NCBI GenBank assembly: GCA_018609195.1 | Contig: JAHCSE010000004.1 | Span: forward strand, 8,474 to 72,473 | DNA from: Patescibacteria group bacterium | GTDB taxonomy: Bacteria > Patescibacteriota > Minisyncoccia > Minisyncoccales > RBG-13-36-15 | Reading direction: 5' to 3' | DNA: 64,000 nt | Shown: piece by piece, positions 1 through 64,000 of the stretch | Numbering within the stretch: the stretch's first letter is position 1 | Layout: the number at the start of each line of letters is the position of its first letter | The notes under the pieces: generated by a model | The model's input: only the letters and a program-made list of their open reading frames with translations | Databases searched by the model: none | What the model was told of the DNA's origin: nothing | Position numbers and translations under genes: made by a program

Positions 1-2
1 AT

Positions 3-290
3 TTTGTTCTCATCTTTAATCAACATCAAACTAATTCCGATTTCTTTACTTTTTTAGAAGAAATCACTCATCCGAATGTCGTATTCTCTCAATTTAATTT
101 AACTAAACCTTCCCTTTTGCTTTCAGGAACAGCGGAAAACTTTGTAGTTTTAGGTCAGCAACTTTTAATTTTTCAAAAAAATTCTAAAATCTCAAAGACT
201 AATTTATCTACAATTTCATTAGGAAAAGAGGGAGAAGTTGAATTTACCTTTACCCTCTCTCTTTCGCCAGAAATTTTTGAATTTAAATAA
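3..290 (+). CDS. 3' part of a PilN-like pilus assembly gene (start lies left of the window)
   Basis: Frame 3 is open from the window edge to TAA at 288-290 (FVLIFNQ...GTAENFVVLGQQLLIFQKNSKISKTNLSTISL...EFK*). It directly abuts the pilO-like gene. Assignment rests on position and general pattern, not on a diagnostic motif. Confidence 0.4.
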   Translation, partial: FVLIFNQHQTNSDFFTFLEEITHPNVVFSQFNLTKPSLLLSGTAENFVVLGQQLLIFQKNSKISKTNLSTISLGKEGEVEFTFTLSLSPEIFEFK

Positions 291-809
291 ATGTCTAGAA
301 CTTTAATCACTGCGATTTGCCTGGGTTTAACTCTTATTTTGGGAATATTTTTCCTTTGGCCAAAATACCAGAGTTTTAAAAACCTCCAACTCCAACTTAA
401 AAATAAAGAAATTGAGTTTAGATATCAAGATGAATATTATCAAGAATTATTTTCCCTTTCAGAGAAATTAAAAGAATTTGAAACAGAGCTTTCAAATATT
501 GATTCAGCTTTACCCTCTAACCTTTCTTTGCCTTCTTTGTATAATTTCCTTCAAAAAACATCTTCAGAAAATGGATTGATTTTAAACAGTATAGGTTCTT
601 TTTCCCTTTCTCGCCTGCCTGAAAGAACAAATATTCAGTTAATCTCAATACCTATTGAAGTTTCAGGATCTTACCCTTCCCTTAAAAATTTCTTGAAGGC
701 TTTGGAAAAATCGACAAGAATAATTGAAGTTGATGGTATTTCTTTCTCCTCTCCTGAAGAGAGGGAACTATTTGGATTCAAATTAGGAGTTAAAACCCAT
801 TCTTACTAA
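291..809 (+). CDS. PilO-like type IV pilus assembly protein
   Basis: 172 aa. N-terminal TM helix (ITAICLGLTLILGIFFLW), then a coiled-coil segment and an alpha/beta C-terminal domain. Sits upstream of pilB in a pilus locus. Confidence 0.55.
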   Translation: MSRTLITAICLGLTLILGIFFLWPKYQSFKNLQLQLKNKEIEFRYQDEYYQELFSLSEKLKEFETELSNIDSALPSNLSLPSLYNFLQKTSSENGLILNSIGSFSLSRLPERTNIQLISIPIEVSGSYPSLKNFLKALEKSTRIIEVDGISFSSPEERELFGFKLGVKTHSY

Positions 810-814
810 ATTCA

Positions 815-1078
815 ATGGCAATTTTTACTTTGGGAGGAGAAAAACAAAAATATTTAACTTGGATTTTTCTAATTTTAGTTCTACTTTTAATAGTTTGGTT
901 TGGCAGAGGTTTTTTCATAAAACCTTCCCCTCCTCCCCCTCCATTACCTCAACCAAAGAAAGTAGAAATAAATTTTGAAGCATTGAAAAATCCTCTATTG
1001 AAAGATCTTAATCCTTTTGAAGAAATCCCCATTTTTGAAGAAGAAATTGGCAGAGAAAATCCCTTTTTAACTTTTTAA
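815..1078 (+). CDS. small membrane protein with proline-rich linker (unknown function, pilus locus)
   Basis: 87 aa with one TM helix (LTWIFLILVLLLIVWF) followed by PSPPPPPLPQP. Tightly packed between the pilO-like gene and pilB. Confidence 0.45.
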   Translation: MAIFTLGGEKQKYLTWIFLILVLLLIVWFGRGFFIKPSPPPPPLPQPKKVEINFEALKNPLLKDLNPFEEIPIFEEEIGRENPFLTF

Positions 1079-1105
1079 AAATTAAAAATGTAAAAATTTA
1101 AAAAT

Positions 1106-2836
1106 ATGTCAAGCTTAGTTCAAACTTTACTTAAAAAAGGAATCTTAGATAAGGAAAAGGCAACCTCTCTAGAGTTTGAAGTTAAAAGTTCAGGGAAAAA
1201 AGAGGAAGAGGTAATTTTAGAGAAGGAAATAGTTAATGAAAAATTTTTGTTTAATTTAAAAAGTGAGAGTCTTAAGATTCCTTTAAAAGAAGTTGACATT
1301 GAAGGAATTCCCCTCACTGTTTTAGAGTTAATTCCTGAGGAATCAGCCAGATATTATAAAATAATTCCTTTGGCGAAAAAAGATAATGTTTTAGAAGTGG
1401 GAATGGTCTATCCTGAAGATTTGGTTGCCCAGGAGGCTTTAAAATTTTTAGCTAGGCAAAGCAAATTTCCCTATCAGGTTTCTCTCATTACCCCTAGTAC
1501 TTTTGATAAACTCTGGAGGAAATACCGAACTTTAAGGGGAGAGGTGACAAAAGCTCTGGAAGAATTGAGGGCTGAACTGGAAATAGAAAGGGTTGAAGCT
1601 AAACCAATGAAGTTAGCTGAGCTGGAAAGGGTAGTTGAGGAAGCCCCCGTTACCAAGATTGTGGCGGTAATAACAAGGCATGCCGTTGAAGGAAAGGCCT
1701 CTGATATTCATATTGAACCCTTAAGGGAAAAATCAAGAGTCAGATTCAGGGTGGATGGAATTTTGCATTCCAGCCTCTTTTTACCTCTGAGAATTCATCC
1801 AGCGGTTGTGGCTCGGGTGAAAATTCTTTCTGATATGAGATTGGATGAAACCAGGGTTCCTCAAGATGGCAGATTCTCAACGAAAATAGGAGGGAAAGAT
1901 ATTGATTTTCGAGTTTCAACCTATCCTACCACCTTAGGGGAAAAAGTAGCAATTAGAATTTTAGATCCCAGTGAAGGATTGAAAGATATTGAAGAATTGG
2001 GGCTGGTTGGTAGAAATTTGAGCGTAGTGAGAGAAGCTCTTAAAAAAGCCTATGGGTTAATTTTCGTTACCGGTCCAACCGGTTGTGGAAAGACTACTAC
2101 CCTATATGCGATGTTATCCCGATTAAACAAAGAGGAAGTGAATATTTTAACTATTGAAGATCCAGTGGAATATTTCTTAGAAGGGGTAAATCAATCTCAA
2201 ATTAGACCAGAGATTGGCTACGATTTCGCCTCAGGTATGCGTCACATGGTAAGGCAAGACCCAGATATTATTATGGTAGGAGAAGTTCGGGATCCAGACA
2301 CAGCAGCTTTGGCCATCCATGCTACCTTAACTGGGCATGTGGTATTATCTACCTTGCACACTACCAATGCCCTAGCAGTAATTCCCAGATTGATTGAAAT
2401 GGGTGTTGAACCTTATTTAGTTCCTCCTACTGTTAATATTGTAATAGCCCAGAGATTGCTCAGGCTTTTATGTCCTGAATGCAAAAAGAAGGTCAGGCCC
2501 AAAGAAGAAATTAAAGCTCTGATTTTAAAAGAAATAGATTTTTTACCCCAAGCTATTAAAAAAGATGTAAAACTTCCAAAACCCTTTGTCATTTACGAAG
2601 GGAAAGGTTGCAAAAAATGTAATCAGCAAGGTTTAATTGGGAGAACCGCTATTTTTGAAGTCTTGAAGATGACCGATGAATTAGCTGATATTGTTATGCG
2701 AGAACCCTCAGAAGCTAGGATTCGAGAAGAGGCTCATCGCCAGAGAATGATTACTATGAAACAAGATGGAATTTTAAAGGTTTTAGAAGGGATAATACCA
2801 ATTGAGGAAGTTTTAAGAGTAGCTGAGGAAAAGTAG
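1106..2836 (+). CDS. pilB: type IV pilus assembly ATPase PilB (GspE family)
   Basis: 576 aa. Walker A GPTGCGKTT, Asp box DPDIIMVGEVRD, His box LTGHVVLSTLHT, tetracysteine CPEC...CKKC. Confidence 0.9.
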   Translation: MSSLVQTLLKKGILDKEKATSLEFEVKSSGKKEEEVILEKEIVNEKFLFNLKSESLKIPLKEVDIEGIPLTVLELIPEESARYYKIIPLAKKDNVLEVGMVYPEDLVAQEALKFLARQSKFPYQVSLITPSTFDKLWRKYRTLRGEVTKALEELRAELEIERVEAKPMKLAELERVVEEAPVTKIVAVITRHAVEGKASDIHIEPLREKSRVRFRVDGILHSSLFLPLRIHPAVVARVKILSDMRLDETRVPQDGRFSTKIGGKDIDFRVSTYPTTLGEKVAIRILDPSEGLKDIEELGLVGRNLSVVREALKKAYGLIFVTGPTGCGKTTTLYAMLSRLNKEEVNILTIEDPVEYFLEGVNQSQIRPEIGYDFASGMRHMVRQDPDIIMVGEVRDPDTAALAIHATLTGHVVLSTLHTTNALAVIPRLIEMGVEPYLVPPTVNIVIAQRLLRLLCPECKKKVRPKEEIKALILKEIDFLPQAIKKDVKLPKPFVIYEGKGCKKCNQQGLIGRTAIFEVLKMTDELADIVMREPSEARIREEAHRQRMITMKQDGILKVLEGIIPIEEVLRVAEEK

Positions 2837-2932
2837 TAGCTTGGGACTGGTAGCTGGTAGTTAGGGAATAGTTTTAATCTACAAGAAATCAATACCAAAA
2901 CTACTAGCTATCAACTACTAACTATAAAATTT

Positions 2933-3298
2933 ATGAAAACTATTTTATTAGTTGAAGATGATCCTTTCCTGACCGATCTTTATACTACCAGGTTAAAGGC
3001 AGCTGATTTCGAAATAGAAGTTGCTCTTACTGGTAAAGAAGGATTGGAAAAATTGAAAGAGCGGAAACCCGACCTTTTAGTTTTAGATATCGTTTTACCG
3101 ACTATTGATGGTTGGGAAATCCTTCAAGAACTTAGGAAAGATGAAAGATTTAATGATTTGAAAATCGTTGTTCTTTCTAATCTTGATCAAAAAGAAGATA
3201 TTAAGAGAGCCTTTGATTTTGAGGTGATGAAATATTTAATTAAAGCCCACTATACTCCAACCGAAGTAGTAGAGGAGATAAAGAAAATCTTAAAATAA
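2933..3298 (+). CDS. single-domain response regulator (receiver only)
   Basis: 121 aa. LLVEDD acidic pocket, phospho-acceptor context LLVLDIVLP, conserved K in MKYLIKA. No output domain. Confidence 0.85.
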   Translation: MKTILLVEDDPFLTDLYTTRLKAADFEIEVALTGKEGLEKLKERKPDLLVLDIVLPTIDGWEILQELRKDERFNDLKIVVLSNLDQKEDIKRAFDFEVMKYLIKAHYTPTEVVEEIKKILK

Positions 3299-3301
3299 AA
3301 T

Positions 3302-4369
3302 ATGGATTATTCTTCCCAACTAAAAAAATTACTCTCGCTGACTATTCAAGCTGATGCGTCTGATTTGCATATCTCAGTTGGCCATCCGCCCGTCTTGCGA
3401 ATTACCGGGAGATTAGTTCCTCTTTTAAAAGAAAAGAAAATTGTAGGAGAAGATTCTCAGGGTTTAGCTTTTGCTTTAATGACAGAAGATCAAAAATCAC
3501 GATTTTTAAAAGAAAAAGAAATTGATTTTTCCTATAGTTTTGAAAATCGGGTCCGATTCCGAATAAATATTTTTCATCAAAGTTCAGAAATTTCTATTGC
3601 CTGTAGATTGATACCAGCGAAAATTAGAACTATTGATGAACTAAACCTTCCTCCAATTTTGCATAATTTTACTAGACCTTCTCAGGGATTTATATTAATA
3701 ACTGGTCCTTCCAGTCATGGGAAGTCCACCACTTTAGCTGCACTTATTGATGAAATAAATCATACCAGAACAGATCATATAATTACCATTGAAGATCCTA
3801 TTGAATATGTATTTAAAGATGATAGATCGATTGTTGACCAGAGAGAACTCTATCAAGATACCTTATCTTTTGCGAGAGCTTTGAGATCCACTTTCAGAGA
3901 AGATCCAGACGTAATAATGGTTGGGGAAATGAGAGATCCTGAGACGATGGCAATAGCCATTACCGCTGCTGAAACCGGCCACTTAGTTTTTGCCACTTTA
4001 CATACTAACTCAGCCGGTCAGACCATTCATCGAATTGTTGACTCCTTTGCTTCTGGGCAACAAAATCAAGTTAGAGCTCAGTTATCTGCTTCTTTATTAG
4101 GCGTGATTTCTCAGAGGTTAATCCCTAGAACGAAGGGAGGATTGATTCCAGCTTGCGAAATGCTGATTAATACTCCAGCTGTTGCCAATTTAATTCGGGA
4201 AAATAAAATTCATGAAATTCCTTTAGTGATTGAAACTTCATTAGAAATAGGAATGATTTCCCTTAATCGCTCACTTGCCAGTCTGGTTAAGGGAAAAGAA
4301 ATTTCTTTTGATAATGCCTTACGTTATTCTTTAAATCCAGCTGAATTAAGAACTCTGGTCAGGAAATAG
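3302..4369 (+). CDS. pilT: twitching-motility retraction ATPase PilT
   Basis: 355 aa. Walker A GPSSHGKST, DPDVIMVGEMRD, TGHLVFATLHT. Size and lack of an N-terminal GspE domain are typical of PilT. Confidence 0.9.
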   Translation: MDYSSQLKKLLSLTIQADASDLHISVGHPPVLRITGRLVPLLKEKKIVGEDSQGLAFALMTEDQKSRFLKEKEIDFSYSFENRVRFRINIFHQSSEISIACRLIPAKIRTIDELNLPPILHNFTRPSQGFILITGPSSHGKSTTLAALIDEINHTRTDHIITIEDPIEYVFKDDRSIVDQRELYQDTLSFARALRSTFREDPDVIMVGEMRDPETMAIAITAAETGHLVFATLHTNSAGQTIHRIVDSFASGQQNQVRAQLSASLLGVISQRLIPRTKGGLIPACEMLINTPAVANLIRENKIHEIPLVIETSLEIGMISLNRSLASLVKGKEISFDNALRYSLNPAELRTLVRK

Positions 4370-4370
4370 T

Positions 4371-5585
4371 ATGAAATTTAATTATCAAGCGAGAACCAAG
4401 ACCGGAGATATTCAATCAGGAGTGGTAGAAGCTTCCAGTCAGGAAGGGGCTTTGACTATTTTGCAAAGGTATGGTCTGTATGTCACAATTTTGGAAGAAA
4501 TTAAACCTTCTCCACTCTTTGTAAAAAGAATAAGAATATTTGAGAGAGTTTCGAGGAGAGATCGGGCGATGTTTGCCAGACAACTCTCCATTATGTTTAA
4601 ATCAAAGGTTTCTTTAGTGGAGGCTTTACGAGTTTTAGTTGCCCAGACTCCAAGCCCTTTTTTTCGAGAAAAAATTTTAAAAATTGCTGGTGAGGTAGAA
4701 GGAGGATCTCCTTTATCTAAGGCTTTATCTCGCTTCCCGAATATTTTTTCTGGCTTTTTTGTGGCTATGGTTAAATCAGGAGAAACGGCTGGAAAATTAT
4801 CTGAAGCCTTAGAATATTTAGCTGACCATTTGGAACGAGAGCATCACTTTTACTCTCGGGTCTGGGGAGCAATGCTCTATCCTGTTATGGTAATAGTGGT
4901 AATGCTTGGAGTAGTTTTGGTAATGATTCTTTTTGTCTTCCCGCAAATAGCTCAAATTGTCGAAGAAACTGGGGTGGAGCCTCCTCTCATTACCAAAATA
5001 ACCTTTGGAGTGATTAATTTTATAAGGAAATGGATAATAGCTATAGTTTTAGCTTTAATTACTGCTGTTTTATTTCTTTTTCAGTATCTAAAAACCAAGG
5101 AAGGAAAGGAAGTTCTTTCCAAATTTTCTTTGAAAACCCCTATAATTAAAAATCTTTTACAAATGATTTATCTTTCTCGTTTTGCTGAAAACCTCTCCAC
5201 TTTATTTGCAGGAGGAGTACCCATTGCCCAGGCCCTGGAGGTTTCTGGGGAAGTAGTAGGGAGCGAAGTTTACAAAAAAATTATTTTAGAAATGAGAGAT
5301 GAAGTAAGAAAAGGAGGAACCATAAGTTCTGTTTTGCAAAGATATCCTGAAGCTTTCCCTCCGGTCTTTACCCAAATGACCTTAGTTGGAGAAAGAACCG
5401 GAACTTTAGATCAGACCTTACTCCATTTGGTAAGTTTTTATCAAAAAGAAGTGGAGAGAAATTTAGAGAATATCTTGACTCTCTTGGTACCTTTCACCAT
5501 TGTTTTTTTAGGGATTATTGTCGGGGGCTTAGTAGGTTCAGTTATCCTTACTCTCTATCAAGTAGTGGGCGAATTGGGCGTTTAA
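4371..5585 (+). CDS. pilC: type IV pilus platform protein PilC (GspF family)
   Basis: 404 aa polytopic membrane protein with the duplicated GspF-type cytoplasmic domain. Follows pilT with a 1-nt gap. Confidence 0.88.
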   Translation: MKFNYQARTKTGDIQSGVVEASSQEGALTILQRYGLYVTILEEIKPSPLFVKRIRIFERVSRRDRAMFARQLSIMFKSKVSLVEALRVLVAQTPSPFFREKILKIAGEVEGGSPLSKALSRFPNIFSGFFVAMVKSGETAGKLSEALEYLADHLEREHHFYSRVWGAMLYPVMVIVVMLGVVLVMILFVFPQIAQIVEETGVEPPLITKITFGVINFIRKWIIAIVLALITAVLFLFQYLKTKEGKEVLSKFSLKTPIIKNLLQMIYLSRFAENLSTLFAGGVPIAQALEVSGEVVGSEVYKKIILEMRDEVRKGGTISSVLQRYPEAFPPVFTQMTLVGERTGTLDQTLLHLVSFYQKEVERNLENILTLLVPFTIVFLGIIVGGLVGSVILTLYQVVGELGV

Positions 5586-5623
5586 GTTTTCCACAGTTTA
5601 ATGTAATGGAAATATGCTATAAT
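5586..5623 (+). promoter_or_regulatory. pilin promoter region: conserved box GTTTTCCACAG plus GCTATAAT -10
   Basis: GTTTTCCACAG at 5586-5596 and TATAAT at 5618-5623. The same two blocks, with nearly identical spacing, recur at 59088-59124 upstream of the other major pilin. Confidence 0.45.
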
Positions 5624-5683
5624 AAATAAAATAGAAATAACAAAGGTCGAGCAAAGTAAATTTTAAGATTAAAAATTAACAAA

Positions 5684-6193
5684 ATGATTCAAATTTTTAG
5701 CAAAAAAAGAGGGGAAAAAGGTTTTACCTTGATTGAATTGTTAGTGGTTATTGCCATCATTGGAATTTTAGCTGGAATTGTCTTGGTGGCTTTGGGTGGA
5801 GCGAGAAGTCAGGCCAAAGACGCCCGAATTATTGCTGCGATGGCTCAAATGCGGACCCAAGCTGAGATTTTCCAAATTGACGTTGCTAGTTACGCTGGCT
5901 TTGTCTGTGGTGCAGTTGCTGGTAGTGCTAATCCGCCAGAGATGGAAGGCATCTGTGTAGATGTTAATCTCCAAAATGGTACTCTTGGTGGGCGACCGGT
6001 AGTGATGGAAGATGGCACTAGTTATTGTGCCTATGCCGTTTTGGCCACATCAGGTTCTCCTGCAGACAAATGGTATTGTGTAGATTCTACTGGAGTGGCA
6101 GGTACTACCGCAATTGATCCTGGAGCTACTGTCGTTGGTGCTAGTAATGACTGTACTGGCGCAATAGCAACTAACGATTTCGTATGTCCATAG
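5684..6193 (+). CDS. type IV (major) pilin
   Basis: 169 aa. Class III signal and N-methylation motif KGFTLIELLVVIAIIGILAGIVL. Cys pairs in the C-terminal globular part. Confidence 0.85.
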   Translation: MIQIFSKKRGEKGFTLIELLVVIAIIGILAGIVLVALGGARSQAKDARIIAAMAQMRTQAEIFQIDVASYAGFVCGAVAGSANPPEMEGICVDVNLQNGTLGGRPVVMEDGTSYCAYAVLATSGSPADKWYCVDSTGVAGTTAIDPGATVVGASNDCTGAIATNDFVCP

Positions 6194-6288
6194 AGAATGA
6201 GTGTTAAGTCTATTTTTGACTATTCTGGCTCGAGTAAAAAAGGAAGTTTCTCAAAAATAAAAATAGGCCGACATTTCTTTCCCGCAAC

Positions 6289-6319
6289 CAACCCGCCTCT
6301 CCGGCGGGTTGATTTTTTT
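6289..6319 (+). terminator. rho-independent terminator after pilin 1
   Basis: CAACCCGCC-tctcc-GGCGGGTTG followed by a T7 run. Confidence 0.8.
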
Positions 6320-6400
6320 ATATTCCTAATTTTTCATTTTTAGAGTATCATATAAAAAAAGAAGTTATTTAACTTTCGGAGATCCAATCTCGGAAAATTA

Positions 6401-7063
6401 ATGTTACAAATTTTCATTAAAAAGCGCCAAGGGTTTACTCTGATTGAAATTATGGTCGTCATTGCTGTCATTGCTATTTTAGCTGGCATTGTGTTGGTGG
6501 CTTTCGGTCCAGCCAGAAAGCAGGCCAAAGATTCCAGGATTGAGAGCGATATGAATCAGCTTCAGAATTTTGCTGAAAATCTTTATTTGGAGGAGGGAAA
6601 TTATGATAATGTAGATCCTGTTCTTTCTCCTGAAATTGCTGCTCTGGAAAGTGATATTATTGCCCAACAAGGAAGTTCGCCAGGGTTAATAATTGAAAAA
6701 CCCTCATCTCCACCTCCAGCTGATCAATATTGCGTCTATGCTTCTTTAAATAGCTTTAACAATTGTGTTGATCCGGGGCCTGCTTCTGAGTTTTTCTGTG
6801 TTGATTCTTGGGGTACAGCGAAAAAGGTGGGTACTCCCCCAGATGTCCACTGCTTTCCCAACTTTCTCTGTGTCGCCTATTTTGATTTTAATGGGGACGG
6901 AGCAATAACAATAGATGAAATAGAACAAGGCCTTGTTCTCACTCCTTCATGGAACTGTTGTGGTACGGGTGTTCCATGCGATCCTAAACTAGATCTTAAT
7001 AATGATGGATGCGTAAATCTAATAGATTTCCTTCAAGTTAAGGGTAAACTATGTACTACTTAG
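6401..7063 (+). CDS. type IV pilin with C-terminal dockerin-like (paired Ca-binding loop) module
   Basis: 220 aa. N-terminal QGFTLIEIMVVIAVIAILAGIVL. The C-terminus carries two DxNxDGxxxxxD loops (DFNGDGAITIDE, DLNNDGCVNLID). Confidence 0.8.
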   Translation: MLQIFIKKRQGFTLIEIMVVIAVIAILAGIVLVAFGPARKQAKDSRIESDMNQLQNFAENLYLEEGNYDNVDPVLSPEIAALESDIIAQQGSSPGLIIEKPSSPPPADQYCVYASLNSFNNCVDPGPASEFFCVDSWGTAKKVGTPPDVHCFPNFLCVAYFDFNGDGAITIDEIEQGLVLTPSWNCCGTGVPCDPKLDLNNDGCVNLIDFLQVKGKLCTT

Positions 7064-7145
7064 CTACAGCGATTATTGAAATCTTTAATTCGACACAGGG
7101 AAAGAAACCCTGTATTTTATTTTCTAAATTAAATATAATTAAAAA

Positions 7146-7940
7146 ATGATTCTATTTTATTTCATTGTTTTTCCTTTCGGCTTGGCAGTAGGTTCTTTTT
7201 TGAATTCAATAATTTATCGCATCCAGACTGGCGAGGGTTTTTTATTTCAAAGATCCTATTGCCCCCATTGTAAAAAAATTCTCAGCTGGCAAGATTTAAT
7301 TCCCCTTTTGAGTTTTTTATTTTTAAAAGGAAAATGCAGCTATTGCCAAGAGAAAATCTCCTATCAGTATCCGTTAGTAGAGCTATCTACAGGGTTTTTA
7401 TTTGTCTTCACGGTTTATAAATTTTCTCCTTTAACCTTGGGAGATTTTTTAGCTATTAGTTATTGGCTATTAGCTATTAGCTTCTTAATTGTAATTTTTG
7501 TTTTTGATCTAAAATATTACATCATTCCAGATAAAATAATTTATCCAGCTATTTTTGTATCTGGTATCTGGTATCTGGTATCTGGTATTTTTTTTAACAT
7601 CTATACAAAATACGAGATACTAAATACGATATACGCTGCTTTCGGAGCCTCCACCTTTTTCTTATTTATTGTCTTGATCTCCCACGGAAAGTGGATGGGC
7701 TGGGGCGATCCTAAATTAGCTTTTTTTATGGGCCTGCTTCTTGGATTTCCAAATATTTTAACTGCCCTCTTTTTAGCTTTCTTTATCGGAGCTATAATAG
7801 GAATAGGATTGATAATTTTTGGAAAGAAAACCTTAAAGTCAGAGATACCTTTTGGCCCCTTTTTAGTGACCGGAACCCTTCTTTCTTTATTTTTTGGCGA
7901 GGAAATTCTAAACTTGTATTTAAAATTTTTTACAATTTAA
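7146..7940 (+). CDS. pilD: prepilin peptidase PilD (A24 family)
   Basis: 264 aa polytopic protein. N-terminal Cys pairs CPHCKK / CSYCQE. Aspartyl motifs FDLKYYIIPD and GWGDPKL. Confidence 0.85.
   Translation: MILFYFIVFPFGLAVGSFLNSIIYRIQTGEGFLFQRSYCPHCKKILSWQDLIPLLSFLFLKGKCSYCQEKISYQYPLVELSTGFLFVFTVYKFSPLTLGDFLAISYWLLAISFLIVIFVFDLKYYIIPDKIIYPAIFVSGIWYLVSGIFFNIYTKYEILNTIYAAFGASTFFLFIVLISHGKWMGWGDPKLAFFMGLLLGFPNILTALFLAFFIGAIIGIGLIIFGKKTLKSEIPFGPFLVTGTLLSLFFGEEILNLYLKFFTI
7557..7588 (+). repeat. heptanucleotide tandem repeat (GTATCTG)x4 plus partial unit, inside pilD
   Basis: Read directly: gtatctg gtatctg gtatctg gtatctg gtat. The unit length is not a multiple of 3. Confidence 0.9.
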
Positions 7941-7943
7941 AAA

Positions 7944-8492
7944 ATGGAAAAACAATATTCTAAAAAATCATTTACTATTATTGAACTAATCGTCGTTATA
8001 AGTATTATCATTATTATCTCAGGAATAGTTTTGGTTAATTATGGGGCAGGCCAAAAGCAACTTAATCTTCAAAGGTCAACTTCCAAATTAGCTCAGGATA
8101 TCAGAAGAGTCCAAGAAATGACAATGTCAGCGAAAGAATGTACTCATCCTACGGTATGCCCCGCAGGAGGGGTTCCTCCGGGAGGATACGGTATTTATTT
8201 TAACAAAGACGTAAAAGACAGTTATATTATTTATGCTGACATTAGTTCTCCGAATGAACAGCGGAATCCGGGAGGAGAAGAGGATATCGAAACTATTTCT
8301 TTGGGAAAAGAGGTGGAAATTGACTCCGTTACTCCCCCTAAAGCGAGTATAAATTTTAAGCCTCCTGATCCAATAGTAAGACTAAAAAATGAAGCCGGTA
8401 TTAATCAATCAAATGTAACAATAATTTTAAGAGCTGATTCCAACACTAAAACCATTCAAGTCAATAAAGTTGGCCGAATTGATATAGACTAA
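7944..8492 (+). CDS. minor pilin / pseudopilin (FimT/GspH-like position)
   Basis: 182 aa. N-terminal KSFTIIELIVVISIIIIISGIVL prepilin-type motif. Confidence 0.7.
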   Translation: MEKQYSKKSFTIIELIVVISIIIIISGIVLVNYGAGQKQLNLQRSTSKLAQDIRRVQEMTMSAKECTHPTVCPAGGVPPGGYGIYFNKDVKDSYIIYADISSPNEQRNPGGEEDIETISLGKEVEIDSVTPPKASINFKPPDPIVRLKNEAGINQSNVTIILRADSNTKTIQVNKVGRIDID

Positions 8493-8561
8493 AAATCATC
8501 TGAACATATAAACATGTAAACATCTAAACATGTTAAAATGCTAAAATGTTTAAATGTTAAA

Positions 8562-9056
8562 ATGAACAAAAAGGGCTTCACCCTTTTAGAAGTTATTGTC
8601 GCTATTTTTTTAGTTACCGTGGGGATTTCCGGTGTTTTTCTTTTAATTACCAGAACGATCGGCATAATATCCCTTTCTTTTTCCCAGCTTACAGCTGCTT
8701 ACTTAACCCAGGAAGGGATTGAAATTGTCAGAAACGTCAGAGATACAAATTGGTTAGATCCTCTCAATCCTTCTTGGGATGATGGGTTATCGGCCGGAAA
8801 TTGGGAGGCTGATTATACCACTCCGACTTTAAATGATACTTATGATGGTGATTTGTTAAATATTGATGGAGATGGTTTTTATAGTTATTCTCCTGGCACT
8901 CCAACTAAATTTAAAAGAAGAATCACTATTGTACCAGAAGATATAGATTTAGATGGAATAAACGATATTTTAAAGGTTACTGTTTTAGTTGAATGGCAAG
9001 AAAAAGGGAAAATCCATTCCCATACTGCCCAGGAAAATTTGTATAACTGGAAATAA
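8562..9056 (+). CDS. minor pilin (PilV-like)
   Basis: ORF track starts at 8538, but MNKKGFTLLEVIVAIFLVTVGISGVF begins at ATG 8562. The upstream codons lie in a word-repeat spacer. Confidence 0.7.
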   Translation: MNKKGFTLLEVIVAIFLVTVGISGVFLLITRTIGIISLSFSQLTAAYLTQEGIEIVRNVRDTNWLDPLNPSWDDGLSAGNWEADYTTPTLNDTYDGDLLNIDGDGFYSYSPGTPTKFKRRITIVPEDIDLDGINDILKVTVLVEWQEKGKIHSHTAQENLYNWK

Positions 9057-9083
9057 AATAATATTTAATTGTTAATAGTATAA

Positions 9084-9662
9084 ATGAATAAAAGCAAAGC
9101 TTTTACACTAATCGAAATGCTTGTTGCGGTAACCATTTTTTCCTTGGTTATTGGCTCAGCGAGCGGTCTTTTGATTTCAGCCATTAGGTCTCAGACTAAG
9201 GCTTTGGCCTCTCAGAAGATTTTGGACGAAACAAGTTTTGTAATGGAATATATGAGCAGAGCTTTAAGAATGGCGAAGAAGGAATTAAATTGTCCAGGTG
9301 TTGATTGTTGTCTTATTGATAATGGAAATGGTTATAATTACGAGAATCCAGGATTGGATACCACCAGAATAAAATTTATAAGATTTATAGGTACTCAAGA
9401 TGTCTGTCAAGAATTTCGCTTAAACAGCGTCAGTGATCAGTTAGAGGAATATAGAGATGGTATCTTTTTTGGAGAGTTAACTTCCGATGGGCTGGAAGTA
9501 TCTTCTCTCCAATTTAATCTTATAGGAGTAGCTCAACCTCCAACAGATGATCTTCAGCCGAGAGTCACTATCTCAATGAAAATAAAAAAGGCAGGAGTAG
9601 CAAAGCCAGAAATTAAAATACAGACCACCATTTCCCAGAGAAACTTGGATGTGCAACAATAA
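9084..9662 (+). CDS. minor pilin (PilW-like)
   Basis: 192 aa. N-terminal KAFTLIEMLVAVTIFSLVIGSASGLL. Confidence 0.7.
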   Translation: MNKSKAFTLIEMLVAVTIFSLVIGSASGLLISAIRSQTKALASQKILDETSFVMEYMSRALRMAKKELNCPGVDCCLIDNGNGYNYENPGLDTTRIKFIRFIGTQDVCQEFRLNSVSDQLEEYRDGIFFGELTSDGLEVSSLQFNLIGVAQPPTDDLQPRVTISMKIKKAGVAKPEIKIQTTISQRNLDVQQ

Positions 9663-9741
9663 AAACTAAACCAATAGAACAATGCAACAATGTAACAACG
9701 TAAAGTTGCGTGGCAACCACGTTGCTTTACGCAATAAAACA

Positions 9742-10095
9742 ATGCAACGTGGTATTGCTCTCTATTTAGCTCTTATTGTTATGTTTATTTTACTTGGCAT
9801 TGGCTTGGGAATAAGTACTATTTTAATTGGTCAAATTAAGATAATTAGAGGAGTAGGTAATTCAGTCGTTGCTTTTTATGCTGCCGATACCGGAGTCGAA
9901 AGAGTTTTATATGCGATTCGAAAAGAAGGATATTGTTCTCCTCCTCCTTTATTACCCGTTCAACCTTTTATAGATGTTGCTTTAGGCAATGGTGCGACTT
10001 ATACAGTGACTATTACTGCTTGTAATGGCGCTACAACTATTGATTCAAAAGGAACCTATCAAGAAACTCGTCGAGCAATAGAGATTACCTACTAA
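9742..10095 (+). CDS. PilX-like minor pilin
   Basis: ORF track starts at 9682. The likely start is ATG 9742 (MQRGIALYLALIVMFILLGIGLGIST), because the upstream part is a palindromic spacer. Last gene of the minor-pilin block. Confidence 0.55.
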   Translation: MQRGIALYLALIVMFILLGIGLGISTILIGQIKIIRGVGNSVVAFYAADTGVERVLYAIRKEGYCSPPPLLPVQPFIDVALGNGATYTVTITACNGATTIDSKGTYQETRRAIEITY

Positions 10096-10132
10096 AATAG
10101 CTTAACCTGAGATACAAAGGACTAAAAATTTT

Positions 10133-10157
10133 CGGAGGCCGATCTCCGATTTTTTTT
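10133..10157 (+). terminator. rho-independent terminator ending T4P locus 1
   Basis: CGGAG-gccgat-CTCCG followed by a T8 run. Confidence 0.7.
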
Positions 10158-10184
10158 GAGTATAATTGAATCCTCGGCTATAAT
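10156..10184 (+). promoter_or_regulatory. candidate sigma70-type promoter for ligA leader
   Basis: TTGAGT (10156-10161), 17 nt, TATAAT (10179-10184). Confidence 0.4.
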
Positions 10185-10188
10185 TAAA

Positions 10189-10330
10189 AGAGAACATAGG
10201 CCTCGTTACACTCGGCACTATGTTCTTTAGACACCCACGGTTTCTAACGTTTTCGTCCCTCGTTTCACTCAGGACGAAAGCCTGTTTTCCTACACGGAGA
10301 GATACCCAATCTCCCCGACCCCCTCTGTGC
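10189..10330 (+). repeat. structured repeat family, copy A (ligA leader)
   Basis: Contains TTAGACACC-CAC-GGTTTCTAA, hairpin TTCGTCC/GGACGAA, GAAAGCCTGTTTTCCTACACGG, hairpin GGAGAT-accca-ATCTCC and CCGACCCCC. The blocks are in the same order as in copies B-D. Confidence 0.8.
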
Positions 10331-10364
10331 TGTATCGAAATTATTGAAATTCCGATACAAAAAT

Positions 10365-12488
10365 ATGACAAAATCCGAAGCCAAAAAGAGGATTGAGAGA
10401 TTAAAAAAGCTAATCAATCACCATCGCTATCTCTATCACGTTTTGGATAAACAGGAGATTTCTCCTTCAGCTTTAGATTCTCTCAAAAAGGAGCTCTTTG
10501 ATTTGGAGCAAGAATATCCAGAATTTATTACCCTTGATTCTCCTACCCAGAGAATTGGGGGAGAACCCTTGGAAAAATTTAAGAAAGTGAGACACCTTAC
10601 TCCGATGTTATCTTTCAATGATGCTTTCTCTGAAAAAGATATGACCGATTGGCAAGATCGAATTTCAAAACTTTTAACTGATAAAGAGCAGCAAAAAATT
10701 GATTTTTTTTGTGAGTTAAAAATTGATGGGTTAGCTATTGAATTGATTTACAATAATGGAATTTTAAAAACAGGTTCAACGCGAGGAGATGGGATAATTG
10801 GGGAGGATGTCACTCAGAATCTAAAAACCATAGAGGCCATTCCTTTAAGACTAAGAGAAAAAGATGAAATTTTAAAAGATCTAAAAAAACTTAATCTTTC
10901 CCAAACTACCCGCCAGAGGCGAGGCTCGCCAGGGGCGGCCAACTACCAATTACCAGCTACTATTGTCGTCCGGGGAGAGATTTTTATTTCAAAAAAAGAA
11001 TTTGAGAAGTTAAATAAGGAAAGAAAAAAAGGGGGATTGACGCTCTATGCCAATCCAAGAAATGTGGCAGCAGGCTCGATTCGACAATTGGATCCGAAAG
11101 TGACCACTAAAAGGCATCTTGACTCGATTACTTATGATTTAGTTTCAGATCTTGGCCAGAAAACTCATGAGGAAGAACACCAGATTTTAAAAACCCTTGG
11201 ATTCAAGATCAACCTCCATAATAAATATTACAAAAATCTATCAGAAGTTTTTAAATTTCATAAATTTTGGCAAAAAGAGAGGGGAAATATTCCCTATGAG
11301 ATTGATGGGATAGTAGTTATGGTTAATCCAAATCAAATTTTTGAAAAATTAGGAGTGGTGGGAAAAGCTCCCCGGGGGGCAATAGCTTTCAAATTTGCCC
11401 TAAAACAGGCCACCACGAAAATTGAAGATATCAAAGTTCAGATTGGGAGGACTGGGGCTTTGACTCCAGTTGCTTATTTAAAACCTGTGAAAGTGGGAGG
11501 GGTGACTATTTCAAGAGCTACTTTGCACAATGAAGATGAAATAAAAAGACTGGGCGTGAAAATTGGCGATACCGTCATTGTAGGTCGGGCGGGGGACGTC
11601 ATTCCAGATATTATCAAAGTCTTGCCCGAATTAAGAACAGGCAGAGAAGAGGCCTTTCAAATGCCAAGAAAATGCCCAGCTTGTGGCAAAAAAGTGGTAA
11701 AACCTGAGGGGGAGGTGATGTCTCGCTGTGAAAATCCTAAATGCTTTGCCCAGCTGAGAAGATATTTTTACCATTTCATTTCAAAGGGGGCTTTTGATAT
11801 CGTTGGCCTTGGCCCAAAAATTATTGATAAATTAATTGATGCAGGATTAGCTTCAGATCCAGCCGACCTCTTTAAATTAGAAATAGGAGATATTTTGCCC
11901 TTGGAAAGCCTGCCCCGTAGGAAGCCGAAGGCTTTCATTCGGGGATTTGCTGAAAAATCAGCTCAAAATTTAATTTCAGCTATTCAATCACGGAAAAAAA
12001 TTACGCTATCTAAATTAATTTATGTTTTGGGAATTAGAAATGTTGGGGAAGAGACCGCGATAGATTTAGCTCAGCACTTCAAGAATTTAGAAAATTTAAA
12101 AAAGGCAAGGGTTGAGAATTTAGAGAGAGTAAAAGATATTGGTCCTGTCGTAGCCGAATCAATTTATGACTGGTTTCATCAAAAAAGAAATTTGCAATTT
12201 CTAAAGAAGTTGGAGGAAGCAGAAGTAAGAATAGAGAAACCTGAGGTGAAAGCGAAGAAGTTAAAACTTAAAGGATTGACTTTTGTTTTCACTGGCATCC
12301 TGGAGAGCATCACCAGAGATGAAGCGAAAGAAAAAATCAGAGAATTGGGAGGAAAAGTTTCTGAATCAGTATCCAAAAAGACGAATTATGTTATTTTCGG
12401 CAAAGAACCGGGATCGAAATATGAAAAGGCAAAAAAACTAAGCCTCAAGACAATAGGGGAACAGGAATTTCTAAAAATGATTAAATAG
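10365..12488 (+). CDS. ligA: NAD-dependent DNA ligase LigA
   Basis: Adenylation motif CELKIDGLA, Zn finger CPACG...C...C, HhH region, C-terminal BRCT (LTFVFTGIL...). The ORF track starts at TTG 10344 inside a hairpin; ATG 10365 (MTKSEAKKRI) is preferred. Confidence 0.92.
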   Translation: MTKSEAKKRIERLKKLINHHRYLYHVLDKQEISPSALDSLKKELFDLEQEYPEFITLDSPTQRIGGEPLEKFKKVRHLTPMLSFNDAFSEKDMTDWQDRISKLLTDKEQQKIDFFCELKIDGLAIELIYNNGILKTGSTRGDGIIGEDVTQNLKTIEAIPLRLREKDEILKDLKKLNLSQTTRQRRGSPGAANYQLPATIVVRGEIFISKKEFEKLNKERKKGGLTLYANPRNVAAGSIRQLDPKVTTKRHLDSITYDLVSDLGQKTHEEEHQILKTLGFKINLHNKYYKNLSEVFKFHKFWQKERGNIPYEIDGIVVMVNPNQIFEKLGVVGKAPRGAIAFKFALKQATTKIEDIKVQIGRTGALTPVAYLKPVKVGGVTISRATLHNEDEIKRLGVKIGDTVIVGRAGDVIPDIIKVLPELRTGREEAFQMPRKCPACGKKVVKPEGEVMSRCENPKCFAQLRRYFYHFISKGAFDIVGLGPKIIDKLIDAGLASDPADLFKLEIGDILPLESLPRRKPKAFIRGFAEKSAQNLISAIQSRKKITLSKLIYVLGIRNVGEETAIDLAQHFKNLENLKKARVENLERVKDIGPVVAESIYDWFHQKRNLQFLKKLEEAEVRIEKPEVKAKKLKLKGLTFVFTGILESITRDEAKEKIRELGGKVSESVSKKTNYVIFGKEPGSKYEKAKKLSLKTIGEQEFLKMIK
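10911..10940 (+). repeat. GC-rich palindromic mini-insertion in ligA (encodes RQRRGSPGAA)
   Basis: cgccagaggcgaggctcgccaggggcggcc. Its reverse complement shares an exact 22-mer, GCCGCCCCTGGCGAGCCTCGCC, with 34564-34585 in ychF. Confidence 0.8.
11904..11944 (+). repeat. second GC-rich palindromic mini-insertion in ligA
   Basis: GAAAGCC...GGCTTTC and CCCCG...CGGGG nested stems. Encodes SLPRRKPKAFIR just before the conserved GFAEKSAQNL. Confidence 0.65.
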
Positions 12489-12502
12489 TTACAATTGTAG
12501 CT

Positions 12503-13594
12503 ATGGCATCTATTATTGCTCACTTTAAAAAATTAGATTGGATAATTATTTTTTCTGTCCTGCTGCTGGTTGCCATTGGTCTTTTATCAATATATAGCTC
12601 CTCCCTATCTGGAGATTTTTTGAATTTTAAAAAACAGATTATTTTTTTAGGAATAGGCTTATTCATCCTGGTTTTATTTAGTTTTTTTGATTGGAGAGTG
12701 TTCAGAGATAATCCCTATTTAATTTTAGTTCTCTATTTTTTTTCTTTATTGGCTTTAGTCGGTCTATTTTTTTTAGCTCCAGAAATTAGAGGGGTGAAGA
12801 GCTGGTACAGATTGGGTCCTCTGGCTTTTGATCCAATAGAATTTACCAAAATTATTTTGATTATTCTGTTAGCTAAATTTTTTTCAATGAGGCATATCGA
12901 AATGTATCGTGTAGTGCATATTCTCCTTTCTGGAATGTATGTTTTCTTACCAGCTACCTTAATTTTTTTCCAGCCAAATTTTGGGTCGGCCCTCATCTTA
13001 ATTATTTTTTGGATAGCTATTTTAATTATTTCTGGGATAAAAACTCGCCATTTTTTAATTTTAATTATTTTGGGATTACTATCTCTAATTTTGATTTGGT
13101 CATTTTTATTAAAAGATTATCAACAAGAGAGAATTATTAGTTTTCTCCAACCTCAGATTGAACCTTTAGGAATTGGCTGGAGTCAGAAACAAGCTCAAAT
13201 TGCTATAGGAACAGGTGGAATTTTTGGTCAGGGAATTGGCCAGGGTTCTCAAACTCAATATGGGTTTTTAACTGTTCCCCAGACTGATTTTATTTTTTCT
13301 GCCATTGCTGAAGAAATGGGATTTTTTGGGGTTACAATTTTATTAATCCTTTTTTCTATTTTAATCTGGCGGATTTTTAAAATTGCCCTTTTAGCTAAAA
13401 CCAATTTCTCCCGGCTTTTTGCTGTGGGATTCGCCACCCTTTTAATTTCTCAGGCTTTCATCCACATTGGAATGAATTTAGGGCTTTTGCCCATTATCGG
13501 TATATCCTTGCCCTTGGTTAGTTATGGAGGATCGGGTTTGATTGCTACTTTTATCGGATTAGGGATATTGCAAAGCATCAGAACTAAAGCCTGA
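12503..13594 (+). CDS. SEDS-family peptidoglycan polymerase (FtsW/RodA)
   Basis: 363 aa, about 10 TM helices. C-terminal LPLVSYGGSGLIA motif typical of FtsW/RodA/SpoVE. Confidence 0.85.
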   Translation: MASIIAHFKKLDWIIIFSVLLLVAIGLLSIYSSSLSGDFLNFKKQIIFLGIGLFILVLFSFFDWRVFRDNPYLILVLYFFSLLALVGLFFLAPEIRGVKSWYRLGPLAFDPIEFTKIILIILLAKFFSMRHIEMYRVVHILLSGMYVFLPATLIFFQPNFGSALILIIFWIAILIISGIKTRHFLILIILGLLSLILIWSFLLKDYQQERIISFLQPQIEPLGIGWSQKQAQIAIGTGGIFGQGIGQGSQTQYGFLTVPQTDFIFSAIAEEMGFFGVTILLILFSILIWRIFKIALLAKTNFSRLFAVGFATLLISQAFIHIGMNLGLLPIIGISLPLVSYGGSGLIATFIGLGILQSIRTKA

Positions 13595-13860
13595 CAGCCA
13601 AAAGCCTGAAAGCTAAACAGCCTAGGGCCGTTAATATTACTGAGGGAAGCAGGAGGCGAACAATAAAAAATTGGAAACACTTTTATCTGATAACCGATAC
13701 TTCCTTTTAAGTTATGAATTGGGCTATATCATTAAAAAAGAGGTAACTAACTAACCAAGTTAGGGAAATAGGTAAAATGTTTTTTGGACTAAGCCGAGGA
13801 CTGTAAGGCTGGAGGCTGTAGGGCTGAGAGGCTGGCAAAGAGTTTTCCCCAGTCTCAGTC

Positions 13861-13889
13861 TTGACAAAGGTATTGGATATCCGATAATA
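13861..13889 (+). promoter_or_regulatory. candidate sigma70-type promoter
   Basis: TTGACA (13861-13866), 16-17 nt, GATAAT/ATAATA (13883-13889). Confidence 0.4.
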
Positions 13890-13921
13890 AAAAAAGCTGA
13901 GGAATAATCTCAGCTGGCTCT

Positions 13922-14036
13922 AAAAAAAAACATGCCTCTTCGGCATGTCCGCCGATGAGGCGGAAAATAAAGAAGGCCCATAAAATCAGGCCGAAATCTT
14001 GGGAGAATTCAAAGCCGATTTTTCTTTGAGCCTTCT
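13922..14036 (-). ncRNA. candidate small RNA (about 115 nt), unclassified
   Basis: Minus-strand promoter TTGACA (14070-14065), 16 nt, TAAAAT (14048-14043). Internal hairpins, including CCGCC-tcatc-GGCGG. Terminator CATGCC-gaagag-GCATG plus U9 (13947-13922). A second hairpin plus U7 lies at 13914-13889. Confidence 0.4.
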
Positions 14037-14064
14037 CACTTGATTTTACTCAACCAAAAATTTT

Positions 14065-14149
14065 TGTCAAGCCCTCCTAACTTTTTGGACCAGAGCCCCT
14101 GGCTCTCGATTGGACGAAAGCCAGTCCAAAAAGTTTGGAGGGCAAGCCC
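14065..14149. repeat. hairpin element IR1 (arms GCCCTCC.AACTTTTTGGAC / GTCCAAAAAGTTTGGAGGGC)
   Basis: Arms at 14065-14090 and 14124-14149 match 21/22 as an inverted repeat. The left end carries TTGACA on the minus strand. Confidence 0.85.
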
Positions 14150-14185
14150 TTATCTCCCAAATTTTTGGGCTATGGATAACTAGAT

Positions 14186-14473
14186 ATGCATTATGTTTAT
14201 GCTATCCAGGGTAAGAAAAATAAAAAGATATATATTGGTTATACCAACGATTTGCGAAAAAGATTTAAAATGCATAATTTAGGAAAAGTATTTTCTACTC
14301 AACCATATAAACCATTTGATTTGATATATTACGAGGCTTATCGAAATAAAAATGACGCTGTAGAAAGAGAAAAATTTCTTAAATCTGGTTGGGGAAAGAA
14401 TTATATGAAGCGAATCCTTAAACATTATTTTGCTGCCCAAAAATTTGGGAGGGCAAGTCCGCCCAAATTTTGA
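14186..14473 (+). CDS. small GIY-YIG nuclease-superfamily protein
   Basis: 95 aa. N-terminal YVYAIQGKKNKKIYIGYTNDLRKRFKMHN (GIY...YIG, conserved R). The last 13 codons are read from a repeat arm. Confidence 0.8.
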   Translation: MHYVYAIQGKKNKKIYIGYTNDLRKRFKMHNLGKVFSTQPYKPFDLIYYEAYRNKNDAVEREKFLKSGWGKNYMKRILKHYFAAQKFGRASPPKF

Positions 14474-14500
14474 GAAACAAAACTTGGGAGGGCAAGCCCT
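14436..14500. repeat. two tandem half-copies of the IR arm (TTGGGAGGGCAAG[T/C]CC)
   Basis: ccaaaaatttgggagggcaagtcc (14436-14460) and caaaacttgggagggcaagccc (14478-14500). Confidence 0.8.
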
Positions 14501-14526
14501 AAAGTTTAATTTTTAGGATAACTTCA

Positions 14527-17379
14527 ATGAATAATAAAGAAGAATCAAAATATATTTCTCTTCAGGAAGCTACAAAATACTGTTCCTATTCTCAGGATTA
14601 TTTATCTTTGCTGGCGAGAACCGGAAAATTGAAGTCAGTAAAGATTGGCAGGAATTGGGTGACTACCAAAGAATGGATTGAGGAATATATAGAAAGAGTG
14701 AAAGAGTTTAATAATTATAATCGGTTACCCAAAAAGAATCTCATCAGGGTTGAAGTTAAATTCGAGGAAGAGGAAATCTCAGAAAGTCCGTCCCCATTAT
14801 CTGAGTCTTCAGAGGACACTTCACCTTTTCAAGAGTTGCCAAAAGTTAGACAACCAGAGCAAGCCCCCCTCCTTATTTTAGCTTTTGCCCTGGTTTTTGT
14901 TTTACTGATAGCTGCCGGAATTTTTGGTAAAGAGAATTTCAAAAATGCTTTTCAACAGATCGATCCTTATGTAACAGCAATTAATCAAGAAGTTGATGAA
15001 GGAATTGTCCAAGGATGGAAAGGGATTCAGAAAGGGGTTCAGGGGATTGGTGGAGCTGGAGATTTTGTTTTTGAAGGGGCAGCTAAATCTTTTGAAGAAA
15101 GTTTTGTTACGGTCTCTAGGGATGCTTATCAATTCTCCCGGGAAGCTGTTTCCATGTTTGGAGAAATTACGGTTCTCGGTTCAGTAGGGGCTAATCAATT
15201 AGCTGAGGTTTCTCAGGAAATTCCAAAATCAATTTTGGAATCGATAAAAAACATTGGCCAATCAATAGGCCAAGGAACAAAAAATATGGCCTCTGGTATT
15301 AGTTCTCGGCTCTCAGGTTTGGCTCAATTCGTCAGCCAGCTTTTCAAAAGAGAAACACTGGTTAAAGTAGAAAAAGAAGTAATACCCGAAGAGTTAGAAA
15401 AAGAAATTGCTAAATTGGCAGATGAGATTGGAAAATTAAAACTGAGAGGATTTCCAGAAAAAGGTCCTCAAGGTCCTCAAGGTTCGCCTGGACCTCCTGG
15501 TCCTCAAGGTCTCTCCGGGCCTCAGGGCCCCACTGGTCCTCAAGGTCCCTCGGGCCCTCCAGGACCCTCTGGGCCTCAAGGAGTGGCAACTCTAGCTGCA
15601 CGTTTTGCAAATTTAAGCACCAATACCGTTTCCATCGGAGGTAATTTTGATTCTCTCAACATAGGAAGAGGGAATCTTACCGTTGATTCAGCTGGAAGTC
15701 TTACTACCTCAGGTTCTCTTACTGTTTCAGGAACAATTACAGAAGGAGGAACCTCCCTAACCTCCAAATATATTGGTATTCCCTCAGGCTCTACTCAGGG
15801 AGATGTTCTCTATTACAGTGGGGCTGCTTGGGCAAGATTAGCAGCAGGGAGCTCTGGCCAATTTTTACAAACCCAAGGTTCCGGAGCTAATCCTGTTTGG
15901 GCAACAGTAACTTCTGGTTCTACTCTCTGGACAGACGGAGGCACTGTAACTTATCTAACCGCAATCTCTGATGATCTGGCCCTGGGAGGAACTGATTCCA
16001 CTGCTCCCTTCTTCATGGATGTTTCAACTGGGAGCCTGGCACTCACTGGTTCTCTCACCGGAACCGTCCTCAACTTAACTGGTCTCACCAACCAGATTGT
16101 TTTAGATTCAGACGGAACAAACACTGGAACCTTAACCATGGCTTCTCTTTCTGCTTCAAGAACCTGGACCTTACCTAATGCTACCGGCACTGTGATCACC
16201 GCAGGAAACCTCACTGATATCACTTCTGTTACCGGGTTAAACACCCAAAATGCCCTCCAACTTGGTCCCTTCGGTTCCTCAGCAGGAAACACAGGAGAGA
16301 TCAGGTTCTTAGAACTTGCTGCCAGTGGTACTAACTATGTAGGATTTAAAGCTCCTGATGCCATTACCACCAATGTAATTTGGACTCTTCCTGCAGCAGA
16401 TGGCACAGCAGATCAGGTCTTATCCACTAATAGTTCAGGAGTTCTCTCCTGGGCTACTGCCGGAGGTCTCTTTACTGATGGCGGAACCACCACCTATCTG
16501 ACCTCAACCACTGATGATTTAGCCCTTGGAGGCACAGATTCCACTGCTCCCTTCTTCATGGATGTTTCAACTGGGAATTTGACTCTCACAGGTGATCTTG
16601 CTGTCAACGGTGGGGATATTACTTCAACTGGCGCACTTACAATCACGCCTGGAGCTGGAACCAACTTCAATATTGCTCTTTCAACCACTGGAGATTTTGC
16701 CGTCAACACCAATCAACTCTTTGTTGATACCTCAACCGGCCGCGTCGGCATCGGGACGGCGAGTCCAGCCTTCAAACTTGATGTGTTAGGCAGTATCAGA
16801 GCCTCGGACGCCTTTCTGTTCTTCGACGGCTCCACTCAAGCTATGGCAAGCACTCCCAGTGGATTTTCCTGGCGTGTCACTACAGCTTCCTTCCTCCAGT
16901 TATTTAACGTAGCAGGAGAGGAAACAAATCCCCGAGGCGTTTTCTTCAAGCCTGACGGAACAAAGATGTATATTATAGGACTTATTGGTGATGATGTCAA
17001 TGAATATAACTTGTCAACTCCCTGGGATGTCTCAACTGCTTCGTTCCTCCAGTTATTTAGCGTATCAGGAGAGGAAACAGTCCCTACAGGCGTTTTCTTC
17101 AAGCCAGACGGAACAAAGATGTATGTTATAGGGTCTACTGGTGATGACGTCAATGAATATAACTTATCAACTCCCTGGGATGTCTTAACAGCTTCGTTCA
17201 ACCAGTTATTTAGCGTGGCAGGAGAGGAAACAGTCCCTACAGGCCTCTTCTTCAAGCCAGACGGAACAAAGATGTATGTTATAGGGCAAAGTGGTGTTGA
17301 TGTCAATGAATATAACTTATCAACTCCCTGGAATGTCTTAACAGCTTCGTTCCTCCAGTTATTTAGCGTATTAGGATAG
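14527..17379 (+). CDS. giant surface-fibre protein, N-terminal part (HTH, TM, collagen-like, tail-fibre-like repeats, 51-aa repeats); ends at in-frame TAG
   Basis: 950 codons. N-terminal excisionase-type HTH ([46 protein letters not shown]), TM helix [22 protein letters not shown], 13 G-X-Y triplets, repeated [16 protein letters not shown] blocks. Confidence 0.85.
15463..15579 (+). repeat. collagen-like G-X-Y tract (13 triplets)
   Basis: [39 protein letters not shown], read in the gene frame. Confidence 0.9.
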
Positions 17380-17634
17380 GAAATAGTCCCTACAGGCGTT
17401 TTCTTCAAGCCAGACGGAACAAAGATGTATGTTATAGGGACTGCTGGTGATGAGGTCAATGAATATAACTTATCAACTCCCTGGGATGTCTTAACTGCTT
17501 CGTTCAACCAGTTATTTAGCGTGGCAGGAGAGGACACAGCCCCTACAGGCGTTTTCTTCAAGCCAGACGGAACAAAGATGTATGTTATAGGAGATAATGA
17601 TGATGATGTCAATGAATATGACTTAGGCCTTATC
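16870..17634 (+). repeat. five tandem 153-nt (51-codon) repeats inside the giant gene
   Basis: Units start at 16870, 17023, 17176, 17329 and 17482. Consensus W[DN][43 protein letters not shown]. Confidence 0.9.
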
Positions 17635-19395
17635 ATAGAAGGCAACGTCGGCATTGGGACGACGGGGCCGGGGTCCAAATTAGATGTTACTACCAACTCT
17701 CTGGGCATTACCCAGACTAATACTTCTGGCCTGGCTCTGGTCAATACCACTGCTGCTGCAGCTGGGTTGCAGCAGATATCCCCAGCTCTAAGGTGGAGAG
17801 GGTTTGGCTGGAAAACCGGTGGTCCTAACCCTGCTAGTCAGTCAGTCGACTTTAGATCTTTCGTGAGGCCAATTCAAGGAGCAGCCGCTCCCACGGGTGG
17901 ATTAGATTTTCAAAGCAGTATTAATGGTGGAGCTTACAGTGACTTGTTGACGATTTTAAGCACGGGCAACGTCGGCATCGGGACGGCGAGTCCTATAAAA
18001 AAACTCTCAGTCGCCGGTAAATTTTATTCACACAAAGACGCTGATATCACAGCCAGAAATTACCTCACTGATAATTCCTGGGTCTCCAGAACTTCAGCCG
18101 CTGACAATAGTTGGTTTGCCATAACCTGGTCTCCGGAGCTTGGCCTGTTCGCCGCCGTAGCTGACTCCGGCACAGACAACCGGGTCATGACCTCTCCAGA
18201 CGGCATTACCTGGACAATCAGAACTTCAGCCGCTGACAATGATTGGCTTGGCATAACCTGGTCTCCGGAGCTTGGCCTGTTCGCCGCCGTAGCTGCCACT
18301 GGCACAGGCAACAGGGTCATGACCTCGGTCAGCTCAAAATTGTCGCCTATGGTGAGCGTAGTAGCTGCTACGGACGACCGCGAAACTTTGTGTATAGCTA
18401 TCGGTGGCGGTGTTGTTACTAGAGATGCCGCAGGCAATGACTGCGACATTTCCTCTGCACGCTTCAAATATAATATTGAGGAACTTGATATTAACGGCAT
18501 TGACATCGTGAATTCTTTTAAACCTTCGTCCTTTATTAAAAATTCTGATAAGACAAACAGAATACAATGGGGATTTATTGCTGAAAATATTGCGGTAAGC
18601 AACCCACACCTTGCTTTGTATGACGAAGATGGTCTTCCGTATTCAATATCAAAGTATGGAATTATGGCGGTACTCGCCAAATCCATTCAAGAAATCTCCC
18701 AGCGCATAGATCTAACAGAAGAAAGCTTGGCATTCTTACAGCCTGACAGCCAACAGCCAGAAGGAGATTCTTTACTTGATGGTTTTGTTCAAAAAATAAA
18801 ACAAGCCTTAGCTTCCCTGGGGCTCGTAATTGAAAATGGAATTTTACAGGTTCAGAAATTAGTCGCAGGTGTTATAGAGACCGAAAATTTGAAAGTGGGA
18901 AGCCCAGAGAAGCCAACTGGCGTTACTCTCTATGATGAGGTGAGTGGTCAGTCATATTGTATTAAGATACGAAACGGGCAGATGGTAAGTTATGAGGGAG
19001 AATGCCAAGCAGGAAACCCTTCTGACCAAGCACTAACTGAAGAGCCGCCGGTTGAACAATCACCAGTAGAGCCATCTTCTACCGAACCACCTCCCACTGA
19101 GCCCCCGGTAGAGCCATCTCCAGCTGAGGAACCTTCAGGAGAACAACCCCCCACTGAAGAGCCTACGATTGAAGAACCACCAGCTGGACAAGAACCTCTG
19201 GTTGAAGAACCGCCAATAGGGGAGCCTCCATTAGAAGAACCACTTGCTGGAGAATCACCACCTACTGAGGAGCCACCAATTGAGGAACCACCTCCTTTAG
19301 AAGAACCACCAGCTGAGGAGGAACCTCCAGCTGAGGAACCCATAGTTGAAGAACCAGTTGTTGAGGAACCTGTTCTGGAGGAGCCAGCTGAATAA
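17425..19395 (+). CDS. giant surface-fibre protein, C-terminal part (same frame as 14527..17379; frame open from 17380)
   Basis: 656 codons. Contains VGIGT..P..KL.V tail-fibre motifs, two BNR/Asp-box-containing repeats (SPDGITW), an S74-type intramolecular chaperone signature (SSARFKYNIEEL...WGFIAENI) and a P/E-rich tail. Confidence 0.8.
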   Translation: MYVIGTAGDEVNEYNLSTPWDVLTASFNQLFSVAGEDTAPTGVFFKPDGTKMYVIGDNDDDVNEYDLGLIIEGNVGIGTTGPGSKLDVTTNSLGITQTNTSGLALVNTTAAAAGLQQISPALRWRGFGWKTGGPNPASQSVDFRSFVRPIQGAAAPTGGLDFQSSINGGAYSDLLTILSTGNVGIGTASPIKKLSVAGKFYSHKDADITARNYLTDNSWVSRTSAADNSWFAITWSPELGLFAAVADSGTDNRVMTSPDGITWTIRTSAADNDWLGITWSPELGLFAAVAATGTGNRVMTSVSSKLSPMVSVVAATDDRETLCIAIGGGVVTRDAAGNDCDISSARFKYNIEELDINGIDIVNSFKPSSFIKNSDKTNRIQWGFIAENIAVSNPHLALYDEDGLPYSISKYGIMAVLAKSIQEISQRIDLTEESLAFLQPDSQQPEGDSLLDGFVQKIKQALASLGLVIENGILQVQKLVAGVIETENLKVGSPEKPTGVTLYDEVSGQSYCIKIRNGQMVSYEGECQAGNPSDQALTEEPPVEQSPVEPSSTEPPPTEPPVEPSPAEEPSGEQPPTEEPTIEEPPAGQEPLVEEPPIGEPPLEEPLAGESPPTEEPPIEEPPPLEEPPAEEEPPAEEPIVEEPVVEEPVLEEPAE

Positions 19396-19437
19396 TCAAC
19401 TGAAGAACCAGTAAACGAATAATCTTGATCACGAAAT

Positions 19438-19465
19438 TTGACGCTTTTTTCAAAAAGATTATAAT
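19438..19465 (+). promoter_or_regulatory. promoter of the TA operon with internal palindrome
   Basis: TTGACG (19438-19443), 16 nt, TATAAT (19460-19465). The spacer contains the palindrome CTTTTTtcAAAAAG. ATG follows 8 nt after the -10. Confidence 0.55.
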
Positions 19466-19473
19466 ACAACTAT

Positions 19474-19698
19474 ATGGGGAAAATTATTACTATTCCAAAA
19501 GAATTAATTAAAAAGGGCGAATTAGTGATTATACCTCGGAAAGAATATGAGGCAATTTTGCGTGTTTTAAGGAAAAAAGCCAGAACCCAACTCAATAAGG
19601 ATCTTAAAGAGGCCCTAAAAGAGGTTAAACGAGGAAAGCTTATTGGACCCTTTGAGAACGTTAAAGATTTAATAAAATCCCTGAATAGCAAGAAATAA
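19474..19698 (+). CDS. putative antitoxin
   Basis: 74 aa basic protein, 6 nt upstream of a RelE/ParE-like toxin gene. Typical type II TA arrangement. Confidence 0.55.
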   Translation: MGKIITIPKELIKKGELVIIPRKEYEAILRVLRKKARTQLNKDLKEALKEVKRGKLIGPFENVKDLIKSLNSKK

Positions 19699-19704
19699 GA
19701 TTTA

Positions 19705-19950
19705 ATGAAGATTCTTTACGCTCCCCATTTTGAGAGAAGCTATAAATTTCTTCCCAAGGAAATTAAAAGAAAATTTAGAAAACAAGTTAATTATCTTCTG
19801 CAGAATCTACGTCATCCTTCGTTGCGGACTAAAAAGTATAATGAAAGACACGACATTTGGCAGGCCCGAGTAAATAGAAATTACCGTTTCTATTTTTTAA
19901 TTAGGGGCGATATTTATATTTTGTTAGATATTAAATTACATCCAGAATAA
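19705..19950 (+). CDS. RelE/ParE-superfamily toxin
   Basis: 81 aa. Pattern F.R.YK.LPKEIK...I..L...P...SLR.KK......IWQARVNRNYRFYF.I.GD.I.LLDI..H is typical of RelE/ParE-type toxins. Confidence 0.7.
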   Translation: MKILYAPHFERSYKFLPKEIKRKFRKQVNYLLQNLRHPSLRTKKYNERHDIWQARVNRNYRFYFLIRGDIYILLDIKLHPE

Positions 19951-19977
19951 TAAATTTTCTCTCAAACAAAAACACAA

Positions 19978-20181
19978 ATGAGTAGACTCTCACACTGTGA
20001 CTATCGCAGATGTAAAAGAAAGGCTTATGTTGAAGCCTATCCAAAACGAACCCCTACTTGGCCGCATCTTTGCAAAAAACATTTTGAGCAAGAAAAGAAA
20101 AATCTAAAATTTTGGAGTTTTGTTGATGAAAATTTGATTTATGATAATTTTTTATCAGTGATTGAGAAAATTGAGAAGTGA
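19978..20181 (+). CDS. small Cys/His protein, unknown function
   Basis: 67 aa with CDYRRC...HLCKKH, a possible zinc site. No other recognisable features. Confidence 0.35.
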   Translation: MSRLSHCDYRRCKRKAYVEAYPKRTPTWPHLCKKHFEQEKKNLKFWSFVDENLIYDNFLSVIEKIEK

Positions 20182-20332
20182 TATAATACGTGTAGTGGGA
20201 AAGAATGTCTCGCGGTCACCTTTAATAAGGATATCTGGGAGTTATCAATAAAAGTCTTCAAATTTATCTCCTGGCGCTCAAAACGCATCTAATCCGGAGC
20301 TAAACAGGAAAAATAGATTAAGCTCATTTTTT

Positions 20333-22519
20333 ATGCGCGAGCAATTGATTAATATTTTCTCCAAAATTATTGAGTGGGGAGTAATTCTCTTAGTTTTTTT
20401 ATTACCTTTGTTTTTTTTACCAATAACCACTGAGGCTTTTGAATTTCCCAAACAGTTATTAATTGTCTTTTTTATCAGTATTTTAGCCATTCTCTGGGCG
20501 ATCAAGATGATTCTGAAAGGACAGGTTAAGATTTTACATAGTCCTCTGACAATACCTATTCTCACTTTTTTTGGTCTTTTCTTTCTTTCAACAATCTTTT
20601 CCATCCATCGCTTTTCCTCAATGTTCGGTTCCTATCCCAGGTTTCATGACGGCTTCGTTAGCCTTTTTATTTATCTTTTTACTTTTTTCCTCGTAGCTTC
20701 TAACATCAGAGAAAAAAAACAGATTGTTAAAGTTTTAACCTCTCTCAGCTTTTCCGGGGTGTTAATTGCCATTTTTGGAATTTTGAATTTTTTTGATTTT
20801 TATCTCCTGGGTTCTTACCTGAGAAATCCTTTGCTTACTCCAGCTGGCTTTGCCGATAGAGCTGTTTTCTTTTTAGCGATTTTGTTCCCCATTGTATATT
20901 TTGTCTTTTTGTTTGAAAAGAGCAAAATTTCCCAGATTTTAGCAGCTTTGGCCAGCATCCTTTTCCTTTTTTACATTTCTTTGATTTCGCATTCGGCAGC
21001 AGTGGGAGCTGTCTTTTTAGTTTTTCTTTTACCTTTTCTCTTTACTCGTTTTCAGTTTTCGAAAACCATTACAATTAAAACTGCGATTATTTTTTTCATT
21101 TTCCTTTTGCTTTTGGTTATCAATAATGTTGGATTTATTAAGTCTCAAATTCCTTTTCTTAAAGACAAAGCTTTTCAACATGAATTGAGAATGGATGCGA
21201 ATACGGCCTGGGCAATTACTACAGGTGGATTTCAGAATCTAAAGATTTTAGCTCTGGGTTCAGGGCCTGGGACCTATATCTTTGACTTTACGAGCTTTAA
21301 ACCAGTAAGATTTAACCAAACCTCTGTTTGGGATCTTCGTTTTGAAAAATCTTCTAATGAATATTTCCAAATTATCTCAACTTTAGGAATTTTAGCTTTC
21401 TTCGCCTTTATTTGGATTTTGTTCAGATTTCTAAAAATGGCTAAGGAAGCATGGAAAAAAGCAGTTTCTGAAGAAAGAGTAGAGAAGAATTTAGCTTTTG
21501 GGTTGTTCTCTTCTCTTTTTGTATTTACCTTTATTATTTTATTTACTTCCTCTTTCACCGTAATTTACTTTACATTTTGGTTATTTTTAGGACTGGCTGG
21601 ATCTGTTTCTCGGCTTATTAATTTGGCCGGAGTAAGGGAGGTTGAGCTATCTTTAGCCACCATTCAGGTTCAAAGGATAACTGAAGGGAAGAGAGAGATT
21701 ATGCCTTGGTTAATAGGTTTAATTACCTTTCTGGTTTTAGTTCCTTTGCTCTGGCAGGAAGCTAAAATCTTCCGGGCCGAACTTCAATTTACCAGAGCCC
21801 AGAAAGAGCAGCTCAAAGAAAGGCCGGATCCTAATTTAATTTTAGAATCTTTAGTGAGAGCCAGAAATATAATGCCAAATAATGATAGCTATCGGAGGTC
21901 TCTCTCCTCTACCTCTCTTAATTTTGTCATTTTGGCTCAACAACAAGAATTATTATCAGAGGAAGGAAAGCAGCAGCTTTTACAGACAGCCGTCATTGAG
22001 GGAGAATTGGCAGTTCGCTTAGCCCCCCATAATATTTTCAATTGGGAAAATCTCCAGAGAGTTTACAGTTCAGTTACTCTTGAAAATCAAGATGATTTAT
22101 TAATAAACAATGTCTTCCCCCAAGAGATTTTCCTTGATCCTTTAAATCCCAGACATCGAAATGATTTGGGGTGGGCCTATCTTAACTTAAGAAATGATAC
22201 GGAGCTAGCGAAGAGAAACTTCCAAGATGCTATTTCCTTGAAACCAGATTTTGCCGATGCCCACTATAGTTTAGCCAGAGTGTATCGAGAGGAAGGGAAA
22301 AAAGGAAGAGCTTTACAAGAATACGGACAGACCCTCAATTTTCTTTCTGGGCAGATCTCCTCTCTGGAATCTGTGGCTTCATTGAGGGCAGATTTACAAA
22401 GAATTGTTAATCAGTTAAGGCAATTTGACGAGCAAGTTAAAAAAGAGAAAGAGGAACTTGAGAAAGAAATTGAAAAAGAGAAAACGCCACCCCTAGTTGA
22501 GGAAGAAGAAAAGGAATAG
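20333..22519 (+). CDS. O-antigen-ligase-like polytopic membrane protein with C-terminal TPR repeats
   Basis: 728 aa. More than 10 hydrophobic helices over the first roughly 480 aa, then TPR-like repeats (AYLNLRNDTELAKRNFQDAISLKPDFADAHYSLARVYREEGKKGRALQEY). Confidence 0.65.
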   Translation: MREQLINIFSKIIEWGVILLVFLLPLFFLPITTEAFEFPKQLLIVFFISILAILWAIKMILKGQVKILHSPLTIPILTFFGLFFLSTIFSIHRFSSMFGSYPRFHDGFVSLFIYLFTFFLVASNIREKKQIVKVLTSLSFSGVLIAIFGILNFFDFYLLGSYLRNPLLTPAGFADRAVFFLAILFPIVYFVFLFEKSKISQILAALASILFLFYISLISHSAAVGAVFLVFLLPFLFTRFQFSKTITIKTAIIFFIFLLLLVINNVGFIKSQIPFLKDKAFQHELRMDANTAWAITTGGFQNLKILALGSGPGTYIFDFTSFKPVRFNQTSVWDLRFEKSSNEYFQIISTLGILAFFAFIWILFRFLKMAKEAWKKAVSEERVEKNLAFGLFSSLFVFTFIILFTSSFTVIYFTFWLFLGLAGSVSRLINLAGVREVELSLATIQVQRITEGKREIMPWLIGLITFLVLVPLLWQEAKIFRAELQFTRAQKEQLKERPDPNLILESLVRARNIMPNNDSYRRSLSSTSLNFVILAQQQELLSEEGKQQLLQTAVIEGELAVRLAPHNIFNWENLQRVYSSVTLENQDDLLINNVFPQEIFLDPLNPRHRNDLGWAYLNLRNDTELAKRNFQDAISLKPDFADAHYSLARVYREEGKKGRALQEYGQTLNFLSGQISSLESVASLRADLQRIVNQLRQFDEQVKKEKEELEKEIEKEKTPPLVEEEEKE

Positions 22520-22537
22520 CATCTTTAATACTCTCTA

Positions 22538-22622
22538 GGGACTTGCCCTCCCAAATTTTTGGACTGCTTTTGCTAAATCTGAAACCCTTGGTTCCGGTCC
22601 AAAAACTTGGGAGGGCTTGACA
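22538..22622. repeat. hairpin element IR2 (inverted orientation relative to IR1)
   Basis: Arms gggacttgccctcccaaatttttggac (22538-22564) and gtccaaaaacttgggagggcttgaca (22597-22622). The reverse complement of the right arm matches the IR1 left arm 23/26. Confidence 0.85.
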
Positions 22623-22644
22623 AAATTTTCTAAGGGATTAAAGT
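22617..22644 (+). promoter_or_regulatory. candidate promoter carried by IR2, pointing at rpoB
   Basis: TTGACA (22617-22622), 16 nt, TAAAGT (22639-22644). Parallels the minus-strand TTGACA-16-TAAAAT of IR1. Confidence 0.4.
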
Positions 22645-22712
22645 AAAAATAGATTTTCTGGCCCGGATATTTTGATATTTGAATTTCTGCAATTAAATCT
22701 TTAGAGATTTTG

Positions 22713-22746
22713 CCCTAATAAAAAGAGTCTAATTAGGGATTTTTTG
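22713..22746 (+). terminator. terminator-like hairpin (possible attenuator) just upstream of the rpoB start
   Basis: CCCTAAT-aaaaagagtcta-ATTAGGG followed by aTTTTTTg. Ends 7 nt before ATG 22753. Confidence 0.45.
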
Positions 22747-22752
22747 TATTTT

Positions 22753-25700
22753 ATGGAGATTAAAATAAAAAATTTCGGGAAATCAAAAATTTCTCTCTTC
22801 CCTTCTTATCTATTAGAAACCCAGAAGGAAAGTTGGAAAATATTTTGGGAGAGAGATTTAAAAGAGCTCTTTTCTGAGATTTCTCCAATTAGAGATTATA
22901 CTAAAAAGGAGTTAGAGCTTTGGTTTTTGGATTATAAATTAGATCAGCCAAGATACAAATCAGATTTTGAAGCAAAACAGAACAATGATTCTTATGAAGC
23001 TCCATTAAGAGCGAAGACTAAATTAGTTAATCTCAAAACAAAAGAGATCAAAGAGCAAGAGGTTTTTTTAACTGATTTCCCCTTAATGACTGACAGGGGA
23101 ACTTTTATTGTAAATGGAGTAGAACGAGTGGTCATTTCCCAATTAATTCGCTCTCCCGGGGTATTTTTTACCAGCCAGTTAATTTCGGGCAAAAATTATT
23201 TTGGAGCAAAAATTATCCCCAATCGGGGAGCCTGGCTAGAATTTGAAACAGAAGGCTCAGGTTTAATTGGAGTGAAAATTGATAGAAAAAGAAAGTTACC
23301 AGTAACCACTCTTTTGAGGGCTCTGGGAATTGATAAAGACGCTCAAATAATTGATCTGTTTCAGGATGTAGATCGGGACCCAGAATTAAGTTTTATCAAA
23401 GAAACCTTACAGCGAGATCTAACTCACAACCAGGCTGAAGCTTTGGTTGAAATCTATAAGAGATTAAGGCCAGGAGATTTGGTTACCCCAGAAACTGCCA
23501 GAGAATTAATTGAAAATATGTTCTTTAATTTTGAAAGGTATGATTTGTCGAAAGTGGGAAGATGGAGAATGGGGCAAAGACTTCCAAAGTTAGAAGAAAA
23601 AACAAGAAGGGGAAAGCCGGTTTTAAAGAAAAAAGAAAAAATTAGAGGACATTCGGCTGAGGGCATTCGACAAGCTCACCGCCCTGAGTTTACCGAAGGG
23701 CTCAGTCGAAGCCTAGGAAATCCAGGAGAGGAGGGAATTTCAATAGAGGATAGAGTGTTGAAACCAGAGGATATTGTGGAAACCTTGAGAGAAATCATTA
23801 AGCTTAATAATACTGCTGAAGCTAAACCTGATCAAATTGATCATTTAGGTTCACGAAGGGTGAGAGTTCTTTCTGAGTTTTTACAAAATAGATTGAGAGT
23901 GGGATTAATGAGAATGGAAAGGATAATCAAAGATCGAATGTCAACCTTAGATTTAGCTACCTTGGCTCCAGTGCAGCTCATCAATCCACGGCCATTTATG
24001 GCAGTTGTAAAAGAGTTCTTCACCAACAGTCAGATTGCCCAATTTATGGATAATGAGAATCCTTTAGCGGAATTGGAGCACAAAAGAAGGTTATCAGCTA
24101 CAGGTCCAGGGGGCTTAACTAGAGAAAGGGCAGGTTTTGAGGTCAGAGATGTTCAGCCTTCCCATTATGGGAGAATTTGCCCCATTCAGACTCCTGAAGG
24201 CCCAAACATCGGTTTAGTGGGCCATTTAGCTTCTTTTGCCAAAATTAATCCCTATGGATTTTTGGAAGCCCCTTATTTTAAGGTGGAAAAGGGGAAAGTT
24301 ACTTCTGAAATTCGATATCTGAATGCCTATGAAGAAGAAAAATATAATATTGTTCCTGCTGGAATCTCAATTGGTGAAAAAGGAGATATTTTAGAACCAA
24401 AAGTTGAAGCCAGAATTAAAGGAGAGCCAGGCCAGATCGAAAAAGAAAAGATTGATTTTATTGATGTTTCTTCTACACAATCAATTTCCGTTGCCACTTC
24501 TCTTATCCCCTTTTTACAAAATGATGATGCCAATCGAGCTTTGATGGGTTCTAATATGCAGCGACAAGCCGTTCCTTTAATTAATCCTGAAATACCTTTT
24601 GTGTGCACTGGAATGGAGGAGAAAGTTGCCCAAGATTCTGGGCAGGAAATAGTGTCTGAAGGAGAGGGGCAGGTTGAAGAAGTAGATGGAGAAAAGATTA
24701 CTGTTTTATATAAAACTCCAAAGAAAAATCGTAAAACCTATCAATTAAAGACTTTCTTTAGAACCAATCAATATACCTGTTTCCATCAAAGGGCAATAGT
24801 TAAAAAAGGGAGAATGGTTAAGAAAGGAGAGATTTTAGCAGATGGAGCAGCGATTTCCAGAGGGTACTTGGCTTTAGGCAAAAATATTTTAGTTGCCTTT
24901 TTACCTTGGCGGGGAGGGAATTTTGAAGATGCTATTTTAATCTCCGAAAGATTGGTCAAAGATGATATCTTTACCTCAATTCATATTGACGACTTTAGTT
25001 GTGATATTAGAGAAACAAAGTTGGGACCTGAAATCACCACCGCTGATATTCCCAATGTGGGGGAGGAAAGATTGAAAGATCTTGATGAGGAAGGGATCGT
25101 TAGAATTGGGGCAGAGGTTGAACCTAATGATATTTTGGTTGGAAAAATTTCTCCCAAAGGTGAGACGGATTTGACGGCTGAAGAGAGATTACTTCGGGCA
25201 ATTTTTGGGGAAAAGGCGAGGGAGGTCAAGGATACTTCTTTACGAATGGAACATGGGAAAAAAGGAAGAGTAACTGAGGTTAAAATTTGGGAGAGAGAAA
25301 AAGGGGTGAAATTGGAGCCGGGAGTAATAAAAAGAATCCAGGTTGAAGTAGCTGAGATTCGAAAAATCCAAGCCGGTGATAAATTGACGGGGCGCCACGG
25401 AAATAAAGGAGTAGTTTCTAAAGTTTTACCTGATGAAGAAATGCCATTTTTAGAAGATGGAACTCCAGTAGACATTATCTTAAATCCTCTAAGTGTTGTC
25501 TCCAGAATGAATGTTGGTCAGGTCTTAGAGACTCATCTGGGATTGGCAGCTAAGAAACTGGGGTATATTGCTATCTCTCCGGCTTTAGCTGGAGCTACTG
25601 AGGAAGATATCAAAGAAGAGCTAAAAACAGCTTCTCTTTCTGAGGATGGTAAATTTACTCTCTATGATGGAAGATCTGGGGAGCCTTTTGAGGAGAAAAT

Positions 25701-26112
25701 TACAGTTGGGTATATTTACATGATGAAATTAATCCATATGGTGACAGATAAAATCCATATGCGCTCCATTGGTCCTTATTCTTTAATTACCCAGCAACCT
25801 TTGGGAGGGAAAGCCCAGTTTGGAGGACAGAGATTTGGAGAAATGGAAGTCTGGGCTTTAGAAGGGCATGGAGCTGCCAGTACTCTTCAGGAAATGTTGA
25901 CTATTAAATCTGATGATGTTCCAGGAAGAGCCGCTACCTATGAAGCAATCTTGAAAGGAGAACTAATAAAACCTCCCAGTCTGCCCGCTTCCTTTAATTT
26001 ACTAATCAGTGAATTAAAATCCCTTGGATTAAATGTAGAAGTGAAGGAGAAACCACCGCAAGAAAAATCCGAAATTCGAAATCCTAAATTCGAAACAAAT
26101 CCTAAATTATAA
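22753..26112 (+). CDS. rpoB: DNA-directed RNA polymerase subunit beta
   Basis: Conserved blocks include FMDNENPLAELEHKRRLSATGPGGL, GDKLTGRHGNKGVVS and QRFGEMEVWALE. ATG 22753 is preferred over TTG 22744. Confidence 0.95.
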   Translation: MEIKIKNFGKSKISLFPSYLLETQKESWKIFWERDLKELFSEISPIRDYTKKELELWFLDYKLDQPRYKSDFEAKQNNDSYEAPLRAKTKLVNLKTKEIKEQEVFLTDFPLMTDRGTFIVNGVERVVISQLIRSPGVFFTSQLISGKNYFGAKIIPNRGAWLEFETEGSGLIGVKIDRKRKLPVTTLLRALGIDKDAQIIDLFQDVDRDPELSFIKETLQRDLTHNQAEALVEIYKRLRPGDLVTPETARELIENMFFNFERYDLSKVGRWRMGQRLPKLEEKTRRGKPVLKKKEKIRGHSAEGIRQAHRPEFTEGLSRSLGNPGEEGISIEDRVLKPEDIVETLREIIKLNNTAEAKPDQIDHLGSRRVRVLSEFLQNRLRVGLMRMERIIKDRMSTLDLATLAPVQLINPRPFMAVVKEFFTNSQIAQFMDNENPLAELEHKRRLSATGPGGLTRERAGFEVRDVQPSHYGRICPIQTPEGPNIGLVGHLASFAKINPYGFLEAPYFKVEKGKVTSEIRYLNAYEEEKYNIVPAGISIGEKGDILEPKVEARIKGEPGQIEKEKIDFIDVSSTQSISVATSLIPFLQNDDANRALMGSNMQRQAVPLINPEIPFVCTGMEEKVAQDSGQEIVSEGEGQVEEVDGEKITVLYKTPKKNRKTYQLKTFFRTNQYTCFHQRAIVKKGRMVKKGEILADGAAISRGYLALGKNILVAFLPWRGGNFEDAILISERLVKDDIFTSIHIDDFSCDIRETKLGPEITTADIPNVGEERLKDLDEEGIVRIGAEVEPNDILVGKISPKGETDLTAEERLLRAIFGEKAREVKDTSLRMEHGKKGRVTEVKIWEREKGVKLEPGVIKRIQVEVAEIRKIQAGDKLTGRHGNKGVVSKVLPDEEMPFLEDGTPVDIILNPLSVVSRMNVGQVLETHLGLAAKKLGYIAISPALAGATEEDIKEELKTASLSEDGKFTLYDGRSGEPFEEKITVGYIYMMKLIHMVTDKIHMRSIGPYSLITQQPLGGKAQFGGQRFGEMEVWALEGHGAASTLQEMLTIKSDDVPGRAATYEAILKGELIKPPSLPASFNLLISELKSLGLNVEVKEKPPQEKSEIRNPKFETNPKL
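23651..23716 (+). repeat. GC-rich mini-insertion in rpoB (encodes about SAEGIRQAHRPEFTEGLSRSLG)
   Basis: Locally GC-rich with TTCGAC...GTCGAA pairing. Shares the 15-mer CATTCGACAAGCTCA (23664-23678) with the intergenic palindrome at 59149-59163. Confidence 0.7.
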
Positions 26113-26192
26113 TGTTCCAAACGTGTTTGGGATTTGGAAAATTAGAAAATTCGAATTTGTTTAGGATTTAGATATTAGAATTTAGAATTTTA
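26066..26192. repeat. AT-rich word-palindrome element, copy 1 (rpoB 3' end to rpoC start)
   Basis: Left words aaatccgaaattcgaaatcctaaattcgaaacaaatcctaaa, centre CCAAAC-gt-GTTTGG, right words ttcgaatttgtttaggatttagatattagaatttagaa. Homologous to 60556-60684. Confidence 0.8.
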
Positions 26193-26196
26193 AATT

Positions 26197-29100
26197 ATGC
26201 GTGTAGCTGACCTTGAATCAATAAAAATAAAATTAGCATCCCCAGAAGAAATTTTGTCTTGGTCAAAAGGGGAGGTGACAAAACCTGAGACCATTAATTA
26301 CCGAACCCAGAGGTCAGAAAAGGATGGTTTATTTGATGAGAAAATCTTCGGACCCGTAAAAGATTATGAATGTTATTGTGGGAAGTATCGAAGGATTCGT
26401 TACAAAGGAATAATCTGTGATCGCTGTGGAGTGGAGGTGACAAAGTCTCAAGTGAGAAGAGAAAGGATGGGTCATATAAAATTAGCAGCTCCAGCTTCTC
26501 ATATTTGGTTTTTACGGGGGGTTCCTTCCAGAATAGGAATGGTTTTGGGTATTCCAATGCTCCAACTAGAAAGAGTGATTTATTTTGCAGCCTATATTAT
26601 TACTAAAGTTAACAGAGAAAAAAGGAAGGAAGTTTTACAAGAAATTGAAAGAGAGTACAAACAAAAATTAAGAAGTTTAAAATCTGAGACAAAAAAGAAA
26701 AAATCTTCTTCGACAGACTCCCGCTCCAAAGGAACGAAGCTCGCCTCTCGTGAGGCGGCAGGACGAGTTCCTTCTTTGGAATCAAGAACTCAAGCTCTTC
26801 AGACAGCTAAAGAGAAAGCGAGAGGGGAAGTTTTAGGGTTAGATATCCTAAAAACTCTTTCTGAGGTAGATTATCATAATCTCTCTCTAAAATATGGAGA
26901 AATTTTTGAAGCAGGAACGGGAGCTGAAGTTTTAAGGAAGATCTTTGAAGAGATTGATCTGGCAAAGACCATAGATCCGCTAAAAAAAGAAGCCAAAGAG
27001 GCTTCTTCCCTCAATCAAAGGAAAATTTTAAGAAGATTGCAGTTTCTCCGGGAAATGCTAAAAGCCAAAATTCGACCAGAATGGATGTTTTTAACAATTT
27101 TACCAATTTTACCTCCTGATTTGAGACCTATGGTTCAATTAGATGGGGGAAGATATGCCTCTTCTGATTTAAATGATCTTTATCGCAGGGTGATTAACAG
27201 AAATAACCGGCTCAAATATTTACTAGAAGTTAAAGCTCCTGAGGTTATTGTTAGAAATGAAAAAAGAATGCTGCAAGAAGCAGTTGATGCCTTAATTGAT
27301 AACAGTATGCGAAAAGGGACCACTACCCTAGCTACCACCGGGGGAAGGAGGCTTTTGAAATCGTTAGCTGATATGCTCAAAGGGAAACAAGGGAGATTTA
27401 GGCAGAATCTTTTAGGAAAGAGAGTAGATTATTCTGGAAGATCGGTAATTGTGGTAGGGCCTGAATTGAAATTTAATCAAGTAGGTCTTCCGAAGAAAAT
27501 GGCCCTGGAATTATTCAAACCCATGGTCATTCAAAAAATCTTAGCAAAGGAATTAGCTTATAATGTTCGGGGAGCCTCAAGGTTAATTGAACAAGAAACT
27601 GATGAGGTTTGGGAGAGTTTAGAAGAGGTGGTTAAGGATAAATTGGTCTTGCTCAACCGAGCTCCAACCTTACATCGATTGGGTATTCAGGCTTTCCAAC
27701 CAATCTTAATTGAAGGAGAGGCAATGAGAGTTCACCCTTTAGTTTGTAAGGCCTTTAATGCCGATTTTGATGGCGACCAGATGGCAGTGTATTTACCCCT
27801 ATCTAAAGAAGCTCAAAAGGAAGCTAAAGAGATAATGTTATCAAGTCTTAATTTGTTAAAACCTGCTACCGGTACTCCCATTGTTTCCCCGGAGCAAGAT
27901 ATTGTTTTGGGTTGCTATTGGGTAACTAAAATTAAAGACTACACCGTTCCTGGAGCAATGGGGGAGGGAAAAGTCTTTGGATCTCAAGGTGAAGCTATTT
28001 TAGCCTATGACACAGGCATTATTGATTTGAGAGAAAAAATTAAGGTCAGACTACAATCCATCCACCCACGCACCACCTCCGGTCAGCCCGAAAAATCGGG
28101 AATGATTATAGAAACCTCGGTGGGGAGAATTCTTTTTAACCAAACCTTACCTCTTGAGCTCCCGTTTATTAATGAAGAAATCAATGGAAAGAAGCTAGAG
28201 AAGATAGTGGGTTTGATAATTGGCAAAATAGGGATTGATCTGACCCACATATATTTAGATAAAATTAAAAATTTAGGATTTGAAATGTCTACCAAATCAG
28301 GTATTTCTTGGGGAATGACAGATTTAATTACCCCTCCAGGGAAAGGGAAAATAATTAAAGACGCAGAGAAAGAGATTGAAGTAATAGATAAACATTATAA
28401 AAAAGGGTTATTATCAAGAGATGAAAAAAGAATTCAGGCTATTGAAGTTTGGCAGAGAGCAAAATTAGAAATTGAAAAATTAGTTCCCAAAACTTTGCCT
28501 GAATTGGGGCCAGTGCATTATATTATTTCTTCTGGGGCTAGGGGGTCCTGGGTACAGACTGTGCAGATGGCTGGGATGAAAGGATTGGTGATTAATCCCT
28601 CAGGTCAGATTATTGAGCTACCGGTTAAGAATTCTTACAAGGAAGGATTTAGTATTTTGGAATATTTTATTTCTACCCATGGAGCAAGGAAAGGTACAGC
28701 AGATACCGCCTTGAGAACTTCAACTGCGGGGTATCTGACTCGAAGACTAGTTGACGTTGCTCATGAAATGATAATTAGTGAAGAAGATTGCCGAGATAAA
28801 AAGGGAATGACGATTTTTAGAGAAGATGCTACAGATCTTGGTCAAAATCTCCTTTTTAAGATTTTGGGAAGAATATCTTTACAAAATATAACAGCCAAAC
28901 AGCCAGGCGCAAAAGTTGTAAAGCTAAAGGTTAGAAGGCTGATTGTGAAAGAAGGAGAAATCATCGATTGGGATAAGGCAGATCTCATCTCAAAAGCTGC
29001 AATTGAAAAATTACAAGTTCGCTCTCCTCTTAGTTGCAAAAGTTTACAAGGAATTTGTCAAAAGTGTTATGGTTGGGACTTAGGCTTAAATCAGCTCATT

Positions 29101-29931
29101 AAATTAGGAGAAGCGGTAGGAGTGGTGGCAGCCCAGGCCATTGGAGAACCTGGTACCCAGTTGACGATGAGAACTTTCCATATGGGAGGGGTAGCGGGGG
29201 AAGGAGATATTACTTTAGGATTGCCTCGGGTGGAAGAGATTTTTGAAGCAAGACCTCCGAGTTTGGAAGCTCCGATTTCAGTTGCTGAAGGGAAGGTAAT
29301 TGATATTACTCCAGAAAGAGTGTTGAGAATAAAAATAAAAAATAACCTCCGTGAACTGCGGTTGAAGAAGAAAAAGAATGCAATTTTAGATTATAAAATT
29401 GCGGATAGACAGGCGATATTAGTTAAAAAAGGGGAGGAGGTGAAAAAGGGTCAAACTCTAGCTGAGGGTAATTTAAATTTAAAAGAATTATATAAATTGA
29501 CGGGGGATCACAACACTCAGAGATATATTATTAAAGAGATTCAAAAAATCTATGTTTCTCAAGGAGCAGTTATTCACGATAAACACCTGGAAGTGATAAT
29601 TCGACAGATGTTTTCTCGATTGAGGATTTTAGATCCAGGAGCCACAGATTTTACTGCCGGAGAAATTTTAGGGAAAGCAAAGGTTCTTCAAGAGAACCTC
29701 CGATTAAAAAAAGAGAAAAAAAGAATAATTTCTTTTCAACCAATTCTATTAGGAATTTCTAAGGTAGCTCTGACGACTGATTCATTTTTATCTGCAGCAT
29801 CTTTCCAGGAAACTTCCCGAGTTTTGATTAAAGCTGCAATGGAAGGAAAATCTGATCAATTAAAGGGATTGAAAGAGAATGTTATAATAGGAAAGCTAAT
29901 CCCAGCTGGAACTGGTTTTAAAAAACAGTAG
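26197..29931 (+). CDS. rpoC: DNA-directed RNA polymerase subunit beta'
   Basis: Zn-binding CYCGKYRRIRYKGIICDRCGVEV, catalytic NADFDGDQMAV, trigger-loop and bridge-helix regions. Confidence 0.95.
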   Translation: MRVADLESIKIKLASPEEILSWSKGEVTKPETINYRTQRSEKDGLFDEKIFGPVKDYECYCGKYRRIRYKGIICDRCGVEVTKSQVRRERMGHIKLAAPASHIWFLRGVPSRIGMVLGIPMLQLERVIYFAAYIITKVNREKRKEVLQEIEREYKQKLRSLKSETKKKKSSSTDSRSKGTKLASREAAGRVPSLESRTQALQTAKEKARGEVLGLDILKTLSEVDYHNLSLKYGEIFEAGTGAEVLRKIFEEIDLAKTIDPLKKEAKEASSLNQRKILRRLQFLREMLKAKIRPEWMFLTILPILPPDLRPMVQLDGGRYASSDLNDLYRRVINRNNRLKYLLEVKAPEVIVRNEKRMLQEAVDALIDNSMRKGTTTLATTGGRRLLKSLADMLKGKQGRFRQNLLGKRVDYSGRSVIVVGPELKFNQVGLPKKMALELFKPMVIQKILAKELAYNVRGASRLIEQETDEVWESLEEVVKDKLVLLNRAPTLHRLGIQAFQPILIEGEAMRVHPLVCKAFNADFDGDQMAVYLPLSKEAQKEAKEIMLSSLNLLKPATGTPIVSPEQDIVLGCYWVTKIKDYTVPGAMGEGKVFGSQGEAILAYDTGIIDLREKIKVRLQSIHPRTTSGQPEKSGMIIETSVGRILFNQTLPLELPFINEEINGKKLEKIVGLIIGKIGIDLTHIYLDKIKNLGFEMSTKSGISWGMTDLITPPGKGKIIKDAEKEIEVIDKHYKKGLLSRDEKRIQAIEVWQRAKLEIEKLVPKTLPELGPVHYIISSGARGSWVQTVQMAGMKGLVINPSGQIIELPVKNSYKEGFSILEYFISTHGARKGTADTALRTSTAGYLTRRLVDVAHEMIISEEDCRDKKGMTIFREDATDLGQNLLFKILGRISLQNITAKQPGAKVVKLKVRRLIVKEGEIIDWDKADLISKAAIEKLQVRSPLSCKSLQGICQKCYGWDLGLNQLIKLGEAVGVVAAQAIGEPGTQLTMRTFHMGGVAGEGDITLGLPRVEEIFEARPPSLEAPISVAEGKVIDITPERVLRIKIKNNLRELRLKKKKNAILDYKIADRQAILVKKGEEVKKGQTLAEGNLNLKELYKLTGDHNTQRYIIKEIQKIYVSQGAVIHDKHLEVIIRQMFSRLRILDPGATDFTAGEILGKAKVLQENLRLKKEKKRIISFQPILLGISKVALTTDSFLSAASFQETSRVLIKAAMEGKSDQLKGLKENVIIGKLIPAGTGFKKQ
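26725..26780 (+). repeat. GC-rich palindromic mini-insertion in rpoC
   Basis: TCCAAAGGAAC...GTTCCttcTTTGGA outer stem with CGCCTC-tcgt-GAGGCG inner hairpin. Encodes part of SRSKGTKLASREAAGRVPSLES. Confidence 0.7.
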
Positions 29932-29980
29932 TTTGTATCTGGTAGTTGGTAGGTTAGGATTCAAACTACAAAAAGCAGAA

Positions 29981-32053
29981 GTGGCCAAGAATAAAAGACC
30001 AAAAAACTTAAAAAAAAATCCGGAAGATAAAAAAAATTATTCTCCCTTTTCAGACCAGATAAGATCTCGAATTTTTAGTGTTTTATTTCTCGCTTTTTCT
30101 TTAATTCTGATTTTGAGCTTTTTTGAAAAGGCTGGAATAGGAGGGGAATTTTTACTTAGATTTTTTGGTTTTTTAATTGGGAAAACCACTCTTTTGATTC
30201 CTTTCGTCTTCCTCTTTTTAGCCCTTTTATTTCTTAAAAAAGAATATCGGAAAATATATTTTTTGGGAGCAGCCCTTTTTATTTTAGGAATTGCTGGTTT
30301 TTTATCTTTTTTCAATCAAGAGGCGCAACTAGGAGGGAGCTTAGGATATCTTATAGCCTGGCCTGTATCTTCGCTTTTTGGTTTTTGGGTCAGCCAGATT
30401 ATTTTTTCAGCTTTAATTCTAATCGGAATTTTAATTTTATTTCAATCTTTTTTAATAAGAAGAGAAAAAGAAACTGAAATTAAGAAACCCTCTTTCATAA
30501 AAAAAATTTTTGCCCCCCGTTTTAAAGTTAAAGAAATCCCTCCAGCGACAAAAGAGAAAGAAATTTCTCCAGAGGAAGAAAAGAGTCCTCCGGTGGTGCC
30601 TTTTGAATTGAAGCGCATATCGATTGAAAAAGAACAAAAAGCCTCCTATCTTCTTCCTCCTCTTAATTTGCTGAATGCTGATTCTGGAACTCCAACTTCA
30701 GGGGATATTAAAAATAACTTAGCTATTATCAAAAAAACTTTGCAAAATTTTGGAATTCCAGTTGAAATGAGTGAAGTTCATGTTGGTCCTACTGTTACCC
30801 AATATACTTTAAAACCAGCTGAAGGAGTAAAATTGTCAAAAATTGTCAATCTGGGCAATGATTTGGCGCTGTCCTTAGCCTCTCATCCTATCCGGATTGA
30901 AGCTCCCATCCCTGGCAAGGCTTTGGTGGGAGTTGAAGTACCAAATAAAGTGAGAGCACAAGTTCGAATGAGAAACTTGATAGCTCATCCCGATTTTCAA
31001 AATTCAGTTTCAAATTTGACTTTTGCTTTAGGAAGAGATGTGGCAGGAAGAATGGTCTTTGCAGATTTGGCTAGGATGCCTCACCTTTTGGTAGCAGGTT
31101 CTACTGGCACCGGTAAGACTATTTGTTTGAATAGTTTAATTATTTCCCTTTTGTATCAGAATTCTTCAGAAACTTTGAAATTCATTTTAATTGATCCGAA
31201 AAGAGTAGAATTCCCAGTTTACAATCCTCTTCCCCATCTTTTGACTCCAGTAATATTTGATGTAAACAACACGGTCTTGGTCCTAAAGTGGTTAATAAAT
31301 GAAATGGAAAGAAGATTTGAAGTTTTTTCAGCTAAAAACACCAGAGATATTATCAGCTACAATCAAGTAGTAAAAGAAGAAGGTTCTCCTTTACTTCCGT
31401 ACATTGTTTTGATTATTGATGAATTGGCAGATTTAATGGCAGCTAAGGGGAGAGAGATTGAAGCAGAAATTGTCAGATTAGCCCAGATGGCAAGAGCCGT
31501 AGGAATTCATTTAGTGGTAGCCACTCAGAGGCCTTCGGTTGAGGTTGTGACCGGTTTAATTAAAGCGAACATTACTTCTCGAATTGCCTTCCAGGTGGCT
31601 AGCCAAGTTGATTCGAGAACAGTTTTGGATATGGCAGGAGCTGAGAAACTATTGGGTTTAGGAGATCTTCTCTATACTTCTGCTGAGACAGCTAAACCAA
31701 AAAGGGTTCAGGCAGCCTATATTTCAGAGAAAGAGGTCAAAAAAGTGGTAAATGATCTAAAATCAAAAGGACTTGAGACTCAGAAAATAGAATTTGATGA
31801 GTTGGAGAAGAGCGTTGAGAAAAGTTTCAAAGAAGAACTCGAATTTTTCGGTACTGAGGACCCCTTATATGAAACGGCAAAGAGAGTGGTTAGAGAGGCC
31901 AAAAAGGCATCTGCCTCTCTTTTACAACGAAGATTAAGAATAGGGTATGCCCGAGCAGCCAGATTAATAGATATATTAGAAGATAGGGGGGTGGTAGGAC
32001 CAGGAGAAGGAGCAAAACCAAGGGAGGTGTATATTGAGAGTGAGGAGGAGTAA
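29981..32053 (+). CDS. ftsK: DNA translocase FtsK/SpoIIIE
   Basis: N-terminal TM helices, Walker A GSTGTGKT, Walker B LIIDELADL, C-terminal gamma winged helix (ASASLLQRRLRIGYARAARLIDILEDRGVVG). GTG 29981 is preferred over TTG 29933, which lies in a hairpin. Confidence 0.9.
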   Translation: MAKNKRPKNLKKNPEDKKNYSPFSDQIRSRIFSVLFLAFSLILILSFFEKAGIGGEFLLRFFGFLIGKTTLLIPFVFLFLALLFLKKEYRKIYFLGAALFILGIAGFLSFFNQEAQLGGSLGYLIAWPVSSLFGFWVSQIIFSALILIGILILFQSFLIRREKETEIKKPSFIKKIFAPRFKVKEIPPATKEKEISPEEEKSPPVVPFELKRISIEKEQKASYLLPPLNLLNADSGTPTSGDIKNNLAIIKKTLQNFGIPVEMSEVHVGPTVTQYTLKPAEGVKLSKIVNLGNDLALSLASHPIRIEAPIPGKALVGVEVPNKVRAQVRMRNLIAHPDFQNSVSNLTFALGRDVAGRMVFADLARMPHLLVAGSTGTGKTICLNSLIISLLYQNSSETLKFILIDPKRVEFPVYNPLPHLLTPVIFDVNNTVLVLKWLINEMERRFEVFSAKNTRDIISYNQVVKEEGSPLLPYIVLIIDELADLMAAKGREIEAEIVRLAQMARAVGIHLVVATQRPSVEVVTGLIKANITSRIAFQVASQVDSRTVLDMAGAEKLLGLGDLLYTSAETAKPKRVQAAYISEKEVKKVVNDLKSKGLETQKIEFDELEKSVEKSFKEELEFFGTEDPLYETAKRVVREAKKASASLLQRRLRIGYARAARLIDILEDRGVVGPGEGAKPREVYIESEEE

Positions 32054-32136
32054 TCGCTCGGCAACAAAGTTTTAAATGCGAAGAGATTTAGAAAGGTTAT
32101 TTTAAAGACTTATTGACTCGCTTACTTTATATTTTA

Positions 32137-32164
32137 TTGACATTATTTTCAAAAGGAATATTAT
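32137..32164 (+). promoter_or_regulatory. candidate recA promoter (leaderless geometry)
   Basis: TTGACA (32137-32142), 16 nt, TATTAT (32159-32164). ATG at 32173, 8 nt after the -10. Confidence 0.45.
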
Positions 32165-32172
32165 AAAAAAGT

Positions 32173-33168
32173 ATGGCAAAGAAGAAAGAACAAAAAATCG
32201 AAAAAAAGGATTTGGAAGAGGCAGTGGAGGAAATCAAGCAGCGATTTGGGGAAGGAGCGATTATGAAATTAAAGGAAGTGAGGGCAGTTGATATTGATGT
32301 CATTCCTACCGGTTCCATGTCTCTTGATTTAATCTTAGGCGTAGGAGGGGTTCCTCGAGGCAGGGTAATTGAAATTTATGGCCCTGAGATGACAGGAAAA
32401 ACAACTTTGGCTCTTCATATTTTGGCTGAAGTTCAAAAAAAAGGGGGGATTGGTGCTTTTATTGATGCGGAACATGCCCTAGACCCTGATTATGCTAGGA
32501 AAATTGGAGTTAATGTTGACGATCTTTTAATTTCTCAGCCGGATTCTGGGGAGCAGGCTTTACAAATTGTGGAGACCTTAGTTAGATCCGGTCAAGTTGA
32601 TGCTATTGTTATTGATTCGGTGGCAGCACTAGCTCCTAAAGCAGAAATTGCCGGTGAAATGGGAGAATTTCAGATCGGGCTTCAGGCTCGATTGATGTCT
32701 TCCGCTTTGAGAAAGCTTTCCGGTATTGTTGCCAAAACAAAGACGTCAATTATCTTTTTGAATCAAACCAGAATGAAAATAGGAGTTCGTTTTGGCAATC
32801 CAGAGACTACTCCCGGAGGTTTGGCCCTTAAATTTTACGCCTCAGTGAGAATTGATTTGAGACGGATAGCCCAGATCAAATCTGGTGATGAAATTGTGGG
32901 ATCCAGAATTAAAGCAAAAATTGTAAAGAGTAAGGTAGCGGCCCCTTTCAAGACTGCTGAATTTGATATTTACTATAACGAAGGAATTTCCTATTTTGGC
33001 GATATTTTAAATTTAGCTTTGAAACAAGAGATTGTTAAAAGATCTGGTAGTTGGTTTCAATATGAAAATACAAAATTGGGCCAAGGAATGGAAGCAAGTA
33101 AAAATTTTTTAAAAGAGAATCCAGAAATAGGGGAGAAGATAAAACAGGTAATTATATCTAGTAGCTAG
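32173..33168 (+). CDS. recA: recombinase RecA
   Basis: 331 aa. Walker [14 protein letters not shown]1/L2 loop regions, [23 protein letters not shown]. Confidence 0.95.
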
Positions 33169-33207
33169 ACGATTTTTTTAGTTAGAGTTAAATAACTTAT
33201 TAAATAT

Positions 33208-33238
33208 ACAAAAACTGCTTTTAAAAGCAGTTTTTGTT
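33208..33238. terminator. bidirectional terminator between convergent recA and rpsR
   Basis: ACAAAAACTGC-ttttaaaa-GCAGTTTTTGT, A/T-flanked on both sides. Confidence 0.75.
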
Positions 33239-33293
33239 GTCTTTATTTCTTAAATGCCCACTGTTTTCACACACAGCAAGCTACCCAAACTAC

Positions 33294-33491
33294 TTATTTA
33301 GTAATATATGGAAGTAATCCAAGATAACGAGCCCTCTTTATTGCTCGAGCTAATTTTCTTTGATGAAAAGAACAGACCCCAGTTCTTTTTTTAGCTCTAA
33401 TTTTAGCTAAACCGGAAATAAATCTTCCTAAAAGTCTCGTATCTTTGAAATCGATTTCCTCTATACTCTTTTGGCAAAAATAACACTCCAT
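33294..33491 (-). CDS. rpsR: 30S ribosomal protein S18
   Basis: CYFCQKSIEEIDFKD...FISGLAKIRAKKRTGVCSFHQRKLARAIKRARYLGLLPY. ATG 33491 (MECYFC) is preferred; the track start at 33542 extends into a palindromic spacer. Confidence 0.85.
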   Translation of the reverse strand: MECYFCQKSIEEIDFKDTRLLGRFISGLAKIRAKKRTGVCSFHQRKLARAIKRARYLGLLPYITK

Positions 33492-33612
33492 CCTTCGCTC
33501 CTCCCTTCGCTCGGAGCTACGGATGGCAAGCCATCCTTTCAATCCTTATAGCTCTTTACTTTATAAGGAGCGAAGGATGTCCTCCGTAGTTTTAGCGAAG
33601 GAGGGCAGATAA
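33491..33612. repeat. GC-rich palindromic element in the ssb-rpsR spacer
   Basis: TCCTTCGCTCC / GGAGCGAAGGA, CCCTTCGCT / AGCGAAGGAGGG, CTACGGA / TCCGTAG, and hairpin GGATGG-caag-CCATCC. Shares CCTTCGCTCG with 62281-62290. Confidence 0.7.
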
Positions 33613-33616
33613 TATT

Positions 33617-34075
<459 letters not shown>

Positions 34076-34462
34076 TTATTCCCCTAATATTTCTTCGATT
34101 TTTTTCTCTATCTCCTCTAAAGCTACTTTTTCTTCTTTTTTTATTTTTGGTATTTTTGGCAACTCCATTTTTCTTGGTAGTTTTTTAGTTAAAATAAGGG
34201 AGCGGAGAATTTGATCATCAGAATCGATTTTTTTTGTTAGGTTTTCTATTTTTTCAGGTTCAAAATAAAAATTTAGACTGGTTAAGGAACCTTCAGACTC
34301 TTTTTTAATTTGATAAGCCAATTTTCTCCTTTTGGGATTTTTAATCTCGTCTAAAATTCCCCCCCCCTTTTTTATCAAATCAATTATCGTTTCTGAAAAT
34401 TCTTGTGCCTCCATTGTAGTTAATTTTGGAGAAATGAAATAAACAAGTTCGTAAAATTTCAT
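34076..34462 (-). CDS. rpsF: 30S ribosomal protein S6
   Basis: MKFYELVYFISP... is a typical S6 N-terminus. ATG 34462 is preferred, which avoids overlap with ychF. rpsF-ssb-rpsR order. Confidence 0.8.
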   Translation of the reverse strand: MKFYELVYFISPKLTTMEAQEFSETIIDLIKKGGGILDEIKNPKRRKLAYQIKKESEGSLTSLNFYFEPEKIENLTKKIDSDDQILRSLILTKKLPRKMELPKIPKIKKEEKVALEEIEKKIEEILGE

Positions 34463-34472
34463 CTTTGTAAAA

Positions 34473-35540
34473 TTATATCTTAAACTCAATTACATCCCCG
34501 TCTTCCACAACATGATCTTTCCCTACTATTTTTAGCCATCCCAGTTCCCGGGTTCTTGGCCAAGCCGCCCCTGGCGAGCCTCGCCCTTCGAGGCGGGAAC
34601 CCGCCTCTATTAATTTGTCCCAACTAATTACTTCAGCCTTTATGAATTTTCCCTCAAAGTCAGAATGGACTTTTCCCCCTGCTTCTGGGGCCCTGCTTCC
34701 TTTCATTACAGTCCAAGCTCTTGTTTCTTTTCCCCCAGCTATCGTATAAAAAGTAATGAGGTCAAGAATATCGTAGCATTTTAAAATAAGCTGGTCAAGG
34801 GAACTTGAAATTTCAAGCTCTTTTAATTCTGAAGGATTTAATTCAGAGATTTCCTCTTCTATTTTGAGATTAAGGGGAATGAAATTTTCTCCTTTAAATT
34901 CAACATTCTTTTGATTAATATTTAAGACCAACACTTTTGGTTTTGCAGTTAAAAATTGGTATTCTTGAATTTCTGATTTTTCTTCTTCGGTTAAATCAAG
35001 ATCTGCAATTAACTTTCCTTCAGATACCGAAGCTTTAATTTTTTCGAAGATACCGATTTTTTTTAAAGCAATTTTACTTGAGGATTTGGCATCTTTTTCA
35101 AGTTTTTTTATTAAATTTTCTAATGTTTCTAAATCCTTCATTAAAAGTTCAACCTTTATTATCTCAATTTCTTTTTCTGGATTAATCTCTCCAAGAACAT
35201 TTTCAACTTCAGGATCGTTAAAGGTTCTCACCACCTCTAAAATGGCATCACAATTTCTGATATGGGCCAAAAATTGATTTCCTAGACCCTCTCCTTTGTG
35301 AGCTCCTTTCACTAAACCTGCAATATCAATAAATTCAATAACAGTGGGAGTGACCTTCTCCGGTTTAATAATTTCAGCAATTTTTTCTAATCTTTCATCA
35401 GGGACAATAACTACTCCAACATTAGGATGGATAGTAGTGAAAGGGTAGGCAGCAATATCAATTTTCTTTTTGGTTAAAGCTTTAAATAAAGTTGATTTGC
35501 CGACATTAGGTAAACCGACAATACCTATTGAAAAACTCAT
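34473..35540 (-). CDS. ychF: ribosome-binding ATPase YchF
   Basis: 355 aa. G1 GLPNVGKSTLFKALT, DIAGLVKGAHKGEGLGNQFL, C-terminal TGS-like VVEDGDVIEFKI. Confidence 0.9.
   Translation of the reverse strand: MSFSIGIVGLPNVGKSTLFKALTKKKIDIAAYPFTTIHPNVGVVIVPDERLEKIAEIIKPEKVTPTVIEFIDIAGLVKGAHKGEGLGNQFLAHIRNCDAILEVVRTFNDPEVENVLGEINPEKEIEIIKVELLMKDLETLENLIKKLEKDAKSSSKIALKKIGIFEKIKASVSEGKLIADLDLTEEEKSEIQEYQFLTAKPKVLVLNINQKNVEFKGENFIPLNLKIEEEISELNPSELKELEISSSLDQLILKCYDILDLITFYTIAGGKETRAWTVMKGSRAPEAGGKVHSDFEGKFIKAEVISWDKLIEAGSRLEGRGSPGAAWPRTRELGWLKIVGKDHVVEDGDVIEFKI
34548..34604 (-). repeat. GC-rich nested-palindrome mini-insertion in ychF (57 nt, encodes about RLEGRGSPGAAWPRTRE)
   Basis: CGGGTTC...GAACCCG, TTGGCCAA, CCGCC...GGCGG, GGCGAG-c-CTCGCC. 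Contains the exact 22-mer shared with ligA. Confidence 0.8.
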
Positions 35541-35604
35541 AATAAAACATTATATTAAATTTAGACAACAGTCAATTGTTATATTAAAATTTTAATTACC
35601 TAAG

Positions 35605-36378
35605 ATGAAAAACTTAGAGGATATAACCAGAGAAGAATTGGAAGCAATAAAAATTGTTACTTTTGATATTGATGGTGTGATTATACCAACTGGCACAGAG
35701 TTAAGAGAAAATTTGGACGGTACTGAGTTATATATGAAATCCAAGCAGTTATCAGCAAGGTTTATAGAGAACCTAAAAAAACTTAAAAAATATGTGAGAT
35801 TAAACTTTTCTTCAGGTAGAAATATCTTATATCTGAAAAGTTTGGTCAATGAAATTTTTGACCAAGAAATTATTCTGCAGGCCGAGAACGGAAACTTAAC
35901 TTGGTTTGAAGGCAGCATTATTCACCCCACTTATCCTACCAGCTATTTTAATAAATTAAGGGATATAAAAGAAAGAGTTAAGTCGATGATGGCTGTTGAT
36001 AAACGAATAAGAGGTTTTGAGCCGAAAATGTTTATTTTGACCGTCCATTGTGATCAAATGAGAGAAATACCGGATTTAGTGAAAGAGATGGATATAGAGA
36101 ACGATTTGTATTGTCTCTGGACTAACGAAGGTTATGATATAGGTAGTAAAAATATGAGTAAAGGGAAGGGAATTCTCAATTTAGCCGAGTATCTTAATAT
36201 CGACCCCAAACATATTATGACTACCGGAAATAATTATAATGACAAAGAAATGCTTGAGATTGGTAAGGGGGTTTCGGTGGAACCGGATCGAGTTCAAGCA
36301 GAATATTTTATTGAGCATAAACCAGAACAGTTAGGAGGTGAATTATTAGCAGAATTTTTACTTAAATATTATACCTAA
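35605..36378 (+). CDS. HAD-superfamily hydrolase (Cof/IIB-like)
   Basis: 257 aa. Motif I FDIDGVI, C-terminal GNNYNDKEML (motif IV). Confidence 0.7.
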   Translation: MKNLEDITREELEAIKIVTFDIDGVIIPTGTELRENLDGTELYMKSKQLSARFIENLKKLKKYVRLNFSSGRNILYLKSLVNEIFDQEIILQAENGNLTWFEGSIIHPTYPTSYFNKLRDIKERVKSMMAVDKRIRGFEPKMFILTVHCDQMREIPDLVKEMDIENDLYCLWTNEGYDIGSKNMSKGKGILNLAEYLNIDPKHIMTTGNNYNDKEMLEIGKGVSVEPDRVQAEYFIEHKPEQLGGELLAEFLLKYYT

Positions 36379-37352
36379 ACGAGACCCATTTTTTTTCTGA
36401 CTCCAATCATTGTTGAGGCAGCTAAAATCTTTGCTCTTTTTGTCCCTTGATTTAAAATTTCTTCCACATAGACTTCTCTGGCGAGAAGTTCTTTTCTTTT
36501 ACGTCTGAAGGGTTCCAAAGAATTTATTAAAACTTTGGCCAAAGATCTTTTAAAATCTTCGTAACCTCGTCCCTTAAAATCCTTTTCCAATTTTTTTATT
36601 GATTTGCCAGAAAATAAAGAATAAATAGTTAAAAGATTGGATATTCCGGGTTTTTTCTGAGGATCATACTTTATTTGTTTTCCTGGGTCGGTAACTGCCG
36701 TCATTACTTTCTTTTTAATTTCATCTGGTTCATCAAAGAGGGAAATATAAGACTTGGGACCCAAGGTTTTTGACATTTTCTTTTTCGGATTATTCAGAGC
36801 CATGATTTTAGCTCCTATTTTGGGGATTTGACTTTTCGGTTCAACAAAAACCTTTCCAAACCTTTGATTAAATTTTCTGGCAATGGTTCTGGCTAACTCC
36901 ACATGCTGTAATTGATCTTTTCCTACCGGCACAATATCTGTTTGATAAAGCAAGATATCAGCTGTCTGTAAAATTGGATAATTCAAAAGGCCAGCATTGA
37001 TCATTCTTTTAAATTGTTTAGACTTTTCTTTATATTGGGTCATCCTGAGGAGATCTCCTACTGGGCAGACAGTACCCAGTAACCAGCAAAGTTCGGTATG
37101 TTCTTTTATTTGAGATTGCACAAACAAAATTGATTTTTCAGGATCGATTCCAGCTGCCAAGTATGCAATGGCAGTGTCAAAAATATTTTTTTTCAATTCC
37201 TCCGGCTGATAAGGAATGGTGATCGCATGCAGGTCAACGATAACAAAAACACATTCAGCTTTTTTCTGAAGTTCTACCCAATGCTTAATCGCCCCTAGAT
37301 AGTTTCCGATATGAATTGCCCCAGTTGGTTGAATACCACTAAAAACGCGCAT
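36375..37352 (-). CDS. trpS: tryptophan--tRNA ligase
   Basis: 325 aa. GIQPTGAIHIGNYLG (HIGH-type) and KMSKT. Confidence 0.9.
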   Translation of the reverse strand: MRVFSGIQPTGAIHIGNYLGAIKHWVELQKKAECVFVIVDLHAITIPYQPEELKKNIFDTAIAYLAAGIDPEKSILFVQSQIKEHTELCWLLGTVCPVGDLLRMTQYKEKSKQFKRMINAGLLNYPILQTADILLYQTDIVPVGKDQLQHVELARTIARKFNQRFGKVFVEPKSQIPKIGAKIMALNNPKKKMSKTLGPKSYISLFDEPDEIKKKVMTAVTDPGKQIKYDPQKKPGISNLLTIYSLFSGKSIKKLEKDFKGRGYEDFKRSLAKVLINSLEPFRRKRKELLAREVYVEEILNQGTKRAKILAASTMIGVRKKMGLV

Positions 37353-37355
37353 AAT

Positions 37356-39038
37356 TTACACTTCAATCACTACTGGTAATATCATTGGTCTTCTTTGGGT
37401 CTTGGTATATAAGAATTGGCCGATTTTGTTTTTAATTTCATCTTTCACATAAGTCCAATTCACGGCTCCTCCTGAACCTGCTGCCCGGTTGACAATTTGT
37501 ATTACCTTTTTTCTAGTCTCTTTGAGAAGTTCTTTTGATTCTCTAAGGTAGACAAAACCTCTGGAAATTATATCTGGGGAACCCTTCACCTTTCCTAATT
37601 GTCTATCTACTACCGCAACAATAACAAACATCCCATCTTTCGCTAAAGTAGTCCGGTCCCTCAAAACCACCTCTCCTACATCTCCAATCCCAAGCCCATC
37701 TACCATTACATAATGGGCAGGAACAGGTATTTTCTCAACAAAAATTCTGTTTGGGCTTACGTTCGCGATCTGACCGTTTTCAATGACCGCAATATTTCTT
37801 TCAGGAATCCCGACATTTTCGGCTATCGCGGCATGATTGACCAACATTGAATATTGGCCATGAATTGGCAAAAAGAATTTTGGCCTTAAAATTTTAATAA
37901 TTTGTTTTAGCTCCTCTTGTTGAGCATGGCCACTGGCGTGAATATCCATCATCCGGTAATGGAAGACCTGAGCTCTCTGTCGATAAAGTTCATCTTTTAC
38001 AATTTGGACAGTCCTTTCATTCCCGGGAATTACTGAAGAAGAAAAGATTACCGTGTCCCCCTTTTTCAGTCTTATAAATGGGTGTTCTCTATTGGCAATT
38101 CTCATCAAAACCGCACGCCCTTCTCCCTGCGCTCCCGTACAGAGTACAGTAATATTTGAATCAGGATAGTTTTGGATATCTTTTGCCTTAATCAAGGTGC
38201 CCTTCTGGGCTTTAATATAACCCATGGCCTTACAGATTTCTACATTCGTTTTCATGGAATAGCCATCAACTATTACCTTCCTTCCATATTTTTCTGATAA
38301 AGCAATAATTTGTTGAATTCTGTTAATAAGAGAAGCAAAGGTGGCAGCAATAATTCTGCCCTTCGAGGCCCTAAAAATTTCATCCAAATTTTCTAAGATA
38401 GTCTTTTCAGAAAGAGAATGGCCTTCGTTTTCTGCACCGGTGGAGTCTGACATCAAAAGCAAAATTTTTCTTGAGCCCATTTCCCCCAATTTTTGAAAAT
38501 CAGTTGGTAAATCATTTACTGGCGAAGAATCAAATTTAAAATCGGAAGTATGGATTACATTTCCCACAGGAGTTTTGATAAAAAGGCCAAGATTATCGGT
38601 AATATTGTGGTTTTGGCGGAAAAATTCAATCTGAAAGGGGCCAAGTTGAATTTTACTGCCATCCTTGACCAATGTTATATTGAGCTTGGGTTGTAAAGAG
38701 AAATCTTCCTGTCTTTTTAAAATAATTCCTCGAGTGAGCCGAGACCCATAAATTGGGGGATTACCAAGACTCCTAATAAAATAGGGAATAGCCCCAATGT
38801 GATCGTAATGGCCATGGGTAAAGACTATTCCTAAAATATTTTTTTCTTTTCCCTTTAGATAAGAAATATTGGGGACAATATAATCCACCCCTGGCATGTC
38901 TTCTTCTGGTAATCTGAATCCCATATCAATGATTAAAATCGTCCTTCCATACTCAAGGAGCATCATATTTCTTCCAACTTCACCAAGACCTCCCAAAGGA
39001 ATAATCCTGAGATTTAATTGTTTTTTATATTTTTTCAT
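37356..39038 (-). CDS. rnj: ribonuclease J
   Basis: 560 aa. Metallo-beta-lactamase HGHYDHIG, beta-CASP, C-terminal domain. Confidence 0.88.
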   Translation of the reverse strand: MKKYKKQLNLRIIPLGGLGEVGRNMMLLEYGRTILIIDMGFRLPEEDMPGVDYIVPNISYLKGKEKNILGIVFTHGHYDHIGAIPYFIRSLGNPPIYGSRLTRGIILKRQEDFSLQPKLNITLVKDGSKIQLGPFQIEFFRQNHNITDNLGLFIKTPVGNVIHTSDFKFDSSPVNDLPTDFQKLGEMGSRKILLLMSDSTGAENEGHSLSEKTILENLDEIFRASKGRIIAATFASLINRIQQIIALSEKYGRKVIVDGYSMKTNVEICKAMGYIKAQKGTLIKAKDIQNYPDSNITVLCTGAQGEGRAVLMRIANREHPFIRLKKGDTVIFSSSVIPGNERTVQIVKDELYRQRAQVFHYRMMDIHASGHAQQEELKQIIKILRPKFFLPIHGQYSMLVNHAAIAENVGIPERNIAVIENGQIANVSPNRIFVEKIPVPAHYVMVDGLGIGDVGEVVLRDRTTLAKDGMFVIVAVVDRQLGKVKGSPDIISRGFVYLRESKELLKETRKKVIQIVNRAAGSGGAVNWTYVKDEIKNKIGQFLYTKTQRRPMILPVVIEV

Positions 39039-39052
39039 AGTAAAACTTTTAG

Positions 39053-39136
39053 TGCCCCCGGCTGGACTCGAACCAGCACGACTTTTAAGTCCTTGGTTCC
39101 TGAAACCAAGGCGTCTTCCAATTCCGCCACGGGGGC
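39053..39136 (-). tRNA. tRNA-Leu (anticodon CAG)
   Basis: Hand-folded: acceptor GCCCCCG/CGGGGGC, anticodon arm TTGGT-TTCAGGA-ACCAA, long variable arm GACTT-aa-AAGTC, T arm GCTGG-TTCGAGT-CCAGC, discriminator A. CCA is not encoded. Confidence 0.9.
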
Positions 39137-39144
39137 AAATTGGG

Positions 39145-39173
39145 TTGACAAAAAATTACGGAATTGTTATATT
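39145..39173 (+). promoter_or_regulatory. near-consensus promoter of the candidate sRNA
   Basis: TTGACA (39145-39150), 17 nt, TATATT (39168-39173). Confidence 0.55.
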
Positions 39174-39179
39174 ATTATT

Positions 39180-39377
39180 TAGTACCTTCCTGGGCGGGTT
39201 GTCCCGAGGTATACCGGTCGCTGCTGAAGATGAAGAGCCAACTACTTAGAGGCCATTCCATTGTGAGTGGGGGTGGTTCTTCCTCTGCTAGACTGTAGCA
39301 ATCCGGTCCGGCAATATACCATCTGGGCAACCCGTCCTCCAGCGCCTTCAAGTTCCAGCTAAGGCTGGAACTTTTTG
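39180..39377 (+). ncRNA. candidate sRNA of about 200 nt with rod-like fold (unclassified; 6S-like shape only)
   Basis: 13-bp closing helix GGGCGGGUUGUCC (39192-39204) / GGGCAACCCGUCC (39325-39337). Further paired blocks GGUAUA/UAUACC, CCGG/CCGG, GAAGAGCCA/UGGUUCUUC. Terminator AGTTCCAGC-taag-GCTGGAACT plus T5 (39351-39376). Confidence 0.45.
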
Positions 39378-39425
39378 CTTTCGGCTAGCCTCTTCTTTTT
39401 TATTTCCACACTCGCTTGGTCTTAA

Positions 39426-39607
39426 TGTACCAATTCGTCGCTCGCCCTCATCCAGCCTTACGGCTGGCCCGAGCACATAAATTATGTGCTCGGTTCGGGC
39501 TCGCTCCCCAGACACCCTCGGTTTCTGGCGTTCGTCGCTTCGCTCCTCACTGTTTTCCTACACGGGAAAACACCCAGTTTTCCCGACCCCTTTCTGAAGA
39601 ATGGTAC
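39426..39607 (+). repeat. structured repeat family, copy B
   Basis: 5' domain with hairpins CCAGCCTTACGGCTGG and CGAGCACATAA-at-TTATGTGCTCG. Then CCAGACACC-ctc-GGTTTCTGG, CTGTTTTCCTACACGG, GGGAAAAC-accca-GTTTTCCC and CCGACCCC. Ends pair as TGTACCA / TGGTACA. Confidence 0.85.
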
Positions 39608-39615
39608 AGACAAAG

Positions 39616-41634
39616 CTATTTCCATGCTCGCTTTGTCTTGATGTACCATTCTTCAATTCCGATAAATCTTTTTGAGGGGTCAGCGATTACTCCTTCTTCT
39701 ATTCCTTTGATTTCTCTGGATACAGGATAAAGATAATTAGGGGTGTATAAAAAGACAGCTGGGACATCAGTAATTAAAATTTCCTGGAACCTTTCATATT
39801 TTTCTCTTCTTTCTTCCTCATCAAAAATCTTTCGAGCTTCCTCTAAAATTTTATCCACCTCTCTATTTTCATAAAGTGCCAGATTCAATCCAGGGTCTTT
39901 TTTTTGAGAAGAATGCCAAAAAGGATAAGGATCCGCTATTAAACCTGTTACTTTGCCAAAGAGCAAAATTTCATAATTTCTTGATTCTAAGTAATCTTGC
40001 CGAAAAGTTGAAAGATCAAATTTTTTAATTTCAAGATCTACTCCTAATTTTTTCCATTGCTCCTTTAAGATGTCTGCTACCTGGGAAAGTTCCTCTTGAT
40101 CAACGGTAACTAAAGAAAGCTTTAAAATTAAGCGTTCCTCTGGAGCCTCAATACAAATTTCATTAAGTTTAGCCCGCGTCGTTTTACTCACTATCCCTGT
40201 TCCTGCTGTAAAACCCCAGGGGTCTAAAATATCTTCGGCATATTTTTCTTGAAATCTGATTACCGCCCCTTTCGTTTTTTGGCCAAAATAACCTGTAATT
40301 TGACCTTCAGGATAAATCTGGAAGTCTTTGGCTAGACAGGCCTGTAATTCTCTAACCTCTCCCCCCTGAGATCCAGATTTAAGGTCTAATGTAAAGAGAG
40401 AGGCTATTGCTTTTTTAAGAATTTTTTCCCTTTGACCATCTTGATCTTCATCCTTCCAGTTAGCTGCTTCTAAAATCTCTATTCCTTTTTCTAAATTAAA
40501 TGGGTAGATATTGAGAGGAGGAGAAAAAGCTGAGATTTCAGGAAGAAGAGGGGAATGAATTATTCTCCCTTCGTTAAAAAGGACCTCTTTAATAATCTCC
40601 TCTTTGTCAGTTCCATAATTTAAGGCTTTTCTTACCTCTTTTTCAGCTAAGATCTTTGAATTTTTGAGATTGAAAGAGAGATCAAAGTATCTTGGGAAAG
40701 AGAGTTTATGAATCTTAAATTCCTCTCGATTTAAACTTTGGGCAGATTTCGGCGATATTACTGATGCTCCTTTTATTTCTTTTTTTTCTAAGGCCTCAAT
40801 AAGATCTTTTTCTTCTTCAAAGAAATGGAAGGTAATTTCCCTAAGAAAAGGTTTTTTCCCGAAATAATTAGGATTTCTAACTACGGTTAAAGATTGAATA
40901 TACCCTAATTTATTTTTAGTTAAATTCTTAAATTGAAAGGGACCTGTACCAACTGGTTGAAGATTAAGAATGGCTAAAGGAAAATTCTGGGGAGGAATAT
41001 CTTGCCAGATATGTTTTGGCAAAACCTTCAGGGTTAAAGTTTCTAAGAAAGGAGGATAAGGATTTTTTAATTTGAAGCGAACTCTTAAGTCGGAAACTTT
41101 CTCAACTGTAACGCCGAGAAGAGAAGCGCGGATGGAACTTTTGTAATCTGGATCTTGAATTGTCTTTATAGTAAATAAAACATCTTCTGCCGAGAAAGGT
41201 TCCCCATCTGAAAAATAAACATTATCTCTCAAAAAAATTTCATATACTTTTCCCTCATCAGTAATTTTATATTCTTTAGCTAAGTCAGGAATTATTTCTC
41301 CTTCTCCATTGTATTTTAACAAGCCAGAGAATAAAAGCTCAGTTAAATCCCTGTCTACATCAGATGATGTCGCATAGATTGGATTGATAAATTGGGGTCT
41401 GCCAATTACGCCCTCCGTATACACTCCTCCTGGGGCTGGTTGAATTTTGGTATTTTGAAAATAAAAATTTAAAATCAAAAAGAGACCAGACGAAAACGCT
41501 AAAAAAAATAAGATAGAAAAAGCAATTTTCTCTTCTTTTTTAAAGACTTTTAGAGCCTGTCTCCACTGAGAAAAACTTGGGAATTTTCTTAGTTCTTGAA
41601 AAGCCAATTTAATTTTTCTTAATTGAAAAACCAT
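39616..41634 (-). CDS. family-5 (OppA/DppA-like) substrate-binding protein with embedded peptidoglycan-binding domain
   Basis: 672 aa with an N-terminal TM anchor and SBP_bac_5-like body. An insert at about 40180-40392 matches the PG_binding_1 pattern (GGEVRELQACLAK...GYFGQKTKGAVIRFQEKY...TRAKLNEI). Confidence 0.75.
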   Translation of the reverse strand: MVFQLRKIKLAFQELRKFPSFSQWRQALKVFKKEEKIAFSILFFLAFSSGLFLILNFYFQNTKIQPAPGGVYTEGVIGRPQFINPIYATSSDVDRDLTELLFSGLLKYNGEGEIIPDLAKEYKITDEGKVYEIFLRDNVYFSDGEPFSAEDVLFTIKTIQDPDYKSSIRASLLGVTVEKVSDLRVRFKLKNPYPPFLETLTLKVLPKHIWQDIPPQNFPLAILNLQPVGTGPFQFKNLTKNKLGYIQSLTVVRNPNYFGKKPFLREITFHFFEEEKDLIEALEKKEIKGASVISPKSAQSLNREEFKIHKLSFPRYFDLSFNLKNSKILAEKEVRKALNYGTDKEEIIKEVLFNEGRIIHSPLLPEISAFSPPLNIYPFNLEKGIEILEAANWKDEDQDGQREKILKKAIASLFTLDLKSGSQGGEVRELQACLAKDFQIYPEGQITGYFGQKTKGAVIRFQEKYAEDILDPWGFTAGTGIVSKTTRAKLNEICIEAPEERLILKLSLVTVDQEELSQVADILKEQWKKLGVDLEIKKFDLSTFRQDYLESRNYEILLFGKVTGLIADPYPFWHSSQKKDPGLNLALYENREVDKILEEARKIFDEEERREKYERFQEILITDVPAVFLYTPNYLYPVSREIKGIEEGVIADPSKRFIGIEEWYIKTKRAWK

Positions 41635-41642
41635 CTAAGCCT

Positions 41643-41861
41643 TTAGAAAATAAGATTTAAAAGAGCTAAGGTAATAAAAAGAGCTCCTAAAATTACTGAT
41701 CCCCAAAAAATTTTTTTTTGGATTCCTCGTCTTGTTCCATAAAATCCTCCTCCTCCCCCACCAAAAGCTGATCCCAACGCCGTTCCTCTTTGTTGCAATA
41801 AAATAAAGACAATTAACAAAATAGCAACAATAATTTGGGCAAGGATCAAAAATTTTTCCAT
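41643..41861 (-). CDS. secG: preprotein translocase subunit SecG
   Basis: 72 aa. Two TM helices flanking LLQQRGTALGSAFGGGGGGFYGTRRG, the glycine-rich loop typical of SecG. Confidence 0.8.
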   Translation of the reverse strand: MEKFLILAQIIVAILLIVFILLQQRGTALGSAFGGGGGGFYGTRRGIQKKIFWGSVILGALFITLALLNLIF

Positions 41862-41864
41862 ATT

Positions 41865-42263
41865 TTATTTACGAGCTCTTTGAAATTTAGGAAAGAAAAT
41901 TGAGACCAAAATACTAGTTCCCAAAACCAAAAGAGTGGTCAAAAAAAGGGGTAATAATCCTTCGATTTTCAGTTCCGGGAAAATAATATCTACCAGTAAA
42001 ATCATTCCTACATTAATGACTAAACTAAAAAGGCCAAAAGTTAGAAACCAAAGGGGGAGAGTAATAAATTTTAAAATAGGTTTTAAAAAAAAATTCAAAA
42101 GACCAAGAATAATCCCTGCTAAAAACAGAATTTGAATTTCTCCTTCAAATTCTACCCCAGAGACAAATTGAATAGCTAAGAAAAGACCTAAGATACCAGC
42201 AATTATTTGCAAAAGAAGTCCTCTCACACCACTTAGAATAGCTAAAATTAAAAAAGAAGTCAA
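41865..42263 (-). CDS. four-TM membrane protein (holin-4/YvlD-like family)
   Basis: 132 aa, four hydrophobic helices. The pattern ...FLKPILKFITLPLWFLTFGLFSLVINVGMILLVD... resembles the PF04020-type family; this was not verified. Confidence 0.5.
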   Translation of the reverse strand: MTSFLILAILSGVRGLLLQIIAGILGLFLAIQFVSGVEFEGEIQILFLAGIILGLLNFFLKPILKFITLPLWFLTFGLFSLVINVGMILLVDIIFPELKIEGLLPLFLTTLLVLGTSILVSIFFPKFQRARK

Positions 42264-42272
42264 TTGAACGGC

Positions 42273-43628
42273 TTAATACCCAATCAAGGCCTTCCTTCTT
42301 AGTTTTCTATGGTAGCTTATTGCAAAACGGTGGGCTTCATCTCTCAGTTGTAAAATGAGATTGAAAATTGGGCGAGAAAGAATTTTTAGTAAAATGGGCT
42401 TCTTTCTGTTTTCTACATAAAGCTCATTTTTTCTCTTAGCTAAAGCTAAGACGCTGATTTTTGCTGATTTTAAGACTGATTTTCGCTGATATTTCTTAAG
42501 AACCTGTAAAGCTGCATTTAATTGGGCCTTGCCGCCATCAATTAACATTACATCTGGAAAAGGCCATTCAATATGCCTGAGCCTTCTTGATAAAATTTCT
42601 TTGAGCATTGCAATATCATTGGGTTTCTCCTCAATTTTTATTTTAAATTTCCGATAAAAATTTTTATCTGGCATGCCTTTTACAAATGTAACCATTGAAC
42701 CAGTAGCTTGTTTCCCTTGAATATTAGAGACATCATAGGCTTCAATTCGGGAAATTTGTTTCTTTGTTTTGAGAAGATTTTGCAGGATTTTTTGAATATC
42801 AGACCAATCTTTTTCTGGCATCAATTTTTCTTCCTTAAATATTTTAGCATGAGCAAAGACATTTTCCAAAGCTCTTATTTGATCTCTTATTTTAGCTGCC
42901 TTTTCAAAATCTTGGACTGAGCTTAAAAATTTCATTTCTTTTTTGAGGGTTCTTAAAACCGATTTTCTTTTCCCCTTCAAAACACTGATTACATATTTGA
43001 TATTTTTCCTGTATTCTTTTATATCAGGATCAGGCCCCGGACAAAGCCCTAAATTGCAATAAACACAGGGAGTTTTCGTGTGCGTTTTTGAGGTGTAGTA
43101 AGGGAAAACTCTCCTGAGAAATCGTAAAGTAAGCTTCAGCGGTCTCCCTATAACAAAAGGACCAATATAAATAGCTTTTGGGCTTGCCCGCCTAGTCCCG
43201 CCTCTTTTGGAAAGGGGCGGGATTTGGGTGGGTTGATGAGTGATAAAAATTCTTGGTAAATTTTCCTTTGTAATACCAATGTAAAAAAATTTTTTGTCAT
43301 CCCGCCAGATGACATTATATTTTGGCTGGTATTTTTTAATTAAATTTGCCTCTAAAATTAAAGCCTCAATTTCTGAGTCAGTTTTGAGGTATCCTACTTT
43401 TTGGACAAGATTTAAGAAAAGATTATCTCGAAAGCCTGGGTGTTGAAAATGATTCTTCACCCTTTCTCGGATATTTGAGGCCTTCCCAATATATAAGAAC
43501 CTTGACTTCGTCAAGAACCTTGAATGCTCCGCATTTAAAAATTCTCTACCTTGCTTAAAGGCATAAACCCCAGGACTTTTTGGCAAAATTTTAATGTTAT
43601 TTTTTGTGATGAATTTAAATTTCTCCAT
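42273..43628 (-). CDS. uvrC: excinuclease ABC subunit C (short form without C-terminal HhH2)
   Basis: 451 aa. GIY-YIG N-terminus (PGVYAF...LYIGKASNIRERVKNHF), UVR motif QDFEKAAKIRDQIRALENV, endonuclease domain ending RDEAHRFAISYHRKLR. Confidence 0.88.
   Translation of the reverse strand: MEKFKFITKNNIKILPKSPGVYAFKQGREFLNAEHSRFLTKSRFLYIGKASNIRERVKNHFQHPGFRDNLFLNLVQKVGYLKTDSEIEALILEANLIKKYQPKYNVIWRDDKKFFYIGITKENLPRIFITHQPTQIPPLSKRGGTRRASPKAIYIGPFVIGRPLKLTLRFLRRVFPYYTSKTHTKTPCVYCNLGLCPGPDPDIKEYRKNIKYVISVLKGKRKSVLRTLKKEMKFLSSVQDFEKAAKIRDQIRALENVFAHAKIFKEEKLMPEKDWSDIQKILQNLLKTKKQISRIEAYDVSNIQGKQATGSMVTFVKGMPDKNFYRKFKIKIEEKPNDIAMLKEILSRRLRHIEWPFPDVMLIDGGKAQLNAALQVLKKYQRKSVLKSAKISVLALAKRKNELYVENRKKPILLKILSRPIFNLILQLRDEAHRFAISYHRKLRRKALIGY
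43180..43232 (-). repeat. GC-rich palindromic mini-insertion in uvrC
   Basis: Plus-strand gggcttgcccgcctagtCCCGCCtcttttggaaagGGCGGGatttgggtgggt. Encodes about PPLSKRGGTRRASPK. Confidence 0.65.
43495..43523 (-). repeat. 18-nt-period direct duplication inside the GIY-YIG motif of uvrC
   Basis: AAGAACCTTGA cttcgtc AAGAACCTTGA on the plus strand, with palindrome CTTGAC-ttc-GTCAAG. Protein reads SRFLTKSRFL. Confidence 0.7.
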
Positions 43629-43729
43629 AACACAAGTATTATAGTAAAAAATTCTCGATTATTCAATTCTTCGCCCACTCTCTTTCAAAAAGCTGTTTTT
43701 CTATAAAACTTCTGGTTATAATTAGTATA

Positions 43730-44593
43730 ATGCAAACTTTTAATTTCAATATAATATTGCAGGCTGGAATTGTCATCTTGCTTTTCTTCACAATTATGAG
43801 CCTTTATGGTTTTTTTATTGCGATCCGACCATCCAAAATTCATTCCTCTTTGACTCCGGCTAATTTTGATTTGGATTTCGAAAGCTTGACCATAAAGACA
43901 GCAGATAAAGTTGAGCTGAAAGGATGGCTTATCTCAAACCAAAATTCAGACAAAATTATCATTGCTCTTCACGGGTATCCTGCAGATAAAGGTAATATTC
44001 TTCCTGCGCTTTTGTTTCTCCAGGAAGATTTTAACCTCCTCTTTTTTGATTTTCGCTACCTGGGAGAAAGCAGCGGGTTTTACACTACTATAGGGGCAAA
44101 GGAGGTGAATGATCTTTTAGCTGCACTTTCGTTTGCAAAAGAGCGAGGTTTTAAAAAAATTGGGGTGTGGGGATTCTCTATGGGGGGAGCGGTAGCCTTA
44201 ATGACCGCCCATAAAACCTCAGATATCAATGCCATTGTAGCTGATTCAAGCTATGCAGCGCTTTCCTTGCTTTTAACTGAACCTTATCGTAATTTCGCTT
44301 TCTTTAAATATCCCTTGGCATTTTTCACGCGCCTTTGGCCCAGAATATTTCTTGGAATATCTATTACTGAAGCCTCCCCTGTCAAAAAAATAAAAGGGAT
44401 AAAAATCCCCATTTTGCTCATCCATTCCCCAGAGGATGAAGTTATTCCTTTCTCGCATGCTCTTTTATTAAAAGAAGCGCTTAAGGATAATCCCAGGGCT
44501 GAATTTTGGTTTGAGGAGGGAGCTTTACACGGGGAAATCAAAAAAGAATACCAAGAACGCATCAGAGAATTTTTCCAAAAAAATCTCCAATGA
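43730..44593 (+). CDS. alpha/beta-fold hydrolase with N-terminal membrane anchor
   Basis: 287 aa. Nucleophile elbow GFSMGG, HG oxyanion motif ALHGYP, C-terminal Asp/His region. Confidence 0.75.
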   Translation: MQTFNFNIILQAGIVILLFFTIMSLYGFFIAIRPSKIHSSLTPANFDLDFESLTIKTADKVELKGWLISNQNSDKIIIALHGYPADKGNILPALLFLQEDFNLLFFDFRYLGESSGFYTTIGAKEVNDLLAALSFAKERGFKKIGVWGFSMGGAVALMTAHKTSDINAIVADSSYAALSLLLTEPYRNFAFFKYPLAFFTRLWPRIFLGISITEASPVKKIKGIKIPILLIHSPEDEVIPFSHALLLKEALKDNPRAEFWFEEGALHGEIKKEYQERIREFFQKNLQ

Positions 44594-44644
44594 ATTTTAT
44601 AAACACATTAACTTTCTCCTTGTCGCAATGAGTAAAGCTTATTT

Positions 44645-44755
44645 TTATTTCTCACAAGTGCATTCTTCTGCCTTTTTTCCGCATCCTGAACAGGCATCAT
44701 CTTTAATTTCTCCTCCGCATTTATTACATGGTGTGCAGCCGCAAACTTGACACAT
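44645..44755 (-). CDS. 36-codon cysteine-rich small ORF (9 Cys), below the ORF-track cutoff
   Basis: Hand-translated: MCQVCGCTPCNKCGGEIKDDACSGCGKKAEECTCEK*. Lies 52 nt downstream of, and co-oriented with, the TrxR-like gene. No clear Shine-Dalgarno. Confidence 0.4.
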   Translation of the reverse strand: MCQVCGCTPCNKCGGEIKDDACSGCGKKAEECTCEK

Positions 44756-44807
44756 AATTTTTTTACATTTTTAATTAGTTATAAGAAACGACCTTTCCAA
44801 CTTTACT

Positions 44808-45725
44808 TTATGTTTGATCTGCGTATTGTTCAAGACCTTTTAACTTTTTAATAATGGAAATGGCTGCATTACAGCCCTCTCCTGCGTCTTTTGCAATCTG
44901 GGGGTTACCCCCAGTGGCGCCTCCTGCAGCATATACACCTTCTACCTTAGTGAAACTATCCTGATTAATGACAATAAATCCATCTTTTAAAGGAAGTTTG
45001 AGTTTTTCAGCAAAGGTTAAAGAAGGTGTCACCCCCAATGCTAAAAAAATTCCATCGAGGATTAGATTTTCACCATCGCTGGTCTCGGCCGCCTCCACAT
45101 TTTTTTTGCCTAAAACTTTCACAATTTTTTTCTCTTCAAGCTTTATTCCTTTTTCTCTTAGGTTCTTTTTTATATGTTCTGAAAATTTCCAAGGCCTCTT
45201 TTGGGAGAAAATAACGACACCCTTCGTAAAAGAAGTGAGTTCTAATGCTTCCTCAGCTGCATGATTCCCTTCCCCAATTACTGCGACTTTCTTGTCTTTG
45301 TAGAGAAAACCATCACATACGACACAAGTATGCACTCCTTTTCCTAAAAACTCTTTTTCTCCCTCAATTCCAGCCATAGTAGGAGCAGCTCCATTTGCAA
45401 TAATGATTGTTTTTCCGAAATATTCTTTACCCTCACCAGTTTTCATCTGAAAATCACCCTCTTTTTTTACTATATCTATAACCTCTTCCCGGAGAAGTTC
45501 TCCTCCATACCTTCTCATTTGCTCAACTGAATTTTCAAGAAGTGATAAACCTGTCGGCTCTCCTAAAATTCCAAAAATATTGCCGATTCTTTTTCCAAAA
45601 GCTAAATCTGATTCTTCTGGTTTTCCAATCACCAGAGTCTTTATTTGAGCTCTTGTCAAAAAGAGAGCAGCTTGCAATCCAGCCGGTCCCGCCCCAATAA
45701 TGATGGTATCAAAATTTTTGTTCAC
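44808..45725 (-). CDS. thioredoxin-reductase-like FAD/NAD(P) oxidoreductase
   Basis: 305 aa. GAGPAG FAD motif, redox pair CVVCDG (canonical TrxR has CATCDG), second dinucleotide fold VAVIGEGNHAAEEA. Confidence 0.8.
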   Translation of the reverse strand: MNKNFDTIIIGAGPAGLQAALFLTRAQIKTLVIGKPEESDLAFGKRIGNIFGILGEPTGLSLLENSVEQMRRYGGELLREEVIDIVKKEGDFQMKTGEGKEYFGKTIIIANGAAPTMAGIEGEKEFLGKGVHTCVVCDGFLYKDKKVAVIGEGNHAAEEALELTSFTKGVVIFSQKRPWKFSEHIKKNLREKGIKLEEKKIVKVLGKKNVEAAETSDGENLILDGIFLALGVTPSLTFAEKLKLPLKDGFIVINQDSFTKVEGVYAAGGATGGNPQIAKDAGEGCNAAISIIKKLKGLEQYADQT

Positions 45726-45805
45726 CTCATCTTTATAATAATCTCAAAAAAATAAAGGGTCAAACTAGCTTTTCTAGTGGTAAGACTTTAATCTCACCGC
45801 TTTTA

Positions 45806-45834
45806 TTGATTTTTTTGAAAATTTAATATATAAT
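45806..45834 (+). promoter_or_regulatory. candidate promoter for the uvrA leader
   Basis: TTGATT (45806-45811), 17 nt, TATAAT (45829-45834). Confidence 0.5.
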
Positions 45835-45840
45835 GGGAAA

Positions 45841-46047
45841 CTCAATATGCCTGAGTCGCGGCACGCGACACTTACCTTCGGCAAGTGCGCTATCACCGCT
45901 CCTTAGAAACCCACGGTTTCTAAGTATCACCCCAAATTCGCTTGCGCTAGAATTTGGGGACCCCGATTTTGGCGAAAGCCTGTTTTCCTTCACGGGAAAA
46001 CGCCCACTGTTCACACACAGCCCAGTTTTCCCGACCCCTTTCTCATT
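45841..46047 (+). repeat. structured repeat family, copy C (uvrA leader)
   Basis: Hairpins GTCGCG-gca-CGCGAC and CACTTACC-ttcg-GCAAGTG. Then TTAGAAACC-cac-GGTTTCTAA, CCCCAAATTC...GAATTTGGGG, GAAAGCCTGTTTTCCTTCACGG, GGGAAAAC-(23-nt loop)-GTTTTCCC and CCGACCCC. Confidence 0.85.
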
Positions 46048-46056
46048 TTCATTAAC

Positions 46057-48963
46057 ATGAAAAATAATTACATAAAAATTAGGGGAGCCAAAGTTCATAA
46101 CCTAAAGAATATTGATATTGATATTCCCAAAAATAAAATGGTGGTAATTACCGGGATTTCAGGATCTGGAAAGAGTTCTTTAGCTTTTGATACTTTGTAT
46201 GCAGAAGGCCAGCGCCGATATGTGGAAAGTTTATCTGCTTATGCCCGTCAATTTTTAGGTGTGATGGACAAACCGGATGTCGAAAGGATTGAGGGAATTT
46301 CTCCTGCTATTTCCATTGATCAGAGAAAGGCAGCCCATAACCCAAGATCGACAGTGGGTACCATTACTGAAATTTACGACTATTTAAGGTTATTATTTGC
46401 CAAAATTGGGAAGCCTCATTGCCCAAAATGTAAAAAGCCAGTTTCCAAACAGACCATTGATCAGATTACAGAGCAAATTTTAAAATTACCTAAAAAAACA
46501 GAGATTACAATTTTGGGACCAGTCATTCGGGGCAGAAAGGGAGAGCATCGGGGAATATTAGAAGAAATTCAAAGAGGAGGATTTGTGAGGGTGAGGATTG
46601 ATGGAATTTTATATCGGATTGAGGAAGCGCTAGAGCGAATTTTAGAGCGCAAGAAAAAACACAATATTGAAGTAGTGGTGGATCGAGTGGTGATTGAAAA
46701 AAATCTGGAACGGGCTCGTCTCGTTGATTCGATGGAGACTGCCCTAAAATTAGGAAAAGGCATAGCGATTGTTGGAGTTGTTGGAAATGTCCAATCAGCC
46801 TCCAACCCTGTTTTAAATATTCATCATCAACAGAGGAAACTAACCAACAAAGGAAAGCGATCAAACATCTCAGACATTATATTCAGCGAGCATTTTACCT
46901 GTGAAGAATGTCGAATTTCTCTACCTGAGTTAGAGCCGAGACTCTTTTCTTTTAATTCCCCCTACGGAGCTTGTCCGGCCTGTCAAGGATTGGGGGAGAA
47001 ATTGGAAGTTGACCCAAAATTAGTCATTCCCAATAAAAACTTAACCATAACTGAAGGAGCAATTCGTCCTTGGATGAGAGCCTCTCATAAATTAGGCCGC
47101 CAGAGTTATTTCTGGTGGCAGTTATCTGATTTATCTGAGAGAAGAAATTTTTCCTTATCCATCCCAGTTAAAAATTTATCCAAAAAGATTACCGATGTTA
47201 TTTTATATGGCGATGAGGAGTTTGAAGGAGTTGTTCCTTCCCTGGAAAGAAGATATCGCGAGACTGAATCAGAATATACCAGAGAAGAAATTGAGCAATA
47301 CATGATTGAAAAAAAGTGTGAAGCTTGCCAAGGAAAGAGATTAAAGCCCGAAGTGCTATCTGTAACCATAACTGGGAAATCAATTGATGATTTAGTCTCA
47401 ATAAGTGTAGATAGATTAAAGGAGTTTTTTGAAAAATTAATAAAAAATCGAGGAAATCTGTCCTCGAGTTTTAAAATTGCTGCCCCTATTATCAAAGAAC
47501 TTATCAATCGTTTGCAATTTTTGATTGATGTCGGTTTAAATTACTTAACTATTGATCGAAAGGCAGGGACTTTAGCGGGTGGTGAGGAGCAAAGAATAAG
47601 GTTAGCTACTCAAATTGGCTCAAAACTGACAGGGGTATTATACATTTTGGATGAACCCTCAGTTGGCCTCCATGCTAGAGATCAAGGAAGATTAATTGAA
47701 ACTTTAAAAAAATTGAGAGATTTGGGAAACACCATTGTGGTGGTAGAACATGATCCCCAGACAATTAAAGCTGCAGATTGGATAATCGATATAGGGCCTG
47801 GGGCAGGGGAACAAGGAGGAAAAATAACTTTTGAGGGTACACCAAAAGCACTTCTCAAGGCTCACACTTTAACTGGTGAGTATCTGGCAGGTAAAAAGAA
47901 AGTGGAAATCAAAGCTTCCCAGTCATCTGTCTCTAGTCAGACAAGTACAAAAAGCTCAGATCGGAAGGAGCTTATTATCAAGGGGGCAACAGAGCACAAT
48001 TTAAAAAATATCGATGTGAAAATTCCTTTAGGTAAATTTGTTTGTATTACCGGAGTTTCGGGATCTGGAAAAAGTTCTTTAATGAATGATATTTTAGCCC
48101 GGGCCCTTCTTCAAAAATTTTACAATAGCAAAGAAGGACCAGGAAGACACAAAGATATTTTAGGTTGGGAAAATTTAAACAAGATAGTTTTGGTTGACCA
48201 ATCACCAATCGGCAGAACTCCGAGATCTAATCCAGCTACCTACACAGGAGCTTTTTCTTACATGAGAGATCTTTTTTCTAAAACCAGGGAAGCCAGAATT
48301 AGGGGGTATCTGCCAGGTAGGTTTTCTTTTAATGTCAAAGGAGGAAGATGTGAGGCCTGTGAAGGTCAAGGAGTGAAAAAAATTGAGATGTATTTTTTAC
48401 CAGATGTCTATGTTGAATGTAAAGAATGCAAGGGGAAAAGATTTAATAAAGAAACTCTATCCATTGAATATAAAGGAAAAAATATTTCAGAGGTTTTAAC
48501 AATGACAGTTAAGGAAGCTCTTGATTTTTTCAAAGCAATTCCTGGTCTTTTCCAAAAATTAAAAACTTTAGATGAAGTTGGTTTAGGTTACGTTCAGCTT
48601 GGTCAACCTGCTCCTTCTCTTTCTGGAGGAGAGGCTCAGAGGGTAAAATTATCCACTGAGCTTTCCAGAAAGGCAACTGGAAAAACTTTATATATTTTAG
48701 ATGAGCCCACCACTGGTTTGCATTTTGACGATATTAAAAAACTTTTAAGGGTTTTAAGAGAATTAGTAGACCGAGGAAATACAGTTTTGATAATTGAACA
48801 CAATTTAGATGTAATCAAGAATACTGATTGGATAGTTGATCTGGGGCCAGAAGGCGGTGAGGAAGGAGGATACATTGTTACCGAAGGTGAACCTTTTGCG
48901 ATAATCAAAAATAAAAAAAGTTATACTGGAAAATATCTCAAACCAGTGTTGAGAAAAACTTGA
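46057..48963 (+). CDS. uvrA: excinuclease ABC subunit A
   Basis: 968 aa. Two ABC modules (GISGSGKSS, GVSGSGKSS; LSGGE signatures) and zinc-finger Cys clusters. Confidence 0.95.
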   Translation: MKNNYIKIRGAKVHNLKNIDIDIPKNKMVVITGISGSGKSSLAFDTLYAEGQRRYVESLSAYARQFLGVMDKPDVERIEGISPAISIDQRKAAHNPRSTVGTITEIYDYLRLLFAKIGKPHCPKCKKPVSKQTIDQITEQILKLPKKTEITILGPVIRGRKGEHRGILEEIQRGGFVRVRIDGILYRIEEALERILERKKKHNIEVVVDRVVIEKNLERARLVDSMETALKLGKGIAIVGVVGNVQSASNPVLNIHHQQRKLTNKGKRSNISDIIFSEHFTCEECRISLPELEPRLFSFNSPYGACPACQGLGEKLEVDPKLVIPNKNLTITEGAIRPWMRASHKLGRQSYFWWQLSDLSERRNFSLSIPVKNLSKKITDVILYGDEEFEGVVPSLERRYRETESEYTREEIEQYMIEKKCEACQGKRLKPEVLSVTITGKSIDDLVSISVDRLKEFFEKLIKNRGNLSSSFKIAAPIIKELINRLQFLIDVGLNYLTIDRKAGTLAGGEEQRIRLATQIGSKLTGVLYILDEPSVGLHARDQGRLIETLKKLRDLGNTIVVVEHDPQTIKAADWIIDIGPGAGEQGGKITFEGTPKALLKAHTLTGEYLAGKKKVEIKASQSSVSSQTSTKSSDRKELIIKGATEHNLKNIDVKIPLGKFVCITGVSGSGKSSLMNDILARALLQKFYNSKEGPGRHKDILGWENLNKIVLVDQSPIGRTPRSNPATYTGAFSYMRDLFSKTREARIRGYLPGRFSFNVKGGRCEACEGQGVKKIEMYFLPDVYVECKECKGKRFNKETLSIEYKGKNISEVLTMTVKEALDFFKAIPGLFQKLKTLDEVGLGYVQLGQPAPSLSGGEAQRVKLSTELSRKATGKTLYILDEPTTGLHFDDIKKLLRVLRELVDRGNTVLIIEHNLDVIKNTDWIVDLGPEGGEEGGYIVTEGEPFAIIKNKKSYTGKYLKPVLRKT

Positions 48964-48987
48964 CAAAGTTTTTGCAGAAGCTAATAT
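48960..48987 (+). promoter_or_regulatory. groESL promoter
   Basis: TTGACA (48960-48965, overlapping the uvrA stop), 16 nt, TAATAT (48982-48987). Confidence 0.6.
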
Positions 48988-48998
48988 GAAAAATAGAA

Positions 48999-49025
48999 TT
49001 AGCACTCAAACGCTTTGTTTGCTAA
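48999..49025 (+). promoter_or_regulatory. CIRCE-like operator (HrcA site)
   Basis: TTAGCACTC-N9-GTTTGCTAA versus consensus TTAGCACTC-N9-GAGTGCTAA. The left half is perfect and the right half matches 7/9. Confidence 0.7.
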
Positions 49026-49035
49026 AATGGCGATT

Positions 49036-49326
49036 ATGAAAATTAAACCTCTCTCTGATCATATTTTAATTGAGCCAATGAAACGGGAGGAGAAAACTAA
49101 GACGGGGATTTTGTTACCAGAAACTGCTGAAAAAGATAAGCCAGAACAAGGGAAGGTGGTGGCTGTGGGACCAGGGAGGAAGACTTCCTCAGGTAAAGTT
49201 ATTCCTTTAGAAGTAAAAGAAGGGGATATTGTTTTATTTACAAAATATGGACCAAATGAAATAAAAATTGATGATAAGGAATATTTAGTTGCTAAAGAAG
49301 AAGATATATTAGCGATCCTCGAATAG
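49036..49326 (+). CDS. groES: co-chaperonin GroES
   Basis: MKIKPLSDHILIEP...GKVVAVGPG.... The track start at 49015 lies inside the CIRCE site. ATG 49027 and ATG 49036 are both possible. Confidence 0.9.
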   Translation: MKIKPLSDHILIEPMKREEKTKTGILLPETAEKDKPEQGKVVAVGPGRKTSSGKVIPLEVKEGDIVLFTKYGPNEIKIDDKEYLVAKEEDILAILE

Positions 49327-49327
49327 C

Positions 49328-51153
<1,826 letters not shown>

Positions 51154-51174
51154 AACTAGATCTTAGTAAATTTG

Positions 51175-51212
51175 CCAAAGCCTGGGAAAAACCCGGGCTT
51201 TGTTGTTTTTTA
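51175..51212 (+). terminator. rho-independent terminator after groEL
   Basis: CAAAGCCtGGG-aaaaa-CCCgGGCTTTG followed by ttgTTTTTT. Confidence 0.8.
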
Positions 51213-51235
51213 TATTTTCAGTTATAATAAATTTA

Positions 51236-51994
51236 ATGGAAAAAAATAATCGGAGAAAAACCGAATCTCCAATTAATATTTATGCAAAGAGGCCAAAAAT
51301 CTCAGAAGTAATTTCAGTAGTGGCTCATCAATTGAGACATCCTATTTCAGTTATCAAAAACTATCTCGAGGCTTTAATTTCACAAGATTTTGGAAAAATA
51401 AATCAAAAGCAAGAAGAATATCTTCAAGATGCGTTGTATAATGTCAAAAGGATGGCAGAACATGTTGATCATCTTTTAGATGTTTCCAGAGTTGAGGAAG
51501 GAAATTATGCACTGAAATTGAAACCTCTTTCTTTAGAAGAGATTACTAAACCTGTAATTAAGGATCTGGCTTTATGGATTGAGGCTTCAAATTGCGAAAT
51601 TTCCTTTAAGAAATCAACTGAGGTTTTACCCAAAGTTTTAGCCGATCCTATAAAAACTCGCGAAGTAGTAGAGAATCTAATCACCAATACTATTAAATAT
51701 AAAAAAGCAGGGAGGGGGAAAATAGAAATATCTTTGGAAAAGAAAGGTAATCAAATTTTATTCAGCTGCAAAGATAATGGAATTGGCATTCCCCGAGAAG
51801 ATTTTAAAAAAGTTTTTACTAAATTCTATAGGTCCGAAGAAGCAATGGAAATGGATCCCTCAGGATTTGGCTTAGGTTTATACTTAAACAGAGCTATCAT
51901 TGAATTATCCGGTGGTAAAATTTGGTTTTCCAAAAACAAAGATTTTGGAATGATATTCTATTTCACTTTACCTATTGCGAAAAAAGAGACTTAA
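51236..51994 (+). CDS. soluble histidine kinase without sensor or TM region
   Basis: H-box VVAHQLRHPISV about 35 residues from ATG 51236. N box ENLITNTIKY, G boxes DNGIGI and GFGLGLYL. TTGTTG-17-TATAAT (51200-51228) places the ATG 7 nt after the -10. Confidence 0.8.
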   Translation: MEKNNRRKTESPINIYAKRPKISEVISVVAHQLRHPISVIKNYLEALISQDFGKINQKQEEYLQDALYNVKRMAEHVDHLLDVSRVEEGNYALKLKPLSLEEITKPVIKDLALWIEASNCEISFKKSTEVLPKVLADPIKTREVVENLITNTIKYKKAGRGKIEISLEKKGNQILFSCKDNGIGIPREDFKKVFTKFYRSEEAMEMDPSGFGLGLYLNRAIIELSGGKIWFSKNKDFGMIFYFTLPIAKKET

Positions 51995-51999
51995 TTAAT

Positions 52000-52389
52000 A
52001 TGCCTGAAGAAAAAATAAAAATTTTAATGATTGAGGAGGATCGTTTTTTGAGAAAAATTTATCGGGACAAATTATCTCGGTTAGGTTTTGATTTTTTGGA
52101 GGCAACCAATGGAGAGGAGGGTTTGAATAAAGTAATAGCTGAGAAACCAGATTTGGTACTATTGGACTTAATTTTACCCAGGAAAAACGGCTTCGATGTT
52201 TTAATTGATATGAAAAGCAACAAAAATACTGAAAACATTCCAGTAATTATTCTTTCAAATTTAGGCCAAGAGTCTGATATTGAGAGAGGACTTTCCCTGG
52301 GCGCAGAAGATTACTTAGTCAAAACCGATGTTAGTTTATCTAAAGTGGTAGATAAAGTAAAAGAACAGCTAGTAAAAATGAAAACTTAA
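52000..52389 (+). CDS. single-domain response regulator (receiver only)
   Basis: Start at ATG 52000 (MPEEKIKILMIEED). Acceptor context LVLLDLILP, conserved K in DYLVKT. No output domain. Confidence 0.85.
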   Translation: MPEEKIKILMIEEDRFLRKIYRDKLSRLGFDFLEATNGEEGLNKVIAEKPDLVLLDLILPRKNGFDVLIDMKSNKNTENIPVIILSNLGQESDIERGLSLGAEDYLVKTDVSLSKVVDKVKEQLVKMKT

Positions 52390-52401
52390 AATTAATTTTT
52401 A

Positions 52402-54093
52402 ATGGAAATTACTGGAAAAATTTTAAAAAAAATTTTCGTTGATTCAGGTTTAATTAACCAAAAAAAATTTTCTTTAGCAAAAAAAATAGCGAAGGAGCGA
52501 AAAGAGTCTCTGACAAACGTAATTTTAGATCAAAGATTAATTTCTGATGAAGAGTTAGGCCAGTTAATTGCAGATTATCTCGGCTTCCCTTTTGTAAATT
52601 TGAGAAAAATAGAAATCAATCGCGAAATTTTAACTATCTTACCCGAAATTGTGGCTAAAAAACAGGAAATTATTATCTTTGATAGAAACCAAAAAGGAAT
52701 AAAAGTAGCATTTCGCCAACCCGAAAATTTAGAGATTAGAGAATTTATTGAAAGGAAAACAGGGGATAAGGTAATCCCTTACTATGCCACTAAAAGAGAT
52801 ATTCAAGAATCCTTAAAATATTACCGCAAAGAGATAAAAACGGAATTTGAAGAAATTATTAAAAAGTCCCTTGAAGAACTCAAAAAAACCCATAAAAGAC
52901 CTACGGATGAACCCTTGCCGATAATTAAGGCTATGGATTTAATTTTACATTATGGCTACGACAATAAAGCTTCTGACATCCATATTGAACCTTATAAGAA
53001 CGAAACCGTGTTGAGATATCGGATCGATGGAGTTTTACACGATGTATTAACTTTACCTAAAATTCTTCATGATTTTTTAGTTTCGAGGATTAAGATTCTA
53101 TCTAAACTTCGAATTGATATTCATGATGCCGCCCAAGATGGCCATTTTTCATTTCAAGTTCCCTCAGAGAAAGTCGATGTAAGGGTTTCTGTTGTTCCTA
53201 TTGAAGAGGGAGAAAAAGTAGTGTTGAGGCTTCTTTCAGAAAGAGCAAGAAGGTTTGAGTTGAAAGATTTAGGCTTGGAATTAAATGAACTAAAAATTAT
53301 TAGGAAAAATATAAAAAAACCTTGGGGGATGATTTTAGTTTCAGGGCCTACTGGTTGCGGTAAAACAACTACGTTATATGCCATTTTGAAAATTTTGAAT
53401 GTGAGAGAAGTTAATATTTGTACTATTGAAGATCCAATTGAATATGATATTGAAGGAATAAGTCAGATTCAGGCCAATCCTAAAACAGGATTGAATTTTT
53501 CCAAAGGCCTTAGAGCAATAATTCGCCAGGACCCCGATATTATTATGGTGGGTGAAATCAGAGATGAGGAAACTGCTGCATTAGCCGTAAATTCGGCAAT
53601 GACCGGGCACCAAGTTTTATCTACCTTTCACGCTACCGATTCTTCCACCACTTTACCCAGGCTTTTAGATATGAAAATTGAACCTTTTTTACTTTCAACC
53701 TCCTTAATCTTAGTTATTGCCCAAAGACTCGTGAGAAAAATTTGTCCAAAGTGTATTGAAAGTTATGAAATTTCTTTTGCCAGGTTATCTCAGTTTTTAG
53801 GTAAAGATTTGGCCGTAAAATTTCCCAGAACAAAAGAAAATAAAATTCGCCTTTTCCGGGGAAAGGGATGCCCGCTTTGCCAGAAAACAGGATATTTGGG
53901 AAGAACAGGAATTTTCGAGGCTTTAGAAATAAAAGACCCGATTAAAAAGCTAATTATGGAAAAAGCTAATGCTTCTCAGATCAGGGCCAAAACTCAAAGG
54001 CTGGGAATGAGAACAATGGTTGAAGATGGTCTCAATAAAGTTGAAAGAGGGATTACTGCTCTGGAAGAGGTTTTAAGAGCAGCCCAAGAATAA
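52402..54093 (+). CDS. second PilB/GspE-family assembly ATPase
   Basis: 563 aa. Walker A GPTGCGKTT, DPDIIMVGEIRD, MTGHQVLSTFHA, CPKC...CPLC. Confidence 0.9.
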   Translation: MEITGKILKKIFVDSGLINQKKFSLAKKIAKERKESLTNVILDQRLISDEELGQLIADYLGFPFVNLRKIEINREILTILPEIVAKKQEIIIFDRNQKGIKVAFRQPENLEIREFIERKTGDKVIPYYATKRDIQESLKYYRKEIKTEFEEIIKKSLEELKKTHKRPTDEPLPIIKAMDLILHYGYDNKASDIHIEPYKNETVLRYRIDGVLHDVLTLPKILHDFLVSRIKILSKLRIDIHDAAQDGHFSFQVPSEKVDVRVSVVPIEEGEKVVLRLLSERARRFELKDLGLELNELKIIRKNIKKPWGMILVSGPTGCGKTTTLYAILKILNVREVNICTIEDPIEYDIEGISQIQANPKTGLNFSKGLRAIIRQDPDIIMVGEIRDEETAALAVNSAMTGHQVLSTFHATDSSTTLPRLLDMKIEPFLLSTSLILVIAQRLVRKICPKCIESYEISFARLSQFLGKDLAVKFPRTKENKIRLFRGKGCPLCQKTGYLGRTGIFEALEIKDPIKKLIMEKANASQIRAKTQRLGMRTMVEDGLNKVERGITALEEVLRAAQE

Positions 54094-54123
54094 AAATCTA
54101 AAAAACTAAAAAGTTTTTAAATC

Positions 54124-55179
54124 ATGGGGGTTTCTTTAAAAGAAAAAATGTTTTTTGCTGAACATTTATCCTTAATGATTAAAGGAGGGATTCCAATATC
54201 TGAGGCTTTGGAAATTTTAAAGTCCGAAGCTAAATCTAGAGGACTGAAAAGGGCTTTAAACGATATTTTAAAAAGAGTTTTGGAAGGGGAGAGATTAGAG
54301 AAGAGTTTTGAAAAGCATCCTCGAATTTTTGATAGATTTTTCAGAAATATAGTTCGGGTAGGAGAAGAATCAGGAACCTTAGAAGAGAATTTACGATATT
54401 TGGCTTCGCAAATTCAGAAGGACTATGAGTTAAAAAGAAAAGTGGTAGGGGCTTTACTCTATCCTCTCTTAGTCCTTGTTTTAGCTACTGTCATTATTTC
54501 GGTAGTCACCTTTTTTGTTATACCAAAGATAACTCCCCTTTTTCAGGCTCTGCCGCAAGCGGAGGCGGGGCTACCCTTCGCTACGGAAATTTTAATTTCC
54601 CTTTCCTCTTTTTTAAAACAGTTTTGGTTTTTAATAATCGCAGCTTTTATTTTCTTTGTCGTAATTTTTAAAATTTTGCAGAAAATAAGATTTATTAAAT
54701 TTTATTTTGATAAAATAAGCCTTTCTTTACCGTTTTTTGGTCAAATGTATAAAAATCTCGCGCTATCCAGGTTTTCTCGAAATCTATATACACTTTTGGG
54801 GAGTGGAATGCCAATTTTGGAAGCTCTGGAAATTTGCGCAGATTCGCTTCCAAATGAAATTCACAAAAGGAATGTAATGAAAGTGAGAGCAGGAGTAGAA
54901 AGGGGAGAAAAGATAAGTTCTGGTCTCAGAAAAAATCCCCAAAATTTCCCTCCGATTTTCTCAGAAATGGTCTTGGTAGGAGAGAAAACAGGTTCCCTAG
55001 AAGAAAGCCTTCTGTATCTCGCTGAATTTTATGAAAAAGAATTTGATACTACAATAAAAAATCTCTCGGGGTTGTTGGAACCTGTATTATTAATATTCGT
55101 TGGAATTTTTGTTGCCTTTGTGGCTTTCGCTATCATCACCCCAATTTATCAATTTACCTCTGGCCTCCGTATTCGTTAA
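54124..55179 (+). CDS. second PilC/GspF-family platform protein
   Basis: 351 aa. Duplicated GspF-type domains and 3 TM helices. Shorter N-terminus than the locus-1 PilC. Confidence 0.85.
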   Translation: MGVSLKEKMFFAEHLSLMIKGGIPISEALEILKSEAKSRGLKRALNDILKRVLEGERLEKSFEKHPRIFDRFFRNIVRVGEESGTLEENLRYLASQIQKDYELKRKVVGALLYPLLVLVLATVIISVVTFFVIPKITPLFQALPQAEAGLPFATEILISLSSFLKQFWFLIIAAFIFFVVIFKILQKIRFIKFYFDKISLSLPFFGQMYKNLALSRFSRNLYTLLGSGMPILEALEICADSLPNEIHKRNVMKVRAGVERGEKISSGLRKNPQNFPPIFSEMVLVGEKTGSLEESLLYLAEFYEKEFDTTIKNLSGLLEPVLLIFVGIFVAFVAFAIITPIYQFTSGLRIR

Positions 55180-55202
55180 ATAAGCATTAGAGGAGATTTT
55201 TT

Positions 55203-55637
55203 ATGGAAAAAGGGTTTACTTTAATCGAAGTCTTACTTGTAGTGGGAGTTTTGGCGATTTTACTTACTCTAGCTATACCCGTTACCATAGATTTTTACAA
55301 AAGCCAGCAACTCGATACTCATACTCAAGGAATTATTCAGACTCTCAGAAGAGCTCAACTAAAGGCAATGTCAATAGAAGAAGATTCAAGTTTTGGAGTT
55401 TTTTTGACGAATGATAACTATATCCTTTTTAGAGGAAATTCTTTTGCTACTCGTGATGCGGCTTTTGATGAAATTTTTGATTTACCAGTGGTTATCACAG
55501 TTCAAGATTCCCCAAAAGACGTTGTTTTTTCAAAATTTGAGGGAAAGCCGAATGCCATAGGTAGCATTATACTAAGTAACGATGGCTTAATTCAAGTGAT
55601 AAATATTAATGAGATAGGGAGAATAAATTTAGAATAA
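55203..55637 (+). CDS. minor pilin / pseudopilin (GspH/FimT-like)
   Basis: 144 aa. MEKGFTLIEVLLVVGVLAILLTLAIP. Confidence 0.7.
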   Translation: MEKGFTLIEVLLVVGVLAILLTLAIPVTIDFYKSQQLDTHTQGIIQTLRRAQLKAMSIEEDSSFGVFLTNDNYILFRGNSFATRDAAFDEIFDLPVVITVQDSPKDVVFSKFEGKPNAIGSIILSNDGLIQVININEIGRINLE

Positions 55638-55639
55638 CA

Positions 55640-56485
55640 ATGAATAGGGGGCAGTCTTTAATTGAATTATTGGTTGCGATTGGAATTTTTGTCATAGTAG
55701 TGAGCGTTTTGATTTTTTTAATTCTTAATAGCTATGTCACCGGCCGCTTGGCTTCAGAAATAACTATAGCCAATTTTTTTGCCGAAGAGGGATTGGAGGC
55801 AGCAAGATCAATTAGAGATAGAAATTTCGCTGGCCTCACAAATGGAAATCATGGGTTAATAATTTCTGGAGGAAATTGGCAATTTTCTGGCCAATCTGGG
55901 GTAATTGATGGAAAATTTACCAGAGCTATCAAGGTAGACGAGATTGATCCTAATCGAAAAAAAATAACCTCTCAGGTCACTTGGCAATTTACTGAAGCAA
56001 GGCCCCAGGAAATTACATTGGTTACCTATCTAACCAATTGGCAAATAGGTTTAGAAATCCGAAAACCCACTGTCTTTACTGATATAGCGAAAGCTACCAC
56101 TGATCCTACTAATGCCTTTGATTACCCTGACGGAGTCACCTTTGCGACTACTGACTACGGAGCAATTTCCGATCCTTCGATCACCTTCCATACCTGGGAA
56201 ACACCAACTCAGACTTATAATAGTTTAGTTCTCAAATATCGTTATCATGTAGATTCAGCTACTGATGATACCTATGCTGTTGCCTATTCAACAGATTCAG
56301 GTTTGAATTGGGTTGACTTAATTTCCCCAACTTCAGTTGGAGCTAGGGATACCACTATTTTAGTTGATCTTTCTCCTTCTCAAGATTTATCCTTCCTGCA
56401 AGTAAAAATCTATACAACAAAGATGAAGAAGCCTGATAAGAGAAACCTTTATACGAGAGATATCTGGACTGAAGGCAATTTTTAA
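55640..56485 (+). CDS. minor pilin with extra C-terminal domain (shared with next gene)
   Basis: 281 aa. NRGQSLIELLVAIGIFVIVVSVLIF. A C-terminal region of about 140 aa is homologous to the C-terminus of 56491..57441. Confidence 0.65.
   Translation: MNRGQSLIELLVAIGIFVIVVSVLIFLILNSYVTGRLASEITIANFFAEEGLEAARSIRDRNFAGLTNGNHGLIISGGNWQFSGQSGVIDGKFTRAIKVDEIDPNRKKITSQVTWQFTEARPQEITLVTYLTNWQIGLEIRKPTVFTDIAKATTDPTNAFDYPDGVTFATTDYGAISDPSITFHTWETPTQTYNSLVLKYRYHVDSATDDTYAVAYSTDSGLNWVDLISPTSVGARDTTILVDLSPSQDLSFLQVKIYTTKMKKPDKRNLYTRDIWTEGNF
56180..56336 (+). repeat. 157-nt near-identical segment, copy 1 (pairs with 57136-57292)
   Basis: atcaccttccata...ccccaacttcag aligns with only a handful of mismatches to the neighbouring gene, while the flanks are much more diverged. 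Confidence 0.85.
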
Positions 56486-56490
56486 TTTTT

Positions 56491-57441
56491 ATGAAGGGAT
56501 TCACCTTGGTTGAATTTATAATTTATATTACCATTTTAACGACAATTTTGGTTTCAATAACTGGATTTTTATGGCTCGTTGTTTTAGGCAATATTAAAGA
56601 GACTTCCTACCAAGAAATTCAGCAAAATGGTCGTTTTGCCATGACAAAAATAACTCAGGAAATAAAAAAAGCCACAGGGGTAAATCACCCTCTTCCTGGA
56701 AATCCCCCTTCTGATTCTCTTTCCCTATTTATAGCCGATCCTAATTTGAATCCAACTATATTTGATGTCGTTGATGGAAAATTAAGAATTACTCAAGGAA
56801 CTAATACTCCTTTTGAGCTAACTTCTGATCAGGTAATAGTGAGCAATCTCCAATTTACCAATCTTTCTTATTCTGATACTCCAGGAATAATTCGAATAGA
56901 AATGACTGTCGATCATGTCAATCCTGGCAATAGAGGGGAATATCAGGCTTCAATTGATTTAACTTCAAGTATATCTTTAGTTCCAGGAGGAGCAGTTACT
57001 CCTCCTTTTGAAATCCTGAGGCCAACTGCCTTTAATGATGTAGCGAGAAGAACTACTAATCCAGAATTAGCCTTCGATGAACCTAATGGAACTACTTTTG
57101 CCACTACTCAATACGGAGGTAAAGCCGACCCTTCTATCACCTTCCATACTTGGGAAACACCAACTCAGACTTATAATAGTTTAGTTCTCAAATATCGTTA
57201 TCATGCAGATTCAGCTACTGATGATACCTATGCTGTTGCCTATTCAACAGATTCAGGTTTAAATTGGGTTGACTTAGTTTCCCCAACTTCAGCGGGAGTA
57301 TCAGATACGACTGTTTCTGCTATCCTTTCTCTTGCTCAGGACTTATCTCAACTCCGAGTCAAAATCCATACTCGCCAGACCAAAGGTCCAGATAACAAAA
57401 ATCTTTATACCAGAGATATTTGGACAGAGGGCACCTTCTAA
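56491..57441 (+). CDS. minor pilin with extra C-terminal domain
   Basis: 316 aa. MKGFTLVEFIIYITILTTILVSITGF. C-terminal domain DPSITFHTWETPTQTYNSLVLKYRYH.DSATDDTYAVAYSTDSGLNWVDL. Confidence 0.65.
   Translation: MKGFTLVEFIIYITILTTILVSITGFLWLVVLGNIKETSYQEIQQNGRFAMTKITQEIKKATGVNHPLPGNPPSDSLSLFIADPNLNPTIFDVVDGKLRITQGTNTPFELTSDQVIVSNLQFTNLSYSDTPGIIRIEMTVDHVNPGNRGEYQASIDLTSSISLVPGGAVTPPFEILRPTAFNDVARRTTNPELAFDEPNGTTFATTQYGGKADPSITFHTWETPTQTYNSLVLKYRYHADSATDDTYAVAYSTDSGLNWVDLVSPTSAGVSDTTVSAILSLAQDLSQLRVKIHTRQTKGPDNKNLYTRDIWTEGTF
57136..57292 (+). repeat. 157-nt near-identical segment, copy 2
   Basis: See 56180-56336. Confidence 0.85.
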
Positions 57442-57458
57442 TAAATGAAAAATTTAAA

Positions 57459-57926
57459 ATGAAAAATGAAAAATTAAAATCCTTTGGCCCTCAGTCTTTC
57501 AGATTCAGACTTCAGAAAGGTCTTACCCATCCAAATTTTGCGAAGCAAAACTCGGATGGGTTTATTGCCCTAATAACTATTTTAATAATTTTGGGTGCGG
57601 TTTTGTTAATTAGTTTGGGAATTTCTCAGCGTTCCTTTGGTGAAATTCAGATGAGTTTACAAAAATCACAGTCCTCCCAGGCATTTTATTTAGCCAATCT
57701 TTGTGCGGAAGATGCTTTAATGAAATTGAAAGAAGATAGTAATTATTTAGGGAATGAGACTATTACTATTGGAGAGGAATCTTGTCAGATTTTACCAATT
57801 GAAGGCCAATGGACAGTTAAAGTTTCAGCCAATTTTCAAAATCAAATAAGAAAAATAAAAATCGTTATCAGCCAAGTTAATCCAAAAATGATTATTGGTT
57901 CTTGGCAAGAGGTACCTGATTTTTAA
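57459..57926 (+). CDS. PilX-like protein with repeat-encoded N-terminal extension (start uncertain)
   Basis: Hydrophobic segment GFIALITILIILGAVLLISLGIS. The only in-frame starts (TTG 57420, ATG 57459) lie upstream of a word-repeat and of the 37-nt palindrome at 57525-57561. Confidence 0.45.
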   Translation: MKNEKLKSFGPQSFRFRLQKGLTHPNFAKQNSDGFIALITILIILGAVLLISLGISQRSFGEIQMSLQKSQSSQAFYLANLCAEDALMKLKEDSNYLGNETITIGEESCQILPIEGQWTVKVSANFQNQIRKIKIVISQVNPKMIIGSWQEVPDF

Positions 57927-57928
57927 AA

Positions 57929-59017
57929 ATGTTTAATTTTTTTAAAAAACCAACTTTTGGATTAGATATTTCAGATTACTCTATTGAGATAATTTCTTTG
58001 GAAGGAACGGTTGAAAAACCTAGACTTTCGGCTTTGGGAAGAGAAATCTTAGAGCCAGGGATTGTTGAGGATGGTAAGATTCTTGAAAAGGAGAAGCTGG
58101 AAGTTATTCTCAGGGCCTTATTAGAAAAACTCAAATTTGGTAAAATCAAGACAAAGAAATTAATTTTTGCTCTGCCTGAGTCAAAAACTTTTCTTCATTT
58201 TTTTGAGTTGCCCGAAGTTTTGGAAAAAGAAAGAATTGAGAAAGAAATCAAATTACAGGCTATGCACACTTTCCCTTTTCCCTTGAAAGAGCTCTATTTT
58301 GATTTTAAAGTGGGAGACAAAGAAGTTCTTTTAGTAGCTGCCCAAAAAGATATAGTTGATGATTATTTGGAAGTATTTAAAAATGTAGAAATCCAACCAA
58401 TAGCCCTGGAAATTGAATCAATAAGTTTGGCTCGATCTCTCATCGGAAATCAGAAGGAAACTATTTTAATTGCTGATATCGGTGCTCGAACAACCAATTT
58501 TAGCCTTTTTGACCAAAATCGTCTCAGGCTTAGTATTTCAATTAATATTGCTGGAGATAGATTTAACCAGGCCTTAATGGAAAAATCAAATATTTCCTTC
58601 CAAGAGGCTGAAAATCTTAAAAAAGAAATTGGCCTTGATCCAGAGAAAAAAGAGGGAAAGGTTTTTTTAATCTTACAGAAAGAGATTCAGGAGATAATAG
58701 CCGAAATTAAAAAAATTGCGGATTATTTTCAAAATAAAACTGGGAAAAAGATTGAAAAAGTAATTTTGGCTGGGGGGTCAGCTATCCTTCATCATCTCCC
58801 GGAATATTTGGCTGAAAATTTGGAAAAACCAGTTTCAATTGGCGACCCCTGGGAAAAAATAAATATCGATATTTTAAAAGAGAAAGAATATTTTGAGAAA
58901 GCTTTAGAAATTAACCCAATTTTATATGCCACAGTCATTGGTTCTACCCTGCGGGGATTAACAAAAGAACCAGAAAAAGCGGGAATAAATTTGTTGCCAA
59001 GAGAGAGAAAATTTTGA
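57929..59017 (+). CDS. pilM: type IV pilus assembly protein PilM (actin-like ATPase fold)
   Basis: 362 aa. GLDISDYSIEII, IADIGARTTNFSLF, ILAGGSA phosphate and adenosine motifs of the PilM/FtsA-like family. Confidence 0.85.
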   Translation: MFNFFKKPTFGLDISDYSIEIISLEGTVEKPRLSALGREILEPGIVEDGKILEKEKLEVILRALLEKLKFGKIKTKKLIFALPESKTFLHFFELPEVLEKERIEKEIKLQAMHTFPFPLKELYFDFKVGDKEVLLVAAQKDIVDDYLEVFKNVEIQPIALEIESISLARSLIGNQKETILIADIGARTTNFSLFDQNRLRLSISINIAGDRFNQALMEKSNISFQEAENLKKEIGLDPEKKEGKVFLILQKEIQEIIAEIKKIADYFQNKTGKKIEKVILAGGSAILHHLPEYLAENLEKPVSIGDPWEKINIDILKEKEYFEKALEINPILYATVIGSTLRGLTKEPEKAGINLLPRERKF

Positions 59018-59087
59018 AATTTGAGCTTAATAAAATGGAAAATGTATTAAAATCTAAAAATTATAAGTCGACTTTAAACATCACTTA

Positions 59088-59124
59088 GTTTTCCACAGGA
59101 CTTTAATTTAGGAGTTGCTATAAT
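59088..59124 (+). promoter_or_regulatory. pilin promoter region (same boxes as 5586-5623)
   Basis: GTTTTCCACAG (59088-59098) and GCTATAAT, with TATAAT at 59119-59124. Confidence 0.45.
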
Positions 59125-59145
59125 AAAATAAAAACAGAAAGGTCG

Positions 59146-59193
59146 ACCCATTCGACAAGCTCAGGGTCGATGCTGAGCTAGTCGAAGCATCGA
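59146..59193. repeat. GC-rich palindrome inserted in the pilin 5' leader
   Basis: TTCGACaAGCTCAG-ggtcgatg-CTGAGCTaGTCGAA, flanked by TCGA at 59143-59146 and 59190-59193. Absent from the paralogous leader at 5640-5683. Confidence 0.75.
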
Positions 59194-59223
59194 ATTTAAA
59201 TCTTACATTCAATAAAAACCAAA

Positions 59224-59712
59224 ATGAAAATTTCCAGTAAAAAGAAAGGCTTCACCTTGATCGAACTTTTGATTGTCATTGGAATTATAGCAGTCTTAGT
59301 TGCAATAGCTATTGTAGCAATTAACCCTGCTCGACAATTTGCCAAAACCAACAATGCCGTACGCTTTGCAGATGTTAATACTACCTTGAATGCTGTTTCC
59401 CAGAATGTTGTGGACGGGAGAGGAATCTGGACTTGTCCTGAGGTCCTTCCTACAACAGCTGAACCAATAAAAGCAGATGATGCAGATCCACTTACTGACG
59501 AAGCCGATATTTGTGATTGTCTTGTCCCAACATATATTGGCTCCATGCCTTCAGATCCCACCGCTGGTGTTGCACCAACTACGCCGCCTTGTACTGGCTA
59601 TGATACTGGTTACACTATTTCCCAAGATGCCACTACGGGCCGAGTGACTATCGTTGCTCCCAGTGCTCAGTCAGAAAACGGAGCTGCTCCAATAATTTCA
59701 GTTACCCGCTAA
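59224..59712 (+). CDS. type IV (major) pilin, locus 2
   Basis: 162 aa. KKGFTLIELLIVIGIIAVLVAIAIVAINP. Confidence 0.85.
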   Translation: MKISSKKKGFTLIELLIVIGIIAVLVAIAIVAINPARQFAKTNNAVRFADVNTTLNAVSQNVVDGRGIWTCPEVLPTTAEPIKADDADPLTDEADICDCLVPTYIGSMPSDPTAGVAPTTPPCTGYDTGYTISQDATTGRVTIVAPSAQSENGAAPIISVTR

Positions 59713-59781
59713 AGTATTCTTCCAATAAAACTAAAAAAGTCCTTCAAAATAGGGAAAGCCCTTCTCGATATAGTTTTTCCA

Positions 59782-59806
59782 AAGCGGCGGCTTTGCCGCC
59801 GCTTTT
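59782..59806 (+). terminator. rho-independent terminator after pilin
   Basis: AAGCGGCGG-ctttg-CCGCCGCTT followed by TTTT. Confidence 0.8.
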
Positions 59807-59808
59807 AG

Positions 59809-59836
59809 TTGAAAAAAATTTTAAAGAATCTATAAT
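59809..59836 (+). promoter_or_regulatory. candidate lemA promoter
   Basis: TTGAAA (59809-59814), 16 nt, TATAAT (59831-59836). Confidence 0.5.
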
Positions 59837-59929
59837 AGAAGTAATTCTACCTTAAACGTGGACAGTGGGGCTGTGGTAGATAATAAGTAAAAGGTCGATT
59901 AAATATTTCTTAATAATAATTACAAAATT

Positions 59930-60559
59930 GTGGAAGCAATTTTTACGATCCTTATTGCCTTAACCATTATTGTTTTGTGGGTAAGCGGCCTTTTTGGGAA
60001 AATTAGTTGGGCGATTAATTTACCGGTAATCGGCCTTTTGTTAATCTTTTGGCTTGTTTTTCTTTATAATACCTTGGTTAAATTAAGAACGAGAGTGAGG
60101 GAAGCTTGGGCAGATATTGATGTCCAGTTGAAAAGGAGATATAACTTAATCCCAAATTTAGTTGAGACGGCCAAGGGGTATGCTGCCCATGAAAAAGAGG
60201 TTTTTGAAAAAGTTACGGAAGCTAGAACTAAAGCAATGGGAGCTCAAACCCCAGCTGAGCATACGAAAGCAGAAAATATGTTAACAGGCGCTCTTAAGAC
60301 CCTCTTTGCCGTTTCTGAAAATTATCCTCAATTGCGAGCTTCAGAGAATTTTTTGGAACTACAAAGAGAACTCCGTGATACCGAAGATAAAGTTCAAGCT
60401 GCCAGGAGATTTTATAACAGTAATGTCCGTGAATACAATATCAAAATTCAAAGCTTACCAGATAAAGTAATTGCCAGCCTTTTTAGATTCAAAAGAGAAG
60501 AATTTTTTGAACTAGAAGAGGAAACAGCAGCCAGAGAATCAGTCAAGGTCAAATTCTAA
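59930..60559 (+). CDS. lemA: LemA family protein
   Basis: 209 aa, GTG start. [47 protein letters not shown] is typical of LemA. Confidence 0.85.
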
Positions 60560-60684
60560 ATCCGAAATTCTAAATTCTAAACAAATTCCAAATTCGAAAT
60601 CACAAATTCTAAACCGTTTGAGATTTGGGAAATTGGGGTTTAGATATTGTTTAGGATTTCGTGCTTAGGATTTAGGATTTTAGG
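60556..60684. repeat. AT-rich word-palindrome element, copy 2 (lemA-htpX spacer)
   Basis: Shares AAATCCGAAATT, TTTAGATATT and GTTTAGGATTT with copy 1 at 26066-26192. Confidence 0.8.
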
Positions 60685-60689
60685 AGGCT

Positions 60690-61586
60690 ATGCCGACGTT
60701 ATATACTCACGCTGAATCAAATATCCGGAAAACCTGGCTTTATTTAACTTTCTTTTTTCTTTTTATTATTGCCTTAGGTTGGCTGATTTCTTATTTTTTA
60801 CAAACTTCATTAATTTTGTGGATAGCTGTTGTTTTAAGCATTCTAATGAGTTTTTTCAGCTATTGGTATTCTGATAAGATTGTTTTGGCAATGGCAAAAG
60901 CAAAACCTATTCAAAAGAAAGATAATCCTGAACTCTATCGAATCGTTGAGAATCTTTCAATCACTGCTGGCCTTCCCCTTCCAAAAATTTATATAATTAA
61001 TGAGGACCAGCCTAATGCCTTCGCTACCGGAAGAAATCCAAAGAAAGCTGTGGTGGTTGTAACTCGGGGATTACTGGAAAGATTAGAAAGAGTGGAACTT
61101 GAAGGAGTTATATCTCATGAATTATCCCATATTGGAAACAAAGACATCTTACTTTCAACGATTATTGTAGTTTTGGTGGGAATGGTAGTTATTATGACTG
61201 ACTTTTTCTTTCGAATTAGTTTTTGGGGAGGAATTGGCGGAAGAAATCGCCAGGGTGGTGGAGTTGTGATTCTGATTGCTTTGGCTCTGGCAATTTTAGC
61301 TCCGCTTTTTGCTATCTTGATTAAATTGGCAATTTCCAGAAAAAGAGAGTTTTTAGCTGATGCTTCAGGAGCTCTTTTGACAAGATACCCAGAAGGTTTG
61401 GCCAGAGCTTTGGAAAAAATTTCTCAAGATCCCAGACCTTTAAAAGTGGCTAACGATGCCACTGCCCATTTATATTTTGCTAATCCCTTTCGGGGAAGAG
61501 AAAAAACCTTCTGGCTCCACAAACTTTTTATGACCCATCCTCCGGTTGAAGAGAGAATTAAAGCCCTTCAGGGGTTAAAAATCTAA
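60690..61586 (+). CDS. htpX: zinc metalloprotease HtpX (M48)
   Basis: 298 aa. HELSHIGN zinc motif, 4 TM helices, AGGAGG Shine-Dalgarno upstream. Confidence 0.9.
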   Translation: MPTLYTHAESNIRKTWLYLTFFFLFIIALGWLISYFLQTSLILWIAVVLSILMSFFSYWYSDKIVLAMAKAKPIQKKDNPELYRIVENLSITAGLPLPKIYIINEDQPNAFATGRNPKKAVVVVTRGLLERLERVELEGVISHELSHIGNKDILLSTIIVVLVGMVVIMTDFFFRISFWGGIGGRNRQGGGVVILIALALAILAPLFAILIKLAISRKREFLADASGALLTRYPEGLARALEKISQDPRPLKVANDATAHLYFANPFRGREKTFWLHKLFMTHPPVEERIKALQGLKI

Positions 61587-61620
61587 AAACTTAAAAATTA
61601 TTTTTAGATTTTTAATTTTT
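61581..61620 (+). terminator. AT-rich terminator hairpin after htpX
   Basis: ATCTAAAAA-cttaaaaatta-TTTTTAGAT followed by ttttaattttt. Confidence 0.55.
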
Positions 61621-61632
61621 TAAATTTTTATT

Positions 61633-62163
61633 GTGCTTTGCCCTTCTTGTAAAATTAATTTAGAAAAAGCCATTTTCTATGGAGTGGAAGTTGATTACTG
61701 TCCAAAATGCCTTGGAATTTTTTTTGAAGAGGAAGAACTCAGATTAGCTAAAGATGAAAAAGATAAGAATTTAACGTGGCTAGATATTGATCTTTGGAAA
61801 GAAAGGGAAAAATTTAAAATTTCTCGGAATCAGAAACTTTGTCCTTTTGATAGATTACCTTTGTATGAAGTGAATTATGGTGAATCCGGTATAAAAATTG
61901 ATCTCTGTAGTTTATGCCTTGGGATTTGGCTGGATCGAGGAGAATTTAAAAAAATTATTGAATACCTGAAACAAAGAAAAGACTACGAAATTTTTAATAA
62001 TTTTATTAAAAAAATAGCTGAGGAATTTTGGGAGATTTTTGTGGGGCCTGAACCCTTAAGAGAAGAAATTTTAGATTTTCTGAAAGTTTTAAAGTTATTA
62101 AGTTATAAATTTGCTGCCCAGCATCCTTTCATTTTTCAGATGATTTCCAGATTGCCAAGATAG
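61633..62163 (+). CDS. double zinc-ribbon protein (TFIIB-type zf pattern)
   Basis: 176 aa, GTG start. Two CPxC...CPKC/CSLC ribbons, each followed by G[IV][FW][FL][DE]..E. Confidence 0.6.
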   Translation: MLCPSCKINLEKAIFYGVEVDYCPKCLGIFFEEEELRLAKDEKDKNLTWLDIDLWKEREKFKISRNQKLCPFDRLPLYEVNYGESGIKIDLCSLCLGIWLDRGEFKKIIEYLKQRKDYEIFNNFIKKIAEEFWEIFVGPEPLREEILDFLKVLKLLSYKFAAQHPFIFQMISRLPR

Positions 62164-62194
62164 ATCCTCCTTACTTGAGACTTTAAAAAACAAG

Positions 62195-62279
62195 GGAGGG
62201 GTGCGCCGAATGGTAAGGCACTGGTTTGGAGAACCAGCGGGAAGAAATTCCCTTGCAGGTTCGAATCCTGTCCCCTCCG
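62195..62279 (+). tRNA. tRNA-Ser (anticodon GGA)
   Basis: Hand-folded: acceptor GGAGGGG/CCCCTCC, anticodon arm CTGGT-TTGGAGA-ACCAG, long variable arm GGGAA-gaa-ATTCCC, T arm GCAGG-TTCGAAT-CCTGT, discriminator G. Confidence 0.9.
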
Positions 62280-62341
62280 CCTTCGCTCGCTGAAGCTTTA
62301 GCGAAGACGAGCTTCGCCTGATAGTTAAATCAAGGAAAAAT

Positions 62342-62770
62342 ATGGATAAACCATTACCTAAAATCGGAGTGGGTATTATTGTAAGGAATGGTGATAAGAT
62401 TCTGTTGCAAAAACGCATCGGGTCTCATGGAGAGAATACATGGTCGTTGCCAGGCGGTCATCTTGAATGGAATGAAACATTAGAAGATTGTGCATGTCGT
62501 GAGGTGCGCGAAGAAACAGGAGTTGAAGTTGGAGAAATAGAATTTTATGCTATTACCAATGATATAATGAAAGAAGAGAACAGGCATTACATTACGATAT
62601 TTCTAGAGGCCAAATACCTTAAGGGTGAGCCACAAATTATGGAAAACCATCGGATGAAAGAAATTGGGTGGTTTAAAGCTAATGATTTACCAAACCCATT
62701 ATTCCTTCCTTTAAAAAATCTGGTGGAAGGCAAAAGCTACCCCGTCAAACAATGGGGAGGAAAGATTTAA
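62342..62770 (+). CDS. Nudix hydrolase (MutT-like)
   Basis: 142 aa. Nudix box GGHLEWNETLEDCACREVREETGV. Confidence 0.85.
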   Translation: MDKPLPKIGVGIIVRNGDKILLQKRIGSHGENTWSLPGGHLEWNETLEDCACREVREETGVEVGEIEFYAITNDIMKEENRHYITIFLEAKYLKGEPQIMENHRMKEIGWFKANDLPNPLFLPLKNLVEGKSYPVKQWGGKI

Positions 62771-62805
62771 GAGTTCAATCTTGATCTTTCGCCAGAGGCC
62801 ATTTT

Positions 62806-63675
62806 ATGCCTATTAATTTCCAAAACATTCTTCAAAATTTAACTCCCTGGTTTTTATCTCATGGGGTAAAAATAATTTTAATTTTAATTGGAGCCTGGCT
62901 CATAAATCGAATTGCTAAAATTTTTATTGCGAAATTAGTTAAAAGTTTTGTCGGGCAAACCTATAAAATTAGAGATGGGCAAGCTTTAGAAAAAAGATCA
63001 AAAACCTTAACAGGAGTTTTAGGGGGAGCGGTAGGCGTAATCATCTGGATAATGGCAGGATTGATGATTATTTCTGAGCTTGGGGTAAATATTGGCCCCC
63101 TTTTAGCTTTAGCTGGAGTGGCAGGATTAGCTTTTGGTTTTGGAGGTCAATATTTAATTCGAGATTTAATCTCAGGTTTGTTTATTATTGTAGAAGATCA
63201 ATACCGAGTAGGAGATGTGGCTTGCGTGGCAGATACCTGCGGACTGGTGGAAGATATAAATTTAAGAAGAACTATTTTGAGAGATTTAGATGGTATAGTC
63301 CATCATGTTCCAAATGGTGAAATAAAAAAAGCCTCTAATTTGTCGAAAGGATTTTCCAGGGTTAATTTAAATGTTGGGATAGCCTATGGTTCAGATCTGG
63401 AAAAGGTGATTAAAGTGGTTAACAAAGTGGGGCAGGGATTGGCTGAAGATCCTCAATGGAAAAAAGATATTTTAAAACCTCCTCAATTTTTGAGAGTAGA
63501 TGATTTTGCAGATTCAGCCATTATCATCAAAATTTTGGGTGATACGAAACCCTTAAGGCAGTGGGATGTAACCGGGGAGCTCAGAAAAAGAATAAAAATT
63601 GCCTTTGATAAAGAAGGAATTGAAATTCCATTTCCGCAAATTACAGTCTGGCCGAGAGGAAAATGGGAAAAATAA
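62806..63675 (+). CDS. small-conductance mechanosensitive channel (MscS family)
   Basis: 289 aa. 3 TM helices, pore helix GLAFGFGGQYLIRDLISGLFII, beta domain YRVGD. Confidence 0.85.
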   Translation: MPINFQNILQNLTPWFLSHGVKIILILIGAWLINRIAKIFIAKLVKSFVGQTYKIRDGQALEKRSKTLTGVLGGAVGVIIWIMAGLMIISELGVNIGPLLALAGVAGLAFGFGGQYLIRDLISGLFIIVEDQYRVGDVACVADTCGLVEDINLRRTILRDLDGIVHHVPNGEIKKASNLSKGFSRVNLNVGIAYGSDLEKVIKVVNKVGQGLAEDPQWKKDILKPPQFLRVDDFADSAIIIKILGDTKPLRQWDVTGELRKRIKIAFDKEGIEIPFPQITVWPRGKWEK

Positions 63676-63681
63676 AGGAGT

Positions 63682-64000
63682 GTGAAAACAATTTCAAAGA
63701 TTAAAAAGCAACTACTGGAAGAAATAGAAAGCTTAAAAGATGAAAGGGGATTGATTCAAGCCGGTCTCCCTCGTTATGACCGGTTTTTTGGTCGTGATTC
63801 TCTTATAACTTCTTGGCAGCTTTTACCTATTCAACCTGACATCTGTCGTCAGACCTTAAAAACCTTAGCTTTCCTTCAAGGAAAGAAAATCGATAAGCAA
63901 AGTGAAGAAGAACCAGGCAAGATAATTCACGAAACTCACTGGAAATTAAAATGGAATCCAGACCTTACGAAGGTACCCTTTCCTTATTATGCTTCGGTCG
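63682..64000 (+). CDS. 5' part of an amylo-alpha-1,6-glucosidase / glycogen-debranching-like gene (runs off the window)
   Basis: GTG 63682 preceded by AAGGAG. Open to the window end. FFGRDSLITSWQLL...EEPGKIIHE resembles the N-terminal region of bacterial GDE-type enzymes (from memory, unverified). Confidence 0.5.
   Translation, partial: MKTISKIKKQLLEEIESLKDERGLIQAGLPRYDRFFGRDSLITSWQLLPIQPDICRQTLKTLAFLQGKKIDKQSEEEPGKIIHETHWKLKWNPDLTKVPFPYYASV

Follow-up and report, generated by a model that had tools for sequence, protein, structure and literature searches.

A structured repeat of Patescibacteria probably inserted after codon 3 of a leaderless uvrA gene

The window, a stretch of 64,000 nucleotides from a contig of a Patescibacteria group bacterium, carries uvrA on the plus strand at 46057..48963. 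The gene opens with an ATG at 46057, was taken from the list of open reading frames (ORFs), and encodes a product of 968 aa with UvrA domains from Pfam. Upstream of it lie a promoter, TTGATT-17-TATAAT (45806..45834, plus strand), and, at the leader, a G+C-rich block within an A+T-rich genome (~36% GC). Between promoter and gene sits a repeated element, copy C (45855..46042, plus strand), one of four in the window. The others are copy A (~10192-10359, plus strand), copy B (~39437-39594, plus strand), and copy D (~49329-49533, minus strand), and in the neighborhood of the copies the window encodes housekeeping genes. The count of four made in the first-pass annotation was borne out by a covariance model built only from the copies of other genomes plus window copy B, which recovered exactly these four with E values of 3e-20 to 2e-14. 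In the consensus scan, the promoter called at 45806-45834 was present as a 10/12 match to the promoter consensus, and the 500-nt region contained 6 promoter-like sites compared to 1.2 expected. Promoter scans of both genes also confirmed the order of promoter, element, and gene, with the element in sense orientation, for uvrA and ligA.

From its 5' end, copy C comprises a hairpin module, hairpin H1, a variable arm V2, the conserved junction TGTTTTCCTTCAC, hairpin H3, and a CCGA-CCCCTTTC tail, as delimited from the covariance model, the sequence, and the fold. The model match spans 45889-46044 (66.8 bits, E = 1.9e-14), and the fold has a z score of -5.8 relative to shuffled sequence. H1 (CTTAGAAACC-CAC-GGTTTCTAAG, 45902..45924, plus strand) shows covariation of its outer pairs. 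H3 (45993..46033, plus strand), with a purine-rich 5' strand CGGGAAAAC and the 3' strand GTTTTCCCG, covaries across the family, and its loop is enlarged in copy C. The terminal hairpin and tag reported here by the first-pass annotation are both present in the sequence, with GGGAAAAC (45994-46001) facing GTTTTCCC (46025-46032), followed by CCGACCCCTTTC (46031-46042). The pyrimidine tail CCCCTTTC (46035..46042, plus strand) mirrors the H3 purine strand and, from parallel covariation, is proposed to act as a triplex third strand; the triples proposed for copy C would join G45994-A45999 with C46036-T46041. A 75-aa ORF running across copy C was rejected as coding, as the variable hairpins carry the indels and what is conserved is the nucleotide sequence. 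The element had also been described as filling the leader and ending 10 nt before the ATG. It is indeed there, but its limits differ: the conserved part begins at 45855 (GTCGCGG), and the conserved tail stops at 46042, 14 nt ahead of the uvrA ATG. Nor is the leader made up entirely of the element, as the 20 nt separating it from the -10 box are the ancestral 5' end of uvrA, with the original start codon.

The nature of these 20 nt emerges from comparison with 80 uvrA loci of relatives, which were collected by a metagenome scan, share 63-79% amino acid identity with the window gene, and mostly keep uvrA-groES-groEL synteny. Searches with nhmmer and the covariance model found the element upstream of uvrA in none of the 80. 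Only four of these loci (L128, L133, L137, and L184) contain elements at all, always away from the uvrA upstream region; the one in L184 is a short in-frame copy within the uvrA coding region. The sequence TAnAAT ends 7 to 14 nt ahead of the uvrA ATG in 48 of 61 usable relatives, with a mode of 11 nt, and the common layout is TTGAA..TTTGGAGTATAAT, ~11 nt, and then ATG GCN GAA AAT TAC (MAENYIKI). Judging from this spacing, uvrA of the relatives appears to have a leaderless-type arrangement. Most genes in the window lack a Shine-Dalgarno motif, and many share the same promoter-close layout.

The window promoter is orthologous to this conserved promoter of the relatives, as seen in alignment A3 with 13 of them and from the spacing of their -10 boxes. 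Positions 45796-45858 match the relatives' promoter base for base, and the match continues into ATG CCT GAG, which compares with ATG GCN GAA in the relatives. These relic start codons occupy 45847-45855, with the ATG 12 nt past the -10 box as in the relatives, and have close counterparts in ATG CCG GAA (MPEN) of L194 and ATG GCT GAG of L126. The relic start opens a 19-codon ORF, MPESRHATLTFGKCAITAP (45847..45906, plus strand), which ends at a TAG (45904-45906) within H1. On the far side of the element the reading is ATG AAA AAT, AAT TAC ATA AAA ATT (MKNNYIKI), and the native sequence is back from AAT TAC at 46066, codon 4. Thus, "MKN" replaces "MPE" at the N terminus of the window protein, where relatives have MAENYIKI or MPENFIKI. 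The position of the element after codon 3 argues that it was inserted rather than evolved in front of uvrA, and the relic start upstream of it argues that it interrupts the gene rather than precedes it. The comparison thus supports reading the uvrA element as an insertion within the first codons of a leaderless gene.

The second repair gene gives a parallel picture. Copy A (10192..10359, plus strand; model match 10213-10328, E = 7e-17) lies at the start codon of ligA behind a conserved promoter whose -10 box, located by promoter scan, is at 10179-10184. The ligA upstream spacer is 269 nt long in the window compared to 12, 98, 29, and 34 nt in four relatives (LigA identity of 72-76%), and none of these four loci has the element in its ligA leader. 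One of the relatives' loci, L201, is syntenic with the window (pilin genes, ligA, and ftsW) and shows a terminator hairpin, TTTTTTTTGATTATAATTGAATCTCTGGTTATAATTAAAAAGGAATC, and directly ATG CAT AAA AAA GAA GCT. The same terminator and promoter recur in the window as far as TATAATTAAAAGAGAAC, where copy A follows, and then ATG ACA AAA TCC GAA GCC. L201 is an empty-site equivalent for copy A, and the comparison supports insertion of copy A at the start codon of a putatively leaderless ligA. The junction shows microhomology between the target, GGAATCATG, and the element, GAACATAG.

These comparisons bear directly on the proposal that the element is a cis-regulatory feature common to two DNA repair genes. 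A check of orthologous genes for the element, which had been suggested, turned it up in 0 of 80 uvrA and 0 of 4 ligA loci, and the close spacing of the relatives' uvrA promoter, 7 to 14 nt from the ATG, likewise speaks against such regulation. The simpler reading, insertion, had been favored from the contexts of copies B and D and holds up at both genes: ahead of the element, the window still has the ancestral promoter and codons 1 to 3 of uvrA and, at ligA, the ancestral promoter up to the start codon. The empty ligA site and the split uvrA start indicate that what the two genes have in common is a promoter-proximal start and not their function in repair. The family frequently settles at transcription unit ends, among them the initial codons of leaderless genes, which would explain why both were struck, and no repair regulon has to be invoked for the two copies. 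The data do not support a cis-regulatory role tied specifically to repair genes.

Beyond the window, we searched one genome per GTDB species with the motif TGTTTTCCTNCACGG-N10-40-CCGACCCC and obtained at least 116 matches, compared to ~2 expected by chance. Among the matches listed, every named record is a metagenome-assembled genome of the Patescibacteria/Parcubacteria type, often with several matches per genome. This sample is conditioned on the exact scan motifs, so the invariance of those motifs is uninformative and more divergent members are to be expected. Viral contigs yielded 0 matches, on which grounds a phage origin of the family was rejected. In Rfam 15, the whole window at the gathering threshold matched only two tRNAs, the region 45700-46200 at E values of up to 10 gave three chance-level matches to unrelated families, and six related loci gave only tRNAs; membership in any Rfam 15 family was rejected at both the gathering and the permissive thresholds. 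A literature search found no description of such an element. The copies thus represent a predicted structured repeat of ~120 to 200 nt that is widespread in ultra-small Patescibacteria and, as far as Rfam 15 and the literature search show, previously undescribed.

Structural conservation was assessed on 114 distinct 3' halves (alignment A2) and 105 anchored cores. The nine pairs of H3 are 95.2% paired, with 174 double-change cells compared to 54.6 ± 5.9 in shuffles (0/500), and slid controls scored much lower. The outer pairs of H1 covary among the 105 cores (T-A in 89 and C-G in 15; T-A in 93, C-G in 6, and A-T in 3). V2 is a hairpin between H1 and the invariant TGTTTTCCTNCAC that is free in sequence and length and whose base pairs covary. 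With H1, V2, and H3 all covarying, the fold is aptamer-like, a feature that is not enough on its own to assign the family to the riboswitches. An alternative pairing, by A-U and G.U pairs in 93.6% of cells, could join the invariant UGUUUUCC to the purine strand of H3, a pairing that covariation is not suited to probe.

A second type of covariation runs in parallel. Columns 17 to 19 of the H3 5' strand change together with tail columns 47 to 49 (alignment A2), G with C and A with T, giving 102 double-change cells compared to 44.3 ± 5.9 in shuffles (0/500), and an independent count agrees. The paired fractions at the three positions are 90%, 96%, and 81%, and every slid register is lower. The tail after CCGA thus mirrors the 3' strand of H3. 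Direct or inverted repeats, but not mirror repeats, arise from replication errors; the natural reading is a putative intramolecular triplex formed of the purine strand, the loop, the Watson-Crick pyrimidine strand, the CGA linker, and the third strand. The mirror covariation fits a pyrimidine-motif triplex on the strand of the uvrA leader, a purine-motif triplex on its complement, or H-DNA. Either strand may be the one that folds, as RNA or as single-stranded DNA, and the tests applied favor neither RNA strand: the folding energies are -31.3 and -31.9 kcal/mol, H3 mismatches are A.C in 18 cases compared to G.U in 8, and UUCG-type loops occur on both strands. V2 is more stable on the complement strand in 70 of 86 cases.

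The sites occupied by the family are diverse. Most of the targets are genes of a typically highly expressed kind, namely, tRNA genes and genes for EF-G, GroES/GroEL, and ribosomal protein L11. Roughly half of the copies sit within an enclosing stem of 8 to 21 bp whose sequence differs in every copy. Among 103 copies with enough flank, ~40 share one arrangement, namely, a direct repeat X1, the core, T' (an inverted copy of the end of X), a short loop or spacer, X2, and the gene body, which in these copies is always downstream in the orientation of the element. The repeat X ranges in length from 11 to 115 nt and is missing from roughly half of the copies; the inverted target copy forms the closing stem. 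A sense insertion of this kind lies at the 5' end of fusA in L019, where X is ~96 to 115 nt and ends in codon 21. Others lie at the 5' end of a GT4 glycosyltransferase gene in L064, L114, L017, and L058 (three or four species), of a gene for ~650 to 690 aa in L095 and L119, and of a small gene (MAKKCAICGK) in L008. In copies with a target duplication, the inverted copy can pair either with the upstream duplicate, closing the core, or with the downstream original, which in some cases, such as L008, holds the start codon; in L019 and L064, as is usual, the downstream partner is not a ribosome-binding region.

Antisense copies lie at the 3' ends of genes, including fusA in L010, ~39 tRNA genes, and, in the window, a minus-strand solute-binding-protein gene (SBP_bac_5 domain) beside copy B. 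Copy B with its adjoining long hairpin occupies 39437..39662 on the plus strand (model match 39494-39596, E = 3e-20); that gene can pair at its 3' end with an inverted copy, GAAGAATGGTACA.., and a direct copy, TGTACCAATTC, lies upstream of the element. Copy D (49329..49533, minus strand; model match 49337-49457, E = 5e-15) fills the groES-groEL spacer antisense to the operon and accounts for a spacer of 210 nt in the window compared to a median of 8 nt in 59 relatives. L128 and L032 also have an antisense copy in this spacer, and no element was detectable in the longer groES-groEL spacers of L166, L188, L146, L199, and L195.

The copies linked to tRNAs lie 45 to 85 nt from a convergent tRNA gene, downstream and on the other strand, and represent at least 14 isoacceptor types. 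Upstream, their flank reproduces the tRNA 3' end as its reverse complement, covering the last 15 nt in 11 cases and the last 18 nt in 8; downstream, it repeats in sense the T-loop and the 3' strands of the T and acceptor stems. The closing stems are still identical to the acceptor and T stems of the tRNA, while the adjacent trailer-derived sequence has decayed. Three other origins for these flanks were rejected. Native tRNA terminator hairpins as preexisting targets do not account for them, as 69 element-free tRNAs lack a downstream inverted copy. A tRNA intron or split tRNA, a possibility raised by GTTCGAATC-like flanks, was found nowhere by ARAGORN run with introns, and the intact tRNA is on the other strand. 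A retrovirus-like tRNA primer-binding site is excluded by flanks that follow the gene trailer (TTG, not TGG, in L085 and L094) and not the CCA end.

No recurrent partner protein accompanies the copies in an all-against-all comparison of 208 flanking ORFs. With no recurrent transposase, reverse transcriptase, or recombinase among them, an autonomous mobile element (insertion sequence, group II intron, retron, or diversity-generating retroelement) was rejected. Most of these ORFs (150 of 208, 72%) lie on the strand opposite to the sense strand of the element. No near-identical pair of recent copies and no strain-level empty site was found, and mobility is deduced from the distribution and the junction scars.

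On this evidence, copy C is probably the product of an insertion of a Patescibacteria repeat after codon 3 of a leaderless uvrA, and the family appears to behave as a nonautonomous mobile element. The ancestral uvrA would have been leaderless or nearly so, with an extended -10 promoter ~11 nt before its ATG. The element would have landed in sense orientation after codon 3, stranding the promoter and ATG CCT GAG upstream and moving the start of uvrA to a replacement ATG (ATG AAA AAT) at the 3' edge of the insert. Transcription would still begin from the old promoter at about 45841, to produce an mRNA that starts with the 19-codon relic ORF and the folded element, and translation of uvrA would initiate, with no Shine-Dalgarno sequence, in an A/U-rich stretch past H3 and the tail. 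Any effect on uvrA expression would be a by-product of the insertion. At ligA, copy A would reflect the same event at the start codon. Two observations at copy C sit less easily with insertion: the copy shows no clear target duplication or closing stem, which is a point against it, and its 3' piece, TCATTTTCATTAACATGAAAAAT, has an origin for which insertion does not account.

For the family as a whole, insertion would be directed to the ends of transcription units, in sense at the first codons of genes and antisense at the 3' ends of tRNA and protein genes. It would duplicate the end of the gene, which stays intact, and add a short inverted copy of the target, by which the element is enclosed in a stem; such insertions would survive because the duplication restores the interrupted gene end. 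The variable duplications, the inverted target copies with loops of 4 to 12 nt, and the microhomology look like scars of copying, unlike those of cut-and-paste transposition. A polymerase may have switched templates or folded back at a nick or a nucleic acid end, which is the least certain step of the account. No single scheme for all junctions could be derived from staggered nicks, Campbell-type integration of a circle, snap-back priming, or end-joining with templated insertions, and, to our knowledge, the insertion scars of the family match no known transposition mechanism.

Several alternatives have to be weighed against insertion of a mobile repeat. One is that the element is a structured RNA or module that serves the host, such as a stabilizer of transcript ends, an insulator, a terminator, or a tRNA-linked small RNA, which at uvrA merely abuts the gene. 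The orthologous copies in L064, L114, and L017, whose flanking proteins are 60 to 89% identical, have kept the fold, and where one pair of H3 has changed, the tail has changed to match; these matched changes hint at possible selection on inserted copies. The persistence of intact tRNA-side closing stems next to decayed trailer sequence would also fit such a function, and the strong orientation bias would fit a role on the strand cotranscribed with the neighbors. However, the copies have no conserved position relative to any class of gene, the same sites lack copies in most relatives, and the duplicated targets and split gene starts are scars left by insertion. We therefore consider a host function of this sort unlikely.

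About as doubtful is a DNA-level palindromic repeat of the REP/REPIN, PATE, or RPE-like type, with single-stranded DNA hairpins recognized in trans by an HUH (Y1) transposase. Y1_Tnp-like genes do adjoin ligA in related genomes, the strand tests described above favor neither RNA strand, the mirror repeat can form H-DNA, and the tolerance of one in-frame copy in a coding region recalls RPEs. Against this, transposition of the IS200/IS605 type leaves the target unduplicated and acts at a short target of fixed sequence, whereas the duplications seen here measure 11 to 115 nt and are specific to each site in sequence. There is no Y1 gene in the window or beside any of ~120 copies, and the REP-like palindrome beside those Y1 genes has a different sequence.

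It is less likely still that the element, once inserted, has been co-opted to modulate uvrA, either by translation of the relic ORF remodeling the fold or by a hairpin over the new AUG. The relic ORF begins where the AUG of the leaderless gene once stood and terminates within H1, and the same 332-nt spacer is kept in all seven contigs with this exact UvrA, which come from several samples. A weak A/U hairpin read from the sequence, ATTTTCAT-TAAC-ATGAAAAAT (46045..46065, plus strand), holds the replacement start codon, over which ATTTTCAT and ATGAAAAT can pair. However, this hairpin has only seven A-U/G-C pairs, the AUG region is unpaired in the minimum-free-energy fold, and with the element at no other uvrA there is no comparative support. 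A broader proposal, which we regard as a long shot of similar weight, would make the family a folded-RNA mobile element with a triple helix that is copied by template switching or fold-back and acts as a self-installing riboregulatory cassette at the ends of transcription units. In one step, it would duplicate the gene end, so that the gene is kept and its promoter captured, and supply a target-derived closing helix that could also pair with the start or end of the gene; a large tRNA-linked subclass would mimic an acceptor/T-arm minihelix. Finally, a dedicated riboswitch-like or stress-sensing 5' untranslated region that evolved to control uvrA and ligA is very improbable: the element does lie in sense directly between promoter and start codon of two repair genes, its core is a multihelix junction with conserved joining strands, and pairing between UGUUUUCC and the purine strand of H3 would allow a second fold, but the element is missing from all orthologous leaders examined, the relic start codon marks an interrupted gene, the flanking genes are heterogeneous and mostly on the opposite strand, and other copies lie beside tRNAs, antisense in groES-groEL, and in frame inside a uvrA coding region.

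As a mobile repeat, the family is closest in kind to RPE, MITE, BOX, Correia, and REP/REPIN elements. Like these, it measures ~100 to 200 nt, has no ORF, reaches many copies per small genome, and is extensively self-complementary, and it is found in intergenic regions, beside RNA genes, occasionally in frame (L184), and cotranscribed with its neighbors. Unlike these, it has neither terminal inverted repeats of its own nor a fixed short target duplication but has long, variable direct target duplications and an inverted target copy, spans a phylum-level radiation rather than one genus, and combines a covarying multihelix core with mirror covariation of the triplex type. Assignment to the MITEs was rejected, as the enclosing inverted repeats are target derived and differ per copy, and the direct repeats are 11 to 115 nt long and absent from about half of the copies. 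For the PATE elements of IS200/IS605 and the REP-RAYT systems, the observations point both ways: hairpins are present and Y1_Tnp-like genes occur in related genomes, but there are target duplications, no fixed target motif was seen, and the window has no Y1 gene.

The junctions also recall non-long-terminal-repeat (non-LTR) elements, SINEs, and the variants of Neurospora retroplasmids, the last of which reportedly picked up tRNA sequences. The points in common are variable duplications, junctions with host sequence copied in (tRNA 3' ends among it), a conserved part made of structured RNA (here a candidate), and an enzyme that would be supplied in trans. Unlike in those systems, no reverse transcriptase was found near the copies, and the tRNA-derived flanks follow the gene with its trailer rather than a mature tRNA ending in CCA; nothing in those systems corresponds to the inverted target copy. 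In its base pattern only, the putative triplex resembles those of ENE/MALAT1, SAM-II, preQ1-II, and telomerase RNA, with a strand parallel to the purine strand, a U.A-U/C.G-C pattern, and the third strand at the 3' edge of the conserved element, as in triplex-forming RNAs. Unlike these, it would consist of a simple hairpin with a CGA linker and a third strand rich in C.G-C, with neither an A-rich tail nor a U-rich internal loop, and it may form on either strand, in RNA or in DNA. The two possible pairings of the inverted copy are reminiscent of riboswitch leaders, in which P1 competes with the expression platform; unlike such leaders, the family has no conserved gene association, most copies are antisense to their neighbors, and the downstream partner is usually not a ribosome-binding region.

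The idea of a riboregulator of repair genes thus gives way to a documented event, in which a repeat appears to have split leaderless uvrA, and likewise ligA, from its promoter. The survival of uvrA on a replacement start codon shows how streamlined genomes may tolerate insertions in the starts of essential genes. The family itself is of more interest than the finding at uvrA, being undescribed, Patescibacteria-wide, and endowed with unusually clear covariation of the triplex type. Its scars, which combine a long, variable duplication of the gene end with an inverted target copy that is often tRNA derived, are notable in their own right. If the family is RNA based, it would offer a handle on the biology of reverse transcription and template switching, as well as on leaderless expression, in a huge uncultured radiation.

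A large subclass of the element has a convergent tRNA gene 45 to 85 nt away, and the isoacceptor can be of any type. These tRNA-linked copies include those at loci L006, L016, L022, L029, L033, L035, L043-L045, L050, L055, L061, L062, L070, L072, L077, L079-L081, L085, L088, L089, L094, L107, and L110, along with others, and some loci (e.g., L094) carry the element in tandem. The acceptor and T stems of the neighboring tRNA supply the closing stem, and the 3' side carries the T-loop-like GTTCGAWTC; the two together form a predicted tRNA-minihelix-like helix.

Protein-coding loci were also targets. The groES-groEL spacer is usually about 8 nt. An antisense copy occupies it in three different genomes (window 49327-49536, L128:6663-6831, and L032). 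These copies belong to different element subtypes, and the site seems to have been struck more than once. In the related locus L184, a short copy lies in frame inside the uvrA open reading frame (L184:471-556, minus strand), lengthening UvrA by about 24 residues. This copy is apparently permuted; its parts run in the order CCCGACCCCC, hairpin H1, variable arm V2, and TGTTTTTCC. In being inserted in frame, it is similar to the Rickettsia palindromic elements.

Beside copy B in the window, inverted and direct target copies form a long hairpin (39595-39662) that takes in the stop codon (39616-39618) and final codons of the minus-strand solute-binding-protein gene, and insertion of copy B may have reshaped the C terminus of this protein. 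At several loci (L064, L114, L017, and L058; L095 and L119; L019), the duplicate of the gene end upstream of the element core, X1, retains a promoter, a start codon, and an N-terminal coding segment. Differences in X1 between species fall mostly on third codon positions. This pattern suggests that X1 either undergoes gene conversion with the genuine gene or is translated into the element.

For many genes in the window, a TATAAT-like box ends 7 to 14 nt 5' of the start codon (e.g., 42273-43628 and 34473-35540, both minus strand, and the starts at 43730, 7146, and 32173), and Shine-Dalgarno motifs are rare at gene starts. Leaderless or very-short-leader mRNAs thus seem to be a common feature of this organism. 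In relatives, the uvrA promoter reads TTTGGAGTATAAT-N11-ATG and shows striking conservation over about 60 species.

Elsewhere in the window, two large open reading frames of 950 and 656 aa (14527-19395) have a GC content of 46 to 49%, versus about 36% for the genome, and match collagen repeats, an HTH_17 domain, and a Peptidase_S74 domain (endosialidase chaperone, tail-fiber type). They look like surface or tail-fiber genes that were horizontally acquired or prophage derived.

Finally, relatives carry Y1_Tnp-like (IS200/RAYT-like) genes adjoining ligA or uvrA (L200:23-688, L202:6-671, L203:1-666 and 2738-3413, and L130:3191-3799), encoding proteins of 221 to 245 aa. Between this gene and ligA, both L200 and L202 have a REP-like palindrome, TTGGACATGCGATGTCCAA. 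The Y1_Tnp-like proteins are candidates for a trans-acting enzyme serving small repeats of these genomes.

Follow-up and report, generated by a model that had tools for sequence, protein, structure and literature searches.

Modular minor pilins are known from S. sanguinis, in which PilB carries a vWA module and PilC carries a concanavalin-A-like lectin module (PMC9934059, PMC8179133). The two proteins cap the pilus tip 'like open wings', and PilC binds glycans through its lectin module (PMC9934059). In the Saccharibacteria, TM7x possesses the minor pilin-like protein PilX1, whose C-terminal CBM-like beta-jelly-roll was missed by CD-Search, and the binding of TM7x to its host can be inhibited by sugars (PMC11623550). 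PilX1 has been proposed to be a tip adhesin for host glycans. It is a single subunit with no predicted PilD signal, and neither paired modules nor gene conversion have been reported for it. Recombination of pilin genes is familiar from the Neisseria pilE/pilS system, where one expressed major pilin receives sequence from numerous silent cassettes, which creates diversity.

We analyzed two adjacent pilin genes in a 64-kb stretch of DNA (the window), which encode an I-like protein (55640..56485) and a J-like protein (56491..57441). As with S. sanguinis PilB and PilC, each protein appears to start with a class III signal peptide and to continue with a pilin moiety that bears a folded, C-terminally grafted module, and there would be two modular minor pilins per pilus; in S. 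sanguinis, the tip position was modelled. Unlike the S. sanguinis proteins, which carry two different folds in a simplified three-pilin complex, the window proteins carry the same domain on the I- and J-like members of an H-I-J-K set. Furthermore, the window modules are homogenised by gene conversion and are predicted to be CBM/reelin-subrepeat-like, not ConA-like. The resemblance to TM7x PilX1 lies in a C-terminal CBM/lectin-like jelly-roll, missed by domain databases and encoded in a Patescibacteria type IV pilus locus, and this is a likeness by description. As in Neisseria pilE/pilS, non-reciprocal recombination has altered part of a pilin gene. In contrast to that system, two expressed-looking minor-pilin genes homogenise each other in the window. 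Antigenic variation of the Neisseria type was considered and set aside, and neither a silent donor cassette nor a third module copy was found within the 64-kb window by a six-frame HMM search and blastn.

Our best explanation, which we judge as a whole to be probable, is that the locus is the type IV pilus gene string of a Patescibacteria/CPR-type bacterium (PilB, PilC, H-I-J-K minor pilins, PilM and major pilin), and that two of its minor pilins are modular, with twin lectin-like modules at the pilus tip that have been homogenised by gene conversion.

All genes of the string lie on the + strand. An ORF for a PilB-type assembly ATPase (52402..54093), whose counterpart in loci L011 and L005 has MshEN and T2SSE, opens the string. 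It is followed by an ORF for a PilC-type platform protein (54124..55179; T2SSF in L011). Locus L011 comes from an independent metagenome assembly and is 100% identical to the window across 6,846 nt. Four consecutive pilin genes then stand in H-I-J-K order beside these machinery genes, starting at 55203, 55640, 56491 and 57459. The same order is repeated in loci L001, L005, L006 and L010; the relatives are labelled Saccharibacteria, Patescibacteria group or Paceibacterales. The first pilin (55203..55637) is probably H-like (GspH/ComGD/FimU-like) and has no extra module. Its N_methyl score of 23.5 bits is above the cut-off, and its ComGD (E 1e-9) and GspH (E 1e-6) matches are below theirs. The last pilin (57459..57926), a 155-aa gene call in L011, is putatively K-like (PilX/GspK-like). 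It lacks Glu5 (G/FIALI), and its profile scores are weak (GspK E 0.026, PilX_N E 0.28). Downstream lie PilM (57929..59017; PilM_2 E 2e-43; TIGR01175 160.8 bits, above cut-off) and a probable major pilin (59224..59712; N_methyl 34.2 bits) with a terminator-like hairpin on its 3' side (59784-59799).

The I-like and J-like proteins are both predicted to bear a type IV pilin or pseudopilin signal, that is, a Gly-ended leader, a run of about 20 hydrophobic residues and Glu at +5. The class III motif of the I-like protein is RG/QSLIELLVA, with an N_methyl score of 22.1 bits (cut-off 21.2). The motif KG/FTLVEFIIY of the J-like protein is legible directly, and its N_methyl score of 17.2 bits is under the same cut-off. 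The best pilin class profiles were GspI (E 0.005) and PilV (E 0.007) for the I-like protein and ComGF (E 9e-4) for the J-like protein, all far below the curated cut-offs. Since PDB profile searches with both pilin moieties matched only the generic alpha1N helix (residues 1-31) and no I or J structures, the assignment of 55640..56485 as PilV/GspI-like and of 56491..57441 as PilW/GspJ/ComGF-like remains putative. An earlier note on this DNA had called the subunits PilV/PilW-like. This is reasonable in view of the H-I-J-K order, the weak GspI/PilV and ComGF matches and the following subunit without Glu5, but no profile reaches its curated cut-off. The note had given the gene coordinates correctly, as judged from the ORF list, and had described differing pilin-like N-terminal halves joined to a homologous C-terminal region of about 140 aa. 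Both descriptions hold. The N-terminal halves are unrelated once the class III signal and the alpha1N helix have been passed (BLASTP E=1; hhalign aligns the first 30 columns only), and the shared region is 142 aa long, gapless and 73% identical in amino acids.

The pilin moieties correspond to 55640-56056 and 56491-57012, and the modules to the 142 C-terminal residues encoded by 56057-56482 (residues 140-281) and 57013-57438 (residues 175-316). The two module copies are in direct orientation and lie 956 nt apart in a gapless alignment, with 78% nucleotide identity. The module profile matches the I-like copy at 1.3e-55 and the J-like copy at 1.5e-58. Orthologous pilins are known both with the module (L006_H) and without it (L006_W, L010_W and the H-like pilin of the window). 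In AF2, the 144-aa C-terminal segment of the J-like protein (57007-57438) folded alone as a beta-jelly-roll with pLDDT 96.9 and pTM 0.90. This alignment-based model was used, and a single-sequence model of the whole 316-aa protein (pLDDT 39) was discarded. The model, together with the orthologues that have or lack the module, supports the view that the I-like and J-like proteins are modular pilins, in which an independently folding domain follows a complete pilin moiety.

The predicted fold of the module is a CBM / galactose-binding-domain-like beta-jelly-roll of the reelin-subrepeat type. The top Foldseek matches were CBM61 (2xom), CBM16, CBM4, reelin repeats, MAM and discoidin-like domains, with a probability of 1.00 for CBM61, CBM16, CBM4 and reelin, a TM of 0.5-0.55 and a best E of 5.6e-4. 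At 10-18% sequence identity and a TM of at most 0.55, this is a fold-level resemblance only. In the viral structure library, CBM-like domains of phage tail-fibre and minor-tail proteins were matched. The model contains an Asp-box, Y-S-T-D-S-G-L-N-W, at residues 79-87. The Asp-box (BNR) consensus from sialidases and reelin is a S-x-D-x-G-x-x-W hairpin, and the hairpin of the module is of this type. Across the family, conservation is 96% at Y79 and 80% at both G84 and W87, and the PDB profile matches to reelin and sialidases centre on this box. The conserved acidic residues D24, D73, D129 and D137 may form a structural metal site. Jelly-roll folds serve many functions besides sugar binding.

The earlier note had regarded the domain as novel and had proposed remote homology searches and structure prediction for it. 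These gave the fold-level CBM/reelin match above and sub-threshold sequence matches. Reelin_subrepeat-B (PF21471) matched 11 of 56 family members (best E 1.1e-5), and F5_F8_type_C (PF00754) reached 23.1 bits against a cut-off of 28.2, with three of the 56 members at E up to 0.01. No Pfam model matched the module at the gathering threshold, and NCBIfam gave no match. Novelty was therefore half right: judged with the model, the module is uncurated as a sequence family but not new as a fold, since the beta-jelly-roll with Asp-box is common and the family is large and mostly non-pilin. An exhaustive HMMER scan gave about 202 clusters at 50% identity; it alone revealed the family, whereas the word-indexed protein search returned one match with a single sequence and six with a profile.

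In most family members the mature chain begins with the domain, and these are secreted giant proteins or phage baseplate-region proteins. Among the best 150 representatives of the family, this N-terminal position was found in 112; the domain directly follows a signal peptide in 61 of them, and in the other 51, which lack a signal peptide, it follows the initiator Met. Fusions to pilins form a minority, which comes from Patescibacteria, and occur on H-, I- or J-like subunits. A survey of other type IV pilus loci, which the earlier note had also proposed, found the module on H and I (L006; the H carrier, P0003, is the orthologue of the window's H-like pilin), on I only (L010), on I and J (window and L005), or on a separate secreted protein within the minor-pilin cluster (L001-L003). 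In L001, the module forms the N-terminal part of this non-pilin protein, and the C-terminal domain is possibly linked to the tails of the pilins. In one Saccharibacteria locus the beta-strand SHYRWRNDDGG is found at the C-termini of both pilins, and the separate module protein may dock by borrowing this strand. For L001, this donor-strand idea has one supporting homologue, P0157, starting HYRWRNDNGSEAAATW, and a counter-case in L016, where the downstream pilin has no tail.

What might the paired modules do? In each of the I-like and J-like proteins, a normal pilin moiety would carry the 142-aa jelly-roll module grafted at its C-terminus. I and J subunits adjoin in the priming complex that ends at the pilus tip, so the pilus would display two module copies side by side at its tip. 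The pair would most likely act as a bivalent lectin-like adhesin for surface glycans of a partner cell. The tip location is suggested by the putative I and J assignments, glycan binding by the predicted fold, and both tip position and adhesion by analogy with S. sanguinis and TM7x. The earlier suggestion of a pilus-tip module is thus plausible and consistent with the published modular pilins.

Alternatively, the module may be a docking or assembly domain, which holds other tip components such as same-domain proteins or pairs I with J. We consider this unlikely, though it is the strongest of the competing accounts. In phage and giant surface proteins, attachment to the particle or cell would then be through the module end. 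Many tail fibres join the particle, not the receptor, by their N-terminal end, and a docking role is therefore possible for a domain that stands so often at the mature N-terminus. Outside the pilins, the start E-[IV]-[LRK]-[RK]-P-T is invariant and always forms the first mature residues. Moreover, one protein with an N-terminal module, of the phage type and encoded downstream of Baseplate_J, has a Laminin_G_3 lectin-like domain further C-terminal. In the window, however, the module ends the polypeptide and leaves nothing further to dock, and there is no other module copy in the 64 kb. The possible pilin-tail link of the L001 protein involves its C-terminal domain and would leave the N-terminal module at the free end, and the nearest folds are overwhelmingly sugar-binding modules. 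The bivalent adhesin thus remains our preferred reading.

The two module genes share a tract at 56180..56336 in the I-like gene and 57136..57292 in the J-like gene (both +), which encodes the predicted strands beta4-beta7 including the Asp-box YSTDSGLNW. Within it, 153 of 157 nt are identical (97.5%), and the four mismatches are at 56194, 56250, 56305 and 56321. In contrast, the module flanks are 67-68% identical between the two genes. By the Nei-Gojobori method, the tract has a dS of 0.11, compared with 0.74 on its 5' side and 1.60 on its 3' side. Where both genes encode the same amino acid, they use the same codon at 48 of 51 tract positions but at 31 of 53 flank positions (Fisher p=1.9e-5). 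In codon-column shuffles, a run of at least 157 nt with at most 4 mismatches was reached in 0 of 100,000, and the maximum was 110.

Comparison with other genomes gave the same picture. In the tract, identity is 96% between the two window copies (Win_V and Win_W) and 70-71% between either of them and L005, whereas in the 3' flank it is 67% between the window copies and 71-73% with L005. In the flanks, a copy from another genome resembles each window copy at least as closely as the adjacent window copy does. The paralogues therefore group by genome in the tract and not in the flanks, that is, their relationships are incongruent. Divergence from L005 proceeds at similar rates in the pilin moieties (68-70% identity) and in the module (60-66%).

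These results strongly support gene conversion as the origin of the near-identity of 56180-56336 and 57136-57292. The earlier note had read a near-identical tract with diverged flanks as recent recombination, and the collapse of dS, the shuffle and Fisher tests and the incongruent relationships bear this out. The nucleotide comparison of the two genes that it had proposed showed a mosaic profile and excluded uniform divergence. Mechanistically, two modules 956 nt apart in direct orientation would undergo non-reciprocal homologous recombination, and the recent event would have homogenised 157 nt spanning strands beta4-beta7. It was also considered that conservation within the family might simply peak in the tract, or that the flanks might be the family's hypervariable loops. 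Both ideas were dropped because the mean column entropies of the family are alike (2.22 in the tract, 2.32 and 2.16 in the flanks).

Homogenisation is not restricted to the window. In the syntenic locus L005, 425 nt are 100% identical between the copies, and this stretch is bounded exactly by the domain. In L012, about 62 divergent nt separate two tracts of 100% identity; the part spared there lies after W-x-D-L and corresponds to 56337-56400 of the window. In L004 at least 135 nt are 100% identical. The H/V pair of L006, used as a control, has no recent tract, and its longest exact run is 22 nt. The homogenised extent among the relatives thus ranges from none up to the whole domain. The two modules of one genome are mutual closest relatives, irrespective of the carrier pilin. 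Recurrence of concerted evolution of the two modules in other lineages is therefore strongly supported, which is more general than the earlier note could show. The homogenisation may be selected, or it may arise neutrally from the closeness of two direct repeats.

It is very improbable that the near-identity stems from a recent tandem duplication that placed the domain on a second pilin and was followed by ordinary divergence, and for the window this reading is already contradicted. The 425-nt identical pair of L005, taken alone, fits a very recent domain duplication as well as whole-domain conversion, and the module has clearly moved among pilin genes (on H in L006, on J in the window and L005). 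But a duplication predicts uniform divergence, whereas the window has a 97.5% tract amid about 67% identity, with a flank dS of 0.74-1.6, and the identical tracts of L012 are broken by a divergent patch. Furthermore, the J-fused module is common to the window, L005, P0001, L004 and L012, so that the fusion to J is old relative to the tracts.

Least credible of all is nucleotide-level selection (an embedded RNA or regulatory element, or extreme codon constraint) or an assembly artefact: the tract folds somewhat better than shuffles (z = -2.3; 3 of 200 equally good) and has a promoter-like match at 57150-57177, but the only Rfam matches in the window are two tRNAs, no antisense ORF of at least 60 aa is present, promoter-like sites are not commoner than in shuffles, and there is no conserved nucleotide element, since the tract DNA shares only about 70% identity with the orthologous loci and L005, L012 and the window differ in the extent of their identical stretches, while the independently assembled L011, identical over 6.8 kb, and the occurrence of the proteins on five contigs, one of 750 kb, argue against an artefact. 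Gene conversion between the two modules thus remains the preferred reading.

A large part of bacterial diversity belongs to the Patescibacteria (CPR), whose cultivated members live attached to other cells, with type IV pili as their best-supported attachment device. To our knowledge, the host-recognising component at the tip of these pili is still largely unknown. The locus supplies concrete candidates for it. The candidate module is compact (142 aa), is modelled with very high confidence, is absent from curated domain libraries, and is small enough for direct testing as a recombinant protein. It is grafted onto different core minor pilins according to lineage, and giant surface proteins and phage baseplate-region proteins have modules of this family too. 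As a natural case of concerted evolution at the level of a protein module within an operon, the repeated homogenisation is a clean one, and its pattern tells where in the module the two copies can differ freely. A bolder extension, which we hold to be rather doubtful, is that a matched bivalent head of I and J decides which partner cell is gripped by an episymbiotic Patescibacterium, and that the module is an exchangeable tip cargo, fused to H, I or J or carried by a separate protein, which is shared with phage baseplate-region proteins. If this were true, concerted evolution would let both heads switch specificity together.

Two minor pilin genes, here called I-like (55640-56485) and J-like (56491-57441), lie in a tightly packed gene string detected by ORF calling on the + strand at 52.4-59.7 kb. 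A PilB-type ATPase (52402-54093), a PilC-type platform protein (54124-55179) and an H-like pilin (55203-55637) precede them. A K-like pilin without Glu5 (~57459-57926), PilM (57929-59017; PilM_2, E 2e-43) and a 162-aa pilin with a strong N_methyl motif (59224-59712) follow, and then a terminator-like hairpin, all on the + strand. The H-, I-, J- and K-like assignments are weak and were based on gene order and on profile matches below the curated cut-offs (ComGD and GspH; GspI and PilV; ComGF; GspK and PilX_N, respectively). The I-like and J-like genes carry class III signal motifs (RG|QSLIE and KG|FTLVE), and PDB profile searches with their pilin moieties returned the generic pilin helix only. 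For the K-like pilin, the mechanical ORF begins at a TTG overlapping the end of the J-like gene (57420-57458), whereas the gene call of the identical locus L011 begins at the ATG at 57459 (155 aa). The ATG is the likelier start. Another PilB-type ATPase is encoded at 1106-2836 (T2SSE, E 8e-121, and MshEN), ~50 kb upstream of this string, which points to an additional type IV filament system or a paralogous motor. Elsewhere, positions 14527-19395 have a G+C of 0.43-0.47 against ~0.36 in the rest of the window. Two proteins are encoded there: one of 950 aa with collagen-like repeats, and one of 656 aa that combines a Peptidase_S74 (endosialidase chaperone) domain with an extensin-like tail. They could be a surface pair of fibrous proteins or a pair of phage origin.

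Past the signal helix, the N-terminal halves of the I-like and J-like pilins are unrelated, in line with the difference proposed earlier: BLASTP gave E = 1 and hhalign aligned the first 30 columns only. Their final 142 codons, the shared module, give a gap-free alignment (offset 956 nt) in which amino acid identity is 73% and nucleotide identity 78%. Within the module, 56180-56336 and 57136-57292 differ at 4 of 157 positions, whereas the flanks are 67-68% identical; the near-identical tract within diverged flanks is therefore as the earlier note described it. Synonymous divergence was 0.11 in the tract, 0.74 upstream and 1.60 downstream. Codons for the same amino acid were identical at 48 of 51 sites in the tract versus 31 of 53 outside (Fisher p=1.9e-5). 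In 100,000 codon-column shuffles, no stretch of this length with four or fewer mismatches appeared; the maximum was 110 nt.

An assembly artefact is excluded, since L011, a metagenome assembly made independently, matches the window without a single difference over 6,846 nt, and both proteins were found on five contigs, one of 750 kb. Protein-level constraint was also rejected as the cause of the tract identity: among 54 family members, the tract columns (mean entropy 2.22) are no more conserved than the flanks (2.32 and 2.16). The tract DNA is unconserved between genomes, and a search of the tract for an RNA family, an antisense ORF or unusual structure found none that explains the near-identity. 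In the tract, the two window copies are closer to one another (96% identity) than to the copies of the syntenic locus L005 (70-71%). The 3′ flank shows the opposite: 67% between the window copies, against 71-73% to L005. This incongruence is the signature of non-reciprocal exchange over an older duplication. The recent recombination proposed earlier is thereby confirmed as gene conversion and extends to several lineages. No third module copy or silent cassette was found within the 64 kb of the window. Identity to L005 was 68-70% for the pilin moieties and 60-66% for the module, and thus the divergence rates between genomes are similar. Homogenisation of the modules may be selected for matched heads, or may be a neutral effect of direct repeats 956 nt apart.

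L005 (JGI 3300045950 Ga0484001_0000457) has the same gene order as the window (GroEL, kinase, regulator, PilB, PilC, pilins, PilM, pilin, LemA and M48). Over 425 nt (5520-5944 and 6512-6936), its I-like and J-like genes do not differ at all (100% identity), and the edges of this stretch are the first and last codons of the domain. In L012 (JGI 3300028897 Ga0309836_1001452), the module pair (2-310 and 791-1099) is a mosaic, in which two tracts with 100% identity (143 nt and ~95 nt long) lie on either side of a divergent ~62-nt patch. This patch encodes the segment after W-x-D-L, where divergence also begins at the 3′ edge of the window's tract. In P0153, the L012 J-like protein, ~43 aa are missing from the start of the module, or ~57 aa when the linker is counted and P0001 is the reference. 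Either the deletion is genuine or the contig was misjoined at the repeat, the latter being possible because it terminates exactly there. At least 135 nt are identical between the modules of L004. In L006, the modules on the H-like and I-like pilins are mutual closest relatives (71% amino acid identity), with no recent tract (longest exact run, 22 nt). The paired modules are thus confirmed to undergo concerted evolution in several lineages.

On the module, the best-scoring Pfam family was F5/8 type C, whose 23.1 bits fell short of its cut-off (28.2 bits); NCBIfam gave no match. At E up to 0.01, Reelin_subrepeat-B was detected in 11 of 56 family members and F5/8 type C in 3 of 56. When 1.84 billion cluster representatives were scanned exhaustively with HMMER, 202 relatives reached E<=1e-3, and 93 of these E<=1e-10. 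AlphaFold2, given a 56-sequence alignment, predicted an all-beta module (pLDDT 96.9, pTM 0.90). Its Foldseek neighbours (E from 5.6e-4, TM 0.5-0.55) were beta-jelly-roll carbohydrate-binding modules (CBM61, CBM16 and CBM4), reelin repeats, MAM and discoidin-like domains; in a viral library, its matches were CBM-like domains from tail-fibre and minor tail proteins of phages. The matches to reelin and sialidase sequences arise because Y-S-T-D-S-G-L-N-W in the module is an Asp-box. The earlier note called the domain novel and held that a well-known adhesin fold would count against this. The claim stands for the sequence family, which is uncharacterised and uncurated, but not for the fold, which the model places among familiar binding modules of the jelly-roll, CBM type.

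Architectures were counted among the best 150 of the 202 representatives. The domain directly follows a signal peptide in ~61, from secreted proteins of ~200 aa to giants of 3,887 aa, and the initiator Met, without a signal peptide, in ~51; ~10 are pilin fusions. In every non-pilin protein among these 150, the mature N-terminus is E-[IV]-[LRK]-[RK]-P-T. P0021 (316 aa) consists of two tandem copies and nothing else; therefore, the domain also occurs as an internal repeat. P0027, encoded at 6047-8077 of L013 (Logan SRR25553176_80139), has the domain at residues 4-152 without a signal peptide and a Laminin_G_3 domain further along, and its gene lies downstream of Baseplate_J and adjoins an N6/N4 methyltransferase. 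The family thus has a place in phage baseplate or tail-fibre regions as well. Further members match virion and minor-tail families of PHROG. Patescibacteria-type T4P loci are the source of the pilin fusions and of the non-pilin proteins closest to them. There, the module is on the H-like pilin (P0003), the I-like pilin (P0005, P0006, P0015, P0025 and P0089), the J-like pilin (P0001, P0004, P0053 and P0153) or, in L001, L002 and L003, a separate protein with a signal peptide whose gene sits between those of the minor pilins. Within the minor-pilin set, the module is thus an accessory that can be exchanged.

In L001 (Saccharibacteria MAG CAZDPT010000004), both the I-like and J-like pilins end in VVQSHYRWRNDDGG[QE]. 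The tail-encoding DNA (7810-7860 and 9990-10037) is near-identical over ~48 nt, and the upstream sequence is unrelated. Between both pilins, 7869-9398 encodes a module-bearing 509-aa protein equivalent to P0002. Its C-terminal domain begins "...PPATWKAPEDT", whereas the homologue P0157 begins "HYRWRNDNGSEAAATWKQAEDT"; therefore, the strand absent from P0002 is present on the L001 pilins. The pilin tails could dock P0002 by donor-strand complementation. In L016, the downstream pilin is without such a tail.

As for function, the main rival to a tip module is a docking domain, as suggested by its N-terminal position in the phage and giant proteins. However, in the window the polypeptide's free end is the module itself, and the possible pilin link in L001 is at the other end of the module-bearing protein; both weaken docking. 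In H-I-J-K complexes, I, J and K are at the filament tip (PMC9934059), where the C-terminal modules of I and J would lie on either side of the K cap. Among experimental precedents for the window's pair, S. sanguinis comes closest: models of its two modular pilins, with vWA and lectin modules, put them at the tip "like open wings", and glycans are bound by the lectin module (PMC9934059). PilX1 of TM7x (Saccharibacteria) has a CBM-like jelly-roll missed by CD-Search, and TM7x host binding is inhibited by sugars (PMC11623550). By analogy with these precedents, the window pair is plausibly read as twin lectin-like tip modules for partner-cell attachment. The pair is thus a variation on the modular-pilin theme, and the module is a small, readily testable candidate for host recognition in CPR bacteria.
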